64,000 bases of DNA from Basidiobolus meristosporus CBS 931.73 (Eukaryota; Fungi; Basidiobolomycota): assembly GCA_002104905.1 (NCBI GenBank), contig MCFE01000497.1, positions 1 to 64,000 on the forward strand. The letters are read 5' to 3'. Below, one piece after another: positions 1 through 64,000 of this stretch; the first letter of the stretch is position 1, and each line of letters opens with the position of its first letter. Below the pieces are notes generated by a model. That model made no database searches, had not been told where the DNA came from, and worked only from the letters and a program-made list of their open reading frames with translations. A program made the position numbers and the translations under genes.

Positions 1-2457
1 AACCGGCTCTCGATCCTGGCCAACTCTTCCTTAGCTGCTTGATCTCCTTGGCGACGGCATAGTCTGATTTCGTGAAATGCGGTTAGTGAGACCTCGACAT
101 ATCCTCCGGGATGTACCGGTCGCTTACCCCGAAGACTCCTAACTGTGAGCAGGATGTTGAGGGAGCCGTCCTCTGAGGTGGTGTCGATCAGGCCGCTGGG
201 GCAGTCTTCGAAGAAACAGGAAACAGGTTAGTCGCGTTGATGAGGCCATGGCAGAGTCAGAATTCGACCGAACCTAGCTTCTCCAGTTCGTAATCCCACA
301 GGGATTTGAAGTTTTCGTTGTGGGTGGCAAAGTGTCTCTTCACCGTCCTCATCCTCCAAACTAGATAAATTCTTGTGTCAGCTGGGTCGCTCGAAAGGTG
401 GCGCTCATGCGGTGTGGTACTTACCATCCTGCATCTGCGTCGACAAATAACTCAAGAAAGTCTCGGCTCCCTGTAGGAGAGAAGGTTGAATGGACGAGCT
501 CGCGAACGAAGGAGGTTCCTGTCGGGTACTTACCATGTATGAGGGGCAGCCTAGAATGTCCTTCAGCTTGAGGATGAAGGGGTCTTGATTGATTCGGTGG
601 ATGGTGAGGTTCATGGATCTCCTAAGATATGTCGAGTGTTATTCACGGCGGTGCTATGATACTGCAACCCGAATGTAGCCGACTTACCCATCCGTAGATG
701 TTCCTTCAGTAGACAGGCTGACGTTGCCGTAGGTAGCGCAGTCGTTGATACTGAAGTTCTTTAATCTGCTAACCGTTCCATTAAATCTCTCTTTCATCGG
801 CTCGATCTGCTCCTGAGAGAATCCTGAAAACTAGTCTCTCCGGGTTAGCAACCATCCGCACGTCAGCTCGGCTGCTGATGGACCTACCTGCTGCAGCTGC
901 TCCACCGTGTTCACCCGATAACGCAGATTGTTTCTCGCCAGCGTTTGCAGAACCAGGCATTTCAAGTCCTAGATGGGCCTTGGTTAGTACCGCAGGTGAC
1001 CTGGATCGCTCGAGAGCCACTTACAATCTCTCTGCCCACGGCTTGGATTTCTCTACGCTGCTCCTCCAGGTCGGAAGATCCTTCCAAAAACCGGCCTTCG
1101 TCGTCGCGGGCCGTCTGAAGGGCGTCCTGGATAGCGTTCTGGGCAACGATGGCCGACTGATACTCCGCCTTGGCCTTGACCAAGTCGCTTACCAGGCTGC
1201 CGATATCCTCGGTGAAGGTGTTGGCGATGTCGGCGTCGAGCTCGGTGAATTTCTGGCCGATGGAGCGCTTCTGATCCTCGATGGCGTTCAGCATCTCCTC
1301 GATCTCCACGAACCTGGCCATCTGCTCGGAATGGCACCTCTCCAGCATGCTATCCAGGTTGGGGATGTCGGTGTTCTCCAGCTCCGTGACCCATGCCGGG
1401 CCCAGCTGCTTCAGCTCGGTGTAGCTCTCCTTGATGGCCCCCATGATGTACCGCAGGAACTCCACTGGCGGGGTGCCGTCTACCAGCGTTTCAAGACGCT
1501 GGTTCACCTCCTCCAGGTTAGAGCTTTCCCCTTTACGGATGATCTCCCTGGTCATCTCGGACATGCCCACACATATCTCCCGAATCCCGTCCAGGTGGTT
1601 CTTCGGCTCCAGGTGCTTCTCCCGATCCACGATCTGTTGGATCATGTTCAGGTAGTTCTCGCTTATCTTCTGGAACCTCTTCAGATGGGTGATGTAGTGT
1701 TCCTTCAGACTGAGCTGGATCCGTTTCTGCTTCATTCGGAACTGGGCCTGTCGGATCTTGGCCTCTGAAGAATCGTAGGGTTGGTAAGTCCATGGGGGGG
1801 CCAGGTGGGGCAGTAAACAAGTGCCTTGAGCTAAAGGTGCCACCTACCTATATCTTTGAGACGAGTAATGCTCTTCCGACAACGCTCCCGTTTCTCCTGA
1901 TTGCGACCTTTCAACGTTTCCTCCTCCCCAAGCCTGGAGGCGAGGAGCTGTTTGAGGGCAAGCGACTTGGAAGAGCCGCTATGCTCCTGAAGTCCGTGCT
2001 CGACACCCTGGTGACTAAAAAACCGTTACCACGGAGGGCCCAAAAACCGTTTCCACTTTGGCCCAACTAGTTACCTTGCGAGGACGTTGCGAACATGCTG
2101 GACTTTTCTGAAGCGAACGGGGGAGTTGAGAACCGGAGGTGTGGGGAGCTTACAAACAAGAGGGGGACGTACCTTCTTGAGGAGACGTGGTTCAGCAGGT
2201 GCTGAAATATGGGGATCCATTGGTTCCTGCAGAGCCTATCGGTGCATACTTGTGGGTTAGCCTCTGTTGCTGATTGACCCCCAAAGGAGGGGAGACTGGT
2301 GGCCATCCCCCGCCAATACTTACGGTTGCAGTTCTGCCTCCCCAAATTCGGTCTTCTCCGAGGTGGAGCTCAAATTCACCACTCGCTTGTATCCTAGTTC
2401 GTTCTGCGCCCAGCGCCACAACTGTTGGGCAAGCTCTTCGGGATGTGTGGTCTCCAT
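1..2457 (-). CDS. HAUS5: HAUS augmin-like complex subunit 5-like coiled-coil protein; multi-exon host gene, 3' end outside window
   Basis: Hand-assembled in-frame exons: 2457-2324, 2235-2173, 2107-2075, 2014-1848, 1764-1025, 968-888, 830-688, 621-534, 470-425, 360-274, 205-128, 63-1. All introns are GT-AG, 56-88 nt, several with CTAAC/TACTAAC branch sites. The N-terminus METTHPEELAQQLWRWAQNELGY...ELQPLCRNQWIPIFQHLLNHVSSRRKVQHVRNVL resembles the HAUS5 N-terminus as I recall it (ELxxWAxxEMG...LRRLCxGxxxxIWxYILQHVHSQRTVKKIRGNL) and is followed by long coiled coils. Gene structure is well supported; the family call is from memory. Confidence 0.72.
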
Positions 2458-3229
2458 TGCGTTTCTAACTGACTACTCTGGTGCTCGTGGACCTACGACA
2501 GTTGGGTATGATGATAGATCGGATGGTGTTGGATCTGGCCAATCCATCAGATGGAAAAACAAAACAATCCCCCATCGATCCTCGCCAATGAATTCGCTCC
2601 CATAACAAATCTGATCCATTTCAATGGTCCGCTCGCCTTTGCCCTCGCACTTCGGTAAGTGGGTGGCTCATGCCTAGTGACCACCCCCCGTCTCGTTTCT
2701 CTTGGGCACTCTACGTAATCACCATATGCAATGAATCTTTATCTCGGGGAAGGTCGTGGGTAGATTTCCAAAGGATCCCCGAGTACAGGTTATGCTCTCG
2801 GGAAATGTCAAGTATGTGTGCGTTGGTGTACCTAATAGACTCATTCAGGCAATTGTCATGCATGTGTATAGTGTGAATCTCTAAGCTATCAGAAAGGACT
2901 CCTAGCTCTCCTTTATTGATTTGTTGAGTAGACATGTTGACTTCAATGATTTGCCACTTTAGGTCACTCCTAGTTATATGAACCCTTTCATTGCACCAAC
3001 CATGTGATCTTTTCAGCTGGCTTGCCTGCCAAAGCAAGTAGATCAGGCAGTCAAGCCTACCATACCTTATGGTTCCCCCTTCATTGTGTATGCAACTTAC
3101 AAAGCACCTTGCAGAAGTCTACCATAATTGTCCATTAGTGCTATATTTTGATTCTTTATCCTGATAGCCTTTCTGACCACCAAACCATGGAAAATACATC
3201 CCAAATAGTAGAAGGGCAAGTGTTTGTTG

Positions 3230-4970
3230 CAAGTATGGAATGTTGCAATATTCTGAGGAGTATTGGAAGTGATGTGGAGAACTAGAGGATTTACATGTTA
3301 TTCACTTGTAGATTTATTGATCAAAAGTATGGTATTTATACTTTTGATAAAGTAGAGGAAACAAACGTGTAGAGTTTGCTAAGGAAGGTCCCAAGAATAT
3401 GTGTGCAAAGTTTGGGGTCTTTTGGACGACTTTGAGAAAAATAATAATCTGGGTACCTGACAATTTGGTGAAAATATTCTAAGTAAATCCCGACAAGAAA
3501 TCTAGTCAGGACAGAATGCTAATCACAGAATAAGATCTATGTGACTAAGTTAGCATGAATATTTAGGTGACAATTCAATAATTACAACATGGAAGGCATG
3601 CTTTTCAGTGAGCCAGCCTTAAGATCTATGCTCATGGTGTTATTGGCAGATTCCAGCAATGCTTTTGATGTATTGCCTATCTGTATGAGAATTAGGATTT
3701 GGTACTGCTGCTGTAACTTATAAGAGTTCTGAAGATATTGGAACTGATTGGAAGAATATTTTGATTATGTAGTTTTCACTGATTGATTTACTAAATTAAA
3801 AGTGGAGCTTATACTATGCATGGTCTTAGCAAAAAAAAAGCGCAAAGAAAATGCCTATGAAGGTCCCAGGAAAATGTGCGCAAATGCTTTGGATAACTTT
3901 GCGATTTTTCATGTTGTGGGTGTTGTGTCTTGGAGGTATTGCAAGTGATTGGGAGGGCAAGTAGATTATGTGGTTTTTACTTAATGATTTAATGAATGCA
4001 AAAGTAGTATTTGTACCTTTACATGGTCTTGGCATAACAAACACATAGAATAGGTTTAGGAAGGTCCCAAGAGCATGGGGGCAAATATTAGGGCACTTTG
4101 GACAACCCATCAAATTTTCATGTTCTGCACCTGATGTTTTGGTGAAAATATTCTAAGTAAATCCAAGAAAGGAACTTGGTCAGTATTCTCTAAGATTTTT
4201 AGGTGATGATCTAAGTGACTAAGTTAGGTAAATACTTAGATGGAATTACAAATTTTTACAACAGTGGGTACCTGATATTTTGGAAAAAATATGTCAGGCA
4301 AGTCCCAACAAAGAATTTGACCAGAGTTCTCTAACTCTTGCAGACGAATCTTGAAATATTGTAGCAGGGTATATTTGGTTAAATCCCAAATCTTTAAAGA
4401 GCTTTCTTAGCCACACTGCTTCCTATGCAGCCTTGCAGGCTACCATATACTCTGCTACTGCAGTTCAAAGTTCTACAGTTGGTTGTTGTCTTGAATATTT
4501 TGAGATTGCTCCTTTACAGTCCCAATGAGAGTTATGTTGTAATAACTTGTATTGCACCTAAACATTTGACTAGCTTATTCACCTAGATCACTATCTACAA
4601 TTCTTAGAGAACTTTGATCAAATTTCTTGTAAGGCTTTACTTAGAATAATATCAATAACCATAAGGTGCTAGAACATGCAATTGTGATAGGTTGTCCTAA
4701 CACCCCCAAACTTGGCACACATGATCATGGAATCTCCTAAAGATACTCTGCATGCTTGTTTTGCCATGACCATATCAAATTACAAAGACTACTTTCCCAT
4801 ACAATAGAATCATTAATTGAAAACCACACATTCCACTTGTTCTCCCAATCACTTCCAATATCTCCAAAACCCTGACATCAGGTTATGAGCTCTGACCTGT
4901 CACTCCCTAAAATGTTGCTACTGCTTTTAATGGAGCTTTTCTCTCTGTGAAAAAGTTGGATGGATCTTAC
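3230..4970. mobile_element. Cluster of decayed Ty1/Copia LTRs and short internal remnants
   Basis: Repeated degenerate matches to the 349-bp Copia LTR (for example 3930-4262 ending ttttacaaca, and 4536-4880 followed by PBS-like ggttatgagc and a gag start). Confidence 0.75.
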
Positions 4971-7900
4971 AGTTGTAAAAGTTTGTAATTCAACCTAAAT
5001 ATTGACCTAACTTAGTCACTTAAATCATTGCCTTCAAATCCTAGAGAATACTGACCAAATTCCTTGTTGGGATTTACTTAGAATATTTACCCAGAACATG
5101 AAAATTCTCAAAGTTGTCCAAACAGCCCCAAACTCTGCACACCTGCTCTTGGGGCCTTTCTTAACCTATTCTACATGCTTGTTATGCCAAGATCATGTAA
5201 AAGTATAAATACCACTTTCACATTCAATAAATCATTAAGTGAAAGCCACATAATCAACTTGTCCTCCCAATTACTTCCAATATCTCCAAGACTCTTACAA
5301 CAGGTTATGAGCCCCAAGCTGTCACTCTCTGCAATGTCTACTACTGCTATTACTGGAACTTTTCTCACCACTGAAAAGTTGGATGGATCTAACTACCAAA
5401 TGTGGAAGGTGAAGATGAAGATGCTGCCACAAGAAAGAGGCCTTTGGGATATTGTCATGGGAGAAGAATGCCCTTTTAAATGCATGGGAGAGGAAGCCTT
5501 AAAGTACCAGATAAAAGAACAAAGGGCCTTTAACTGCATTTGCCTTAATGTTAAAGATAAATTTCTAATTCAATGCTCAAGAGCAAAAACAGCAAAAAAT
5601 GCCTGAAAAGCATTAGAAGACACCTACCAGTCATGTTCAGCTGCTAAGAAAATGTATCTGAGACAAAAATTCTTTATTACAAAGATGTAGCCAGGAGAAG
5701 AAATGAAAAATCTAATTATCAGAATTACACTGCTGGTAGATGAGATGGAATCTGTGGGCATACTAGCTACTGATGAGGATGTGATAGTTACCAGCCTGAA
5801 TAGCCTGACAGTCAAGTCTCAGGGCCTTGTATCAGCCCTAGAGTCCAGAACTGAAGATTTGACCTTAAATTACATATATGGAAGGTTCCTGGATGAAGAA
5901 TTAAGAGAATCAAGCACCAATAAGAAGAAGTAGAAGAAGAAAATGCTTTAATAAGCAGTGATAACTAACAAGGGAGGTACCCAAGACCCTACAAAGGCAA
6001 CAGCAACCTGTTTTGCAACTACTGCAAAAGGAAAGGACACACATCAGACAGGTGTCTCAAAAAGAGAGATAATCAGCAAAAGAAGCCTGAATATAGGTTT
6101 GCTACAACAACTGAAGATAGACTATTCATATCTGCACTAAAAATGACCACAAACAAGGATTCTCAGACATGGTATATTGACTCTGGAGCATCACAACACT
6201 TTAGACACCAAAACACAGTTTTACCCAATATCAAGAAACTCCAATTAAGAAGGTTTTCATGGGTGACAATAGATCACTTGATCCAGTGGGAGAAGGAACT
6301 CTCCAAGTAAACCTCAAAAGCAGTGAAGGAAGCCATACACTGACCTTTAAAGAAGTACTCTATGTATCTGAAATAGCCAAGAACCTACTATATGTAAGCA
6401 GGGTCACAGCATAGGGACTCAGTTTTGGCTTTGATAATTGTGGATGCAGGATCACTGATCAAAATGGTGCCCATATTGCTTTGGGTATCAGAGATGAAAA
6501 TCTATGCAAGTTGATTTATATTCCATCATATCTGGAAGCCAATATAAGTAACTTAAATGAAGAAGCACCAATGCTTTGGCACCAAAGATTTGGACGCATC
6601 AATTTGATTATTTGTGCAAAATGAGCAAAGATCAGCTAATTTCCGGAGTAAAAATTGATCCCCCAGCTAATTTGGAGCACTGTGAGCCCTGCATATATGG
6701 GAAATAAGCCAGACAACCATTCAAGAGCTCTGGGTTAATTGAAGATAAGAAAAAATTAGATCCAATTCACTCAAATCTTTGTGGACCTATGCAAAATATA
6801 TCCTTAGGTGGGATGAAGTATTTATTCACTTTTATTGATGATTATACTAGATACACATGGGTCAACTTTATGGAGAGAAAGGAAGAAGCTCTGTCTTAGT
6901 TCAGGGAGTTTAAAGTCATGGTGGAGAGAGAAACTGGAGAAAAAATCTAGTAAATACAGTTGGAAAATGGTGGAGAATATACCACAAAACTCTTCATCCA
7001 CTTCTGCAAAATTCATGGGATAAAGCAAGACACTACTGTACCATACTCTCCACAGCAAAATGGAGTAGCAGAACATGCATACAGATCAATAATTGATATG
7101 GCAAGATCTATGTGTTGTAGGAGTCTTGGAGATATTGGAAGTGATTGGGAAAGCAAGTAGATTGTGTGGTTTTCACTTAATGATTGAATGAATGTAAAAG
7201 TAGTATTTATACTCTTACATGATCTTGGCATAACAAATATGTAGAGTAGGCTAAGGAAGGTCCCAAGAACAAGTGTGCAAATTTTGGGGCTGTTTTGACA
7301 ACTTTGAGAATTTTCATGCTCTGGGTACCTGTTATTTTGGTGAATATACTTGAAGTAAATCCCAACAAGGAATTTGGTCAGTATTCTCTGAGATTTGTAG
7401 GTAGTGATGTAAGTGACTAAGTTAGGTGAGTATTTAGATGGAATTCCAAGTTCTTTTACAACACTATGATCCATGATCAAAAGTTATCCTATGATTTTGG
7501 GCAGAATCAGTTGCCACAGCTGTATACCTTTAAATAGGAGTTATAACAGAATACTTTGTGATTCTACTCTATTTGAAGCATGTTGTGGATACAGACCAAG
7601 TGCAGAACATCTAATAATATTTGGGTGTACAGCATATGCTAAGAAACTGCCTGGAAATCAGGTAAAATGTGAGCCAAAAAGTGTAAAATGCATCTTTTTA
7701 GACTACTGCAATGAGAGTAAAGCATACAGACTCTACAATAATGAAGCAAAGAAGCTAATCAAGTCCAGAGATGTGTTATTTGATGAAAGTTCTAAATTTT
7801 CACAAAAAATGACATCAGATGATGACAAAAATTTGATCCCAAGTCCACCAACAGTCAGGATTGAATCAGAGCAAAACAATGAGAGCTTTTTCACTCCAGA

Positions 7901-8215
7901 GGCCTCTAAAACCATGGTTCATCCAGAATCAGTGCCCAGGAATATCCCAGATGTGATCATTCTAATGCCAGATGCCAGGAGATCCAACCAGACAAGAAAT
8001 AGCTCCAATTACTATATCAATGAGGGTGCAAACTTAGCCTTTGCCTATTCAGTCCATATTAATGAACCCCAGACTGTAAAAGAGGCCCTAAGTAGTATTT
8101 GGATAAGGTTTTGGAGGTCTGCAATGACTAAGGAATATCAGGCCCTGATGGAAAATCAAACTTGGGACTTAGTCAAATTACCAATCAACCAAAAATCAAT
8201 TGGATACAGATGGGT
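4971..8215 (+). mobile_element. Decayed, 3'-truncated Ty1/Copia element (5' LTR 4971-5302, PBS 5303-5314, gag-PR-IN pseudogene, start of RT)
   Basis: LTR ends CTCTTACAACA, then GGTTATGAGCCC. Broken frames match gag (KLDGSNYQMWKVKMKM), protease (WYIDSGAS), integrase (ENGGEY, PQQNGVAE) and RT start (ENQTWDLVKLP). Cut at ~8215 by a CMC transposon end. Confidence 0.9.
7113..7463 (-). mobile_element. Copia solo LTR nested in the integrase of the Copia at 4971-8215
   Basis: TGTTG...CAACA ends with a perfect 5-bp TSD ctatg at 7108-7112 and 7464-7468. Confidence 0.9.
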
Positions 8216-10464
8216 CCTGTATGAAAGATAATTTGGCCCTGCATGTGGATCCAATTCAGATCAACCATCAGGATCCCATTTAGAGACCATCTTAGTACTA
8301 GCAGCTTGGAATTAGTGACCCTCTTAACAATCTTATGATGGGATTACAATGGTGTTTTGCTAATTCTACCACCAAATAAAGGGATAAACTTGACAATATT
8401 TTATTGGTGCTGTGACAATAATTGCATGGTATTGTTGTAGTCTTTTGGCACTCTACAACTATTTCAAGTGGATCCAACTGGCCAGGACATCCAATTGCCA
8501 TATATGATAAGAAACCTGATGGTATTTTGATGGCCTCACTGCAAGATGCTTATGGCATTATATTGGCAGTATGATGGCCTACAGCTGGCTCTTTATAATG
8601 CTACTATACCAATTTACCACATGGTATTTCCTTTTTCTACCTCCCATTGTGCAATTCATATATTCCACTGTAGAATCACCCCTCTCTATTTGCTTACCCA
8701 CTACTACCTTGGGTACTCCACATATAGTTTGAATCAAAAAGAAAACCATGGCCTCCTGCTTACTAACCTCTACAAATGCGCACACCTGCCACAATTGACA
8801 TACTTCTATCAACTCAACTTTATGGCTTTTAAGTGTGATACTTGCAAAGTTGCCATATACCTTGTACTGCTGGTAACATATACATCTTGCAAACATATGC
8901 TTGGTTGTAGCCACATCTGCCATGAATACCTCCTGAATATCCGCAAAGAACATCTTGGTATTTCACCAATATATTCCTTCTCCATGCTGGATTCTAGTCC
9001 CCCTTAAAGGTGCACTCTGGCTTTTGTTTGTGCAAATTCTGTATTAAATGGTGTAGAAGTTGGCTTGTGACCAAGAGAAATCTGGCATACCTTGATAGAG
9101 TTTTCTTAATAAAAATTAGCTGCTTGTTGCACCCAACCCAACTTTGCATTACATAACTTATTACCCACACATTGGGGCTGCTTAGCTTCTCAATGCCATT
9201 GGCATAGGTGTCTCCATGTGCACATTTGTCCTCAGTATTTTCCAACTCTTCCTGGCTGTCCTTCTTGTGCCAACTCATCAAGTCCATGACAGACTTGAAA
9301 GTAATATTCTGGATGAGATTGGGATATGGTAATAACCGCAACTTGACTTGTCTTCCTATCTCCCCACACATCTGCTCCATAGGAAACTCCCAAAAGGTGA
9401 AGTAAGGCCCAATATTCTCAACACACCAAGCAAGATGGAGTAGCAAATGGATACAGTAGTGGCAGATATCTATATGTTCAGCTTTATGTTTGTAGTATAG
9501 CCACTCAAATCCTGTCACAAACTCTTTGCGCAACAGCTGTAGATGTGTCAAGTTGGCATTGGTGATCTGCTTCTGGATAAATATTCCTATAGTGTCCACA
9601 TATGATTCCCAATGCTTCTAGTGTACACTTGGTAGGAATGTGTTCAGAACACTACTTGTATGAATACATATCCAGTTCATCCAGTCTTTGCATTTGCATT
9701 GTTGCATATGCATATGAATATAAACTGGAGCCTGTGAGAAGTACTTGGGGTAGTGGATACTCTGTGATATCTTGTCAATTCTTTCAAATTTCTCCGGTAT
9801 CACAAAGGGCTTTTTAGCTTGAAATGCCCCATGTACAACTTGGTAAATAGTACAGGGATATAGTTGCAAAAGCAAATGCATTGCTCCCAGTGGAAAGCTT
9901 TTGTTCCAACTGATACCCTCTATCTTAAGTATCTCTGGTTTCCAATTGACTCCATATTCTAGCCAATGGCTTATAGCTTGCAAACTTTGCTGCAATTGCA
10001 TGCTGACTTCTGTATGTTCTCTCTGTGGAAAGATGATGTTCTTAGTGCTGGTGTTTGGGTAATTATAATGTGTGTGAGCTGTGGAGTAAGTCCCCTGGAT
10101 CTCACACATTTGACAGCAATACCATCCCTTATGCTTGGAAGAACCTGCTATCTTGCTGATGGTTGGGGTATCTCCAATGCAGATAATAATAGGCACTTTT
10201 ACATGACAGTCACTTACTGTTATCCCACTGGAAAGCATACAAAATTTATCCAGCAATGGATACAGGTAGCTATCCAGGTTGGATGGTGATTTAGGCCCAA
10301 ATACCAGTGAGACTACCATCAAATTATTGCTCTGATACAGTAAGATGAGTGGCAGATTCAGATTGATGAGAATCAGTGGCTGGCAGGATTTGCTGTTAGA
10401 GTACTTGTTTAACAAGAATCCATCAAGTGCTAAAGCAAAGGCATGGTCATACATACCTTCAAGG

Positions 10465-13400
10465 TGTTGTAAGAGTCTTGGAGATATTGGAAGTGATTTG
10501 GAGAACAAGTAGATTATGTGGTTTTCACTTAATGATTTATTGAATGTAAAAGTAGTATTTATACTTTTACCTGGTCTTGGAATTACAAACACATAGAATA
10601 GGCTAAGGAAGGTCCCAAGAACATGTGTGCAAAGTTTGGGGCTGTTTGGACAACTTTGAGAATTTTCATATTCTGGGTACCTGGCATTTTGGTGAAAATA
10701 TTCTAAGTAAATCCCGACAAGGAATTTAGTCAGTATTCTCTAGGATTTGAAGGTGATGATCTAAGTGACTAAGTTAGGTGAATATTTAGGTGGAAATACA
10801 AATTTTTACAACACTCCCACTCAGCTAAATGTTCATACTGACTAGTCCTAATTTTGACCTAAGATATTCAAACTTGTCTCTAGCTAATGGTTTGGTAAAT
10901 ATGTCTGCAATCATTTCATCTGTAGGACAGTAAACTAAGCTAACTAAGTTATTCTCTATAGCTTCACGTATGAAATGATGTCTAATATCTATGTGCTTGG
11001 TTCTAGCATGAAAAGTTGGATTTCTACCTAATTGCATACATCCTTGATTATCTTGAAATAAAGTAATAGGCGTTTTTTGACATAGGCCTAAATCTGTTAA
11101 GAGTTTTCTTAACCACATTGCTTCTTTTGTAGCTTCACAGACTGCCATATACTCTGCCTCTGTAGTAGAAAGTGCTACGGTTGGTTGCTTTCTTGAATTC
11201 CATGAAATTGCTCCTTTACAGTAAAGAAAGGTATATCCTGTGGTGGAACTTCTGTCTTCCAAATTTTGTCCCCAATCAGCATCAGAGTATCCCGCAAGAT
11301 CCTGTTCTGAGTCCTTATAAGTGTATCTTAAGCAGATATCAGCAGTTCCTTTTAGGTATCTAAAAATCCGCTTAACTGCTGCAATATGATCAGATCCATA
11401 GTTCTGATTATGTTGGCTGACAACTCCCACTGAATATGAGATATCTGGACGTGTTCCAAGCATGATATACATCAGACTGCCGACCATAAATTGATAAGGA
11501 AAGTCAGGGCTTTCAGATGGCACCAAGCTCTCTCGATTTGGTTGAGTTTTGACCAAGTTAAGGTTTGTCTCCATTGGGGTAGCTGCCGGTTTACAGTCTT
11601 CCATTTTGTACTTCTTTAGTATATCTTGAATATACTTGGATTGGCTTAGGGTGATGGTCTGGGTACTTCTGTCTATGGAGAACTTAATCCCTAAGTAGTA
11701 ACTAAGTTCTCCTAGATTGGACATCTTCAACTCCTTAGATAGGTCAGATTCAGTCTCTTCCAATGTTTCTAGGTTATTGGCGGCTATAATAAGATCATCC
11801 ACATATAGAGCTAATAGAACTGGATTTGCTCTATCTGGCTTATAGTATATACTATAGTCAGCATTACTTCTTTTGAAACTCAAAGATTCCAAATAAGAAT
11901 CTATCTTGCAATTCCAGGCTCTTGGTGATTGTTTGAGACCATATAGTGACTTTTTAAGCTTGCAGACCAAATGGGGGTTATCTTGGTCAACAAGCCCATC
12001 AGGCTGGTCCATATACACATCCTCATCAAGTTCTCCATTCAAAAATGCAGTTTTTACATCCATTTGATGAATAAAAAACTTATATTTGGCTGTAATAGCC
12101 AATATTAATCTGATGGAATTAAACTTGGCTACCGGGGCAAAGGTCTCAGTATAGTCAAGTCCTTTTGTTTGAGAGTATCCTTTGGCTACAAGTCTTGCTT
12201 TGTATCTTTCAATTGTACCATCAGCCTTGTATTTTGTCTTGAAGACCCATCTGCATCCAATTGATTTTTGGTTGATTGGTAATTTGACTAAGTCCCAAGT
12301 TTGATTTTCCATCAGGGCCTGATATTCCTCAGTCATTGCAGATCTCCAAAACTTTGTCTGAGGGCTATTTAGGGCCTCTTTTACAGTCTGGGGTTCATCA
12401 ATATGGACTGAGTAGGCATAGGCTAAGTTTGTACCCTCATTGATATAGTAATTTGGGCTATTTCTTGTCTGATTTGATCTCCGGGCATTTGATACTGGAA
12501 CAATCACTTCTGGGATATTACTGGGCACTGATTCTGGCTGAACCACGGTTGTAGAGTCCTCTGGAGTGAAAAAATTTTCATTGTTTTGCTCTGATTCAAT
12601 CCTGACCATTGGTGGACTTGAGATCAAATTTCCGTCATCATCTGATGTCATTTTTTGTGAAAATTTTGAATTTTCATCAAACAACACATCCCTGGACTTG
12701 ATAAGCTTCTTTGCTTTGGTATTGTAGAGTCTGTATGCCTTACTCTCATTGCAGTAGCCCAAAAATATGCATTTTACACTTATTGGCTCAAATTTTGACT
12801 GATTTCCGGCCAGTTTTTTGGCATATGCTGTACACCCAAATATTCTTAGATGTTCTGCACTTGGTCTGTATCCATACCATGCTTCAAATGGAGTATAATC
12901 ACGAAGTATTCTGTTATAACTCCTATTTTTAAGATATACAGTAGTGGCAACTGATTCCGCCCAAAAATCATAGGATAATTTTGGATCATGGATCATAGAT
13001 CTTGCCATATCAATTATTGATCTGTTAGCTTGTTCTGCTACTCCATTTTGCTATGGGGAGTATGGTACAGTAGTCTCTTGCTTTATCCCATGAATTTTGC
13101 AGAAGTGGATGGAGAGTTTTGAGGTATATTCTCCACCATTGTCAGAGCGTATTTTCTTGATTTTTCCACCAGTTTCTCTCTCCACCATGGCTTTAAACTC
13201 CCTGAGCTTAGACAGAGCTTCTTCCTTTCTCTCCATGAAGTAGACCCATGTGTATCTTGTATAATCATCAATAAAAGTGATTAAACACTTCATCCCGCCT
13301 AAGGATAAATTTTGCATAGGTCCACACAGATCTGAGTGAATTAGATCTAATTTTTTCTTAGTTTTGATTAACCCAGAGCTCTTGAACGGTTGTCTGGCTT

Positions 13401-15148
13401 GTTTCTCATATATGCAGGCTTGACAGTGCTCCAAATTAGCTGGGGGATCAATTTTCACTCCAGAAATTAGCTGATCTTTGATCATTTTACGCAAATAATC
13501 AAAATTGATGTGTCCAAATCTCCTGTGCCAAAGCATTGGTGTTTCTTCATTTAAGTTACTTATATTGGCTTCCAGATATGATGGAATATAAGTCAACTTG
13601 TATAGATTCTGATCTCTGATGCCCAAAGCAATATGGGCACCATTTTGATCAGTGATCCTGCATCCAGAATTGTCAAAACTGAAACTGAGTCCTTCTGCTG
13701 TGGCCTTGCTTACAGAGAGTAGGTTCTTGGCTATTTCTGGTACATAGGGTACTTCTTTAAAGGTCAGTGTATGGCTTCCTTCACTGCTTCTAAGGTTTAC
13801 TTGGATAGTCCCTTCTCCCACTGCATCAAGTGTTCTATCGTCACCCATGAAAACCTTCTTAATTGGAATTTCTTGATATTGGGTAAAAAGTTCTTTTTGG
13901 TGTGTAAAGTGTTGAGAAGCTCCAGAGTCAATATACCACGTCTGAGAATCCTTGTTTGTGGTCATATTTAGTGCAGATATGAAAAGTCTATCTTCAGTTG
14001 TTGCAGCATTTCCATATTCAGGCTTCTTTTGCTGATAAACTCTCTTTTTGAAACACCGGTCTGATGTGTGTCCTTTCCTTTTGCAGTAGTTGCAAAATAG
14101 GTTGCTGTTGCCTTTGTAGGGTCTTGGGTACCTCCTTTGTTGGTTATCATTGCTTATTAAAGCATTTCTTCTTCCTTCTTATTGGCGCTTGATTTTCTTA
14201 ATTCTTCATCCAGGAGCCTTCCATATACATAAGTTAAGGTCAAATCTTCAGTTCTGGACTCTAGGGCTGATACAAGGCCCTGAAACCTGTCTGTCAGGCT
14301 ATTCAGGATGGTAACTATCACATCCTCATCAGTAGTTGGTACGCCCACAGATTCCATCTCATCTACCAGCAGGGTAATTCTGTTAATTAGATTTTTCATT
14401 TCTTCTCCTGGCAGCATCTTTGTAGTAAAGAATTTTCTTCTCAGATACATTTTCTTGGCAGCTGAACATGACTGGAAGGTGTCTTTTAATGCCTTCCAGG
14501 CATTCTTTGCCGTTTTTGCTCTTGAGCATTGAATTAGCAATTTGTCTTTGACATTAAGGCAAATGCAGTTAAAGGCACTTTGTTCTTTCTTCTGGTACTT
14601 TAAGGCTTCCTCTCCCACGTTTTTAGGAGGGCATTCTTCTCCCATGACAATATCCCAAAGGCCTCTTTCTTGTAGCAGCATCTTCATCTTCACCTTCCAC
14701 ACTTGGTAGTTAGATCCATCCAACTTTTCAGCAGAGGGAAAAATTCCAGTAATAGCAGTAGTAGACATTGCAGAGAGTGACAGCTTGGGGCTCATAACCG
14801 GTTGTAAGAGTCTTGGAGATATTGGAAGTGATTTGGAGAACAAGTAGATTATGTGGTTTTCACTTAATGATTTATTGAATGTAAAAGTAGTATTTATACT
14901 TTTACCTGGTCTTGGCATTACAAACACATAGAATAGGCTAAGGAAGGTCCCAAGAACATGTGTGCAAAGTTTGGGGCTGTTTGGACAACTTTGAGAATTT
15001 TCATATTCTGGGTACCTGGCATTTTGGTGAAAATATTCTAAGTAAATCCCGACAAGGAATTTAGTCAGTATTCTCTAGGATTTGAAGGTGATGATCTAAG
15101 TGACTAAGTTAGGTGAATATTTAGGTGGAAATACAAATTTTTACAACA
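10465..15148 (-). mobile_element. Full-length, recently inserted Ty1/Copia retrotransposon
   Basis: LTRs 14800-15148 and 10465-10813 are both 349 bp with about 2 visible differences. PBS GGTTATGAGCCC at 14799-14788, PPT GAGTGGGAG next to the 3' LTR, TSD caaag (15149-15153) versus caagg (10460-10464). Inserted in the copy A transposase. Confidence 0.95.
10825..14790 (-). pseudogene. Copia gag-pol (gag, CCHC knuckle, PR, IN, RT, RNase H) with one 1-nt deletion (~14170) and one premature TAG (13051)
   Basis: ORFs 14157-14927, 13051-13965 and 10825-13008 join into one frame: CNYCKRKGHTSDRC, WYIDSGAS, HSDLCGP/FIDDY/SDNGGEY, YKARLVAKGY, LYVDDL, YSDADW, TKHIDIRHHF. Sibling copies have the extra A (gaagaaaatgct) and CAG at these sites. 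Confidence 0.93.
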
Positions 15149-17199
15149 CAAAGTAGCCCTTGCTTCTTAGCTGTTTGTAATGTTTGCCATTAAAAATATT
15201 GGATATGTTTGCGCTTGATTGATATCAAGTGCAGTACTGTATAGCTTTGCCATATTTGTTGGACTGCATCAGCTTCCTCAGATGGGTTATGACTGGAATA
15301 TATCTGGAGTGTGAACAATGTTTTCCCTGGATGGTGGTGGATTCCTAACAATTTGGACACATTGCAATGGTAGCATTTTTGGATGTGAATGCCATGCAAC
15401 TGTTAACACATGCTGGAATCAGGACAGTCTCTGGATCACATGTTGCCAGCTGCATGACAGTTGTCCACTTGTACCATGTACATGGTAGGTTGCATCCTGC
15501 TATGATTCTGGCAAGAAGTAGTAATAAATCCTCAAAGCCCCCATCACTAATATTAGTGGGAACACACCACTTCTCTAGCCACAACATTACATCATTCACC
15601 AGTAGATGGATTACTGGGCTCACCTGGCTCCATAAAGTATCCTTGGCATTTGTTTCAACAGATGTTGTCTCATTGCATATAAGGATTTGACTGGGCTCAT
15701 ACATGGTACTGTTGTTAGGGGAAATAGGCTAAAAATCCATCTGTGAACCTTCTTTGTCAAAGCTATCACTCTACATGCCATATTCAGAAGGCTGAGGTGA
15801 GCCTAAAGGCATCACAAACGCACCTGACTCAGTTTGTGCAAGGTGACAAAGACAGCCAGGTGCCAATATAGAATTATTAACTGGTTGGTAAGAAAATGAT
15901 GGTACAGTAGTAACCAATGAATGGCCAAATATGACTTGTTTGGCACAACACTGGCCATGATCCTTGTAATACTTCCTATGCTCTCTGCATGCTTCATGGC
16001 TGAACAGCTTGCTACAATAGCCACATGGTCTTTTTTCACTTCTCTTATGGTGTTGAGTCAAAGTAGTCTTGTCCATGGGGTAAACAGCTTGACCTTCATC
16101 AACATAATGCTATTATATCACTTTTTGGTAAATACTCATGTGAATTTAAGCCAGTCTTGTATTTGAAACATTGCACCTACATGAATGTAAGATTCAATGG
16201 TGACCTGTCATAGTAAGCATTATAAATGAGGTTGTGGCACCACATAAACACATGTATGTAACACTATTTCCCCTTTGGTTTGACTCACTTCCATATATAT
16301 GCCGCCAAAAAATAAGGAAAGTTGTTTGGTTCCCAACCAAACCCTGCTGCTGACAGCAACAGAAGAATGGTGGACAACAGCTTGCTTTGACATTCAGTGC
16401 AACAAGCAGGGCTACATTCAAAATAAGCCCTGTGGATAGTGTGCTCATTGAAGGTAATAATGCAGACAGCTCAGACTCTCAGTCAAGTAGGCAATTGAGA
16501 ACCTCTGCAGTGCCACAAGCTGTCCGTTATGCTCAGGCAGATGAGAATGTAGCAAACTCAGTACCCTCAGTTGAGGACCATCAAGTTGCTGTTATAACAT
16601 CACCACCACCCATATTAGGAAGTATGTTGTCAGCTCATACCAAAGCACTAATGAAGCAATTAGGTGCAGTGGCAGGTAGGATAGATGCAATGGCCCAGAG
16701 AAATCAGGAAATAACCCAGAAACAGGATGAGCGGATAATACGTCTAGAGCAATCAATATCCCAGGTAGAGAAAGCAGTATCTTTGCTGCAAAGATGGAAC
16801 TCAAGTAGCTCAATGTCACAGCCTAGAATTGAGCCATTTCCCAATAAAACAGTAGAGGAACATCATACAGTCATTGAAGCACAACAACAGTGCCCAAAGA
16901 TAAAGCCCATAGAAAAACCTATCACAGCATTGGAGGGAGACAATGTGGTATCTATACCTGTCAGGACACTGTCCAGAGACCATTTAAAAATAATTACAAC
17001 TCAGATTTCACAAAATACTTAGTCAAAATTTTTCATCACAACAATGTATAAGTGGCTTTAGATTGGTTCCCTGCCAATTTGCTTGCTTTCTGATCCCGGG
17101 CACTCTATTGCCTCTTACGTTTGTGTGAATTGATTGGCTATTGCCTCTTTTTCACACTCCTTACTTCCTGAGTCAACCATTTCACTTACTTTTCATGCT

Positions 17200-19287
17200 T
17201 ACAAATTGATTTATTTCCGCTGAAACTTCAGTTGTACCTCAATTGCCAATTGTATTGACCTATACAAGTCTCTTTACCCTACACTAACATTAAGCCCAAC
17301 CCCACACTCAACAAGTAACTCCATTAAAAACCACCACTCAATAAGTATTTCTGCTGTAACGCTCTGGTTCCACAACCTTGGCAGGAACCCAATGGCTTTA
17401 TGCCACTGTTCATTCACTGGTTCCCACATGCCCCAGTCTTCAGCTGGCACTGCAAGGTCTAGCTCCTCATCTGCCAGTCTTTGCAATAAATCCTTGCTAT
17501 ATTCCAGTGCATTTTCTTGAGCACTGCTCTTGAACAAGTGCTACAACCTCTTGGTGTGCCTATTAATGTTCAAAAACTCCACTGAAGGCATTGTGATAGT
17601 CTTTTGAGCTCTTGACATTGTAGCCTTGTCTGTCAGTGGGATCTACACTCTGTCAACAATGGAGGCTGCGGAGGTTGTGGAGGCTGTGGTAGACAAATTG
17701 CCTTTTTCAGCAAACTCATCTACCTTGCTGGAGTGTAGCTCAACTGGCTGTGCTTCCAACTCTTGTGAAAACAGCTGTTTTCTTGTTTGTAATTCTTCTT
17801 GGCTATGATGGGATTTGGTCTGTTCCTGGCTTGTGGCATTAATTGGCAAGAACTGCAGTTTTTTTGCATGCCTCCCTGTCTCAGGCTTGGGTAGACATTT
17901 TTCTCTTTACCTTTTCCTTTATCACTGCCAGGTCTTTCACTGCTACTTTGTCTGAGTGCTTCTTGTAAAGAACTGCGTTTTCTCCTGGATAAATTCTGCT
18001 CTGACACATCTGTTTTGGCCTGCTTGTCCCTTGCTGGCACTCTTCTGGCAACCTGACGTTTCTTTTCAGCTTGTTTTGAGCCCTTGACCGTAGTTGTGAC
18101 AGGCTCCTGTAAAAGCAGCTGGTTTTTATCACCAGCAGGTCCTTCACTGCTACTTTGACTGGGTGCTTCTTGAGTGGTACTACGCTTTTTCCTTGATAAA
18201 TGTTGTGCTTGTGCATCCATGTCTGCCTGCTTGTCCCTAATTGGCAATCTTCCAGCTGCCTGACATCTCTTTGATGCTTATCTAGAGCTTTTGGCCCTGC
18301 TTGTAATGGGCTCTTGAGGAAGCTGCTGGTTTTAGCTATGGCACCCTTGTTCTTCTGCCTTTGATAGTTTCTGCTATTTTCAAGAAACTTTCTTAGCATA
18401 CCAATGCTGGCCCAAAATCTGTTTGCCCGTTTGAATCCAGGGTAATGCTCCTGGAACAAGTCAAGTGCATTCTGCTTAGCCTTGAGTTCCTGATGGTCCC
18501 ATGGTATGCTGGCCTTAAGGTGATGGCATGCTAGACTTCTGATGGCCTCTTGTATATTAACCCACTCTATATTATTGCACTCAATGGCTTCATGGATCTT
18601 CAATGTCTATTGACTTTTAGGCTTTGGCATAAACACCACATTGTCTCCCTGCCATGCTGTGATAGATTTTTCTGTGAGCTTTATCTTTGGGTACTGTTGT
18701 TGTGCTTCAAAGACTGTACGGTGTTCCTCTGCTGTTACATCAGGAAATGGCTCAGTTCTTGACTGTGACATTGAGCTACTTGAGTTCCTTCTTTGCAGCA
18801 AAGATACTGCTTTCTCTACCTGGGATATTGATTGCTCTACACATATTATCCGCTCATCCTGTTTCTGGACTACTTCCTAATATCTCTGGGCCATTGCATC
18901 TATCCTATCAGCCACTGCACCTAATTGCTTCATTAATGCTTTGGTATGAGCTGACAACATACATGCTAATATGGGTGGTGGTGATGTTATCATGGCCACT
19001 TGCTGATCTTCAACAGAGGGTACTGCGTTTGCTACATTCTCATCTGCCTGAGCATAACGGTCAGCTTGTGGCTCTGCAGAGGTTCTCAATTGCCTACTTG
19101 ACTGAGAGCCTGAGTAGTCCGCATTATTACCTTCAATGGGCACACTGTCCACCGGGCCTTTTTTGGATGTAGCCCCACTTGTTGCACTGAGTGTCAAAGC
19201 AAGCTGTTGTCCAACCATTCTTCTGTTGCCATCAGTGGTGGGGTTGGGTTGAGAACCAGATGACTTTGCTTTATTTTTTGGCGGCAT
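17200..19287 (-). pseudogene. CMC accessory (TnpA-position) gene of unknown fold
   Basis: Starts MPPKNKAKSSG at 19287. Contains a coiled coil (QKQDERIIRVEQSISQVEKAVSLLQ), a helical block WVNIQEAIRSLACHHL..PWDHQELKAK..YPGFKRANRFWASIGML, a duplicated basic repeat and a C-terminal block ALEYSKDLLQRLADEELDL..W..VNEQWHKAIG. Recurs in all copies. Confidence 0.7.
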
Positions 19288-19509
19288 ATATATGGAAGTG
19301 AGTCAAACCAAAGGGGAAATAGTGTTACATATACATGTGTATGTGGTGCCACAGCTTTATTTATAATGCTTACTATGGCAGGTCATCATTAAATCTAACA
19401 TTCATGCAGGTGCAATGTCTCAAATACAAGACTGGCTTAAATTCACATGAGTATTTACCAAAAAGTGATATAATAGCATTATGTTGTTGAAGGTCAAACT
19501 GTTTGCCCC

Positions 19510-22340
19510 ATGGACAAGACTACTTTGACTCAATGCTATAAGAGAAGAGAAAAAGACCATATGGCTATTGTGGCAAGCCTCTCAGCCACAAAGCATGCAG
19601 ACAGTATAGGAAGTATTCCAAGAATCATGGCCAGTGTTTTGCCACCCAAGTCATATTTGACCATTCATTGGTCACTACTGTACCAATATTATCTTGCCAG
19701 CCAGTTGATACTTCTATATCAGCACCTGGCCATCTTTTTCACCTTGCGCAAACTGAGTCAGGTGAGTTTTTGATGCCTTTAGGCTCACCTCAGCCTTCTG
19801 AATATGGCATGTAGAGTGATAGCTTTGACAAAGAAGGTTCACAGATGGATTTTTAGCCTCTTTCCCCTAACAACAGTACCACATCTGAGCCTGGTCAAAT
19901 CCCTATATGCAATGAGACAACACCTGTTGAAACAAATGCCAAGGATACTTTATGGGGCCAAGTGAGCCCAGTAATCCATCTACTGGTGAATGATGTGATG
20001 TTGTGGCTAGAGAAGTGGCGCATTTCCACTAATATCAGTAATGGGGGCTTTGAGGATTTATTACTACTTCCTGCCAAAATCATACCAGGATGCAACTTAC
20101 CAGGTACATGGTACAAGTGAACAACCGTCATGCGGCTGGCAGCATATGATCCAGACACTGTCCTGATTCCAGCATGTGTTAACAGTTGCAAGGCATTCAC
20201 ATCCAAAAATGCTACCATTGCAATGTGTCCAAATTGTCAGGAATCCACCACCATTGAGGGAAAACATTGTTCAAACTCCGGATATATTCCAGTCATACCC
20301 CATCTGAGGAAGCTGATGCAGTCCAACAAATATTGCAAAGCTATACAGTACTGCACTCAGTATCAATCAAGCGCAAACATATCTGATATATTTGATGGCA
20401 AACATTACAAGCAGCTAAGAAGCAAGGGCTACTTTGAAGGTATGTATGACCATGCCTTTACTTTAGCACTTAATGGACTCTCATTAAACAAGAACTCTAC
20501 CAGCAAATCCTGCTGGCCACTGATTCTCATCAATCTGAATCTGCTGCCCATCTTACAGTATCAGAGCAATATCTGATGGTAGTCTCACTGGTATCTGGGC
20601 ATAAATCACCATCCAACCTGGATAGCTACCTGTATCCATTGCTGAATGAATTTTGTATGCTTTCCAGTGGGATAACAGTTTATGGCCATCATGTAAAAGC
20701 GCATATTATTATCTGCATTGGAGATACCCCAGCCATCAGCAAGATAGCAGGTTTTTCCAGGCACAATGGATGGTATTGTTGTTGAATGTGTGAGATCCAG
20801 GGGATTTACTCCATAACTCACACACATTATTATTACCCAAACACCAGCACTTAGAACATCATCTTTCCACAGAGAGAACATACAGAAGTCAGCATGCAAT
20901 TGCAGCAAAGTTGGGAAGCTATAAGTCATTGGCCAGAATATGGAATCAATTGGAAACCAGAGATACTAAAGATAGAGGGTATCTGTTGGAGCAAAAGCAT
21001 TCCACTGGGAGCAATGCATTTGCTTTTTAACAATATCCCTATACTGATGACCAAGTTGTACATGGGGCATTTCAAGCTAAATGAGCACTTCAAGATACCG
21101 GAGAAATTTGAAAATATTGGCAAGATACTACAGTTTATCTGCTACCCTAAGTACTTCTCACAGGCTCCAGTTTATAGTCATATGCATATGCAACAATACA
21201 AATGCAAAGACTGGATGAACTGGATATGTATTTGTTCAAGTGGTGTTCTGAAGCCATTCCTCCCAATAGTACATTGGAAGCATTGGGAGTCATATGTGGA
21301 CATTGTAGGAATATTCATCCAGAAGCAGATCACCAATGCCAACTTGACACATCTACAGCTGTTGTATGAGGAGTTTGTGACAAGATTTGAGTGGCTATAC
21401 TACAAACATAAAGTTGAACGTGTAGATCTCTGCCGCTACTGTATCCACTCTCTACTGCATCTTGCACGGTGTGTGGAGAATATTGGGCCTTGCTTCACCT
21501 TTTGGGAGTTTCCTATGGAGCGGATGTGTGGGGAGATAGGAAGACAAGTCAAGTTGGAGGTACTACCACATCCCAATCTCATCAAGAATATTACCTTCAA
21601 GTCTGTCATGGATGTGATGAGTTGGCACATGGAGGACAGCCAGAAAGAGTTGGAAACTACTGAGGACAAATGTGCACATGGAGACACCTATGCCAATGGC
21701 ATTAAGAAGCTAAGCAGCCCCAATGTGTGGGTAATCAGCTAAGTAATGCAAAGTTGGGTTGGGTGCAACAAGCAACTAATTTTTATCAGGAAAACTCCAC
21801 CAAGATATGCCGGATTTCACGTGGTTACAAGCCAACTTCTACACCATTCAATACAGAATTCACACAAACAAAAGCCAGAGTGCACCTATAAGGGGTACTA
21901 GAATCCAGCAGGGAGAAGGAATACATTGGCTAAATACCAAGAAGTTCTTTGCCAATATTCAGGAGGTATTCATGGCAGAAGTGGCAACAACCAAGCATAT
22001 GTTTGCAAGATGTATATGCTACCAGCAGTACATGGTATATGGCAACTTTGCAAGTATCAAACTAAAAAGCCATAAAGTTGAGGTGATGGAAGTATGTCAA
22101 TTGCGGCAGGTGTGCATGTTTGTAGAGGTTAGTAAGCAGGAGGCCATAGTTTTTTTTGATTCAAACTATATGTGGAATACCCAAGGTAGTAGTGGGTAAG
22201 CAAATAAAGAAAGGTGATTCTACAGTGGAATATATGAATTGCACAAGGGGAGGTAGAAAAGGGATATACCATTTGGTAATTTGGTATGGTAGCATTATAC
22301 AAAACCAGCAGCAGGCCATCATACTGCCAAAGAAAGGCCA
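19510..22340 (+). pseudogene. CMC/EnSpm transposase (Transposase_21/DUF4218-like) with N-terminal Cys/His motif and probable intron
   Basis: Frames 19510-19773, 20130-20576, 20576-20785, 20894-21742 and 21807 onward carry CVNSC..CPNC..YIPVIPHL, DIFDG, ALNG, IGDTPAISK, LGAMHLL, HSLLHL, WEFPMERMCG. Several stops and frameshifts. Confidence 0.85.
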
Positions 22341-22676
22341 TCAGAGTCTTGCTGTGAGGCCATCAAAACACTGTCAAGTTTCTAGCCATATAAGGCAATT
22401 GAAGTCCTGGCCAACTGGATCCACTTAAAATAGTAATAGAGTGCTGAAAGACCGCAACAATAACATGCAAATATTGTCACAGCACCAATCAAAAATTGTC
22501 AAGTTTTATCCCTTTATTTGGCTGTAAGATTTGCAAAACACCGTCATGATCTCATTATAAGATTGTCAGGAGGGTCACTAATTCCAAGCTGCTGTTATTA
22601 TGACAGGCTCTGAATGGGATCTTGACGGATGATCCAGATTGGATCCACCCGTGGGACCAAGTTATTTTTCATAGTG

Positions 22677-24960
22677 TATGGTCTTGGCAGTGCAAACATC
22701 TAGAGTATGCTCAGAAAGGCCCCTTGCACAAATTTTTAAAGCATTGGGCTGCATGGGCAACTTTCAGATATCTCAGGCTTTGGGTTCCTGATAACCTTGT
22801 GAAAGAATTCTGAGCAAATTCCAACAAGGAGCATTTTTTGCTGTTTTTGCTCTTGCACAGTGAATTAGCAGTTTGTCCTGAACATTAAGGCATATGCAGC
22901 TAAAGGCACTTTGTTCTTTCTTCTTGTATTTTAAGGCTTCCTCATCCATGCTTTTGAGAGGGCATGCTTCTGCCATAACAATATCCCAAATGCCTCTTTC
23001 CTGTAGCAGCATCTTCATCTTCACCTTTGACACTTTAAAGATGGATCCATCCAACTTTTCAGCAGTTGGAAAAGTTCTGGTAATAGCAGTAGTAAGTATT
23101 GAAGACAGTGACAGCTGGAAGCTCACAACCTGTTGTAAGAGTCTTGGAGATATTGGAAGTGATTGGGAGAAGAAGTAGATTAAGTGGTTTTCACTTGATG
23201 ATTTATACAATTTAATAGTAGCATTAATACTTTAACATGGTCTTGGCATTGCAAACACATACAATAGCCTCAGGATGCTCCCAAGAGCATGAGTGCAAAA
23301 TTTGGGGCCCACTGGACAACTTATCAAATTTTCGTGTTCTGAGAACCTATTGTTTTGGTTAAAATTTGCTAAATAAATCCCAACATGAAATTTGATCAGT
23401 ATTCTGTAAGGTTTGTAGGTGATGATCTAAGCTACTATGTTAGGTGAATATTTAGATGTAGCTGCAACAGCTACTGCACTTCCATGCAACCAAATGCTCA
23501 TATTAAGTCACCCTAATTGTGGTCTGAGATATTCAGGTTTGCCTCCAGCTAGTGGTTTTTAAATAGGTCTGTAATCATTCTTCAGTTGGACAGTAGGATA
23601 AGCTGACCAAGTTATTGTTCATAGCTTTACAAATGAAATAATTTCTAGTAACTATATTCTTAGTTCAATTATGAGAAGTTGGATTACTATCTATCTGTTT
23701 ACATCCTGGATTATCCTGATATAGTGTAGTAGGAGCTTTTTGACAATGATGCATGTCTTTGAAAAGCTTTCTTAGCTTTATTGCTTCTTTTGTAGCCTCA
23801 CAAGCTGCCATGTACTCTGTCTCTGTGGTTAAAAAGTGCTATAGCTGGTTGCTTTCTTGAGTTCCATGATATACACCTTTACAGTAAGCAATGGTGCATC
23901 CTGAAGTGGATCTTCTGTCAGCTAAATCTTGTCTGCAATTAGCATCAGAATATCCCACTAGATCCTATACCAAATACTTATAGGTGTACCTTTGTTACAA
24001 GTCTTGGTATAAGAGTTGCAGAGGAATAGGAAGTTTAGCTAGAATTGTACTCACTAAAACTTGTACTGATCTTTATTGAGATTCCAGCAGCTCCTTATAT
24101 ACATTTTGCCAGATCAATTGCTGACTAATTGTATTTCCTAATCTAGGCTGTGGCTGATGACTCATTTGATTGCATCATCATTACCCAATAAGATCCTACT
24201 TAGTATATCTATTTCTGTCTGATAAGGATCTGCCAATTCATTTCCTGAATAATGCTACTGATTTGATAGATAATACTGATATACTGATAAGCTAAACATA
24301 TAACTAATTGATTTGAATAAAAACTGATCTAACTTAAACATTCAAGCAGCAGATCATAATGCCTTAAGCAGATATTAGCAGTTCCTTTTGAGTGTCCAAA
24401 AATCTGTTCAACCACTGCAATATGTTCAGATCCATAGCTGTGATTATACTGGCTGAAAATTCCCATTGAATACAAGATATGAGAACATGTTCCTTACATG
24501 ATATACATCAGACTGCCAATTATGAATTGGTAAAGAAAGTCTGGGCTTCCAGATGGCACCAAGAGCTCTTGACTTCATCAAGTTTTGACCTAGTCAAGGC
24601 ATGTCCCCTTCAGGATGTTGCACTATTCTGAGGAGTGTTGGAAGTGATGCTTAGAACCAGATGATTTGCATGCTACTCTCTTGTATATTTATTGCTCAAA
24701 AGTATATTGATATACTTTTGACAAAGTAAGAAAACAAACATGCAGGGTTTGCTAAGGAAGGCTCCATAAATATGTGTGTAAAGTCTGGGGTCTCTTGGAC
24801 AACTTTGACAAAGGTCATAATCTGAGCACCAGATAATTTGGTGATTATATTCCAAGTAAATATCAACATGAAATCTGGTCAGGACAGAATGATAATCACA
24901 CAATTGGATATATGGGACTAAGCTAGCATGAATTTCTTGCGGACTTCTTCATAATTAAAG
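22677..24960 (-). mobile_element. Decayed Copia remnants (LTR pieces, gag 22800-23130, LTR ~23131-23470, RNase H fragments, LTR variant ~24615-24960)
   Basis: gag frame 22773-23210 (AEKLDGS..KVKMKMLLQERG) next to PBS-like ctcacaacc. Region 23480-24600 matches the RT/RH of the intact copy. Confidence 0.8.
23993..24361 (-). mobile_element. Ty3/Gypsy solo LTR (same family as 52353-57290)
   Basis: Colinear with the 368-bp LTR. Flanked by 4-bp TSD cctt (23989-23992 and 24362-24365) inside Copia RNase H sequence. Confidence 0.9.
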
Positions 24961-27900
24961 CACATCCACTCAACAAAATATTTGTAAGTAATAAATACAT
25001 ATCAAGAATTTGCAATCTGTAATAAGCATATCATGCTTAACTGTGTTGCTTACTGAACTTATATTTTATCCAACAATATATGCATTTGTGTTCAAAAACC
25101 TTAACAAGTAGCTTGTAATTCAATGTGCATATCTACTTAGTAGTATGCCTAAAAATCAGAATGATTCAATTGTAATACTAATCAGCATCTTTGATCACTT
25201 GCACAGGCTTAACTAATATGCTGAGTCAAACTGTCATTTATGGCTGAGCTGGAGTTTCCTTATTTCTAGACAATAGTCTAATTCACTTAAACAATGGCAC
25301 TGTATGTCCATACTAGGGTCAGGGACAGTTACTTCCATTATAAACACACTATAGAAGGTAAAAAGCACAAACCTCACATGGGCCAAGCTCAGGTTTAGCT
25401 ATTTACACCTGATCTGTAGTTTCCCCATTTCCTGGCACTATGCAACATATATCATGACAAAAAGAGGTTTTTGCTCAACACTGAGTCAGGATGATCTACT
25501 TCCACATGTACCATATCCATTAAGCAATTCAGATACACAAAAATGATCTAAAATAGTCAGCTTTCTCTTCCTTAAGTAGCAATGGCTTTCTTTGACTGAT
25601 TACTTATTTTTTATTAGACTCAAAGTCCATATGCTTCTTGATTTACCCAGTTTGGTATCAGACTATTCCATAGGTTGTTTGGTAGCTACTCTTAGAGTGC
25701 TTCTGCAGACTTGGACTGATACAGCTGCTTTTGTCTTATCAGAATATAATTGCAGAACAGATATTGGCCCTTTTCTAGAAGTGATATTCACCTTAAAAGA
25801 CCCTGTGAAATATAATTAGGTCCCACAGGTGGATCCAATCTGGGTCAGCCATCATGATCTTGCATTGAGTCCATTGCAATGCCAGCAGTTGGGATTACTG
25901 ACCCTCCACCCAATTGCATGCCGGGATTGTAGTGGCATTTTACTGTTTTTACTGCCAAATAAAGTTAAAAGCTTGATGGTGTTTGAGAGGTTTTTTGACA
26001 ACAATTGCATGGCATTCTAATGGTCTCAATATGCCCTACATTTATTTGAGTGGACCTAACCAGCCAATTTATTCAATTGCCTTGTATTGCAAGAAACTCT
26101 ATGGTGTTCTGATGGCCTCATTGCAAATGGCTACAGACATTATAATGGCAGTACAGCAACCTACAGCTTGTTCTGTATAATGCTACCATGCCAATTTACC
26201 AATGAGTATTTTCTTTTCTACCTCCCCTTGAGCCATTCATATTACCACTTTATAATTACCACTCTTTATACATTGACCCCTAACTATGTTGGGTTTTTGA
26301 AATATAATTTGAATAAAAAAATATGGCTTCTGGCTAACTAACCTCTGCAGATGTGCACACCCACAGCAATTAATGCACTTTGATTACCTCAACTTTACGG
26401 CTTTCTAGTGTGATACTTGCAAAGTTGCCATATTCCCTGTATTGCTGGTATCATATAGATCTTGCAAACATGTACTTGGTTACTGCTACTTTTGCAATGC
26501 ATACCTCCTGAATATTCACAAACAGCTTCTTGGCATTTAGCCATTATATTCCTTCTTCCTGCTGGATTGTAGTCTTCATTGTAGGTGCACTCTGGCTCTG
26601 GTTTGTGTGAGGTTAGTATTGACTGGTATAGTAGCTAGCTTGAGACCAAGAGAAACTTGTCATACTTTGACAAAGCTTTCCTAATAAAAGTTAGTTGCTT
26701 GTTAGACACAACAAGCATTGCATCACTTGACTGATTACCCACACTTTGGGGCTGCTTGGAATTTTAGTGCCAAAGGCAAAGGTATCTCCATGTGTGCATC
26801 TGTCCTCAGTATTTTCCAATGCATCATGGCTGTCCTCCATGTGCCAACTCATCACATCCATGATGGACTGGAAGGTAATATTCTTGACAAGATTGGAATA
26901 TGGCAGTACCTGCAACTTGACTTGTCTTTGTATATCCCACATATCTGATCCATAGAAAACTCCCAAAAGGTGAAGCAAGTCCAACATTTTCCACACACCA
27001 AGCAGTATGGAGTAGAGAATGGGTACAGTAATGGTAGAGATCTACACATTTATCTTTAGTCTTGTAGTATTAACTCTCAGGTCCCAATATAAATTCTTTA
27101 AATAAAAGTTGTAGATGTGTCAAGATGGCATTTACAAATAAAGATGTGGCACTACATACACATGTATATTTAATGCTATTTCCCCATAGATTTGACTCAC
27201 TTCTATACCTATGCTGCTAAAAAATAAAGCAAAGTTGTCCAGTTCCCAACCAATCCCCACTGTCAATGGCAACAGTAGAACTATTGGACTACAGCTTACT
27301 TTGGTATTTGCTGAACAAGCAGGGCTACCTCCAAAAAAGTTATGCTGTAAGTGAGCTCAATGACGGAAATAATGGGAACCCCTCAGGCTCCCAATTAAGT
27401 GGGCAAGTGAGAATATCTGCAGAGCCATAAGCTGACTATAATGCTCAGGCATATGACAGTGTAGTAAGTGTATTACCTTTGGTTGAAGACCATCAAGTAG
27501 CCATCATAACATCACCACCACCCATATTAGTGAGTATGCTGTCAGCTCATACTAAAGCATTAATGAGGTAATTAGGAGCAGTAACTGGTAGAATAGATGC
27601 AATAGCCCAGAGATATCAGGGAATAGTCTAGAAACATGATGCGGAAATATGATGTATTGAGCAATCAATACTCCAGGTGGAGCACAGCATCCTTGCTGCA
27701 AAGATGGAACTCAAGTAGCTAAATGTCACAGCCATAAATGGAACCATTTCCTAATGTAACAGCAGAGAAACACTGTACAGTCTTTGGCACACACAACAGT
27801 ACTAAAAGATAAAGCCCTCAGAAAAACCTATCACAGCATGAGGGGTGAGAGGCTGTGGTGTCTGTACCCAAGCCTAAAAATTAAAAGACACTGACAAGCT

Positions 27901-28221
27901 GTGAAGGCATTGATTGTAATGATGAATAGTAGGATGTTATTCATGAGGCTGTTAGAAGTCTAGCTTATCATTGCCTTAAGACTGGCATGCCATGGGACCA
28001 TCAGGGGCTCAATGCCAAGTAGAATTCATTTGAACTATTCCATGAGCATTATCCTGGATTTAAGCAAGCAAACAGATTTTGAGCCACCATTGGCATGCTA
28101 GGAACACATCTCAAGAGTAGTGGAAGCTATCAAAGTCAGAAGAGCAAGCATGCCATGGCTAAAAAGCAGCAGCCTCCTCAAGAGCTTGTCACAGGCAGGG
28201 CTGAAAGCTGCAACCAAGCAG

Positions 28222-30367
28222 TGTAGTGGGGTGACAGTGACACCCACTGACAGATGTGCTCATTCCCTTATTTTCCACTTCCCTATATCTCTACTACACT
28301 TATTTTAGTTTTATCCCATTTGTCTTACCCAATCAGTACTATCCCATAAGCCGGTTGACTATCACACCTGCTTACCTTATTGCATAAGTTACCCCTCCCT
28401 TTATGTAAGATTACTAGCTACAAGTGCTTCTATATTAGGCAAGTACCCGCGCCAGTACCCGTGACACATGATCAACCCATGTCACCATCCCTACCATTTC
28501 CATACCATATATGGTATCCCCATGTTACACAGGTTTCAGAATACTGATTCCTGATTGGTTGGATGTGCTGTGCCTCTTAGAACCTTCCGGTGTGGTGGTG
28601 TATAAGTCCAAGGGAGATATACGTCCAACACTTCTCAAGTGTTTTGTGTGTGGGGTGTTCACTGGGTGCAATAACCTCTGGCAAAAGCTTGCTAGGAATA
28701 CTTGGGTTCTGTCTCTAATCTAATGTGAAGGGGAATAAAGCCACAAGCTTGTCAAGGGAAAACTATTGAGCTACAATCCCCAACTTAGTTGGCGTCTTAA
28801 CAAAAGTATGTGCTGGGTTCAGCGTCCTTTGAGATGACAATGTACTAAAGCTTCCAAAGTCAAAACAACTGTAAACTCCACCAGCAGGGACTTGATAAGA
28901 ATACAGCTGTGGTCAATAGTTACAAAGACAGAAAAGTATCTTTGCCTGTACAAGAACAAACTTGGGAAAGAATCAAATATAATAAAAGATACCTACTCTG
29001 AGTATTCCTCACAAGTAGTACCTCCAAGGTCAGTTGGCTGTCAGCGCGGTTTCCTGGGAGTGTCCTGTGGTCTGGGGTTGGAAGTTCAGGTAGCAGCAGG
29101 TAGCAGTGATCACACTAATCAACAAGTCAGTATATTGATAAAAGGGATGATGATTTATTGTTGAGGGATAGCCTCCCTTATATACTTTTCTCACTGGCTA
29201 AGTGATTACTAATCATGGTGTTCCAGAAGGTTTCAGATATCAATAGAAATCTTAATGACATCAGAATGACCTAAGAATGTTCTAAGTAGGTGCCAGAAGG
29301 TTCTAAGAGGCACAGCACATCCAACCAATCAGGAATCAGTATTCTGAAACCTTTGTAACATGGGGATACCATATATGGTATGGAAATGGTAGGGATGGTG
29401 ACACGGGTTGATCATGTGTCACGGGTACTGGCGCGGGTACTTGCCTAATATAGAAATACTTATAGCTAGTAATCTTACATAAAGTGAGGGGTAACTTATG
29501 CAATAAGGTAAGCAGGTGTGATAGTCAACCGGCTTATGGGATAGTACTGATTGGGTAAGACAAATGGGATAAAACTAAAATAAGTGTTGTAGAGATATAG
29601 GGAAGTAGAAAATAAAGGAATGAGCACATCTGTCAGTGGGTGTCACTGTCACCCCACTACACCGGCACCTACTTAGAACATTCTTAGGTCATTCTGATGT
29701 CATTAAGATTTCTATTGATATCTGAAACCTTCTGGAACACCATGATTAGTAATCACTTAGCCGGTAAGAAAAGTATATAAGGGAGGCTATCCCTCAACAA
29801 TAAATCATCATCCCTTTTATCAATATACTGACTTGTTGATTAGTGTGATCACTGCTACCTGCTGCTACCTGAACTTCCAACCCTAGACCACAGGACACTC
29901 CCAGGAAACTGCGCTGACAGCCAACTGACCTTGGAGGCACTACTTGTGAGGAATACTCAGAGTAGGTATCTTTTATTATATTTGATTCTTTCCCAAGTTT
30001 GTTCTTGTACAGGCAAAGATACTTTTCTGTCTTTGTAACTATTGACCACAGCTGCATTCTTATCAAGTCCCTGCTGGTGGAGTTTACAGTTGTTTTGACT
30101 TTGGAAGCTTTAGTACATTGTCATCTCAAAGGACGCTGAACCCAGCACATACTTTTGTTAAGACGCCAACTAAGTTGGGGATTGTAGCTCAATAGTTTTC
30201 CCTTGACAAGCTTGTGGCTTTATTCCCCTTCACATTAGATTAGAGACAGAACCCAAGTATTCCTAGCAAGCTTTTGCCAGAGGTTATCGCACCCAGTGAA
30301 CACCCCACACACAAAACACTTGAGAAGTGTTGGACGTATATCCCCCTTGGACCTATACACCACCACA
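28222..30367 (+). mobile_element. 1071-bp solo LTR (28222-28590 plus 29666-30367) split by a second copy
   Basis: Ends TGTAGTGGGG...CACCACCACA (TG..CA). TSD gcag (28218-28221) and gcgg (30368-30371), i.e. GCGG with one CpG decay. The two halves sum to 1071 bp. Confidence 0.85.
28591..29661 (-). mobile_element. 1071-bp solo LTR inserted in opposite orientation into its own family's LTR
   Basis: TG..CA ends, perfect 4-bp TSD ccgg at 28587-28590 and 29662-29665, near-identical to the outer copy in reverse complement. Confidence 0.88.
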
Positions 30368-31170
30368 GCGGTAAAAAATATTGGGTAGCCAGAAGAGTGC
30401 CAGTGAGAAACAGGCAAGCAGATACATATGCATTGATGCAGCATGCATCAATGTGAACACAAATTTTAATACAAGAAGCACTCATTCACAGTAGCAGTGA
30501 AGGACCTGAGAGTGAGAAAAGGCTGCAGAGTTCTCAGAAGCCTATCAAAAGCAGGGCAGAAGGTTTCAAGCTAGTGACATTTGTCCATTATTGCTTCCAT
30601 ATCCTAACTTCCTTCACTTTATCTTTCTGCTGATGGCCAAGGGACAACTCCTCTAACACAGAGTTCTGAGCTTTGTTGCAGGTGGGACCATGGTGTGTTT
30701 GAGCACAGGAATCTACATAACATCATTGGTTCAAAATATTCAACTATTTGAGAGTGATATAGTCAAAATTCACCTGGATCAAAAATAATACCTACAGGAA
30801 CTAATTGTGATGATCTTATCAAAAGCCCATAAGAAAACTAAAGCCTTGTGACCAAGAGGTATTGACCCTGTCAGGACACCATGCAAGAACTGTTGAAAGA
30901 TGATTGCACTGCATATTTCACAAGATGCTTGACTAAGATTTTTCATCACAACAATACCCCTATGAATAATAATTTGGTCCAACAGGTGGATCCAATCCAG
31001 ATCAGCTGTCAAGATCCTTTTAGGTAACTGTTCTAATACAAGCAGCTGGAAATAACTGACCATCTACACAAACTTATGATGGGATCACAATGGCACTTGG
31101 CTAATTTTACTACCAAATCAAGTTGAAAAACATAACAGTGTTTGTGTGGTGTTTTGCTCAGGGTGGGATG

Positions 31171-32180
31171 TGTTCAAATATTAGAGAGATATATTGGAAG
31201 TGAACTGGAGAATTAGAAGATATACATGATATTCACTTGATGTTTTATTGAGTTGCAACACAGTATTTATACTTAGTGCAGAACTATGTAAATGTGACTA
31301 TTTGGTCATTATTAGGGGATTCTCAGGAGTACATGTGCCAAGTTTTAGCTCATCTGGACAAGTGTCAGATTTTCCTAAAATTCTGTACTTCTCTAGTTCC
31401 TAATAATTAGTAAATATCTTTCAAACTAATTTCCATGTTGATAATCTGAAATATATCCTTTCACTGAGTGCTAGTTCATAATATATTAATAATTAGGTGG
31501 ACTCCTAATTATTTCAATACTCCCACTCACATAATATATTGATATACTTATGAACTTGCTGTGGTGTTGTGTATCTTGCGGTTGAAATTAAAGCTGCAAT
31601 TAACCATCTAACCTATTGGGCTAATGTATTCTCCAATATATGTTAAGGATTGCATATTATCTGTAATAACTACGTATAAGTCCATACTGTTAATTACTTA
31701 CTTCACATCAAATTGCTTTGAGTCTGAACTCTGATCTCATCACAAATATCTATGAGTGAGTATCATCAATTTGATTGGAGTAAAACTTTTCAGATACTGA
31801 TTAAATCCTGGCATAGCTTGTATCATCAGAGAGCTGCATTCTCAGGCTTTCTGCTGTTTCTTATTGGAGTAAAATTGGTCAATAATCGGCAAAGTTAGGA
31901 AGTGGTCTTCTCTCCAGTAGATCTGGATCATCCACAGTTCTGGTCTATAGTCTAATTCACTTAGACTATCCTCCATATATCCATAACTGGATCTGGATAG
32001 TAACTTTCCTCATATACTCCATATATGATCTGCTGAGACCAACAATTGATCAGCATTGTAGTTGCCTTATTCTTCACTGGTTGACTAAGTATTTCCTCTT
32101 CCGGACTAGTGCTTTCAATGGTGTCTAGCCTAGCTTTTCTTCATTCCTGATCTGGGATATTGTACTCCCACTAAAGCTAT
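31171..32180 (-). mobile_element. Divergent Copia-type LTR (31171-31519) with PPT and an unassigned 3' internal region
   Basis: LTR has TGTT..AATA ends and partial similarity to the Copia LTR. PPT GTGAGTGGGAG on minus at 31520-31530. Confidence 0.6.
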
Positions 32181-33372
32181 GTCTTCTGGTGCTTCCTGCC
32201 TTCTAAAACTGACTGAGATAGATCATATATATCCTTCTGATCTAGGCATAACTTTCTTGGACTGATATCACTGTCACAGTATTCAGATCTTCCCTTTGCA
32301 TCTTGATAGGCTTGATTTGGTATCACAGCATACCACAGCTTGTCTTTGTATATCCCACACATTTGCTCCACAGGAAATACCCAAAAGGTGAAGCAAGGTC
32401 CAAGATTCTCAAGACACTGTGCCAGATGGAGTAGCAAATGGATACAGTAGTGGCAGATATTTACATGTTCAGCTTTATGCTTATATTGTGGCCACTCAAA
32501 TCCCACAAACACTTGTTGCACAAAAGCTGTGGATGCATGAAGTTGGCATTGTTGATCCACTTCTGTATAAACATTCCTACAATATCAACATTTGACTCCC
32601 AGTGTTTCCAATATACTCTTAGTAGAAATGGTTTCAAAAGGCCATTTGAATAAATACATATCCAGTTCATCCAGTCCTTGCACTTGTATTGTTGCATAGG
32701 CATATGAATGTTGATTGGAGCCTGCAAAAAATACCTAAGGTAGAGGATACTCTGCAATATCTTGCCAGTTCTTTCAAATTTCATAGGTATCTCAATGGGC
32801 TCATTTAGCTTGAAATGCCCTATGTATAAATTGGTTGTCAGTATAGGGATATTATTGAAAGCAAATGCATTACTCCCAGTAACATGGTTTTGCTCCAGCA
32901 GATACTCTCTGTATTTGGTATCTCTAGCTTTCAATCAATTCCATATTCCAGTCAATGACTCACAGCTTGCCAACTTTGCTGTAATTGCATGCTGACTTCT
33001 TTGTGTTCTCTCTACATAACAATGATGTTCTTAGTGTTGGTGCGTGCGTTATATTCATATATATGAGTTATGGATTGAGTCTCCATGGTCTCTTGCATTC
33101 AGAAGCAATACTGTCCATTGTGCCCAGACAAGCTGGATATCCTGCTGATAACTGGGGTATCCTCAATGCAGATAATCATACGTGCTTTGACATGTTGGCC
33201 ATTTACTGTTATCCTGCTGGAAAGCACACAAAATGCATCCAACAATGGATGCAGGTAGCTGTCCAGGGTGGACAGTGATTTAGGCCCAGATATCTGTGAG
33301 ATTGCCATCCAATTTCTGCACTGCTACTGTAAGATAGGTGACAGATTCAGGTTGAAGAGAATCAGTGCTTGT

Positions 33373-33492
33373 TCCAGAAGTTTCAGAGTTGCTTTCCAAC
33401 CCAATTGCATGAAAGGAGCTCAAGTTACTTTGTGTGGCAACTTGCATAACTTCTTGAGCAGATATAATTCCTATTGGTGTTCCAGGTTCCAT
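33373..33492 (-). pseudogene. Fragment of a divergent DNA-dependent RNA polymerase largest subunit (RPB1/beta-prime region around the bridge-helix/trigger-loop), probably viral
   Basis: MEPGTPIGIISAQEVMQVATQSNLSSFHAIG aligns by eye with the conserved PGExVGxxAAQSIGEPxTQMTLNTFHxAG motif. It fuses directly to CMC transposase sequence (cactgattctc) at ~33370. Confidence 0.7.
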
Positions 33493-33606
33493 GATTCATG
33501 CATATATATATATTCGTCAACTTTTTGAACATAACATTTTTTGGATTGAACATTTAAATCTCATTACTAAATAAGATCTATTTAAGATTCTAACTTTAAA
33601 TCACCC

Positions 33607-34116
33607 ATGTCCCCAGAAAATTTAGGAAAACAAGCTTTATCTGATATTGTTGAATCTGCCAACAAGATTATTGCGGGCATGATTTATACAGTCATGTCTG
33701 ACTTTAGCAGCAAACTTATTAAAGAAGGCTTAGATTCCAATACTGTTCTCAAATGCACTAACAAACTTAGCTCCAATTATCTTGGTGAAGGCGTTAAAAT
33801 TAGAAAAAAGCCTGCTCCTAGAGCTCCTAAGGCTCCTGGTACTACTAAATCTTCTAGTACTACTAAAAGTTGTTCCAAGCCTACTCCTAAAACTCTTACT
33901 TGGGAACCTCATCCTGAAGACCCAGATAATTATTCTTTCACCAGAGACATTGTACTTAAGAAGGGCCTTCCTGTATGTTATAACAAGAACAAGAAGGTTG
34001 TCTATGTTGGTGGTAAAGATGAGGTATATGACCTCGAAGTTGAAGATGCTATGCTCTTGAGTAACTATAACCTTGTTTGTGATATGTCTTTTGCTGGTGT
34101 TCCTAAAGCGGAATAA
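33607..34116 (+). CDS. Intact intronless 169-aa hypothetical protein, Lys/Pro/Thr-rich centre, probable large-DNA-virus origin
   Basis: Open ATG-TAA frame with strong T-ending codon use (GCT/CCT/ACT/TCT/GTT) unlike the host gene or the TEs. Preceded by an AT-rich spacer and followed by TATTTAAAA-type repeats. No resemblance to any TE in the window. Confidence 0.7.
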   Translation: MSPENLGKQALSDIVESANKIIAGMIYTVMSDFSSKLIKEGLDSNTVLKCTNKLSSNYLGEGVKIRKKPAPRAPKAPGTTKSSSTTKSCSKPTPKTLTWEPHPEDPDNYSFTRDIVLKKGLPVCYNKNKKVVYVGGKDEVYDLEVEDAMLLSNYNLVCDMSFAGVPKAE

Positions 34117-34119
34117 ATA

Positions 34120-34290
34120 AGATATGTTTTTGTCTTAAAACTATTTTTTAAAAGATCTTAGACCAAAGTATATTTAAAACCAAATTTAAAAACTATATTT
34201 AAAAGATCAAAAACCATATTTAAAAACCAAATATCTAAAACCAAACTTAAAAAACATATTTAAAAAACTATATTTAAAAACTAAAAAAGC
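34120..34290. repeat. Extremely AT-rich imperfect tandem repeats (AAAAC(C/T)ATATTTAAAA-like)
   Basis: tatatttaaaa(a), catatttaaaaa and related variants recur about six times directly after the stop of the 169-aa ORF. Confidence 0.8.
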
Positions 34291-35434
34291 TAATAAGGCA
34301 AAGGTAGACAGACACACATGCACCAGCACAACCTTTACTAATGAAGAAGTGTAGTTCTACTCAAGAAGCTCTCAGTCAAAGTAGCAGTGAAGGACCTGCA
34401 GTGATAAAGCAAAAGGTAAAGGGAAAAAAGTTGCCCAAGCCAGAGATAGGGAAGCATGAGAGAAATGCTGCAGTCCTTGCCTATCAATGGTGTAAGCTCA
34501 GAACTGACTGAATCACATCATAGCCATGAAGAATTACTAACAAGAAAATAGATGTTTTCACAAAAGCTGGAAGCACAGCCATATGACCTACACAATACTG
34601 AGGTAGATGAGTTTTCTGAGACAAGAAATTTGACTTCCACAGCCTCCACACCATCCACTGTTGATAGAGTGGAGATCTTGCTGACAGGCCAAGTAGCAGC
34701 ATCAAGAGCTCAAAGGTTATCACAATGCCTTCAGTAGAATTTTGGAACATTAATAGGCACACCAAAAGGTTGCAGTACTTCTTCAAGAGCAGTGCTCAAG
34801 AAATCACATATGGATACTGCAAGGAGTTATTGCAAAGGCTGGCAGATGAGGTTCTAGACCTTGCAGTAATGGTGGAAGACCAGGACATATGGAACCAGTG
34901 AAAGAACAGTGGCATAAAGCTGTAGGGTTCCTGCCAAAGTCATGGAAACAGAGCATTGCAGCCAAATACTTATTGAGCAGTGGATTTTAATGGAGTTACT
35001 TCTTAATTGCAGGGTTAGGCTTGTTGTTAGTTTAGGGTACAGTGACTTGCATAGGCCAATACAATTGGCATTTGAGGTGCCACTAAAGTTCCAACAGAAA
35101 GAACTAAACTTATATGCATGAAAAGTAAGAGAAACAGTTGAGTCAGGAAGTAAGGAGTGTGAAGAAGAGGCAATAGTCAATCAATACACACAAGTGTAGG
35201 AGGGTATAGAATATCTAGGATGAGAAAGTGAGCAAATTGACAGGGAACCAATCAAGAGTCACTTATACATTGTTGTGATGAAAATTTTTGACAGGGTTTT
35301 TTGTGAAATCTGGGGTGCAATTATTTTTCAATGGTCTCTGGACCGTGTCCTGGCAAGATCAGTACCTTTTAGTCATGGGTTGTTAGTTTTGTGATGACCT
35401 TTTGATGGGATCATCTCAATAATTTTTCATAGGG

Positions 35435-37260
35435 ATCTACCACAGCCTTCACATCCTCCATTGTTGACCAAGTGGTGATCCCACTGACAGACAATGCTGC
35501 AATGTCAAGAGCTCAAAAGACTATCACAATGCCTTCAATGGAATCTTGGAATATTACTAGGCACACCAAGAGGTTGCACCACTTCTTCTAGAGCAATGCT
35601 CAAGAAAACGCACTTGAATATTGCAAGGATTTATTGCAAAGTCTGGCAGATGAGGTGCTAGACCTTGCAGTGCCAGCTAAAGACCAGGATGTATGGGAAC
35701 TAGTGTATGAACAGTGGCATAAAGCCATTGGGTTCCCACTAAAGTTGTTGAACCAGAGTGTTACAGCAGAAATACTGATTGAGTTGTGGAATTTAATGGA
35801 GTTACTTGTTGAGTGTGGGGTTGGGCTTAATGTTAGTGTACAGAATAGGGACTTGTAGAGGTCAATACAATTGGCAATTGAGGTACAACTGAAGTTTCAA
35901 TGGAAATAAATCAATTTGTACACATGAAATGTAAGAGAAACGGTTGAGTCAAAAAGTCAGGAATGTGAAAATGAGGCAATAGCCAATCAATACACACAAG
36001 TGTAGGAGGTTACAGAGTGTCTAGGATCAGAAAGTGAGAAAATTGACAGAGAACCAATCAAAAGCCACATTTCTATTGTTGTGATTAAAAATTTTGACCA
36101 AGTTTTTTGTGAAATATGGGGTGCAATTATTTTTTAATGGTCTTTGCACAGTGTCTTAATGGGATCAATACTTCTTATTCACAGGACTTGGAACTTGTGA
36201 CAGCCTTTTGATGGGATTATCACAATGAATTTTTGTGTGGTACATAGGAGCTCTTGATTAGTCCTCTGCCATTCCACTCACTTTCTAATCCTGGACACTC
36301 AATTGCCTCTTACATTTGCATACATCAATTGGCTGTTACCTCTGTGTCACACTCCTTCATTCCTGACTCTACCAATTCTCTTACTTTTGTGCATACAAGT
36401 TGATTTGTTTCTGTTGAAACTTCAGTTGTACCTCATTTGCCAATTGTATTAACCTACACAGGTCTCTATGCCTGATACTAGCATTAAGCCCACCCTAACA
36501 CAGAACAATAAACTGCATTAAAATGCACCATTCAATCAGTGTTGCTGCTGTAACATTCTTTTTTCAAGACTTTGGCAGGGACTCTGGCAGACAGTTTGAC
36601 ACCCAACAACTCTACAGCTTTATGCCACTCTCTGTTCAGGTCTTCAATAAGTATTTCTGCTGTAACACTCTGGTTTCACAACTTTGGCATGGACCCAATG
36701 GCTTTATGCCACTGTTTGCTTACTAGTTCCCACATGTCCTGGCCTTCAGCCAGCATTGCAAGGTCTAGCACCTCATCTGCAAGTCTTTGTAATAGATCCA
36801 TGCAATAATCAAGTGCGTTTTGACAAGTGCTACTCTTGAAGAAGTGCTGCCACCTCTTGGTGTGCCTACCAATGTTCCAAAATTCCACTCAAGGCATTAT
36901 CATTGTCTTTTGAGTTCTTGATGCAGTTGCTTTGCTGGTCAGTGGGTTCTCCATTCTGTCTACAATGGAGGACACACAGGCTATGGTAGACAAATTGCTT
37001 TTCTCTGTGAGCTAATCTACCTTGCTGAGCTGTAGCTCAACTTCCTGCACTTCCAACTCTTGTGAAATCAGCTTGGGCCTTGTTGATAGTGCTTCTTGGC
37101 AATGATGAGATTCAGCCTGCTCTGGGCAGATTGTGCAATTGTTAAGAACTACAGCTTTCTACTCATGCTTGCCTCTCTCAGGGGTGGCTAGACCTTTTTC
37201 TCTTTACATAGATCTTTTTCACTGCCAAGTCCTTCACTGCTACTTTCACTGAGTGCTTCC
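35435..37260. mobile_element. Two further CMC accessory-gene/left-arm fragments in opposite orientations
   Basis: 35435-36240 matches the accessory-gene 3' end and left arm (LADEVLDLAVPA..EQWHKAIG). 36240-37260 is the same region in reverse, with a ~100-bp local duplication at 36520-36700. Confidence 0.8.
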
Positions 37261-37266
37261 TATACT

Positions 37267-39003
37267 ACACCTGTTCCATTGAGCTGTGCCAGGGCATATG
37301 GTGTATTCCTAGGTTGCCAAGAACATTCAGGTACAATGCTTTAGCTAAACATAGGCAGGATGTCTCTTGGACAATTTTGCACTATGTGGGACAATCTTGC
37401 ATAAAATGACACAGTCTGACACAATGAGGTTGGCCTAGATGATTGTGCAAATTATAATGTTTGAATCATGTGCAAAATTGGATACCACTATTATTGCAGG
37501 TTAAGTCTGGTGTTTGGATATGTTTCCTAATGCAAATGGAATACATGCCTATCACACTATAAACCATACAAGTATTTGCCATTTTGCTTATCATCACTCC
37601 AATTGGATGGTATGCATGTGAGGTTTTTTCTCACAAGGATTGCTACCAAAGCATTTGATAGTGATTCTCTTTGCACACCTGCACTACTTTCCTGTTGACT
37701 CTTATCTTAGCTACTTGTGCTCTTGCAGTTGGTATATTGCCTTCTAGTTGATGAGTGCAGTGTCAGAGCTTGGCTGTGCTGAATTGCTTCATATGATGTT
37801 ACCAAACTGGCCTGAAGTGCCATGTGCTGATGCATTCTTCTACTTGCCAAAGGCTCCTGTGCTGGAAGCACATTTGGAGGGACATTTTCAGTTAGTTCAC
37901 CAGTAGTAACTTGCTGATGGACAGGTGTAACATCATGTGCAGAAGCAACTTGGTGCATTGGCACAACACTTGGCTGAGTTCAATGTATTGCCACTTGTTG
38001 ATGCAACTTGGCCTGCTCTAATGAACTTGTGTCTGATTAAGCAGTTTGCAAGTTCTGGTAATTTTACTCTGAACCAAGCACATTGGCCCAGCATGCATTG
38101 ACCTGGTGCATGGCAATCTTATGAAAGCAGCTGGCATAGACTGGACTAACATGTGCAATGGATAGAAAGGAATTCAACAAGGTGTGCTAGCACAATCCAG
38201 ACTTAGTTGCATGCCATTGATATTCTTCCTATCAAAGCTCACCCTCTAGTTCCTCAAAGTATCATTCACCCTCTGACAGATACTTTGGAATTGTTGCCTT
38301 GATGAGTCCTGCATATATTGCTCTTGGAAGCCACTTAGCTTTACTAGTATATTACCAAGTACATTAGCCATATTAGACAAAAAATCATAAAAATCTCTTT
38401 AGTGCCCAAGTTTGAGGCATGTAGAGATGCAATGATCTGTACTGTGCAAATTGAATGTGGAATTGCTCAGGCACAGCCTTCTCATCATGTCCCCTTACTA
38501 TCAGCTCATTCTTGATTACAATATATGTCCTGTTATATACCTTCTTGCATACATCCACTGGCATCTTGATGTTGAACTCATGCCATTGCTTCCTACTCAA
38601 GTTCTTCCATCTCTGTCAACTCTGTGAGGTATCCTGTTCTACTAGATTAATGAGTAGTGCCCAGATATATATATGAAGGCTTACCATGGAGACTTGGGTC
38701 AGACTGAAATTATTTGGCCAGAACTCAAATTGATCTAACACTCTCTTCCCCAGTCCAGACTGTGCTAGAGAGCTGGCCAATGGGTTTTATATGGGTTGTA
38801 CTAAAGTTGAGTTGAGGCCTTGTATAGGGACCATAGTGATGTATTTGGATACTTTTACAGTGGTTTAATGGTATCAACCTGGTGTTATATCAAATGTATG
38901 TGAAAGCTAATGTGATTGTTGAGTATTTCAAATATTATACCTGATGCATCTTGGATTGCATTGGAATGGATCAGATCATATCAGTTACAGATTTCCTATT
39001 TGA
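37267..39003 (-). mobile_element. Old truncated copy of the PHIS (PIF/Harbinger-group) element: right end, partner ORF and promoter, no transposase
   Basis: Starts act|acacctgttccatt (degenerate TIR). Frames 37707-37964 and 38385-38600 match the 49467-50714 protein. 38690-39003 is colinear with 49300-49640. Confidence 0.82.
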
Positions 39004-41849
39004 CTGTAACAGTGTTTGGCCAATTCTACTGCCAAATAAAGTTAAAAACATGATGGTGTTTGGTCAGAATCTTACCAGAAGTTGCATGGTATTGTTGCAG
39101 TCTTGGTGTGCTCTACAACTATTTAAGTGGATCCAACTGGCCAGCACACCTAACTGCCTTATGTAGCAAAAACTTGATGGTATTTAGATGACTTCATTGC
39201 AAGCCTCTAATAGTATTATCATTGCAGTATGGTGGCCTATAGCTAGTTCTTTATAATGCTACCATAACAATTTATCAAATGGTTTTTCCTTTCTCTACCT
39301 CCCCTTGGGCAAATCACATATTCCACTTTAGAATCACCCCTATTTATTTGCTTACCTACTACTACTTTGAGTATTTTACTTAAAGTTTGAATAAAAAAAA
39401 ACTATGACTTTCTGTTTACTGACCTCTACAAACTTGCACACCCAAAGCAACTGACATTCTTCTATTACCTCAACTATACAAACTTGTTGTATGATACTTG
39501 TAAAGTTGCCATATAACTTGTATTACAGGTAACATATACATCTTGCAAACCAATGCTTGGTTGCCACCACTTCTGCCATGAATAACTCCTGAATATCCAC
39601 AAAGAACTTCTTGGTATTTGGCCTTTATACTCTTTCTTCCTGTTGGACTCTAGTCCCACTTACAGGTATGTTCTGGCTCTTGTTGTGTGAATTTAATATT
39701 GAATAATGTCAAAATTGGCTTAGGGCCAAGAGAAACCTGGCATACTCTGGTAGAGTTTTCCTAGAAGAATTCATTGCTTGTTGTACCCAACCAGTTTTGC
39801 ATTGCTTAACTGATGACATGTACATATTGATTGCTTAGCTTTTCAATGCCATAGGCATAGGTGTCTCCAGGTGCACAACTGTCCTCAGTATTGTGCAACT
39901 CTTCTGGGCTGTCCTCCATGCGCCAACTCATCATATCCATAACAGACTTGAAGGTAATATTCCTGATGAGATTGGGATATGGTAGTACCTGTAACTTGTC
40001 TTCCTACCTCCCTGCACATCTGCTCCATGGGAAACTCCTAATAGGTGAAGCAAGGCTCAATATTCTCCACCAACCAAGTATGATGTCATAGAGAATGAGT
40101 ACAGTATTTGCATAGAATGATGCATTCAGCCTATGTTTGTAATATAGCTGCTCAAATCCTGTCAGAAACTGCTTGCACAAAACCTGTTGATGCATCAGGT
40201 TTGCATTGACAATCTACTTCTGGATAAATATTCCTACAGTGTCCACATATAACTCCCAATGCTTCTAATGTACTCTTGGTAGAAATGGCTTCAGAAGGCC
40301 ACATAATAAATACTTATCCAGTTCATCTAGTCCTTGTGCTTGTATGGTTGTATATGCATATGAATATTGATTGGAACCTGTGAGAAGTATCTAGGTTAGC
40401 AGGTACTCTGAAATAGCTTGCCAATGGCTTATAGCTTGCCACCTTTACTGCAATTGCATGCTGACTCCTGTTGTTCTCTTTGTAGAAAGATGATATTCTT
40501 AGTGTTGGTGTCTGGGTGATAATAATGTATGAGAGTTATGGAGTAAGTCCCCTGAATCTCACAAATTTGACAGCAATACTGTTGATTGTGCCCAGATATA
40601 CTGGCTATCTTGCTGTTAGAAGGGGTATCTCCAATGCAGTTGATATTATACGCCTTGACATGACAGTCTTTTACTGTTATCCTGCTGGAAAGCATACAAA
40701 ATTCTGCAAATGGTGGATACAGGTAGCTATCCAGGTTAAGTGGTAATTTGGCTCAGATTCCAGTGATACTACCATCAGATTTCTGCTCTGATACCTTAAG
40801 AGAGGCGGCAGATTCATGCAGATGAGAATCAGTGGCCAGTAGGAATAGCTAATAGAGTACTGATATAATGAGAATCCATCAAGTGCCAAGGCAAAAGAAT
40901 AGTCATAAATACCTTCAAAGTAGCCCTTGCTTCTCAGCTGCCTGTCATATTTGCCATCAAATATATTGGATATGTTTACACTTGATTGATACTGAGTGTG
41001 GTACTTTATGGCCTCAAAATATTTTTTGAATTGCATGAGCTTCTATAGATGGGGTATTCCTGGAATATATGCAGAGTGTGAATAATGTTTTCTCCCAGTA
41101 GGGCTGGATTTCTGGCAAGTTGAACACTTTACAGTGGTGGTATCTCTCACTGCATAATGAGATTTTGCTGGGCCCATATAGAATACTGCTGTTAGGAAAA
41201 AGAGGCTCACAATCCATCAGTGAGACTGCTTCTTCAGACCTATCACTCTGTGTGCCATATTCAGAGGGCTAGGGCAAGCCTAAAGGTGTCACATACTCAC
41301 CTGACTCAGTTTGTGCAAGGTGACAAGTATGGCCAGGTGCTGTTATGGAAGTATCAAGTTGGTGGCAAGATATTGTTTGTATAGTGTTGCCTGATGAATG
41401 GTCAAATATGACCTGTTTGACAAAACACTGGCCATGAACCTTGTAATACTTCCTCTGCTGTCTGCATGCTTCATGGCTGAGAAGCTTGCTAAGATAGCCA
41501 CATGGTCTTTTTTCTCTTCTCATATAGTGGTGAATCAAAGTAGTCTTGTCCATGGGGCATATAGTTTGGCAATCAACAACAGAACACTATTATATCAATT
41601 GCTTGTCAATACTTATGTTAATTTAAGACAGTTTTATACTCAAGACATTGCAACTACATGAATGTAAGATTCAATGATGACCTGTCATAGTAAGCATTAT
41701 AACTAAAGTTGTGACACCACATGCACATGAAAATGTAACTCCATTTCCCCTTTGATTTGACTCATTTCCATATATATGCCACCAAAAATTAAAGCAAAGT
41801 TGCCTGGTTTGCTACCAAACCTCACTGCTGCCAACAGCAGAACCTGTGT

Positions 41850-42260
41850 CAAATAACTAAGCCATGTCACCATCCCTACCATTTTCATAGTTTGCTCTTG
41901 TATAGGCAAAGATACTTTTATATCTTTGTAATTGTTGGCAACAGCTACATTCTTCCCAAGTCATTGCTGATAGAGTTGAAAGTTGTTCTGACTTTGGAAG
42001 CTTTGGTATGTTGTCATTGCAAAGAATGCTGAACCCAGCACATAATTGTGTGATGACTCCAACTAAGTTGGGGACTGTAGCTCAATAGTTTTCCTTTGAC
42101 AAGCTTCTGGCTCTATTCCCCTTCACATTAGTGCAGACACAGAACCCAAGTATTCCTAGCAAGCTTAAGCCAGACATTATGGCATCCAATGGACACTGTG
42201 CACACAAAATACTTGAGAAGTATTGGATCTAGCTCTCACTTGGACTTATTAATCATCACA
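41850..42260 (+). mobile_element. Deleted fragment of the 1071-bp LTR family
   Basis: Matches 28480-28510 and 29990-30367, ends catcaca followed by gtgg (decayed GCGG) in the CMC accessory gene. Confidence 0.75.
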
Positions 42261-43386
42261 GTGGGGCTACAACTAAAGAAGGTCCTGTTGACTGTGTGCC
42301 CAATGGAGTTAATAATGCAGACTCCTCTGGCTCTTAGTCAAGTAAGCAATAGGAAATCTCTGCACAGCCTCAAGCTGACCATAATGCTGAGGCAGATCAA
42401 AATGTAGCAAAAACAGTACCTTCTGCTGAAGACCAGCAAGTGTCCATCCTAACAACACCACCAGTATTTGCAAGTAAGTTGCCAGCTCATTTAAAAGTAT
42501 TAATGAGGTTTTTTAGTGTAGTTGCAGATAAGATAAATGCAATGGTCCACAGAATGCTGGAAATAGTCCAGGAACAGAATGAGCAGATGATATGCGTAGA
42601 GCAATTGATATCAAATAGAGAATGCAGTATCTTTGCTGCAATGAGGGAGCACAAGTAGCTCAATGTCCCAGCAAACACTTGAGCCACTTCCTGATGTAAC
42701 AGCAGAGGAACACTCTAAAGTCTTTGAAGCACAAGAGCAGTCCCCAAAGCCTAAGCCCACAGAAAGGCCTAATACAGCATAAGAGGGAGATTCTGTGATT
42801 TTCAGATCCTATCTAAAAAATCAAATAACATTAAACATCTGTGAAACTATTTGGCACAAGGATGAAGAGCAGGCTATTTGGCAAGAGGCTGTTTGAGAGC
42901 TAGTATGGCATCACCTTAAGGTTGGCATACCCTGAGACCATCAGAAACTCAAGGCCAAGAAGAATGAGTTTGACCTGTTCCAATAGCATTATCCTGGATT
43001 CAAGTAAGCAACAGATCATAGGCCAACATTTGCATGCTAAGAAAGTATATCATGAATGGTAAAAGCTATCAAAGACAAAGTACAAGGGTGCCACCCCTAA
43101 ACTAGAAGCTTCCTTAAGAGCTGGTCAAAAGCAAGGCTGAAGGCTACAACTAAGCAGCAGAGAAGTGACCGGTAGCCAGAAGAGTGCCAGTAAGGGAAAG
43201 GCGGGCAGAAAGAGATGCATTAGTGCAGTGTTTATCACGGAAACGGTGTGGCTCAATACAACAAGCACTCAGTGACAGCAGCAGCAAAGGAATTGACAGT
43301 AATAAATACATGCTGCTTCCTCAAAAGTGCATTACAGCCACCACTGAAAGCGTGAAACAAGTTTGAAAGAAATGTCCTGTTGCTGG

Positions 43387-43848
43387 TGTAGTGGTGTATT
43401 AGCCCACAAAAGAGATATGGGCTACACTTCCCACATGTTTTGTGTATGTGGTGTTAACTGAGTGTGATAACCTCTAGGTAAAGTTTACTAGTAATCCTTT
43501 GAGTTTTGTTTCTGATGTAATGTGTAAGGGAATACTATTTTGCTATAGTTCCCAAACTAATTGCTGTCTCAACAAAAGTATGTGCTAGGTTCAGCATCCT
43601 TTGGGATGGCAATTTAATAAAGCTTCCAATGTCAAAACAACTGCAAACTCTATCAGCAGGGATATGATATGAATGCTGCTATGTTCAAGAGTTACAAAGA
43701 CAGGTGCCAGAGTTTGCCAACTTCTGGGATGGTACTGATTAGGCAAAACAAATGGGATAAATCTGCAAGAAGGTTAGTAGAAAACTGGAAAGTAGGCAAT
43801 AAAGGAATGAGCACATCTTTCAGTGGGTGTCACTGAGACTCCACTGCA
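43387..43848 (-). mobile_element. Internally deleted solo LTR of the 1071-bp family
   Basis: TGTAGTGGTG...CCACTGCA ends. Flanks ctgg (43383-43386) and ccag (43849-43852) both derive from CCGG by CpG decay. Confidence 0.8.
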
Positions 43849-44149
43849 CCAGAAGAGTGCCAGTAAAGAACAATAAGGCAGTGATGAATGCACCAGCACA
43901 GCATTTATCAGGCAGAAATCATGGTTCAGTAAAAAAGTGCTCAGACAAAGTAGCAGTGACAGACCTGGCAGAAATAAAGGACTAGGGAAAGCAAGAAGAG
44001 TCTACCCAAGACAGATACAGGGATGCATAATAGAAAAGCTGCAGTTCTTGCCAATCAACACCATTGGCCTGAATTAGGCTGAATCCCATTATGGTCATGA
44101 AGAGTTACCAACAAGATAAAAGGTGTTTTCTCAAAAGTTGAAGATTTTA

Positions 44150-47100
44150 TTATATACTGCTTGAATGTTTAACTTAGGTCAGTTTTTAGTTAAATCAATT
44201 AGCAATATGCTTAGCCTATCAGTATACCATTATTAATTATCAGATCAGTAATACTGTGCAGCAGATGAATCAGTAATACCTTATCAGAGAGAAATAGTGA
44301 TATTGAGTAAGATCTATTTGGGTTATGATTGTTATGATCTACTGCTTGAATGTTTAAGTTAGATCAGCTTTTAGTCAAATCAATTAGTTATATGCTAGCT
44401 TAGCAGTATATCAGTATTATCTAACAGATCCATAGCATTAGTCAGCAAATGAATTAGCAGATCCTTATATGACAGAAATAGATGTATTTAGTAGGATCTT
44501 ATTGGGTGATGATGATGCAATCAAATGAGTCATCAGCCACAGCCTACATTAGGAAATACAAGTAGTCAGCAATTGCTCTAGTAAAGTGATTATAAGGAGC
44601 AGCTGGAACCTCAATAAAAATTAGATCAAGGTTTAGTGAATATAATACTAGCTAAACTCCCTCTTTCTCTACAACTCTTATACCAAGGCTTGTAACGTGA
44701 TGATGCAATCAAATGAGTCAGCAGCCACAAGTGACATTAGGATAAACAATTAGTCAGCAATAGATCTTATGAGATATATATAAGGAGCTAAGAGTTGTAA
44801 AGTCAATGGAAACCTGGGAACTTGACTCTTATAACTTGTGAAAGCTTAAAGGGTAAGGGAATTGGCCCAGAGAGCAAGATGCATTATGCTGCTTCTACTT
44901 GGCATATGCAGCTTTACATTGGCAACACAGCATGATTAGGTTTGCCGCTAGGATGATATTCTCTACTGCCTCCACTTAAGGTAAGGTTGCAGTGGGAATT
45001 CAGGATGCTTTTAAGCCTCCACACTAGCAGACACCACCAAGGAGGAAGCTGAGGTCACTCAGTCAAAAAGGAATGGTCTGAAAATACATATATGAGTGAA
45101 GATGTCTACTTGGACAAACTCAAAGAATGGCTTCCATTGATGAGGCTGAATACTTTACTGATGAGTGAAAGAAAGAACTTGCAAGGAAATGAATAATTGA
45201 GGATCTCAGTCTATTGAAGAAGCCATCCAGATTGCCATAGACTATGACTCAGATATGTTTGGAGGCTTAAAGTGAATGATCAGCCAAGCTACTATCACTT
45301 TGAAAGAAGACACTCCGGAGCTGTGCCAAAGGAAACAGATGCTATGAAGAAGACTCCCACCCCACAAGAATGTAAGAAGAATGACTTTGTTTTAGTTGCT
45401 ACCTGTGTGGGTATATCTCAAAATACTGTCCTCAGTAGAAATGGACACTAGTCAACAAAAACCTTCAATCACATTGAAGCCCTTGAGCATAGTAGTATGG
45501 AGGATGAACTTGAAGAAGACTTGAAACTCACCCTCCATATGACAGAAGAATACTTATCCCAAATGGCCTCAAGCTCCAAGAAATTATTATACCTGAATTA
45601 ATTATTCAATGGAGTACCCACCAAGATTATGATTGACTCATGAACATCATATCAGTCAATGTTGAAGCAGTTTGCCTTTGAAGCTGGAATCAACTTGGAA
45701 TCTACCATATCCACTTGAGTCTCAATAGCTGATGGTAACTTTTACATAATCAACCAAATTACTCAGAGAGCAAGAATGAAGATCAATGAGTATAATGAAA
45801 ACCTACATGCCTATATATTTGGATGCTGCAAGTTTGACTGTGTGCTTGAAAAGACCTGGCTATTTGGCTGTAATCCATCAATCCACTGGCAAACTTATGC
45901 TACTCAGATCCTAAAGAGCATCAAGACTTTTGAGCTATTACCTGCCAAGATGAGTTTCAACTTGGTCAATTCCAGTGTTGGTGATACTAGTGAACTTAGC
46001 ATGGACAATTTTGTAGAGCACTAACAAAAGGTACCAAGATGCTTCCCATGGCTATATTCAGTTAGGACACTAGAACCCTTAGCAGAGTAAAATTGGACAA
46101 GTGTTAAATGTTTATGCACAACAATTTTTCCAAATAAAAGTTGTGTGCTGGTTGTGTACAATAAAAATTAATTACTTGTTGTGCTCAATGTAATTAGTTG
46201 CTTATTGCATCCAGCTTAGCCATTTATCACTTAGCTGATACACACACACTTGGGCTACTTAGCTTCTTAGTGTCCAAGGCATAGGTGTTTCTATGTGCAC
46301 ATTTGCCCACAGTGTAATGCAACTCTTCCTGGCTGACATGCATGTGCCAACTCATTACAACCATAATAGATTTAGATATAATATTCTTGTTGAGATTGGG
46401 ATATGGTGGTACCTTGAACCGGCCTTGACTTCCTATCTCCCCCACATCTGCTCAATAGGAAACTTCCATCAGGCATTGTAAGGCCTAACAATCTCAACAG
46501 AGCAACCAAAATGGAGTAATGAGTGAACATAAGAGCAGCATAGGAGATACTTGTCAATATACACTGCATGAAAACATGGAGATGCTATGGTGAAGGAATC
46601 AAGTGTACTGTGAAGACTGATCAAACCTCACTCAGGTATATATTTTTCCAAAGGTACTTTCCAGAATAATGTCAGGATTGAGTGAACGCATTGAACAATC
46701 TCACTTGAAGATTGTTTACCGCGCTGGGAAAAGTAAAATGGTTGCTTAGACCTGATCAAGACTAGAACAAGTAGCACAACTCAACCTGGTGTGTTACAAG
46801 TCTTGGTGTAAGAGTTGTAGAGGAATAGGGAGTTTGGCTGGTATTGTATTCACTAAAACTTGAACTGATCTTTATTGAGGTTCCAGCAGCTACTTATATT
46901 CACTTTTTCCAGATGAATTGCTGACTAATTGTATTTCCTAATGCAGATTATGGCTGATGACTCATTTGATTGCAACATCATCACCCAACATGGTTCTACT
47001 TGACTAAAAGCTAATGTAACTTAAGCATTTAAGCGGAAGATCAAAACACTTGTACAAACTGGGTTCAGTGAGCTTATGATTCCATTAATACTTGGTCAAC

Positions 47101-47405
47101 ATTTTTCTACATAATCCATTAGAGCTGTGTCTTGCTAAGCTCACTGGTTTTAGATGCACTGGAATTGACCAAGTTGAAATCTGGTCTCACGGGTAATAGC
47201 TCATAGGTCTTGTTACCTTCTGGATCTGAGCAGCATGGGTTCTCAAGTTAATTGACAAATCAAAACAAAATAGCCACATTTCTAAAAGTACAAGGTCAAA
47301 CTTGCAGTTCCTAAATATATAGGCCTGTAGGTCTACTTCATATCCATTGTTCTTCATCCTACTGGCTGAGTAATATAGTTTATTATGTGAGAGTTGCCAT
47401 CTGCT
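44150..47405. mobile_element. Decayed and rearranged Ty3/Gypsy pieces (LTRs, gag-PR, RH) with a CMC transposase fragment at ~46050-46560
   Basis: Solo LTR 44330-44697 with 4-bp TSD tgat nested in another LTR of the same family. 44810-46050 matches gag-PR of the intact element. LTR 46792-47048 lacks a TSD. 47050-47405 is PR region in reverse. Confidence 0.8.
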
Positions 47406-48223
47406 GTTGAGACTGAAGTTAATATGGTGGTTGCTAATTTTACAACCAAATAAAGGGATAAACTTGACAACATTTATTGGTGCTGTGACAATAATTGTAT
47501 TGTATTGTTGTGGTCTTTTAGCACTCTATAACTATTTCAAGTGGATCTGGTTGGCCAGGACATCCAATTGCCTTATATGGCAAGAAGCTGACAGTATTTG
47601 GACAGCCTCACAGTAAGACACTGATGGCATTTTTTTGGCAGTATGACGGCCTACCACTGGTTCTTTATAATACAACTGTGCCAATTTACCAAATGGTATT
47701 TCCTTTTTCTACCTCCCCTTGTCCAATTCAAATATTCCACTGTAGAATCACCCCTTTTTATTTGCTTACCCACTACTACCTTGGGTATTCCACATATAGT
47801 TTGAATCAAAAAAAACTATGGCCTCCTGCTTACTAACCCCTACAAACATGCACACCTGCTGCAATTGAAATACTTGGATCACCTCAACTTTACGGCTTTT
47901 TAGTGTGATACTTACAAAGTTGCCATATACCTTGCACTGCTGGTAACATACACATCTTGCAAACATATGTTTGGTTGTTGCCACTTCTGCCATGAATACC
48001 TCCTGAATATCCACAAAGAACTTTTTTGTATTTAGCAAATAGACTTGTTCAGTTGGATAGTGCCACATAGTGCCAGCCTGTTTATGGTGCCGGATTGATC
48101 CGGCACTCTACGGCACTATCTGGCACTATAATTTCTACCATGATGCCAGTGGTATGATACAGTTACTGGTAATTTTACTCAATCTTACTTATGTTGCTCA
48201 GAATAGTGCTTTCCTTGCTTTAT

Positions 48224-49107
48224 TTACTCTTCATAATGCTCCAGACACATTTCTCTCAGTGGATGTCTTCTTGTATGAACATACTGTGCATTTATAAGTA
48301 TCTTAACTCTTTTACCTATTCTGCTGTATTCTCCTATATATGACTTTGTCTGTATTTACTTGCCAATATCCTGAATCTCTTCAGATATCCAAATGTGTGC
48401 TCTACCCTCACTCTGAAATGATTAAATATCTCATTGTAGAGCTTCTGCTTCCTGCTAAGCACACCATTTCTTGGCTTCCTATAAGCTGTAATACATCCTA
48501 ATCTCTGACAATCCTCTCCTATATAGGCTAAGTCTGCCATACATTTCTCCCCTCTACTGAATTCAGGATGATTCTCTACCCAGAGTGCTTTGTCATGCCT
48601 ACTTCCAGCAAATGGCCCACTAAACCAGATGATGTTATCCTCAATGTCAGACAGTGCTTGAAACTTCACACAGTGTGCCTTGTACTTGCCAGAATAAAAG
48701 TGCCTCTGCCCTCTAGAAGGTCTGTTAATCCTCACTGGGAAGGTATCCAAAATACTCCTGATACGGAACTTGTTGCTGAACACTCTGGGATATGGAAGTC
48801 TATTGGAGCTTCTGAACATAGTATTCCAAGCTTGCTCTAAGTCATTCATACCCTCTGCAAGGTGGTTCTCCTTTGCTGTCAGCTGGGAATGAAAGCTTCT
48901 AGGACTTTTGTTGCCATGGATGGTGAGATGAAACCTTGTAGAGCAATAGTTCTTGTAATAGCAGAGAAGCTTAACAAGGGATCTCCTTGAGTAGATTGGG
49001 GTTGATGGTCCACAGTACTTGGAATAGATCTCCTCTAGGATGTTAAAAGGAAATTCAGTGGTAGTGATGGGATTGATGAGAAAAGACCATTCAGATGAGT
49101 AAGTCAT
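48224..49107 (-). CDS. DDE_Tnp_4-type (IS5/PIF/Harbinger group) transposase; a 2-bp TA slippage at ~48338 truncates the last ~38 aa
   Basis: Motifs ILDTFPVRINRP, YSGKYKAHCVKFQ, GPFAGSRHD, MADLAY, RVRVEHTFGYLKRF. Removing one TA from agtcatatatag restores ...SHIGEYSRIGKRVKILINAQYVHTRRHPLREMCLEHYEE-stop at 48224. Confidence 0.9.
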
Positions 49108-49466
49108 ATTTAAATTGGGGGATGATTGTATTGAGGCGGTTTGAATTGATTTGGCGCAATCTGTGTTATTTATCTGATTTTTAATACATTATGGTTAAAC
49201 CTCCATCAATTGCCATGTATCCCATCATTATGTTGCAAAAATCATCCGCAAACAATGCCTTGGTACTTTTATTGATGCTTTAATCATAGGTCTATAATCA
49301 AATAGGAAATCTGCAATTGTTGTGATCTGATCCGTGTCAACGCAATCCAAGATGCATCATGCATAATATATGGAAAATTCAACAATCACATTAGTTTTCA
49401 TATATATTTCATATAAGACCAGGTTGATGCCAATATACTGCTGTATAAGTATCCAAATCTGTTGCT

Positions 49467-50714
49467 ATGGTCCCCATACCAAGCCTCAACTCATCTTTAG
49501 TACAGCCAAGACAAAACCCATCCCCCAGCTCACAAGCACGGTCTGGACAGGAGAAGTTGATGTCAGATCTGTTTGAGTTCTTGCCAAATGATTTTAGTAT
49601 GGCCCAAGTGTCTATGATGAGCCTTCAAACAGATATTTGGGCACTACATATTAATCTAGCAGAACTAGACACCTCAGAGAGTTGACAAAGATGGAAGAAT
49701 TTAAGTAGAAAGCTGTGGCATGAGTTCTACATCAAGATGCCAGCCAATGTATGTAAAAAGATACATAACAAGACAAGTATTGAAATCAAGAATGAGCTAA
49801 GAGTGAGGAGATTTGACAAAGAAGCCACGCGGGAACAACTTTGCGCCCAATTTGCACAGTATGGGCTGGACGCGTCCATTTGTGCCTCAACTTTGGGAAC
49901 CAAAGAGATTTTGAATGAGTTTTGGCCTCAAATGACTAATGTACTACGTGATATATTAGTAGAGCTAAGTAGCTTCCAAGAGCAATATACACAGGACTTA
50001 TCCAGGCAACAGCTCCAAAGTATCAGACAGAGGGTAAGTGAATATCTTGAGGAATCAGATGGTGAGCTTCAGGAGGAAGAATACTGGCCGCAAGCAACAT
50101 CATCCAGATTGCGCCAGCACACCTTGCTGGATTCCCTACCATCTCTTGCAACCACAGCGCACCGGCACACGTCAGTCCAGACCATGCCAACACCCTTGTC
50201 CAGAACACCCTGCATTGAGTCAATGCGTGTTGGGTCAACGCGCGTGCTTCAGAGCAAAACTACAAGAACTTGCCAAACTGCTCATTTAGACAAGAGTCCA
50301 TTGGAGTGGACCAAGTTGCGTCAACATGCAGCATCACATCAAACTCAGCCAAGGGTCATCTCAACGCGTCAAGGCGCGCCTGCGCGTGCCGTTTTGCCTG
50401 ACCATCAGCAAGTTACTTCTGGTGAACTGACTGATGATGACCAACATGAAGTGCCTCAACCACTGGAGCCCTTAGCAAGTAAAAGAACGCGTCAGCGTGT
50501 GGCACTACAGGCCTGTTCAGCTGGTTCAGTTGGAGCAATTCAGCACGGCCAAGCTGCAGCATTGCACTCATCAACTAGGAGGCAAAATACTGACTACAAA
50601 TACACAAGTAGCCAAGATGATAGTCAGCCAGGAAGTAGTATAGGTGTGCAAAGTGAGTCACTACCAAATGCTTCAGTAGTAATCCCTGTGAGAAAAAAAC
50701 CCAGGAGAAGATGA
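49467..50714 (+). CDS. PHIS partner (ORF2) protein, ~415 aa, with SAP-like motif and C-terminal NLS; one CGA-to-TGA type stop at 49683
   Basis: ORFs 49467-49685 and 49737-50714 are in the same frame, separated by a single TGA. The ATG at 49467 is conserved in the 37-39 kb copy. Ends RKKPRRR. Confidence 0.75.
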
Positions 50715-52352
50715 TGCAATTGCCTTGAATTGCTCACATGCGTAATGATCCCAACAACCATTTTTTTTGCGATCCAAATCAAGCCATTGCAAATCAGTGA
50801 TCATCAAATTTTTGATATAAGTAATATCAAGGTTGTCTCACATTTGAGACAGAACCCCTATAAATAAACACCCTGCATATATGTACTTCATCTGTAACAC
50901 CAGTGCAGCTATTGGATCTGTTTTGCACCTACACAATTGCTTGCATGCTAGCTATGACACCTTGTCCAATCACTAGGATCAGGGATTTACTTGCTCAATG
51001 GGCAAAATGGGATATTTGATGGCAAATCAGGTAGCTTTTTCAGTAGTCAATGAGCCAATTGGGGGCTACCAGCTTCAGGATACTTTTGGACCAATTAACC
51101 ACTGAGATACCGTCCAATTGGAGTGAGGGTAACCAAAATGGTAAGTATCAGTGTAGTTGATAGTGTGATACACATTTATTTTCATTTACATTAAAGAAAC
51201 ATATCCAAATACCGGATTTTACCTGCCATAATAGCAGTATCCAATTGCGCACGTGATGCAAACATTATGAGCTGGCGCAATCATCTGTGCCAACCTCATT
51301 GTGTCAGATTGTGCCATAGTGTGCAAGATTGTCCCACATAGTGCAAAATTGTCCAAGAACAATCCTGCCTTCTGGTAGCTATTATAGCACGCCCAATTGC
51401 TCTTTACAACCGCGGATTGTGCCGTGCGCTCTGGCACGGTATGATGGAACAAGTCTAATGGGTAAGCAAATAGTGAGGGGTGATTCCATAGTGGAATATA
51501 TAAATTGCACAAGGGCAGGTAGAGAAAGGAAATACCACTTGGTAAATTGGTATGGTAGCATTATACAGACCAGCTGTAGGCCATCATACTGCCATTGCAA
51601 TGCCATCATAATCTTGCTGTGAGGCTGTTAAAGTACAGTCAAGATTTTTGCCATATAAGGCAATTTGATGCCCTGGCTGGTTAAAACCACTTGGAATAGT
51701 TGTAGAGTGCAATAAGACCGCAACAATGCTGTGCAATCATTGCCATAGCTTCAATCAAATCCCATCATGTATTTATAACTTTATTTAGCAGTTTAAATTA
51801 GCAAAACACTATTGTGATCCCATCATAGGATTGTAAGAGGGTCACAAATTCCATGCTGCTGGTATTACAACAGTCTCCAGAAGGGGTCCTGATGGCTGAT
51901 CTGAATTGGATCCACCTGCAAGACCGTATTATTTTTTGTAGGGTAAAGGAAAAGGTAGAGAGAAAAAAGTCTACCCAGTCTAGAGACAGGGAAGTGTGAG
52001 AAAAAAGTAGCAGTTCTTGCCAATTAAAGCTGTAAGCCCAGAACAGACTGAATCCTATCCTAGCCAAGAAGAATTACCAAGAAGAAAACAGCTGTTTTTG
52101 CAAGAGTTGGAAGTGTAGCCATCTGAGCTACACTCCAGTGAGGTAGATGAGTTTGCCAAGAAAGGCAATCTGCCGCCACAGCGTCCACATCCTCCATTGT
52201 TGACCACATGGAGATCCCACTGACAGACAAAGTAGCAACATTAAGAACTCAAAAGGTTATCACAATGCCTTTAGTGGAATTTTTGAACATCAATAGGCAC
52301 ACCAAGAGGTTTCAGCACTTCTTCAAGAGCAGTGCTCAACAAAGCATACTTG

Positions 52353-55300
52353 TGTTACAAGTCTTGGTATAAGAGTTGTAGAGGAATAGGGAGTTTAGCT
52401 AGTATTGTATTCACTAAAACTTGAACTGATTTTTATTGAGGTTCCAGCAGCTCCTTATATACATTTTGCCAGATCAATTGCTGACTAATTGTATTTCCTA
52501 ATGTAGGTTGTGGCTGATGACTCATTTGATTGCATCATCATCCCCCAATAAGATCCTACTTAATATATCTATTTCTGTCTGATAAGGATCTGCTGATTCA
52601 TTTGCTGACTAATGCTACTGATTTCATAGATAATACTGATGTACTGATAACCTAAACATATACTAACTGATTTGACTAAAAACTGATCTAACTTAAACAT
52701 TCAAGCGGCAGATCATAACATTCTCCCCTACTAAAGTTGAGAGGGTTCTCCTGAATCTCTTTTCTTGTGATACCAATATCTTGATGGTTCAGTATTATCA
52801 GCAAGTCTTGCAAGCTTGAGTCTGTCCCTATGCACTAAGTCTTCCCGGATATTGCCTTGTTTGTCCACCAGTTGGTAAGTTGCAAATGGACATTCTCTGA
52901 TGATCTTGAATGGTCCTGTCCATTGTGGCTCAAACTTCTTCCGAGTGTTGTTTCTTAGCAATACAAAGTTCCCAACTGTCAATGCTTCTGGTGCTATAGT
53001 CTTATCAAATCTCTGCTTCATCTTTTCTGCACTTTGAGATACTTTGGTCTGTGCCTCTTGACGTCTTTGTTCCAGTTGCTGGTGTCTACTTGGCTGACTG
53101 AGTTCATCTTCTAAGGTGTCTGTAAGCTTTGGTTGTGTGAGATCTCCTGGAATCCTTGGTTCACATCCATAAACTAAGTAAAATGGTGATTGCTGGGTGG
53201 TGTTGTGTACTCTGACTCTGCATGCAAAGAGTGCTTGGTCTATATACTCATCCCATCTACTGACAACTCCATTTGCATACTTGGTCAGCATTTTTCCAAA
53301 TAATCCATTAAACCGCTCAGTGACTCCATTAGTTCTGGGGTGATATGCCGAGGTTTTCAAGTGTCTGATCTGCTGCATTTCCAGGTAAGCCTCTAATGTC
53401 TTTGCCATAAAGTTTGCACCTCTATCGGATAAGATCTCCACAGGGCATCCAAACTTCATCAGGATCTCATGGTAAATGAAACTTGCAACTTCTTGTTCAC
53501 TGGCTATTGGTACAGCTTTAGCAACTGGCCATTTAGTGGCATGGTCAATTGCTACTAGGATCCAACGGTTGCATTTCCTGGTAGTTGGCAGTCTTCCAAT
53601 AAAGTCAATTCCCCATCTCTCAAATGGTCTTACAGGCTCCAAAGGGAAGAGTTCGGCAATTCTTTGTGGCTGGCCTTGATTGATTTGGCAGTTTGGGCAT
53701 GTTTTTACTAGCTTCTCAATGTCTTGTTTCATTCTGGGCCACCATGCTCTGGCTTTTACAAGGCTATAGGTTCCTTCAATCCCAAGATGTCCATATCCAT
53801 TGTGTAGCTTATGTATTAAATCCAGGCGAGCAACATAAGGACAATAGGCAATAGGGCTTCCATCAACAATTCGGTAGAGTGTTTCATTCTGTACAACAAA
53901 TTTGCTGGCCTCATCACGGATTATCTTCTTGATATCTTCATCCACCTCATTAGGAATGGCTTGGTCCTCCAAGTACTTTGGTAATAGGCTAGGCCAATCT
54001 GATTCATGCACCAAGTTGAGTTGTGCAACTTGATCTAATCTTGATAAGGCATCAGCAACCGTGTTGTTTTTTCCAGGACAGTAGACAATCTCCAGGTCAA
54101 ATTGCTGAATGTATTCACTCCATCTTGTCATTCTTCTAGAGAGTACCTTCTGAGTAAATATATACTTGAGGGAGGCATGATCAGTCTTCACAGTGCATTT
54201 GACTCCTTCAATATAGCATCTCCATGTCTTCAAACAGTGTATTATAGCAAGCATCTCCTTCTCATGAACTGGATAGTTTTGTTCTGCTGAGTTCAGTTTC
54301 TTGGATTCAAAGGCAACAGGGTAGTCCTTTCCCTCGTGTTCTTGGCTCAGCACTCCACCAATTGCATAATCTGAAGCATCTGTGCACAGAGTGAACTCTT
54401 TTCTGAAGTCTGGTATTCTTAAGCTTGGCAGCTTAGCAAGTTCATTCTTTAGTGTCTGGAAGGCAGTCTCACAAGCTATGTCCCACTTGTAGGTATTGTC
54501 TTTCTTGAGGATATCAGTTAAAGGGGCTGCAATACTTGCAAATGACTTGACAAATCTCCGATAATAGGAAACCATTCCAAGGAAGGATCTGAGTTCTGAT
54601 ATGCTATGGGGCTGCTTCAAATTCTTGATTACTTCCACCTTCTTGGGGTCTAAGGTTACTCCTGTGCTAGTCACTATGTGTCCCAGATATTCTACGTGTT
54701 CCTTGAAGAATTCACACTTGGCTAGCTTGCCGTATAGCTTGTTCTCTCTTAGTTTCTTCAAGACCTTTTCAATGTGCACCATGTGATCCTTTTCTGTCTT
54801 GCTGTATATCAATATGTCATCCAGGTAGATTATCACAAACTTGTCTAAGTACTCCTGAAAGACAGTCTGCATCAGCGTCATGAATGTTGCAGGGGCATTA
54901 GTGAGGCCAAAACTCATGACTAAGTACTCGTAATGTCCATATCTGGTCCTGAATGCTGTCTTAGGGATATCTTCTGGTTTCACCCTAATCTGGTTGTATC
55001 CTGACATGAGGTCGATCTTGCTGAAAATAGTGGCTCCATTAAGTTGGTCCAAAAGCTCATCAATCCGAGGTATGGGGTACTTATTCTTGACGGTAACTGA
55101 GTTCAGGGCTCTGTAGTCAATGCACATCCTAAGTGTTCCATCCTTCTTTTTCACAAAAAGCACTGGTGCTCCCCAAGGTGACTTGCTGGGCCTGATGTAT
55201 CCTTGCTCCAATAGCTGATCAATTTGTTTCTTCATTTCCTCCAATTCCAATGGACTCATTCTGTAAGGTGTCTTGCTCACTGGAGGGCTATCTCCTGTGT

Positions 55301-57290
55301 CAATGGCATGATCCACATCTCTGACTGGTGGTAGGCTTACAAGCTCATCTGGAAACACGTCTGAATATTTCTTCAAGAGAGTCTGGACCTGCTGGGGTGC
55401 TGGGATAGAGGAATCCTCCTGTAATACCGCCATGAGGAACATCTGGGTACCTTTTCTAAGTGCTCTACAGAACTGGGTCTTGCTAAGTTCACTTGTCTCA
55501 CACACACTGGAATTGACCAAGTTGAAATCCAGCCTGGCAGGTAATAGCTCATAGGTCTTGTTGTCTTTTTGGATCTGAGTAGCATGGGTTCTCCAGTTGA
55601 TTGATGGATTACGACAAAATAGCCAGGTTTTCCCAAGTACAAGGTCAAACTTGCAGTTCCCAAATATATAAGCCTGTAGGTTTTCTTCATAGTCATTGAT
55701 CTTCATTCTTACTGGCTGGGTAATACGGTTGATTATGTGGGAGTTCCCATCAGCTGTGGAGACTGAAGTTGATTTGGTAGGTTCCAAGTTGATTCCAGCT
55801 TTCAAAGCAAATTGCTCTGACATGTACTCATGCGATGCTCCTGAGTCAATCATGATCTTGGCAGGTACTCCATTGATTGCTCCATTCAGGTACAATAACT
55901 TCCCTGAGTTTGAAGTCATTTGGGACAAGTACTCTTCTGTCATATGGAAGGTGAGTTCCGAGTCTTCTTCAAGCTCATCTTCCTCATTATTGTGTTCATG
56001 GGACTCAATATGGTTGAAGGTTCTTGTTGGCTGGTGTCCATTTCTTCTCTGAGGGCAGTACTTTGCAATATGTCCCTGCTGGTGGCAATTGAAGCAAAGT
56101 CCTCTCTTCTTGCATTCTTCTGAGGAGGGATTCTTCTGCATAGCGTCTATTTCCATTGGTACTGCTTCTGATTGTCTTCTTTCATAATGATTATAGCCTT
56201 TCTGACTAGTCACTGTAGGCTTCCCAACTCCAAACATAGCTGAGTCATAGTCAATGGCAATCTTGATGGCTTCTTCAATAGTCTGAGGTCTTCGGTAATT
56301 GACTTCCTTGCGAGTTCTTTCTTTCAACCCAACAATAAAGTATTCAACTTGATCCAAGGGGTCCATTCTTTCAATTTGTCCAAGTAGACATCTGTACTCA
56401 TAGATGTATTCTTGCACCATTCCTTTCTGTCTGAGTGTCTTTAACTTCCTTCTTAGTAGTGTCTGCTGGTGTGGAGGTTCAAAAGCATCCTGAATTTCCA
56501 ACACAAACTCATCCCAGGTAGAGATTGTAGAGCATCCCATCATAGTAGCTGACCTGATCTTGTTGTGGTACCACTGTAAAGCTGCATCTGCCAGGTAAGA
56601 AGCTGCATAATGCAACTTGCTCTCTGGAGCAATTCCTTTAGCTTTAAAAGCTTCTTCAATCTGAAAGAGCCAAGTTCCCAGGTTTTCATTGACTCTGCCA
56701 TGGTACCGGTTGACCTTCACACTAAAGTTGCTCTTGACAGGGCTTTGCTGGCTCTGAGCCATGGTAGTCATTCCTTGTTGCTGTTGGCTGAGGATCTGGA
56801 GTAGCTGTTGCTGTTGGGCAAGGATTTGCTGCATGGCATTCTTCCATTCTTGATTGTCCGACATCTTGAGGGTGGTTTCTTCTTTCTTCAGGAGGGAGGT
56901 TTCTGGTTATCGCTGCTACCAATGTTACAAGTCTTGGTATAAGAGTTGTAGAGGAATAGGGAGTTTAGCTAGTATTGTATTCACTAAAACTTGAACTGAT
57001 TTTTATTGAGGTTCCAGCAGCTCCTTATATACATTTTGCCAGATCAATTGCTGACTAATTGTATTTCCTAATGTAGGTTGTGGCTGATGACTCATTTGAT
57101 TGCATCATCATCCCCCAATAAGATCCTACTTAATATATCTATTTCTGTCTGATAAGGATCTGCTGATTCATTTGCTGACTAATGCTACTGATTTCATAGA
57201 TAATACTGATGTACTGATAACCTAAACATATACTAACTGATTTGACTAAAAACTGATCTAACTTAAACATTCAAGCGGCAGATCATAACA
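52353..57290 (-). mobile_element. Intact, very recent Ty3/Gypsy retrotransposon
   Basis: LTRs 56923-57290 and 52353-52720 are 368 bp and identical on visual comparison. PBS TGGTAGCAGCG at 56921-56911, PPT GGGGAGAA next to the 3' LTR, 4-bp TSD cttg (52349-52352, 57291-57294). Confidence 0.97.
52731..56864 (-). CDS. Single-frame Gag-Pol polyprotein, 1377 aa (gag, CCHC, PR, RT, RNase H, IN; no chromodomain)
   Basis: [63 protein letters not shown] and a terminal GPF motif. Confidence 0.97.
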
Positions 57291-58230
57291 CTTGAATACT
57301 GCAGGGACTTATTGCAAAGACTGGCACATGAAGAGCTAGCCCTTGCAGTGCTGGCTGAAGACCAGGACATATGGGATCCAGTGAATGAACAGTGGCCTAA
57401 AGCCATAGGGTTCCTGCCAAACTTGTGGTAGCAGAGTGTTATAGCAGAAATACCAATCAATTAGTGAATTTTAATGGAGTTGCTTGTTAAGTGTGGGGCT
57501 GGGCTTAATGTTAGTATAGGGTATAGGGACTTGTACAGATCAATACAATTGGCAATTGAGGCACTACTGAAGTTGAAATGTAAATAAATCAGTTTGTATG
57601 CATGAAAAATAAGTAATACAGCTGAGTCAGGTAGTAAGGAGTGTGAAAAAGAGGCAATAGCCAATCAATGCAAACAAATGTACAAGGTGATAGAGTGTCC
57701 AGGATCAGAAAGTGAGAAAATTGGCAGAGAACCAATCAAAAGCTGCGTTTGTATCATTTTGATGAAAATTTTGAAAAAGTTTTTTATAATATCTGGGGTG
57801 CAATTATTTTTTGAAGGTCTTTGCATGGTGTCCTGATGGTATCAATACCTCTTAGTCATGGGACTTGGAATATGTGACAGCCTTTTGATGGGATTGTCAC
57901 AATAGTTTTTCATAGGGTATACATGTTCAACAATACAAATTCAAGGACTGCATGAACTGGATTTGTATTTATTCAAGTAGCCATTGGAGGCCATTTCTAC
58001 TCAGAGTACATTGGAAGCATTGCAAGCCAGATGTTGACATTGTAGGAATATTTATTCTGAAGCAGATCACCAATGCCTACTTGGTGTGTCTACAACTTTA
58101 TGCAATGAATTGATTACAGGATATGCTTATTTTAAATGGATCCAACCAGCTAGGACATCTAATTGCCTTACATGGCAAGAAACTTGACAGTATTTTGACA
58201 GCCTCACAGCAACACTCTGATGGCATTATA

Positions 58231-61200
58231 TGTTGTAAAAATTTGTATTTCCACCTAAATATTCACCTAACTTAGTCACTTAGATCATCACCTTCAAATC
58301 CTAGAGAACACTGACCAAAATTCCTTGTTGGGATTTACTTAGAATATTTTCACCATAATACAAGGTACCCAGAACATGATAATTCTCAAAGTTGTCCAAA
58401 CAGCCCCAAACCTTGCACACATGTTCTTGGGACCTTTCTTAATCTATTCTACGTGTTTGTAATGCCAAGACCATGTAAAAGTATAAATACTACTTTTACA
58501 TTCAATGAATCATTAAGTGAAAACCACATAATCTACTTGTTCTGCCAATCACTTCCAATATCTCCAAGACTCTACAACAGGTTATGGGTCCCAAGCTGTC
58601 ACTCTCTGCAATGTCTACTACTGCTAATACCGGAATTTTTCCCTCTGCTGAAAATTTGGATGGATCTAACTACCAAGTGTGGAAGGTAAAGATGAAGATG
58701 CTGCTACAAGAAAGAGGCCTTTGGGATATTGTCATAGGGGAAGAATGCCCTCCTAAAAGCATGGGAGAGGAAGCCTTAAAGTACCAGAAGAAAGTGCAAA
58801 GTGCCTTCAACTGCATTTGCCTTAATGTTGAAGACAAATTGCTAATTCAATGATCAAGAGCAAATACAGCAAAGAATGCCTGAAAAGCATTAGAAGACAT
58901 CTACCAGTCATGTTCAGCTGCTAAGAGAATGTATCTGAAACGGAAATTCTCTACTACAAAGATGCTGCCTGGAGAAGAAATGAAAAATCTAATTAACAGA
59001 ATTACCCTGCTGGTAGATGAGATGGAATCTGTGGGCATACCAACTAATGATAAGGATGTGGTAGTTACCATCCTGAATAGCCTGACAGACAAGTTTCAGG
59101 GCCTTGTATCAGCCCTAGAGTCCAGAGCTGAAGATTCAACCTTAAATTATGTAGATGGAAGGCTCCTGGATGAAGAATTAAGAAAATCAAGCACCGATAA
59201 GAAGGAAGAAGAAAATGCTTTAATAAGCAATGATTACCAACAAAGGAGGTACCCAAGACCCTACAAAAGCAACAGCAACCTGCTTTGTAACTACTGCAAA
59301 AGGAAAGGACACACATCAGACTGGTAACTCAAAAAGAAAGATAATCAGCAAAAGAAGCCTGAATATGGAAATGCTGCAACAACTGAAGATAGACTATTCA
59401 TATCTGCACTAAATATGACCACAAACAAGGATTCTCAGATGTGGTATATTGACTCTGGAGCATCTCAACACTTTACACACCAAAAAGAACTTTTTACCCA
59501 ATATCAAGAAATTCCAATCAAGAAGGTTTTCATGGGTGACAATAGAACACTTGATGCAGTGGGAGAAGGAACTATCCAAGTAAACCTTAGAAGCAGTGAA
59601 GGAAGCCATACACTTATCTTTAAAGAAGTACTCTATGTACCAGAAATAGCCAAGAACCTACTTTCTGTAAGCAAAGCCACAGCAGAAGGACTCAGTTTCA
59701 GCTTTGACAATTCTGGATGCAAGATCACTGATCAAAATGGTGCCCATATTGCTTTGGGTATCAGAGATCAGAATCTATACAAGTTGACTTATATTCCATC
59801 ATATTTGGAAGCCAATATAAGTAACTCAAATGAAGAAACATCAATGCTTTGGCACAGGAGATTTGGATACATCAATTTTGATTATTTGAGTAAAATGATC
59901 AAAGATCAGCTAATTTCTGGAGTGAAAATTGATCCCCCAGCTAATTTGGAGCGCTGTGAAGCCTGCATATATGGGAAACAAGCCAGACAACCATTCAAGA
60001 GCTCTGGGTTAATCAAAACTAAGAAAAAATTAGATCTAATTCACTCAGATCTGTGTGGACCTATGCAAAATTTATCCTTAGGTGGGATGAAGTATTGAAT
60101 CACTTTTATTGATAATTATACATGATACACATGGGTCAACTTCATGGAGAGAAAGGAAGAAGCTCTGTCTAAGCTCATAGAGTTTAAAGCCGTGGTGGAG
60201 AGAAAAACTGGTGAAAAATCAAGAAAATAGGCTCTGACAATGGTGGAGAATACACCTCAAAACTCTTCATCCACTTCTGCAAAATTCATGGGATAAAGCA
60301 AGAGACTACTGTACCATACTCCCCACAGCAAAATGGAGTAGCAGAACATGCTAACAGATCAATAATTGATATGGCAAGATCTATGATCCATGATCAGAAA
60401 TTATCCTATGATTTTTGGGCGGAATCAGTTGCCACTGCTGTATACCTTAAAAATAGGTGTTATAATAGAATACTTCATGATTCTACTCCACTTGAAGCAT
60501 GGTATGGATACAGACCAAGTGCAGAACATCTAAGAATATTTGGGTGTACAGCATATGCTAAAAAACTGGCCAGAAATCAGTCAAAATTTGAGCCAAAAAG
60601 TGTAAAATGCATATTTTTGGGCCACTGCAATGAGAGTAAGGCATACAGACTCAACAATACCAAAGCAAAGAAGCTTATCAAGTCCAGGGATGTGTTGTTT
60701 GATGAAAATTCAAAATTTTCACAAAAAATGACATCAGATAATGACAAAAATTTGATCTCAAGTCCACCAATTGTCAAGATTGAATCAGAGCAAAACAATG
60801 AAAATCTTTAGCTCCAGAGGACTCTACAACCATGGTTCAGCCAGAAGCAGTGCCCAGGAAAATCCCAGAAGTGATCATTCCAGTATCAAATGCCCATAGA
60901 TCCAATTGGACAAGAAAGAGCTCAAATTACTATAACAATGAGGGTACAAACTTAGCCTATGCCTATTCAGTCCATATTGATGAACCCCAGACTGCAAAAG
61001 AGGCCCTAAATAGCCCTCCGACAAAGTTTTGGAGATCTGCAATGACTGAGGAATATCAGGCTCTGATGGAAAATCAAACTTGGGACTTGGTCAAATTACC
61101 AATCAACCAAAAATTAATTGGATGCAGATGGGTCTTCAAGACAAAATACAAGGCTGATGGTACAATTGAAAGATACAAAGCAAGACTTGTAGCTAAAGGA

Positions 61201-62863
61201 TACTCTCAAACAAAAGGACTTGACTATACTGAGACCTTTGCACCGGTAGCCAAGTTTAATTCCATCAGATCAACATTGGCTATTGCAGCCAAATATAAGT
61301 TTTTTATTCATCAAATGAATGTAAAAAACTGCATTTTTGACTGGAGAACTTGATGAGGACGTGTATATGGACTAGCCTGATGGGTTTGTTGACCAAGATA
61401 GCCCCCATTTGGTCTGCAAGCTTAAAAAGTTACTATATGGTCTCAAACAATCACCAAGAGCCTGGAATTGCAAGATAGATTCTTATTTGGAATCTTTGAG
61501 TTTCAAAAGAAGTAATGCTGACTATAGTATATACTATAAGCCAGATAGAGCAAATCCAGCTCTATTAGCTCTATATGTGGATGATCTTATTATAGCCGCC
61601 AATAACCTAGAAACACTAGAAGAGACTAAATCCAGCCTATCTAAGGAGTTCAAGATATCCAATCTAGGAGAACTTAGTTACTACTTAGGAATTAAATTCT
61701 CCATAGACAGAAGTACCCAGACTATCACCCTAAGTCAATCTAAGTATATTCAAGATATACTAAAGAAGTACCAAATGGAAGACTGTAAACCAGCAGCTAC
61801 CCCAATGGAGACAAACCTTAACTTGGTCAAAACTCAACCAAATCAAGAGATCTTGAGGCCATCTGAAAGCCCTGACTTTCCTTATCAATCTATGGTCGCA
61901 GTCTGATGTATATCATGCTTGGAACACATCCAGATATCTCTTATTCAGTGGGAGTTGTCAGCCATCATAATCAGAACTATGGATCTGAACATATTGCAGC
62001 AGTTGAGCGGGTTTTTAGATACCTAAAAGGAGCTGCTGATATCTGCTTAAGATACACTTACATGGATTCAGAACAGGATCTTGTGGGATACTCTGATGCT
62101 GATTGGGGATGAAATTTGGATGACAGAAGATCCACCACAGGATACACCTTTCTATACTGTAAAGGAGCAATTTCATGGAATTCAAGAAAGCAACCAACCA
62201 TAGCACCTTCCACCACAGAGGCAGAGTAAATGGCAGCCTGTGAAGCTACAAAAGAAGCAATGTGGTTAAGAAAACTTTTTACAGATTTAGGTCTATGTCA
62301 AAAAACGCCTATTACTTTATTTCAAGATAATCAAGGATGTATACAATTAGGTAAAAATCCAACTTTTCATGCTAGAACCAAGCACATAGATATTAGACAT
62401 CATTTCATACGTGAAGCTATAGAGAATAACTTAGTTAGCTTAGTTTACTGTCCTACAGATGAAATGATTGCAGACATATTTACCAAACCATTAGCTAGAG
62501 ACAAGTTTGAATATCTTAGGTCAAAATTAGGACTAGTCAGTATGAACATTTAGCTGAGTGGGAGTGTTGTAAAAATTTGTATTTCCACCTAAATATTCAC
62601 CTAACTTAGTAACTTAGATCATCACCTTCAAATTCTTGAGAATACTGACCAAATTCCTTGTTGGGATTTACTTAGAATATTTTCACCAAATACCAGGTAC
62701 CAAGAACATGAAAATTCTCAAAGTTGTCCAAACAGCCCAAACTTTGCACACATGTTCTTGGGACCTTTCTTAATCTATTCTACATAAATGTAATGCCAAG
62801 ACCAGGTAAAAGTATAAATACTACTTTTACATTCAATAAATCATTAAGTGAAAACCATATAAT
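58231..62863 (+). mobile_element. Full-length but mutated Ty1/Copia; 3' LTR (from 62565) interrupted by a PHIS insertion
   Basis: 5' LTR 58231-58579, PBS ggttatgggtccc, gag-pol broken by many stops and frameshifts, PPT gagtgggag at 62556-62564. Confidence 0.93.
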
Positions 62864-64000
62864 AGACTTGTTCCATCGTACCATGCCAGGGCGCGCGGCG
62901 CAATCCGCGGTTGCAAAGAACAATTGGGTGCAATATTATAGCTACCAGAAGGCAGGATTGTTCTTGGACAATTTCGCACTATGCGGGACAATCTTGCACA
63001 CTATGGCACAATCTGACACGATGAGGTTGGCGCGGATGATTGCGCCAACTTGTAATGCTTGCATCACGTGCGCGATTGGATACCGCTATAATGGCAGGTA
63101 AAATCCGGTATTTGGATATGTTTCTTTAATGTAAATGGAAATAAATGTGTATCACACTATAAACTACACTGATACTTACCATTTTGGTTACCCTCACTGC
63201 AATTGGGCGGTATCTCAGTGGTTAATTGGTCCAAAAGTATCCTGAAGCTGGCAGCCCCCAATTGGCTCATTGACTACTGAAAAAGCTACCTGATTTGCCA
63301 TCAAATATCCCATTTTGCCCATTGAGCAAGTAAATCCCTGATCCTAGTGATTGGGCAAGGTGTCATAGCTAGCATGCAAGCGATTGTGTAGGTGCAAAAC
63401 AGATCCAATAGCTGCACTGGTATTACAGATGACGTATATATATATGCAGGGTGTTTATTTATAGGGGTTCTGTCTCAAATGTGAGATGACCTTGATATTA
63501 CTTATATCAAAAATTTGATGATCACTGATTTGCGATGGCTTGATTCAGATTGCAAAAAAAAAGGGTTGTCAGGATCATTACAAATGTGAGCAATTCAAAG
63601 CGATCGCATCATCTTCTCCTGGGTTTTTTTCTCACAGGGATTACTACTGAAGCATTTGGTAGTGACTCACTTTGCAAACCTATACTACTTCCTGGCTGAC
63701 TATCATCTTGGCTACTTGTGTATTTGTAGTCAGTATTTTGCCTCCTAGTTGATGAGTGCAATGCTGCAGCTTGGCCGCGCTGAATCGCTCCAACTGAACC
63801 AACTGAACCGGCCTGTAGTGCCACGCGCTGACGCGTTCTTTTACTTGCCAAGGGCTCCGGTGGTTGAGTCACTTCATGTTGGTCATCATCAGTCAGTTCA
63901 CCAGAAGTAACTCGCTGATGGTCAGGCAAAACGGCATGCGCAGGCGTGCCTTGACGCGTTGAGATGGCCCTTGGCTGAGTTTGATGTGATGCCGCATGTT
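62864..64000 (-). mobile_element. Young PHIS copy (right end and partner-ORF C-terminus), continues beyond the window
   Basis: aat|agacttgttccatcgtacc end. 63609-63960 matches the C-terminus of 49467-50714 and retains CpGs lost in the other copies. Confidence 0.9.

What the first reader, a model, noticed from the sequence alone, without database searches (positions are those of the whole stretch)
33370..34290. Probable giant-virus (NCLDV-like) DNA fragment embedded in the transposon nest
Seen: ~0.9 kb matching none of the five TE families. It carries two head-to-head intronless frames separated by ~115 bp of AT-rich spacer, T-ending codon bias, and an AT-only repeat tail. Known: compact divergent genes, short AT-rich intergenic promoters and self-encoded divergent RNA polymerases typify nucleocytoplasmic large DNA viruses, and endogenised NCLDV sequence is known in some fungi. 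Inference: this is a piece of a large DNA virus (or virus-like cytoplasmic plasmid) that infects or infected this host, possibly of an undescribed lineage.
Basis: partly seen in the sequence, partly recalled or inferred. Interest (0 to 1): 0.82.

Follow-up and report, generated by a model that had tools for sequence, protein, structure and literature searches.

The report
Dead giant-virus fragment in Basidiobolus
This 0.9-kb stretch is a decaying, duplicated scrap of a large DNA virus (giant-virus relative) that once integrated into the genome of the fungus Basidiobolus, a kind of viral fossil already described for this fungus in 2020.

Summary
Window 33367-34285 is single-copy and sits between two repeat families. 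It carries two head-to-head frames, a 114-bp AT-rich spacer and an AT-rich tandem-repeat tail.

- **Minus frame:** only the first 42 codons of a stand-alone gene for the C-terminal piece of RNA polymerase subunit 1 ("RP1c").
- **Plus frame:** an intact 169-aa gene from a rare family with only 25 representatives in 1.84 billion proteins.
- **Source:** the piece is 97.5% identical to part of a remnant of at least 7.4 kb on Basidiobolus meristosporus scaffold MCFE01000334.1, where RP1c is whole.
- **Relatives:** the same RP1c/small-gene pair recurs on metagenomic and IMG/VR contigs of 35-137 kb. These carry family-B DNA polymerase, D5 primase-helicase, capping enzyme, SNF2 helicase, TFIIS, RPB2, the N-terminal RPB1 piece and DUF5757.
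- **Selection:** lineages differ with dN/dS 0.09-0.17, while the two Basidiobolus copies differ neutrally (0.92).

Gong, Zhang and Han (2020) described exactly such endogenous viruses ("fundsalphaviruses", with split RNAP subunit 1) in B. meristosporus. The viral reading is supported, but the lineage is already described and the fragment is almost certainly inert.

The parts
33367..33492 (-). 5' remnant of the viral gene for the C-terminal piece of RNA polymerase subunit 1 (RP1c, archaeal-A''-like). One break only: a truncation that leaves the first 42 of 359 codons, with no internal stop.
   Evidence: Pfam RNA_pol_Rpb1_5 at profile positions 69-108. All 42 residues are identical to the whole 359-aa gene at L003 8722-9801. 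DNA homology to L003, L001 and L002 ends at 33362-33367.
33493..33606 (.). 114-bp AT-rich spacer between the two divergent start codons. It is a candidate bidirectional viral promoter / 5' leader region; this role is inferred.
   Evidence: GC 0.237. In the alignment of window 33480-33620, which includes 13-14 coding bases at each end, 94 of 142 columns are invariant among four copies whose coding DNA is only about 80% identical. Long invariant blocks lie next to the 169-aa gene. Spacer length is 112-114 bp in all four Basidiobolus-type copies.
33607..34116 (+). Intact 169-aa gene of a small virus-specific family of unknown function. The predicted fold is an N-terminal helical hairpin, a disordered basic linker and a small C-terminal beta domain.
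   Evidence: No Pfam or PDB sequence match. Word-search hits are 78% identical over the full length (P0001, P0003) and 94% identical over 83% of the query (P0002), the latter a Basidiobolus meristosporus protein. There are 25 representatives in 1.84e9 proteins. Homologues sit next to RP1c in L007, L008 and L010-L014. AF2 model pLDDT is 78.
34117..34285 (.). AT-rich 3' tail with a tandem array (34170-34285, period 13/14/27). It was copied together with the genes from the parent remnant.
   Evidence: TRF. GC 0.16. The tail is shared with L003 10424-10592. It is not shared with L001, where homology stops 4 bases after the stop codon.
32339..33366 (.). Left neighbour: an internal part of a repeat family whose other copies carry a Transposase_21 (CACTA/EnSpm-type) ORF. 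It is cut at the junction.
   Evidence: Copies at 9347-10377 and 21548-20519. Other copies read on past the junction point. Transposase_21 in ORF 9618-10592.
34289..35355 (.). Right neighbour: an internal part of another repeat segment, also cut at the junction.
   Evidence: Copies at 18245-18125 and 17974-16959. The other copy reads on upstream of the junction.

Best explanation
The stretch is an inert, secondarily duplicated scrap of an endogenous large DNA virus. The virus is of the 'fundsalphavirus' type: a Pithovirus-related member of the nucleocytoplasmic large DNA viruses with RNA polymerase subunit 1 split in two. The host genome is Basidiobolus.

**In the living virus (inferred).** The two genes are transcribed outward from one short AT-rich promoter region.
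- One gene encodes RP1c. Together with RP1n and RPB2 it would make the virus's own multisubunit RNA polymerase.
- The other encodes a small conserved protein that always travels with RP1c. I guess it is a nucleic-acid-binding or transcription-associated factor (low confidence).

**History.**
1. Viral DNA integrated. A remnant of at least 7.4 kb survives on B. meristosporus scaffold MCFE01000334.1 (shown).
2. A 919-bp piece covering the promoter region, 42 codons of RP1c, the small gene and an intergenic AT repeat was later copied into a transposon copy at the window locus. A copy is shown; its direction and mechanism are inferred.
3. Both copies have since drifted neutrally (shown, on few changes).

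The fragment does nothing today. RP1c is 88% deleted, and the small gene is intact most likely only because little time has passed.
For: - **Host and paralogue.**
  - Window 33367-34285 matches L003 9676-10592 (B. meristosporus MCFE01000334.1) at 97.5% identity.
  - The window shares transposon families with that scaffold at 85-95%.
- **Whole RP1c in the paralogue.** L003 holds a 359-aa RP1c scoring 71.9 bits on Pfam Rpb1_5. The gene starts at profile position 69, the archaeal A'/A'' split point.
- **Size of the parent remnant.** In L003, viral homology runs from 3199 to 10423 across five genes, collinear with viral contig L008, and lies between transposons.
- **Conserved pair.** RP1c and the small gene lie head to head in the window, L001-L003, L007, L008 and L010-L014. 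The small proteins are homologous (32% identity, E 1e-15).
- **Viral context of relatives.**
  - Genes present: PolB, D5 primase-helicase, capping enzyme (guanylyltransferase plus N7-methyltransferase), SNF2 helicase, TFIIS, UDG, XPG, RPB2, RP1n and DUF5757.
  - They lie on contigs of 13.6-137 kb and on two IMG/VR viral contigs.
- **Selection.**
  - Between lineages dS is 0.67-1.22 with dN/dS 0.09-0.17.
  - Window against L003 gives dS 0.028 and dN/dS 0.92.
  - The L003 copy of the small gene has one in-frame stop.
- **Nothing else viral in the window**.
- **Literature.** PMC7017919 reports endogenous NCLDV in B. meristosporus and B. heterosporus sharing D5, D6/D11 SNF2 helicase, SAM methyltransferase, RPB2, RPB5 and RNAP subunit 1 as separate RP1n and RP1c. 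Retrotransposons often lie nearby.
- **Weak structural hint.** The only BFVD matches of the small protein's model are weak (E 0.016-0.1), but they are almost all proteins of iridoviruses, marseilleviruses, pithoviruses, orpheovirus and cedratvirus.
Against: - No capsid or packaging gene (MCP, A32) or VLTF3 was seen in the views of at most 20 kb of the related contigs. Membership of Nucleocytoviricota therefore rests on replication and transcription genes and on the published trees, which I could not rebuild.
- I could not confirm that the L003 locus is one of the elements listed by Gong et al., because their supplements are not held.
- The neutral dN/dS between the two copies rests on 13 scored substitutions (Sd 3.0, Nd 10.0) and cannot exclude weak constraint on the intact window copy.
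- The direction of copying (L003-like locus to window) is inferred only from which copy is the larger.
- Chimeric assembly of the window cannot be excluded without reads.
Confidence: 0.85

Rival explanations
1. A transposon captured the fragment and moved it. A CACTA/EnSpm-type element (or a nest of elements) picked up 0.9 kb of the viral remnant and carried it to this locus, so the copy is a passenger inside a mobile element. This is a rival only for how the copy arose, not for its viral origin.
For: - Both flanks are internal parts of repeats, not ends.
- In another copy in the window (21548 to 16959, minus strand) the homologues of the left and right flanks are collinear. About 2.27 kb lies where the viral piece sits here.
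- The left-flank family carries a Transposase_21 ORF.
- Gene-fragment capture by CACTA elements is established in plants (my own knowledge).
Against: - Only one copy of the viral piece is in the window, and it has different flanks in L003. No second transposed copy is seen.
- The 2.27 kb in the other copy is itself made of further repeats, so the collinearity may reflect nested insertions.
- Element termini and target-site duplications were not identified.
Confidence: 0.2
2. The 169-aa gene has been domesticated. The window copy is kept intact because the host now uses it.
For: - The ORF is intact in the window, while the L003 paralogue has an in-frame stop.
- Its upstream spacer is highly conserved.
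- Between lineages dN/dS is 0.11-0.15.
Against: - Between the two host copies dN/dS is 0.92.
- The low between-lineage ratio is equally expected from evolution inside replicating viruses before separate integrations.
- In all relatives the gene's fixed partner is a viral polymerase subunit, and that partner is destroyed here.
- No expression data are available.
Confidence: 0.07
3. It comes from a virus-like cytoplasmic linear plasmid (yeast killer-plasmid type) rather than a large virus.
For: - Such plasmids encode their own reduced RNA polymerase, helicase and capping enzyme (my own knowledge).
- One related contig, L004, also carries a protein-primed-type polymerase, PF03175.
Against: - Relatives carry an ordinary family-B polymerase with the exo1 domain plus a D5 primase-helicase, TFIIS, UDG and XPG, on contigs of 35-137 kb.
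- RPB1 and RPB2 are separate genes, not a fusion.
- L004 has the ordinary PolB as well.
Confidence: 0.03
4. The polymerase piece is a horizontally acquired archaeal rpoA2 (subunit A'') gene, or a diverged host polymerase gene.
For: - The length-limited word search lists archaeal A'' subunits, and one source names the B. ranarum protein 'Rpoa2p'.
- The best PDB hits are archaeal Rpo1C (E 6e-19), with the same split point.
Against: - Archaeal proteins are only 24-27% identical. Relatives on viral-type contigs are 30-38% identical and share the neighbouring small gene and DUF5757.
- The word search could only see proteins of similar length, which favours split subunits.
- Published trees place the fungal RP1 pieces with NCLDV.
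- Host nuclear RPB1, RPA1 and RPC1 are unsplit and match less well.
Confidence: 0.02
5. Contaminant or chimeric assembly.
For: Cannot be excluded for this window without reads.
Against: - The same sequence, with its own transposon flanks, is present in an independent public assembly on a 92.6-kb scaffold.
- Both junctions lie within one contiguous 64-kb window rich in Basidiobolus repeats.
- One copy carries a premature stop.
Confidence: 0.03

Closest known systems
Endogenous 'fundsalphavirus' elements of fungi (Gong, Zhang & Han 2020, Virus Evol 6:veaa008; PMC7017919)
   Same: - Same host genus and species (B. meristosporus, B. heterosporus).
- RNAP subunit 1 encoded as separate N- and C-terminal genes.
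- Linked D5, D6/D11-type SNF2 helicase, methyltransferase/capping and RPB2 genes in relatives.
- Premature stops and nearby retrotransposons.
   Different: - The window holds only a 0.9-kb secondary copy with one truncated and one intact gene.
- The 169-aa gene, its fixed head-to-head pairing with RP1c, DUF5757 and the AT-rich intergenic repeat arrays are not among the six shared genes listed in that paper.
- I could not check whether this locus is in their tables.
Pithoviridae / order Pimascovirales (Nucleocytoviricota)
   Same: - Published PolB trees put the fungal elements next to Pithovirus sibericum.
- The weak structural matches of the 169-aa protein are almost all to pithovirus, marseillevirus, iridovirus, orpheovirus and cedratvirus proteins.
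- AT-rich non-coding repeat arrays between genes recall the Pithovirus genome (my own knowledge).
   Different: - Related contigs are far smaller: 35-137 kb, with two of 77 and 88 kb named as circular.
- Their polymerase genes are shortened: PolB about 810-845 aa, RPB2 about 950-980 aa.
- No capsid or packaging gene was seen in the parts I could read.
- No tree was built here.
Archaeal RNA polymerase subunit A'' (Rpo1C)
   Same: A stand-alone protein starting at the same point within Rpb1 domain 5, and the best solved-structure matches.
   Different: Only 24-27% identity, and the genomic neighbours are those of a eukaryotic large DNA virus.
Mycodnaviridae (giant viruses of zoosporic fungi; PMC13533422)
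   Same: Nucleocytoplasmic large DNA viruses with fungal hosts, including endogenous copies.
   Different: - That family is allied to Algavirales/Imitervirales and is found in zoosporic fungi.
- Its capsid-gene survey of 2,543 fungal genomes found only Dimargaris among non-zoosporic fungi, and the paper does not mention Basidiobolus.

Membership tests
Endogenous fundsalphavirus-type NCLDV element (Gong et al. 2020) | Resides in a fungal genome; reported hosts include Basidiobolus meristosporus | tested here: met
   97.5% identity to B. meristosporus scaffold MCFE01000334.1, shared transposon families, and repeats on both flanks.
Endogenous fundsalphavirus-type NCLDV element (Gong et al. 2020) | RNA polymerase subunit 1 encoded as separate RP1n and RP1c genes | tested here: met
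   RP1c is a stand-alone 358-359-aa gene starting at Rpb1_5 profile position 69. Separate RP1n genes of 576-639 aa lie on related contigs L008-L011. The window itself keeps only 42 codons of RP1c.
Endogenous fundsalphavirus-type NCLDV element (Gong et al. 2020) | Linked D5 helicase-primase, D6/D11-like SNF2 helicase, SAM methyltransferase and RPB2 | tested here: met
   All are present on the contigs that carry the closest relatives of both window genes. None is in the window or in the 20 kb of L003 that I read.
Endogenous fundsalphavirus-type NCLDV element (Gong et al. 2020) | Family-B DNA polymerase clustering with Pithovirus sibericum | not tested
   No named reference sequences could be brought in and no tree was built. 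The claim rests on PMC7017919.
Endogenous fundsalphavirus-type NCLDV element (Gong et al. 2020) | Signs of endogenisation (disabling changes, host repeats at the borders) | tested here: met
   RP1c is truncated in the window. There is one in-frame stop in the L003 copy of the small gene. dN/dS between the copies is 0.92, and both borders are cut repeats.
Nucleocytoviricota (NCLDV) | Replication and transcription hallmark genes: PolB, D5-like primase-helicase, multisubunit RNAP, TFIIS, mRNA capping enzyme | tested here: met
   Found on related contigs L004, L008, L010-L014 and L016.
Nucleocytoviricota (NCLDV) | [quoted passage not shown] | not tested
   None appears among the Pfam hits in the stretches of at most 20 kb that I could read. 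The rest of the 35-137-kb contigs was out of reach.
Yeast-type cytoplasmic linear (killer) plasmids | Small linear replicon replicated by a protein-primed polymerase, with a fused reduced RNA polymerase | tested here: not met
   Relatives have ordinary PolB plus D5 and separate RPB1/RPB2 genes, and are 35-137 kb. L004 has a PF03175 gene in addition to PolB.
Archaeal RNAP subunit A'' | Archaeal genomic context and closest sequence kinship to archaeal Rpo1C | tested here: not met
   24-27% identity to archaeal proteins, against 30-38% to proteins on viral-type contigs that share neighbouring genes.

The most novel reading that the evidence does not exclude
The Basidiobolus-type contigs L001 and L002 (Logan runs ERR14042384 and SRR29713745) carry intact RP1c, small-gene and DUF5757 genes. 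They differ from the B. meristosporus copies at dS about 0.8-1.2 with dN/dS about 0.1. They may therefore derive from a still-circulating member of a clade of small (about 77-137 kb, some circular) split-polymerase NCLDV relatives that infects non-zoosporic fungi. No dsDNA virus has been isolated from such fungi. On this reading the window fragment would be a recent footprint of that virus, and the 169-aa protein a clade-specific partner of the viral polymerase.
Probability: 0.2. Interest if true: 0.7.

Novelty: already known. Interest (0 to 1): 0.3.

Why it matters
The fragment itself is one more viral fossil in a genome where such fossils were reported in 2020, so it changes little. Three by-products have modest value:

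- **A compact marker.** The head-to-head pair of RP1c and a 169-aa gene, with a conserved spacer, marks this viral clade. It recovers intact relatives on 35-137-kb contigs.
- **A post-integration history.** After integration, pieces of the remnant were copied around the repeat-rich genome and then drifted neutrally.
- **Possible extant relatives.** These sequences are closely related, intact and under purifying selection. They are of interest because dsDNA viruses of non-zoosporic fungi remain unisolated.

Tried and rejected
**Searches that gave nothing or too little**
- Pfam and PDB sequence searches of the 169-aa protein found nothing.
- A PDB fold search of its model gave no match with E below 1.
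- The BFVD fold search gave only weak matches. I use them as a lineage hint, not as a function.
- The AlphaFold model of RP1c had pLDDT 38 and was unusable, so I did not run the third fold search.
The RP1c alignment worked instead.
- K-mer enrichment upstream of genes in related contigs gave no shared promoter word that I would rely on.
- The supplements of PMC7017919 are not held, so locus-level overlap could not be checked.
- Rfam and tRNA scans of the window were empty.

**Ideas considered and set aside**
- **Egovirales.** Those viruses have a split PolB rather than a split RPB1, and their hosts are parabasalids and ciliates.
- The other rejected readings (killer-plasmid type, archaeal transfer, host polymerase, contaminant) are listed under rivals.

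**Comparators not fetched**
- The fold search named iridovirus proteins from animals. I fetched, aligned and used none of them.

1. In some searches I used the 13-base unit that Tandem Repeats Finder printed as a consensus as a search pattern. It is identical to the natural stretch at window 34216-34228. Nothing in the verdict rests on those two calls.
2. Note 3 contains a short residue pattern summarising conserved positions of the small-protein family. I have not repeated it here and did not use it in any tool.
Full report
**1. What is in the sequence**

- **The two frames.** Window 33280-33492 (-) is a 70-aa ORF. Window 33607-34116 (+) is a 169-aa ORF. Their start codons face away from each other across 114 bp.
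- **Polymerase match.** The minus ORF matches Pfam RNA_pol_Rpb1_5 at profile positions 69-108 (E 3.4e-6, 27.1 bits, cut-off 28.5). The plus ORF matches no Pfam family and no PDB sequence.
- **Tail.** Downstream of the plus ORF lies an AT-rich tail with a tandem array of period 13/14/27 at 34170-34285.
- **Composition.**

| Segment | GC |
|---|---|
| Spacer | 0.24 |
| Tail | 0.16 |
| 169-aa ORF | 0.38 |
| Whole window | 0.40 |

- **Codon bias.** Half of the plus ORF's codons end in T, against 0.25-0.32 in the transposon ORFs of the window.
- **Flanks.** A self-comparison shows that 33367-34285 has no other copy in the window. The sequence up to 33366 and from 34289 onward belongs to repeat families.
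- **Transposon content.** The window is a transposon nest:
  - copia-type (10825-13965);
  - Ty3-type (52731-56864, a 1377-aa ORF);
  - Transposase_21/CACTA-type (9618-10592);
  - DDE_Tnp_4/Harbinger-type (48334-49107).

The bounds are 33367-34285. The tail is AT-rich, not AT-only. Only the first 42 codons of the minus ORF are foreign.

**2. Host and parent locus**

The 169-aa protein has three word-search hits. One is a hypothetical protein of Basidiobolus meristosporus CBS 931.73 (94% identity). The other two are 78%-identical proteins from Logan assemblies.

The B. meristosporus gene lies on scaffold MCFE01000334.1 (locus L003), next to a whole 359-aa gene. That gene is annotated there as an RNA-polymerase subunit and scores 71.9 bits on Rpb1_5.

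- Window 33367-34285 aligns to L003 9676-10592 at 97.5% identity.
- Many other window segments match L003 repeats at 85-95%. The window is therefore Basidiobolus DNA. I cannot tell whether it comes from the same assembly or from a close strain.
- In L003, translated matches to proteins of related viral contigs run from 3199 to 10423. They comprise:
  - a UDG-like gene;
  - homologues of two small conserved proteins;
  - RP1c;
  - the small gene.
- These genes lie in the same order as on contig L008 and sit between transposons.

The window piece is thus a partial copy of a remnant of at least 7.4 kb. Nothing else in the 64-kb window matches any of 72 proteins from the related contigs.

**3. What kind of virus**

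*The polymerase piece.*
- The 359-aa protein starts exactly where archaeal subunit A'' starts. Its best solved-structure matches are archaeal Rpo1C (E 6e-19), followed by the C-terminus of yeast RPB1.
- In the length-limited word search its relatives are B. ranarum (76%), the Logan contig L001 (81%), two metagenomic proteins (35% and 30%) and then archaeal A'' at 24-25%.

*Gene context decides between these.*

| Locus | Size and source | Genes seen |
|---|---|---|
| L007 | 3.9 kb, JGI metagenome; holds the 35% relative | RP1c, a 149-aa homologue of the window's small protein (32% identity, E 1e-15), DUF5757 |
| L004 | 13.6 kb; holds the 30% relative | PolB, a second protein-primed-type polymerase, SNF2 helicase, TFIIS, UDG |
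| L008 | 19.8 kb, Logan | RP1c(-), small gene(+), DUF5757, RPB2, RP1n, PolB, SNF2 helicase |
| L010-L014 | contigs of 36-137 kb | A conserved block of about 20 kb (listed below) |
| L015, L016 | two IMG/VR viral contigs, 35 and 52 kb | The same gene set |

The conserved block in L010-L014 reads, in order:
1. helicase;
2. capping enzyme (guanylyltransferase plus N7-methyltransferase);
3. PolB;
4. RP1c(-) and the small gene(+);
5. D5 primase-helicase;
6. TFIIS;
7. UDG;
8. XPG.

Beyond XPG the block continues with RPB2 (L012-L014) or with RP1n followed by DUF5757 (L010, L011). L009 shows RP1n, DUF5757 and RPB2 in that order.

Two of the contigs in this group, of 76,673 and 88,462 bp, carry a '_c' suffix. 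I take this to mean that the assembler called them circular, but I have not verified that.

An exhaustive search found only 25 representatives of the small-protein family among 1.84 billion proteins, all 120-203 aa long.

*Literature.* Gong, Zhang and Han (2020; PMC7017919) screened 1,006 fungal genomes.
- They described endogenous 'fundsalphaviruses', related to Pithovirus by PolB, in 14 species of six phyla. The species include B. meristosporus and B. heterosporus.
- The shared genes they list are D5, D6/D11-like SNF2 helicase, SAM methyltransferase, RPB2, RPB5 and RNAP subunit 1 as separate RP1n and RP1c.
- They often found retrotransposons nearby.

That description fits what I see. The later Mycodnaviridae paper found capsid genes only in zoosporic fungi and Dimargaris, and does not mention Basidiobolus. 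Egovirales do not fit.

**4. History and present state**

- **Between lineages.** Nei-Gojobori estimates compare the three Basidiobolus-type lineages: window/L003, L001 and L002. The small gene gives dS 0.83-0.99 and dN/dS 0.11-0.15. RP1c gives dS 0.67-1.22 and dN/dS 0.09-0.17. These genes diverged under strong purifying selection.
- **Between the two B. meristosporus-type copies.** dS is 0.028 and dN/dS 0.92, from 3 synonymous and 10 non-synonymous changes. In addition, the L003 copy has one in-frame stop while the window copy has none. This is the pattern of neutral drift after a recent duplication, though it rests on few changes.
- **State of RP1c in the window.** It has one break, a truncation that removes 317 of 359 codons.
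- **Junctions.** Both flanking repeats are cut at internal points.
- **A collinear copy elsewhere.** In another copy within the window (21548 to 16959 on the minus strand) the homologues of the two flanks are collinear, with about 2.27 kb between them. The viral piece therefore sits inside a transposon copy or nest. It either replaced internal sequence or was captured. I cannot decide which.

**5. How it would have worked in the virus (inferred)**

- **Polymerase.** RP1c, RP1n and RPB2 would form the virus's own RNA polymerase.
- **Promoter region.** The spacer keeps 112-114 bp in all four Basidiobolus-type copies. It has long invariant blocks next to the small gene, although synonymous sites are near saturation. 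That fits a constrained promoter or leader.
- **Small protein.** The model (pLDDT 78) shows helices at 3-39 and 44-60, a disordered basic linker, and a small beta domain at 99-152.
  - Columns at window residues D32, K67, P69 and W99 are at least 90% conserved in 27 sequences.
  - It has no solved structural relative.
  - Its weak BFVD matches (E 0.016-0.1) are nearly all proteins of iridoviruses (some named SAP-domain or 'orf58-like'), marseilleviruses, pithoviruses, orpheovirus and cedratvirus.
  - My guess is a nucleic-acid-binding or polymerase-associated factor, held with low confidence.

**6. Verdict**

The viral interpretation is supported, and the plasmid alternative is not. The lineage and its presence in this very fungus are already published, so novelty is low. 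The fragment itself is almost certainly non-functional.

The most interesting loose end is whether the intact, selected Basidiobolus-type contigs L001 and L002, and the 77-137-kb metagenomic relatives, represent living viruses of non-zoosporic fungi.

**7. Rule-keeping**

- I built no repaired, joined, consensus or ancestral sequence.
- I did not fetch the animal iridovirus proteins named by the fold search.

Noticed in passing
L003 3199-10890 (B. meristosporus MCFE01000334.1): The parent viral remnant has AT-rich tandem arrays in almost every intergenic gap: 3850-4310 (50 bp x 8.6), 7062-7316 (49 bp x 5.3), 8586-8688 (7/14 bp), 10477-10593 and 10629-10890 (50 bp). The window's tail is one of these arrays. 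This recalls the repeat-rich non-coding DNA of Pithovirus (my own knowledge).
   Followed up: partly
L013 and L014 (ENA ERZ26273096 ctg165445_11x_c, 76,673 bp; ERZ25067493 ctg169291_10x_c, 88,462 bp); L010 (137,086 bp): Relatives share a block of about 20 kb of conserved gene order. They lie on contigs of 67-137 kb, two of which have names ending in '_c' (possibly circular). Their PolB (about 810-845 aa), RPB2 (about 950-980 aa) and split RPB1 are unusually short for giant-virus relatives.
   Followed up: partly
L001 1996-4521; L007 79-2052; L008 3639-5795; L009 10001-12103; L015 5645-7975: A DUF5757 (PF19061) protein of 576-841 aa always sits beside polymerase-subunit genes in this clade. Its function is unknown. 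It is absent from the window and from the part of L003 that I read.
   Followed up: partly
L004 233-3034 and 12220-13611: One related contig carries both a protein-primed-type polymerase (PF03175, 933 aa) and an ordinary family-B polymerase. The former may belong to a polinton-like or virophage-like insert.
   Followed up: no
window 1-3000: GC is 0.50-0.57 here, against about 0.40 elsewhere. Two long overlapping ORFs lie on opposite strands (878-1768 +, 962-1843 -), and the plus-strand ORF, the only one scanned, has no Pfam match. Unexplained.
   Followed up: no
window 52731-56864 (-): An uninterrupted 1377-aa Ty3-type polyprotein ORF (gag, protease, RT, RNase H, integrase). This may be a young, complete retrotransposon.
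   Followed up: no
window 49737-50714 (+): A 325-aa ORF in a locally GC-richer stretch (0.47) with no Pfam match.
   Followed up: no
window 33493-33606 and the matching spacers of L003, L001, L002: Long blocks of the spacer are invariant among copies whose synonymous sites are near saturation. The invariant blocks lie mostly in the half next to the 169-aa gene.
   Followed up: partly
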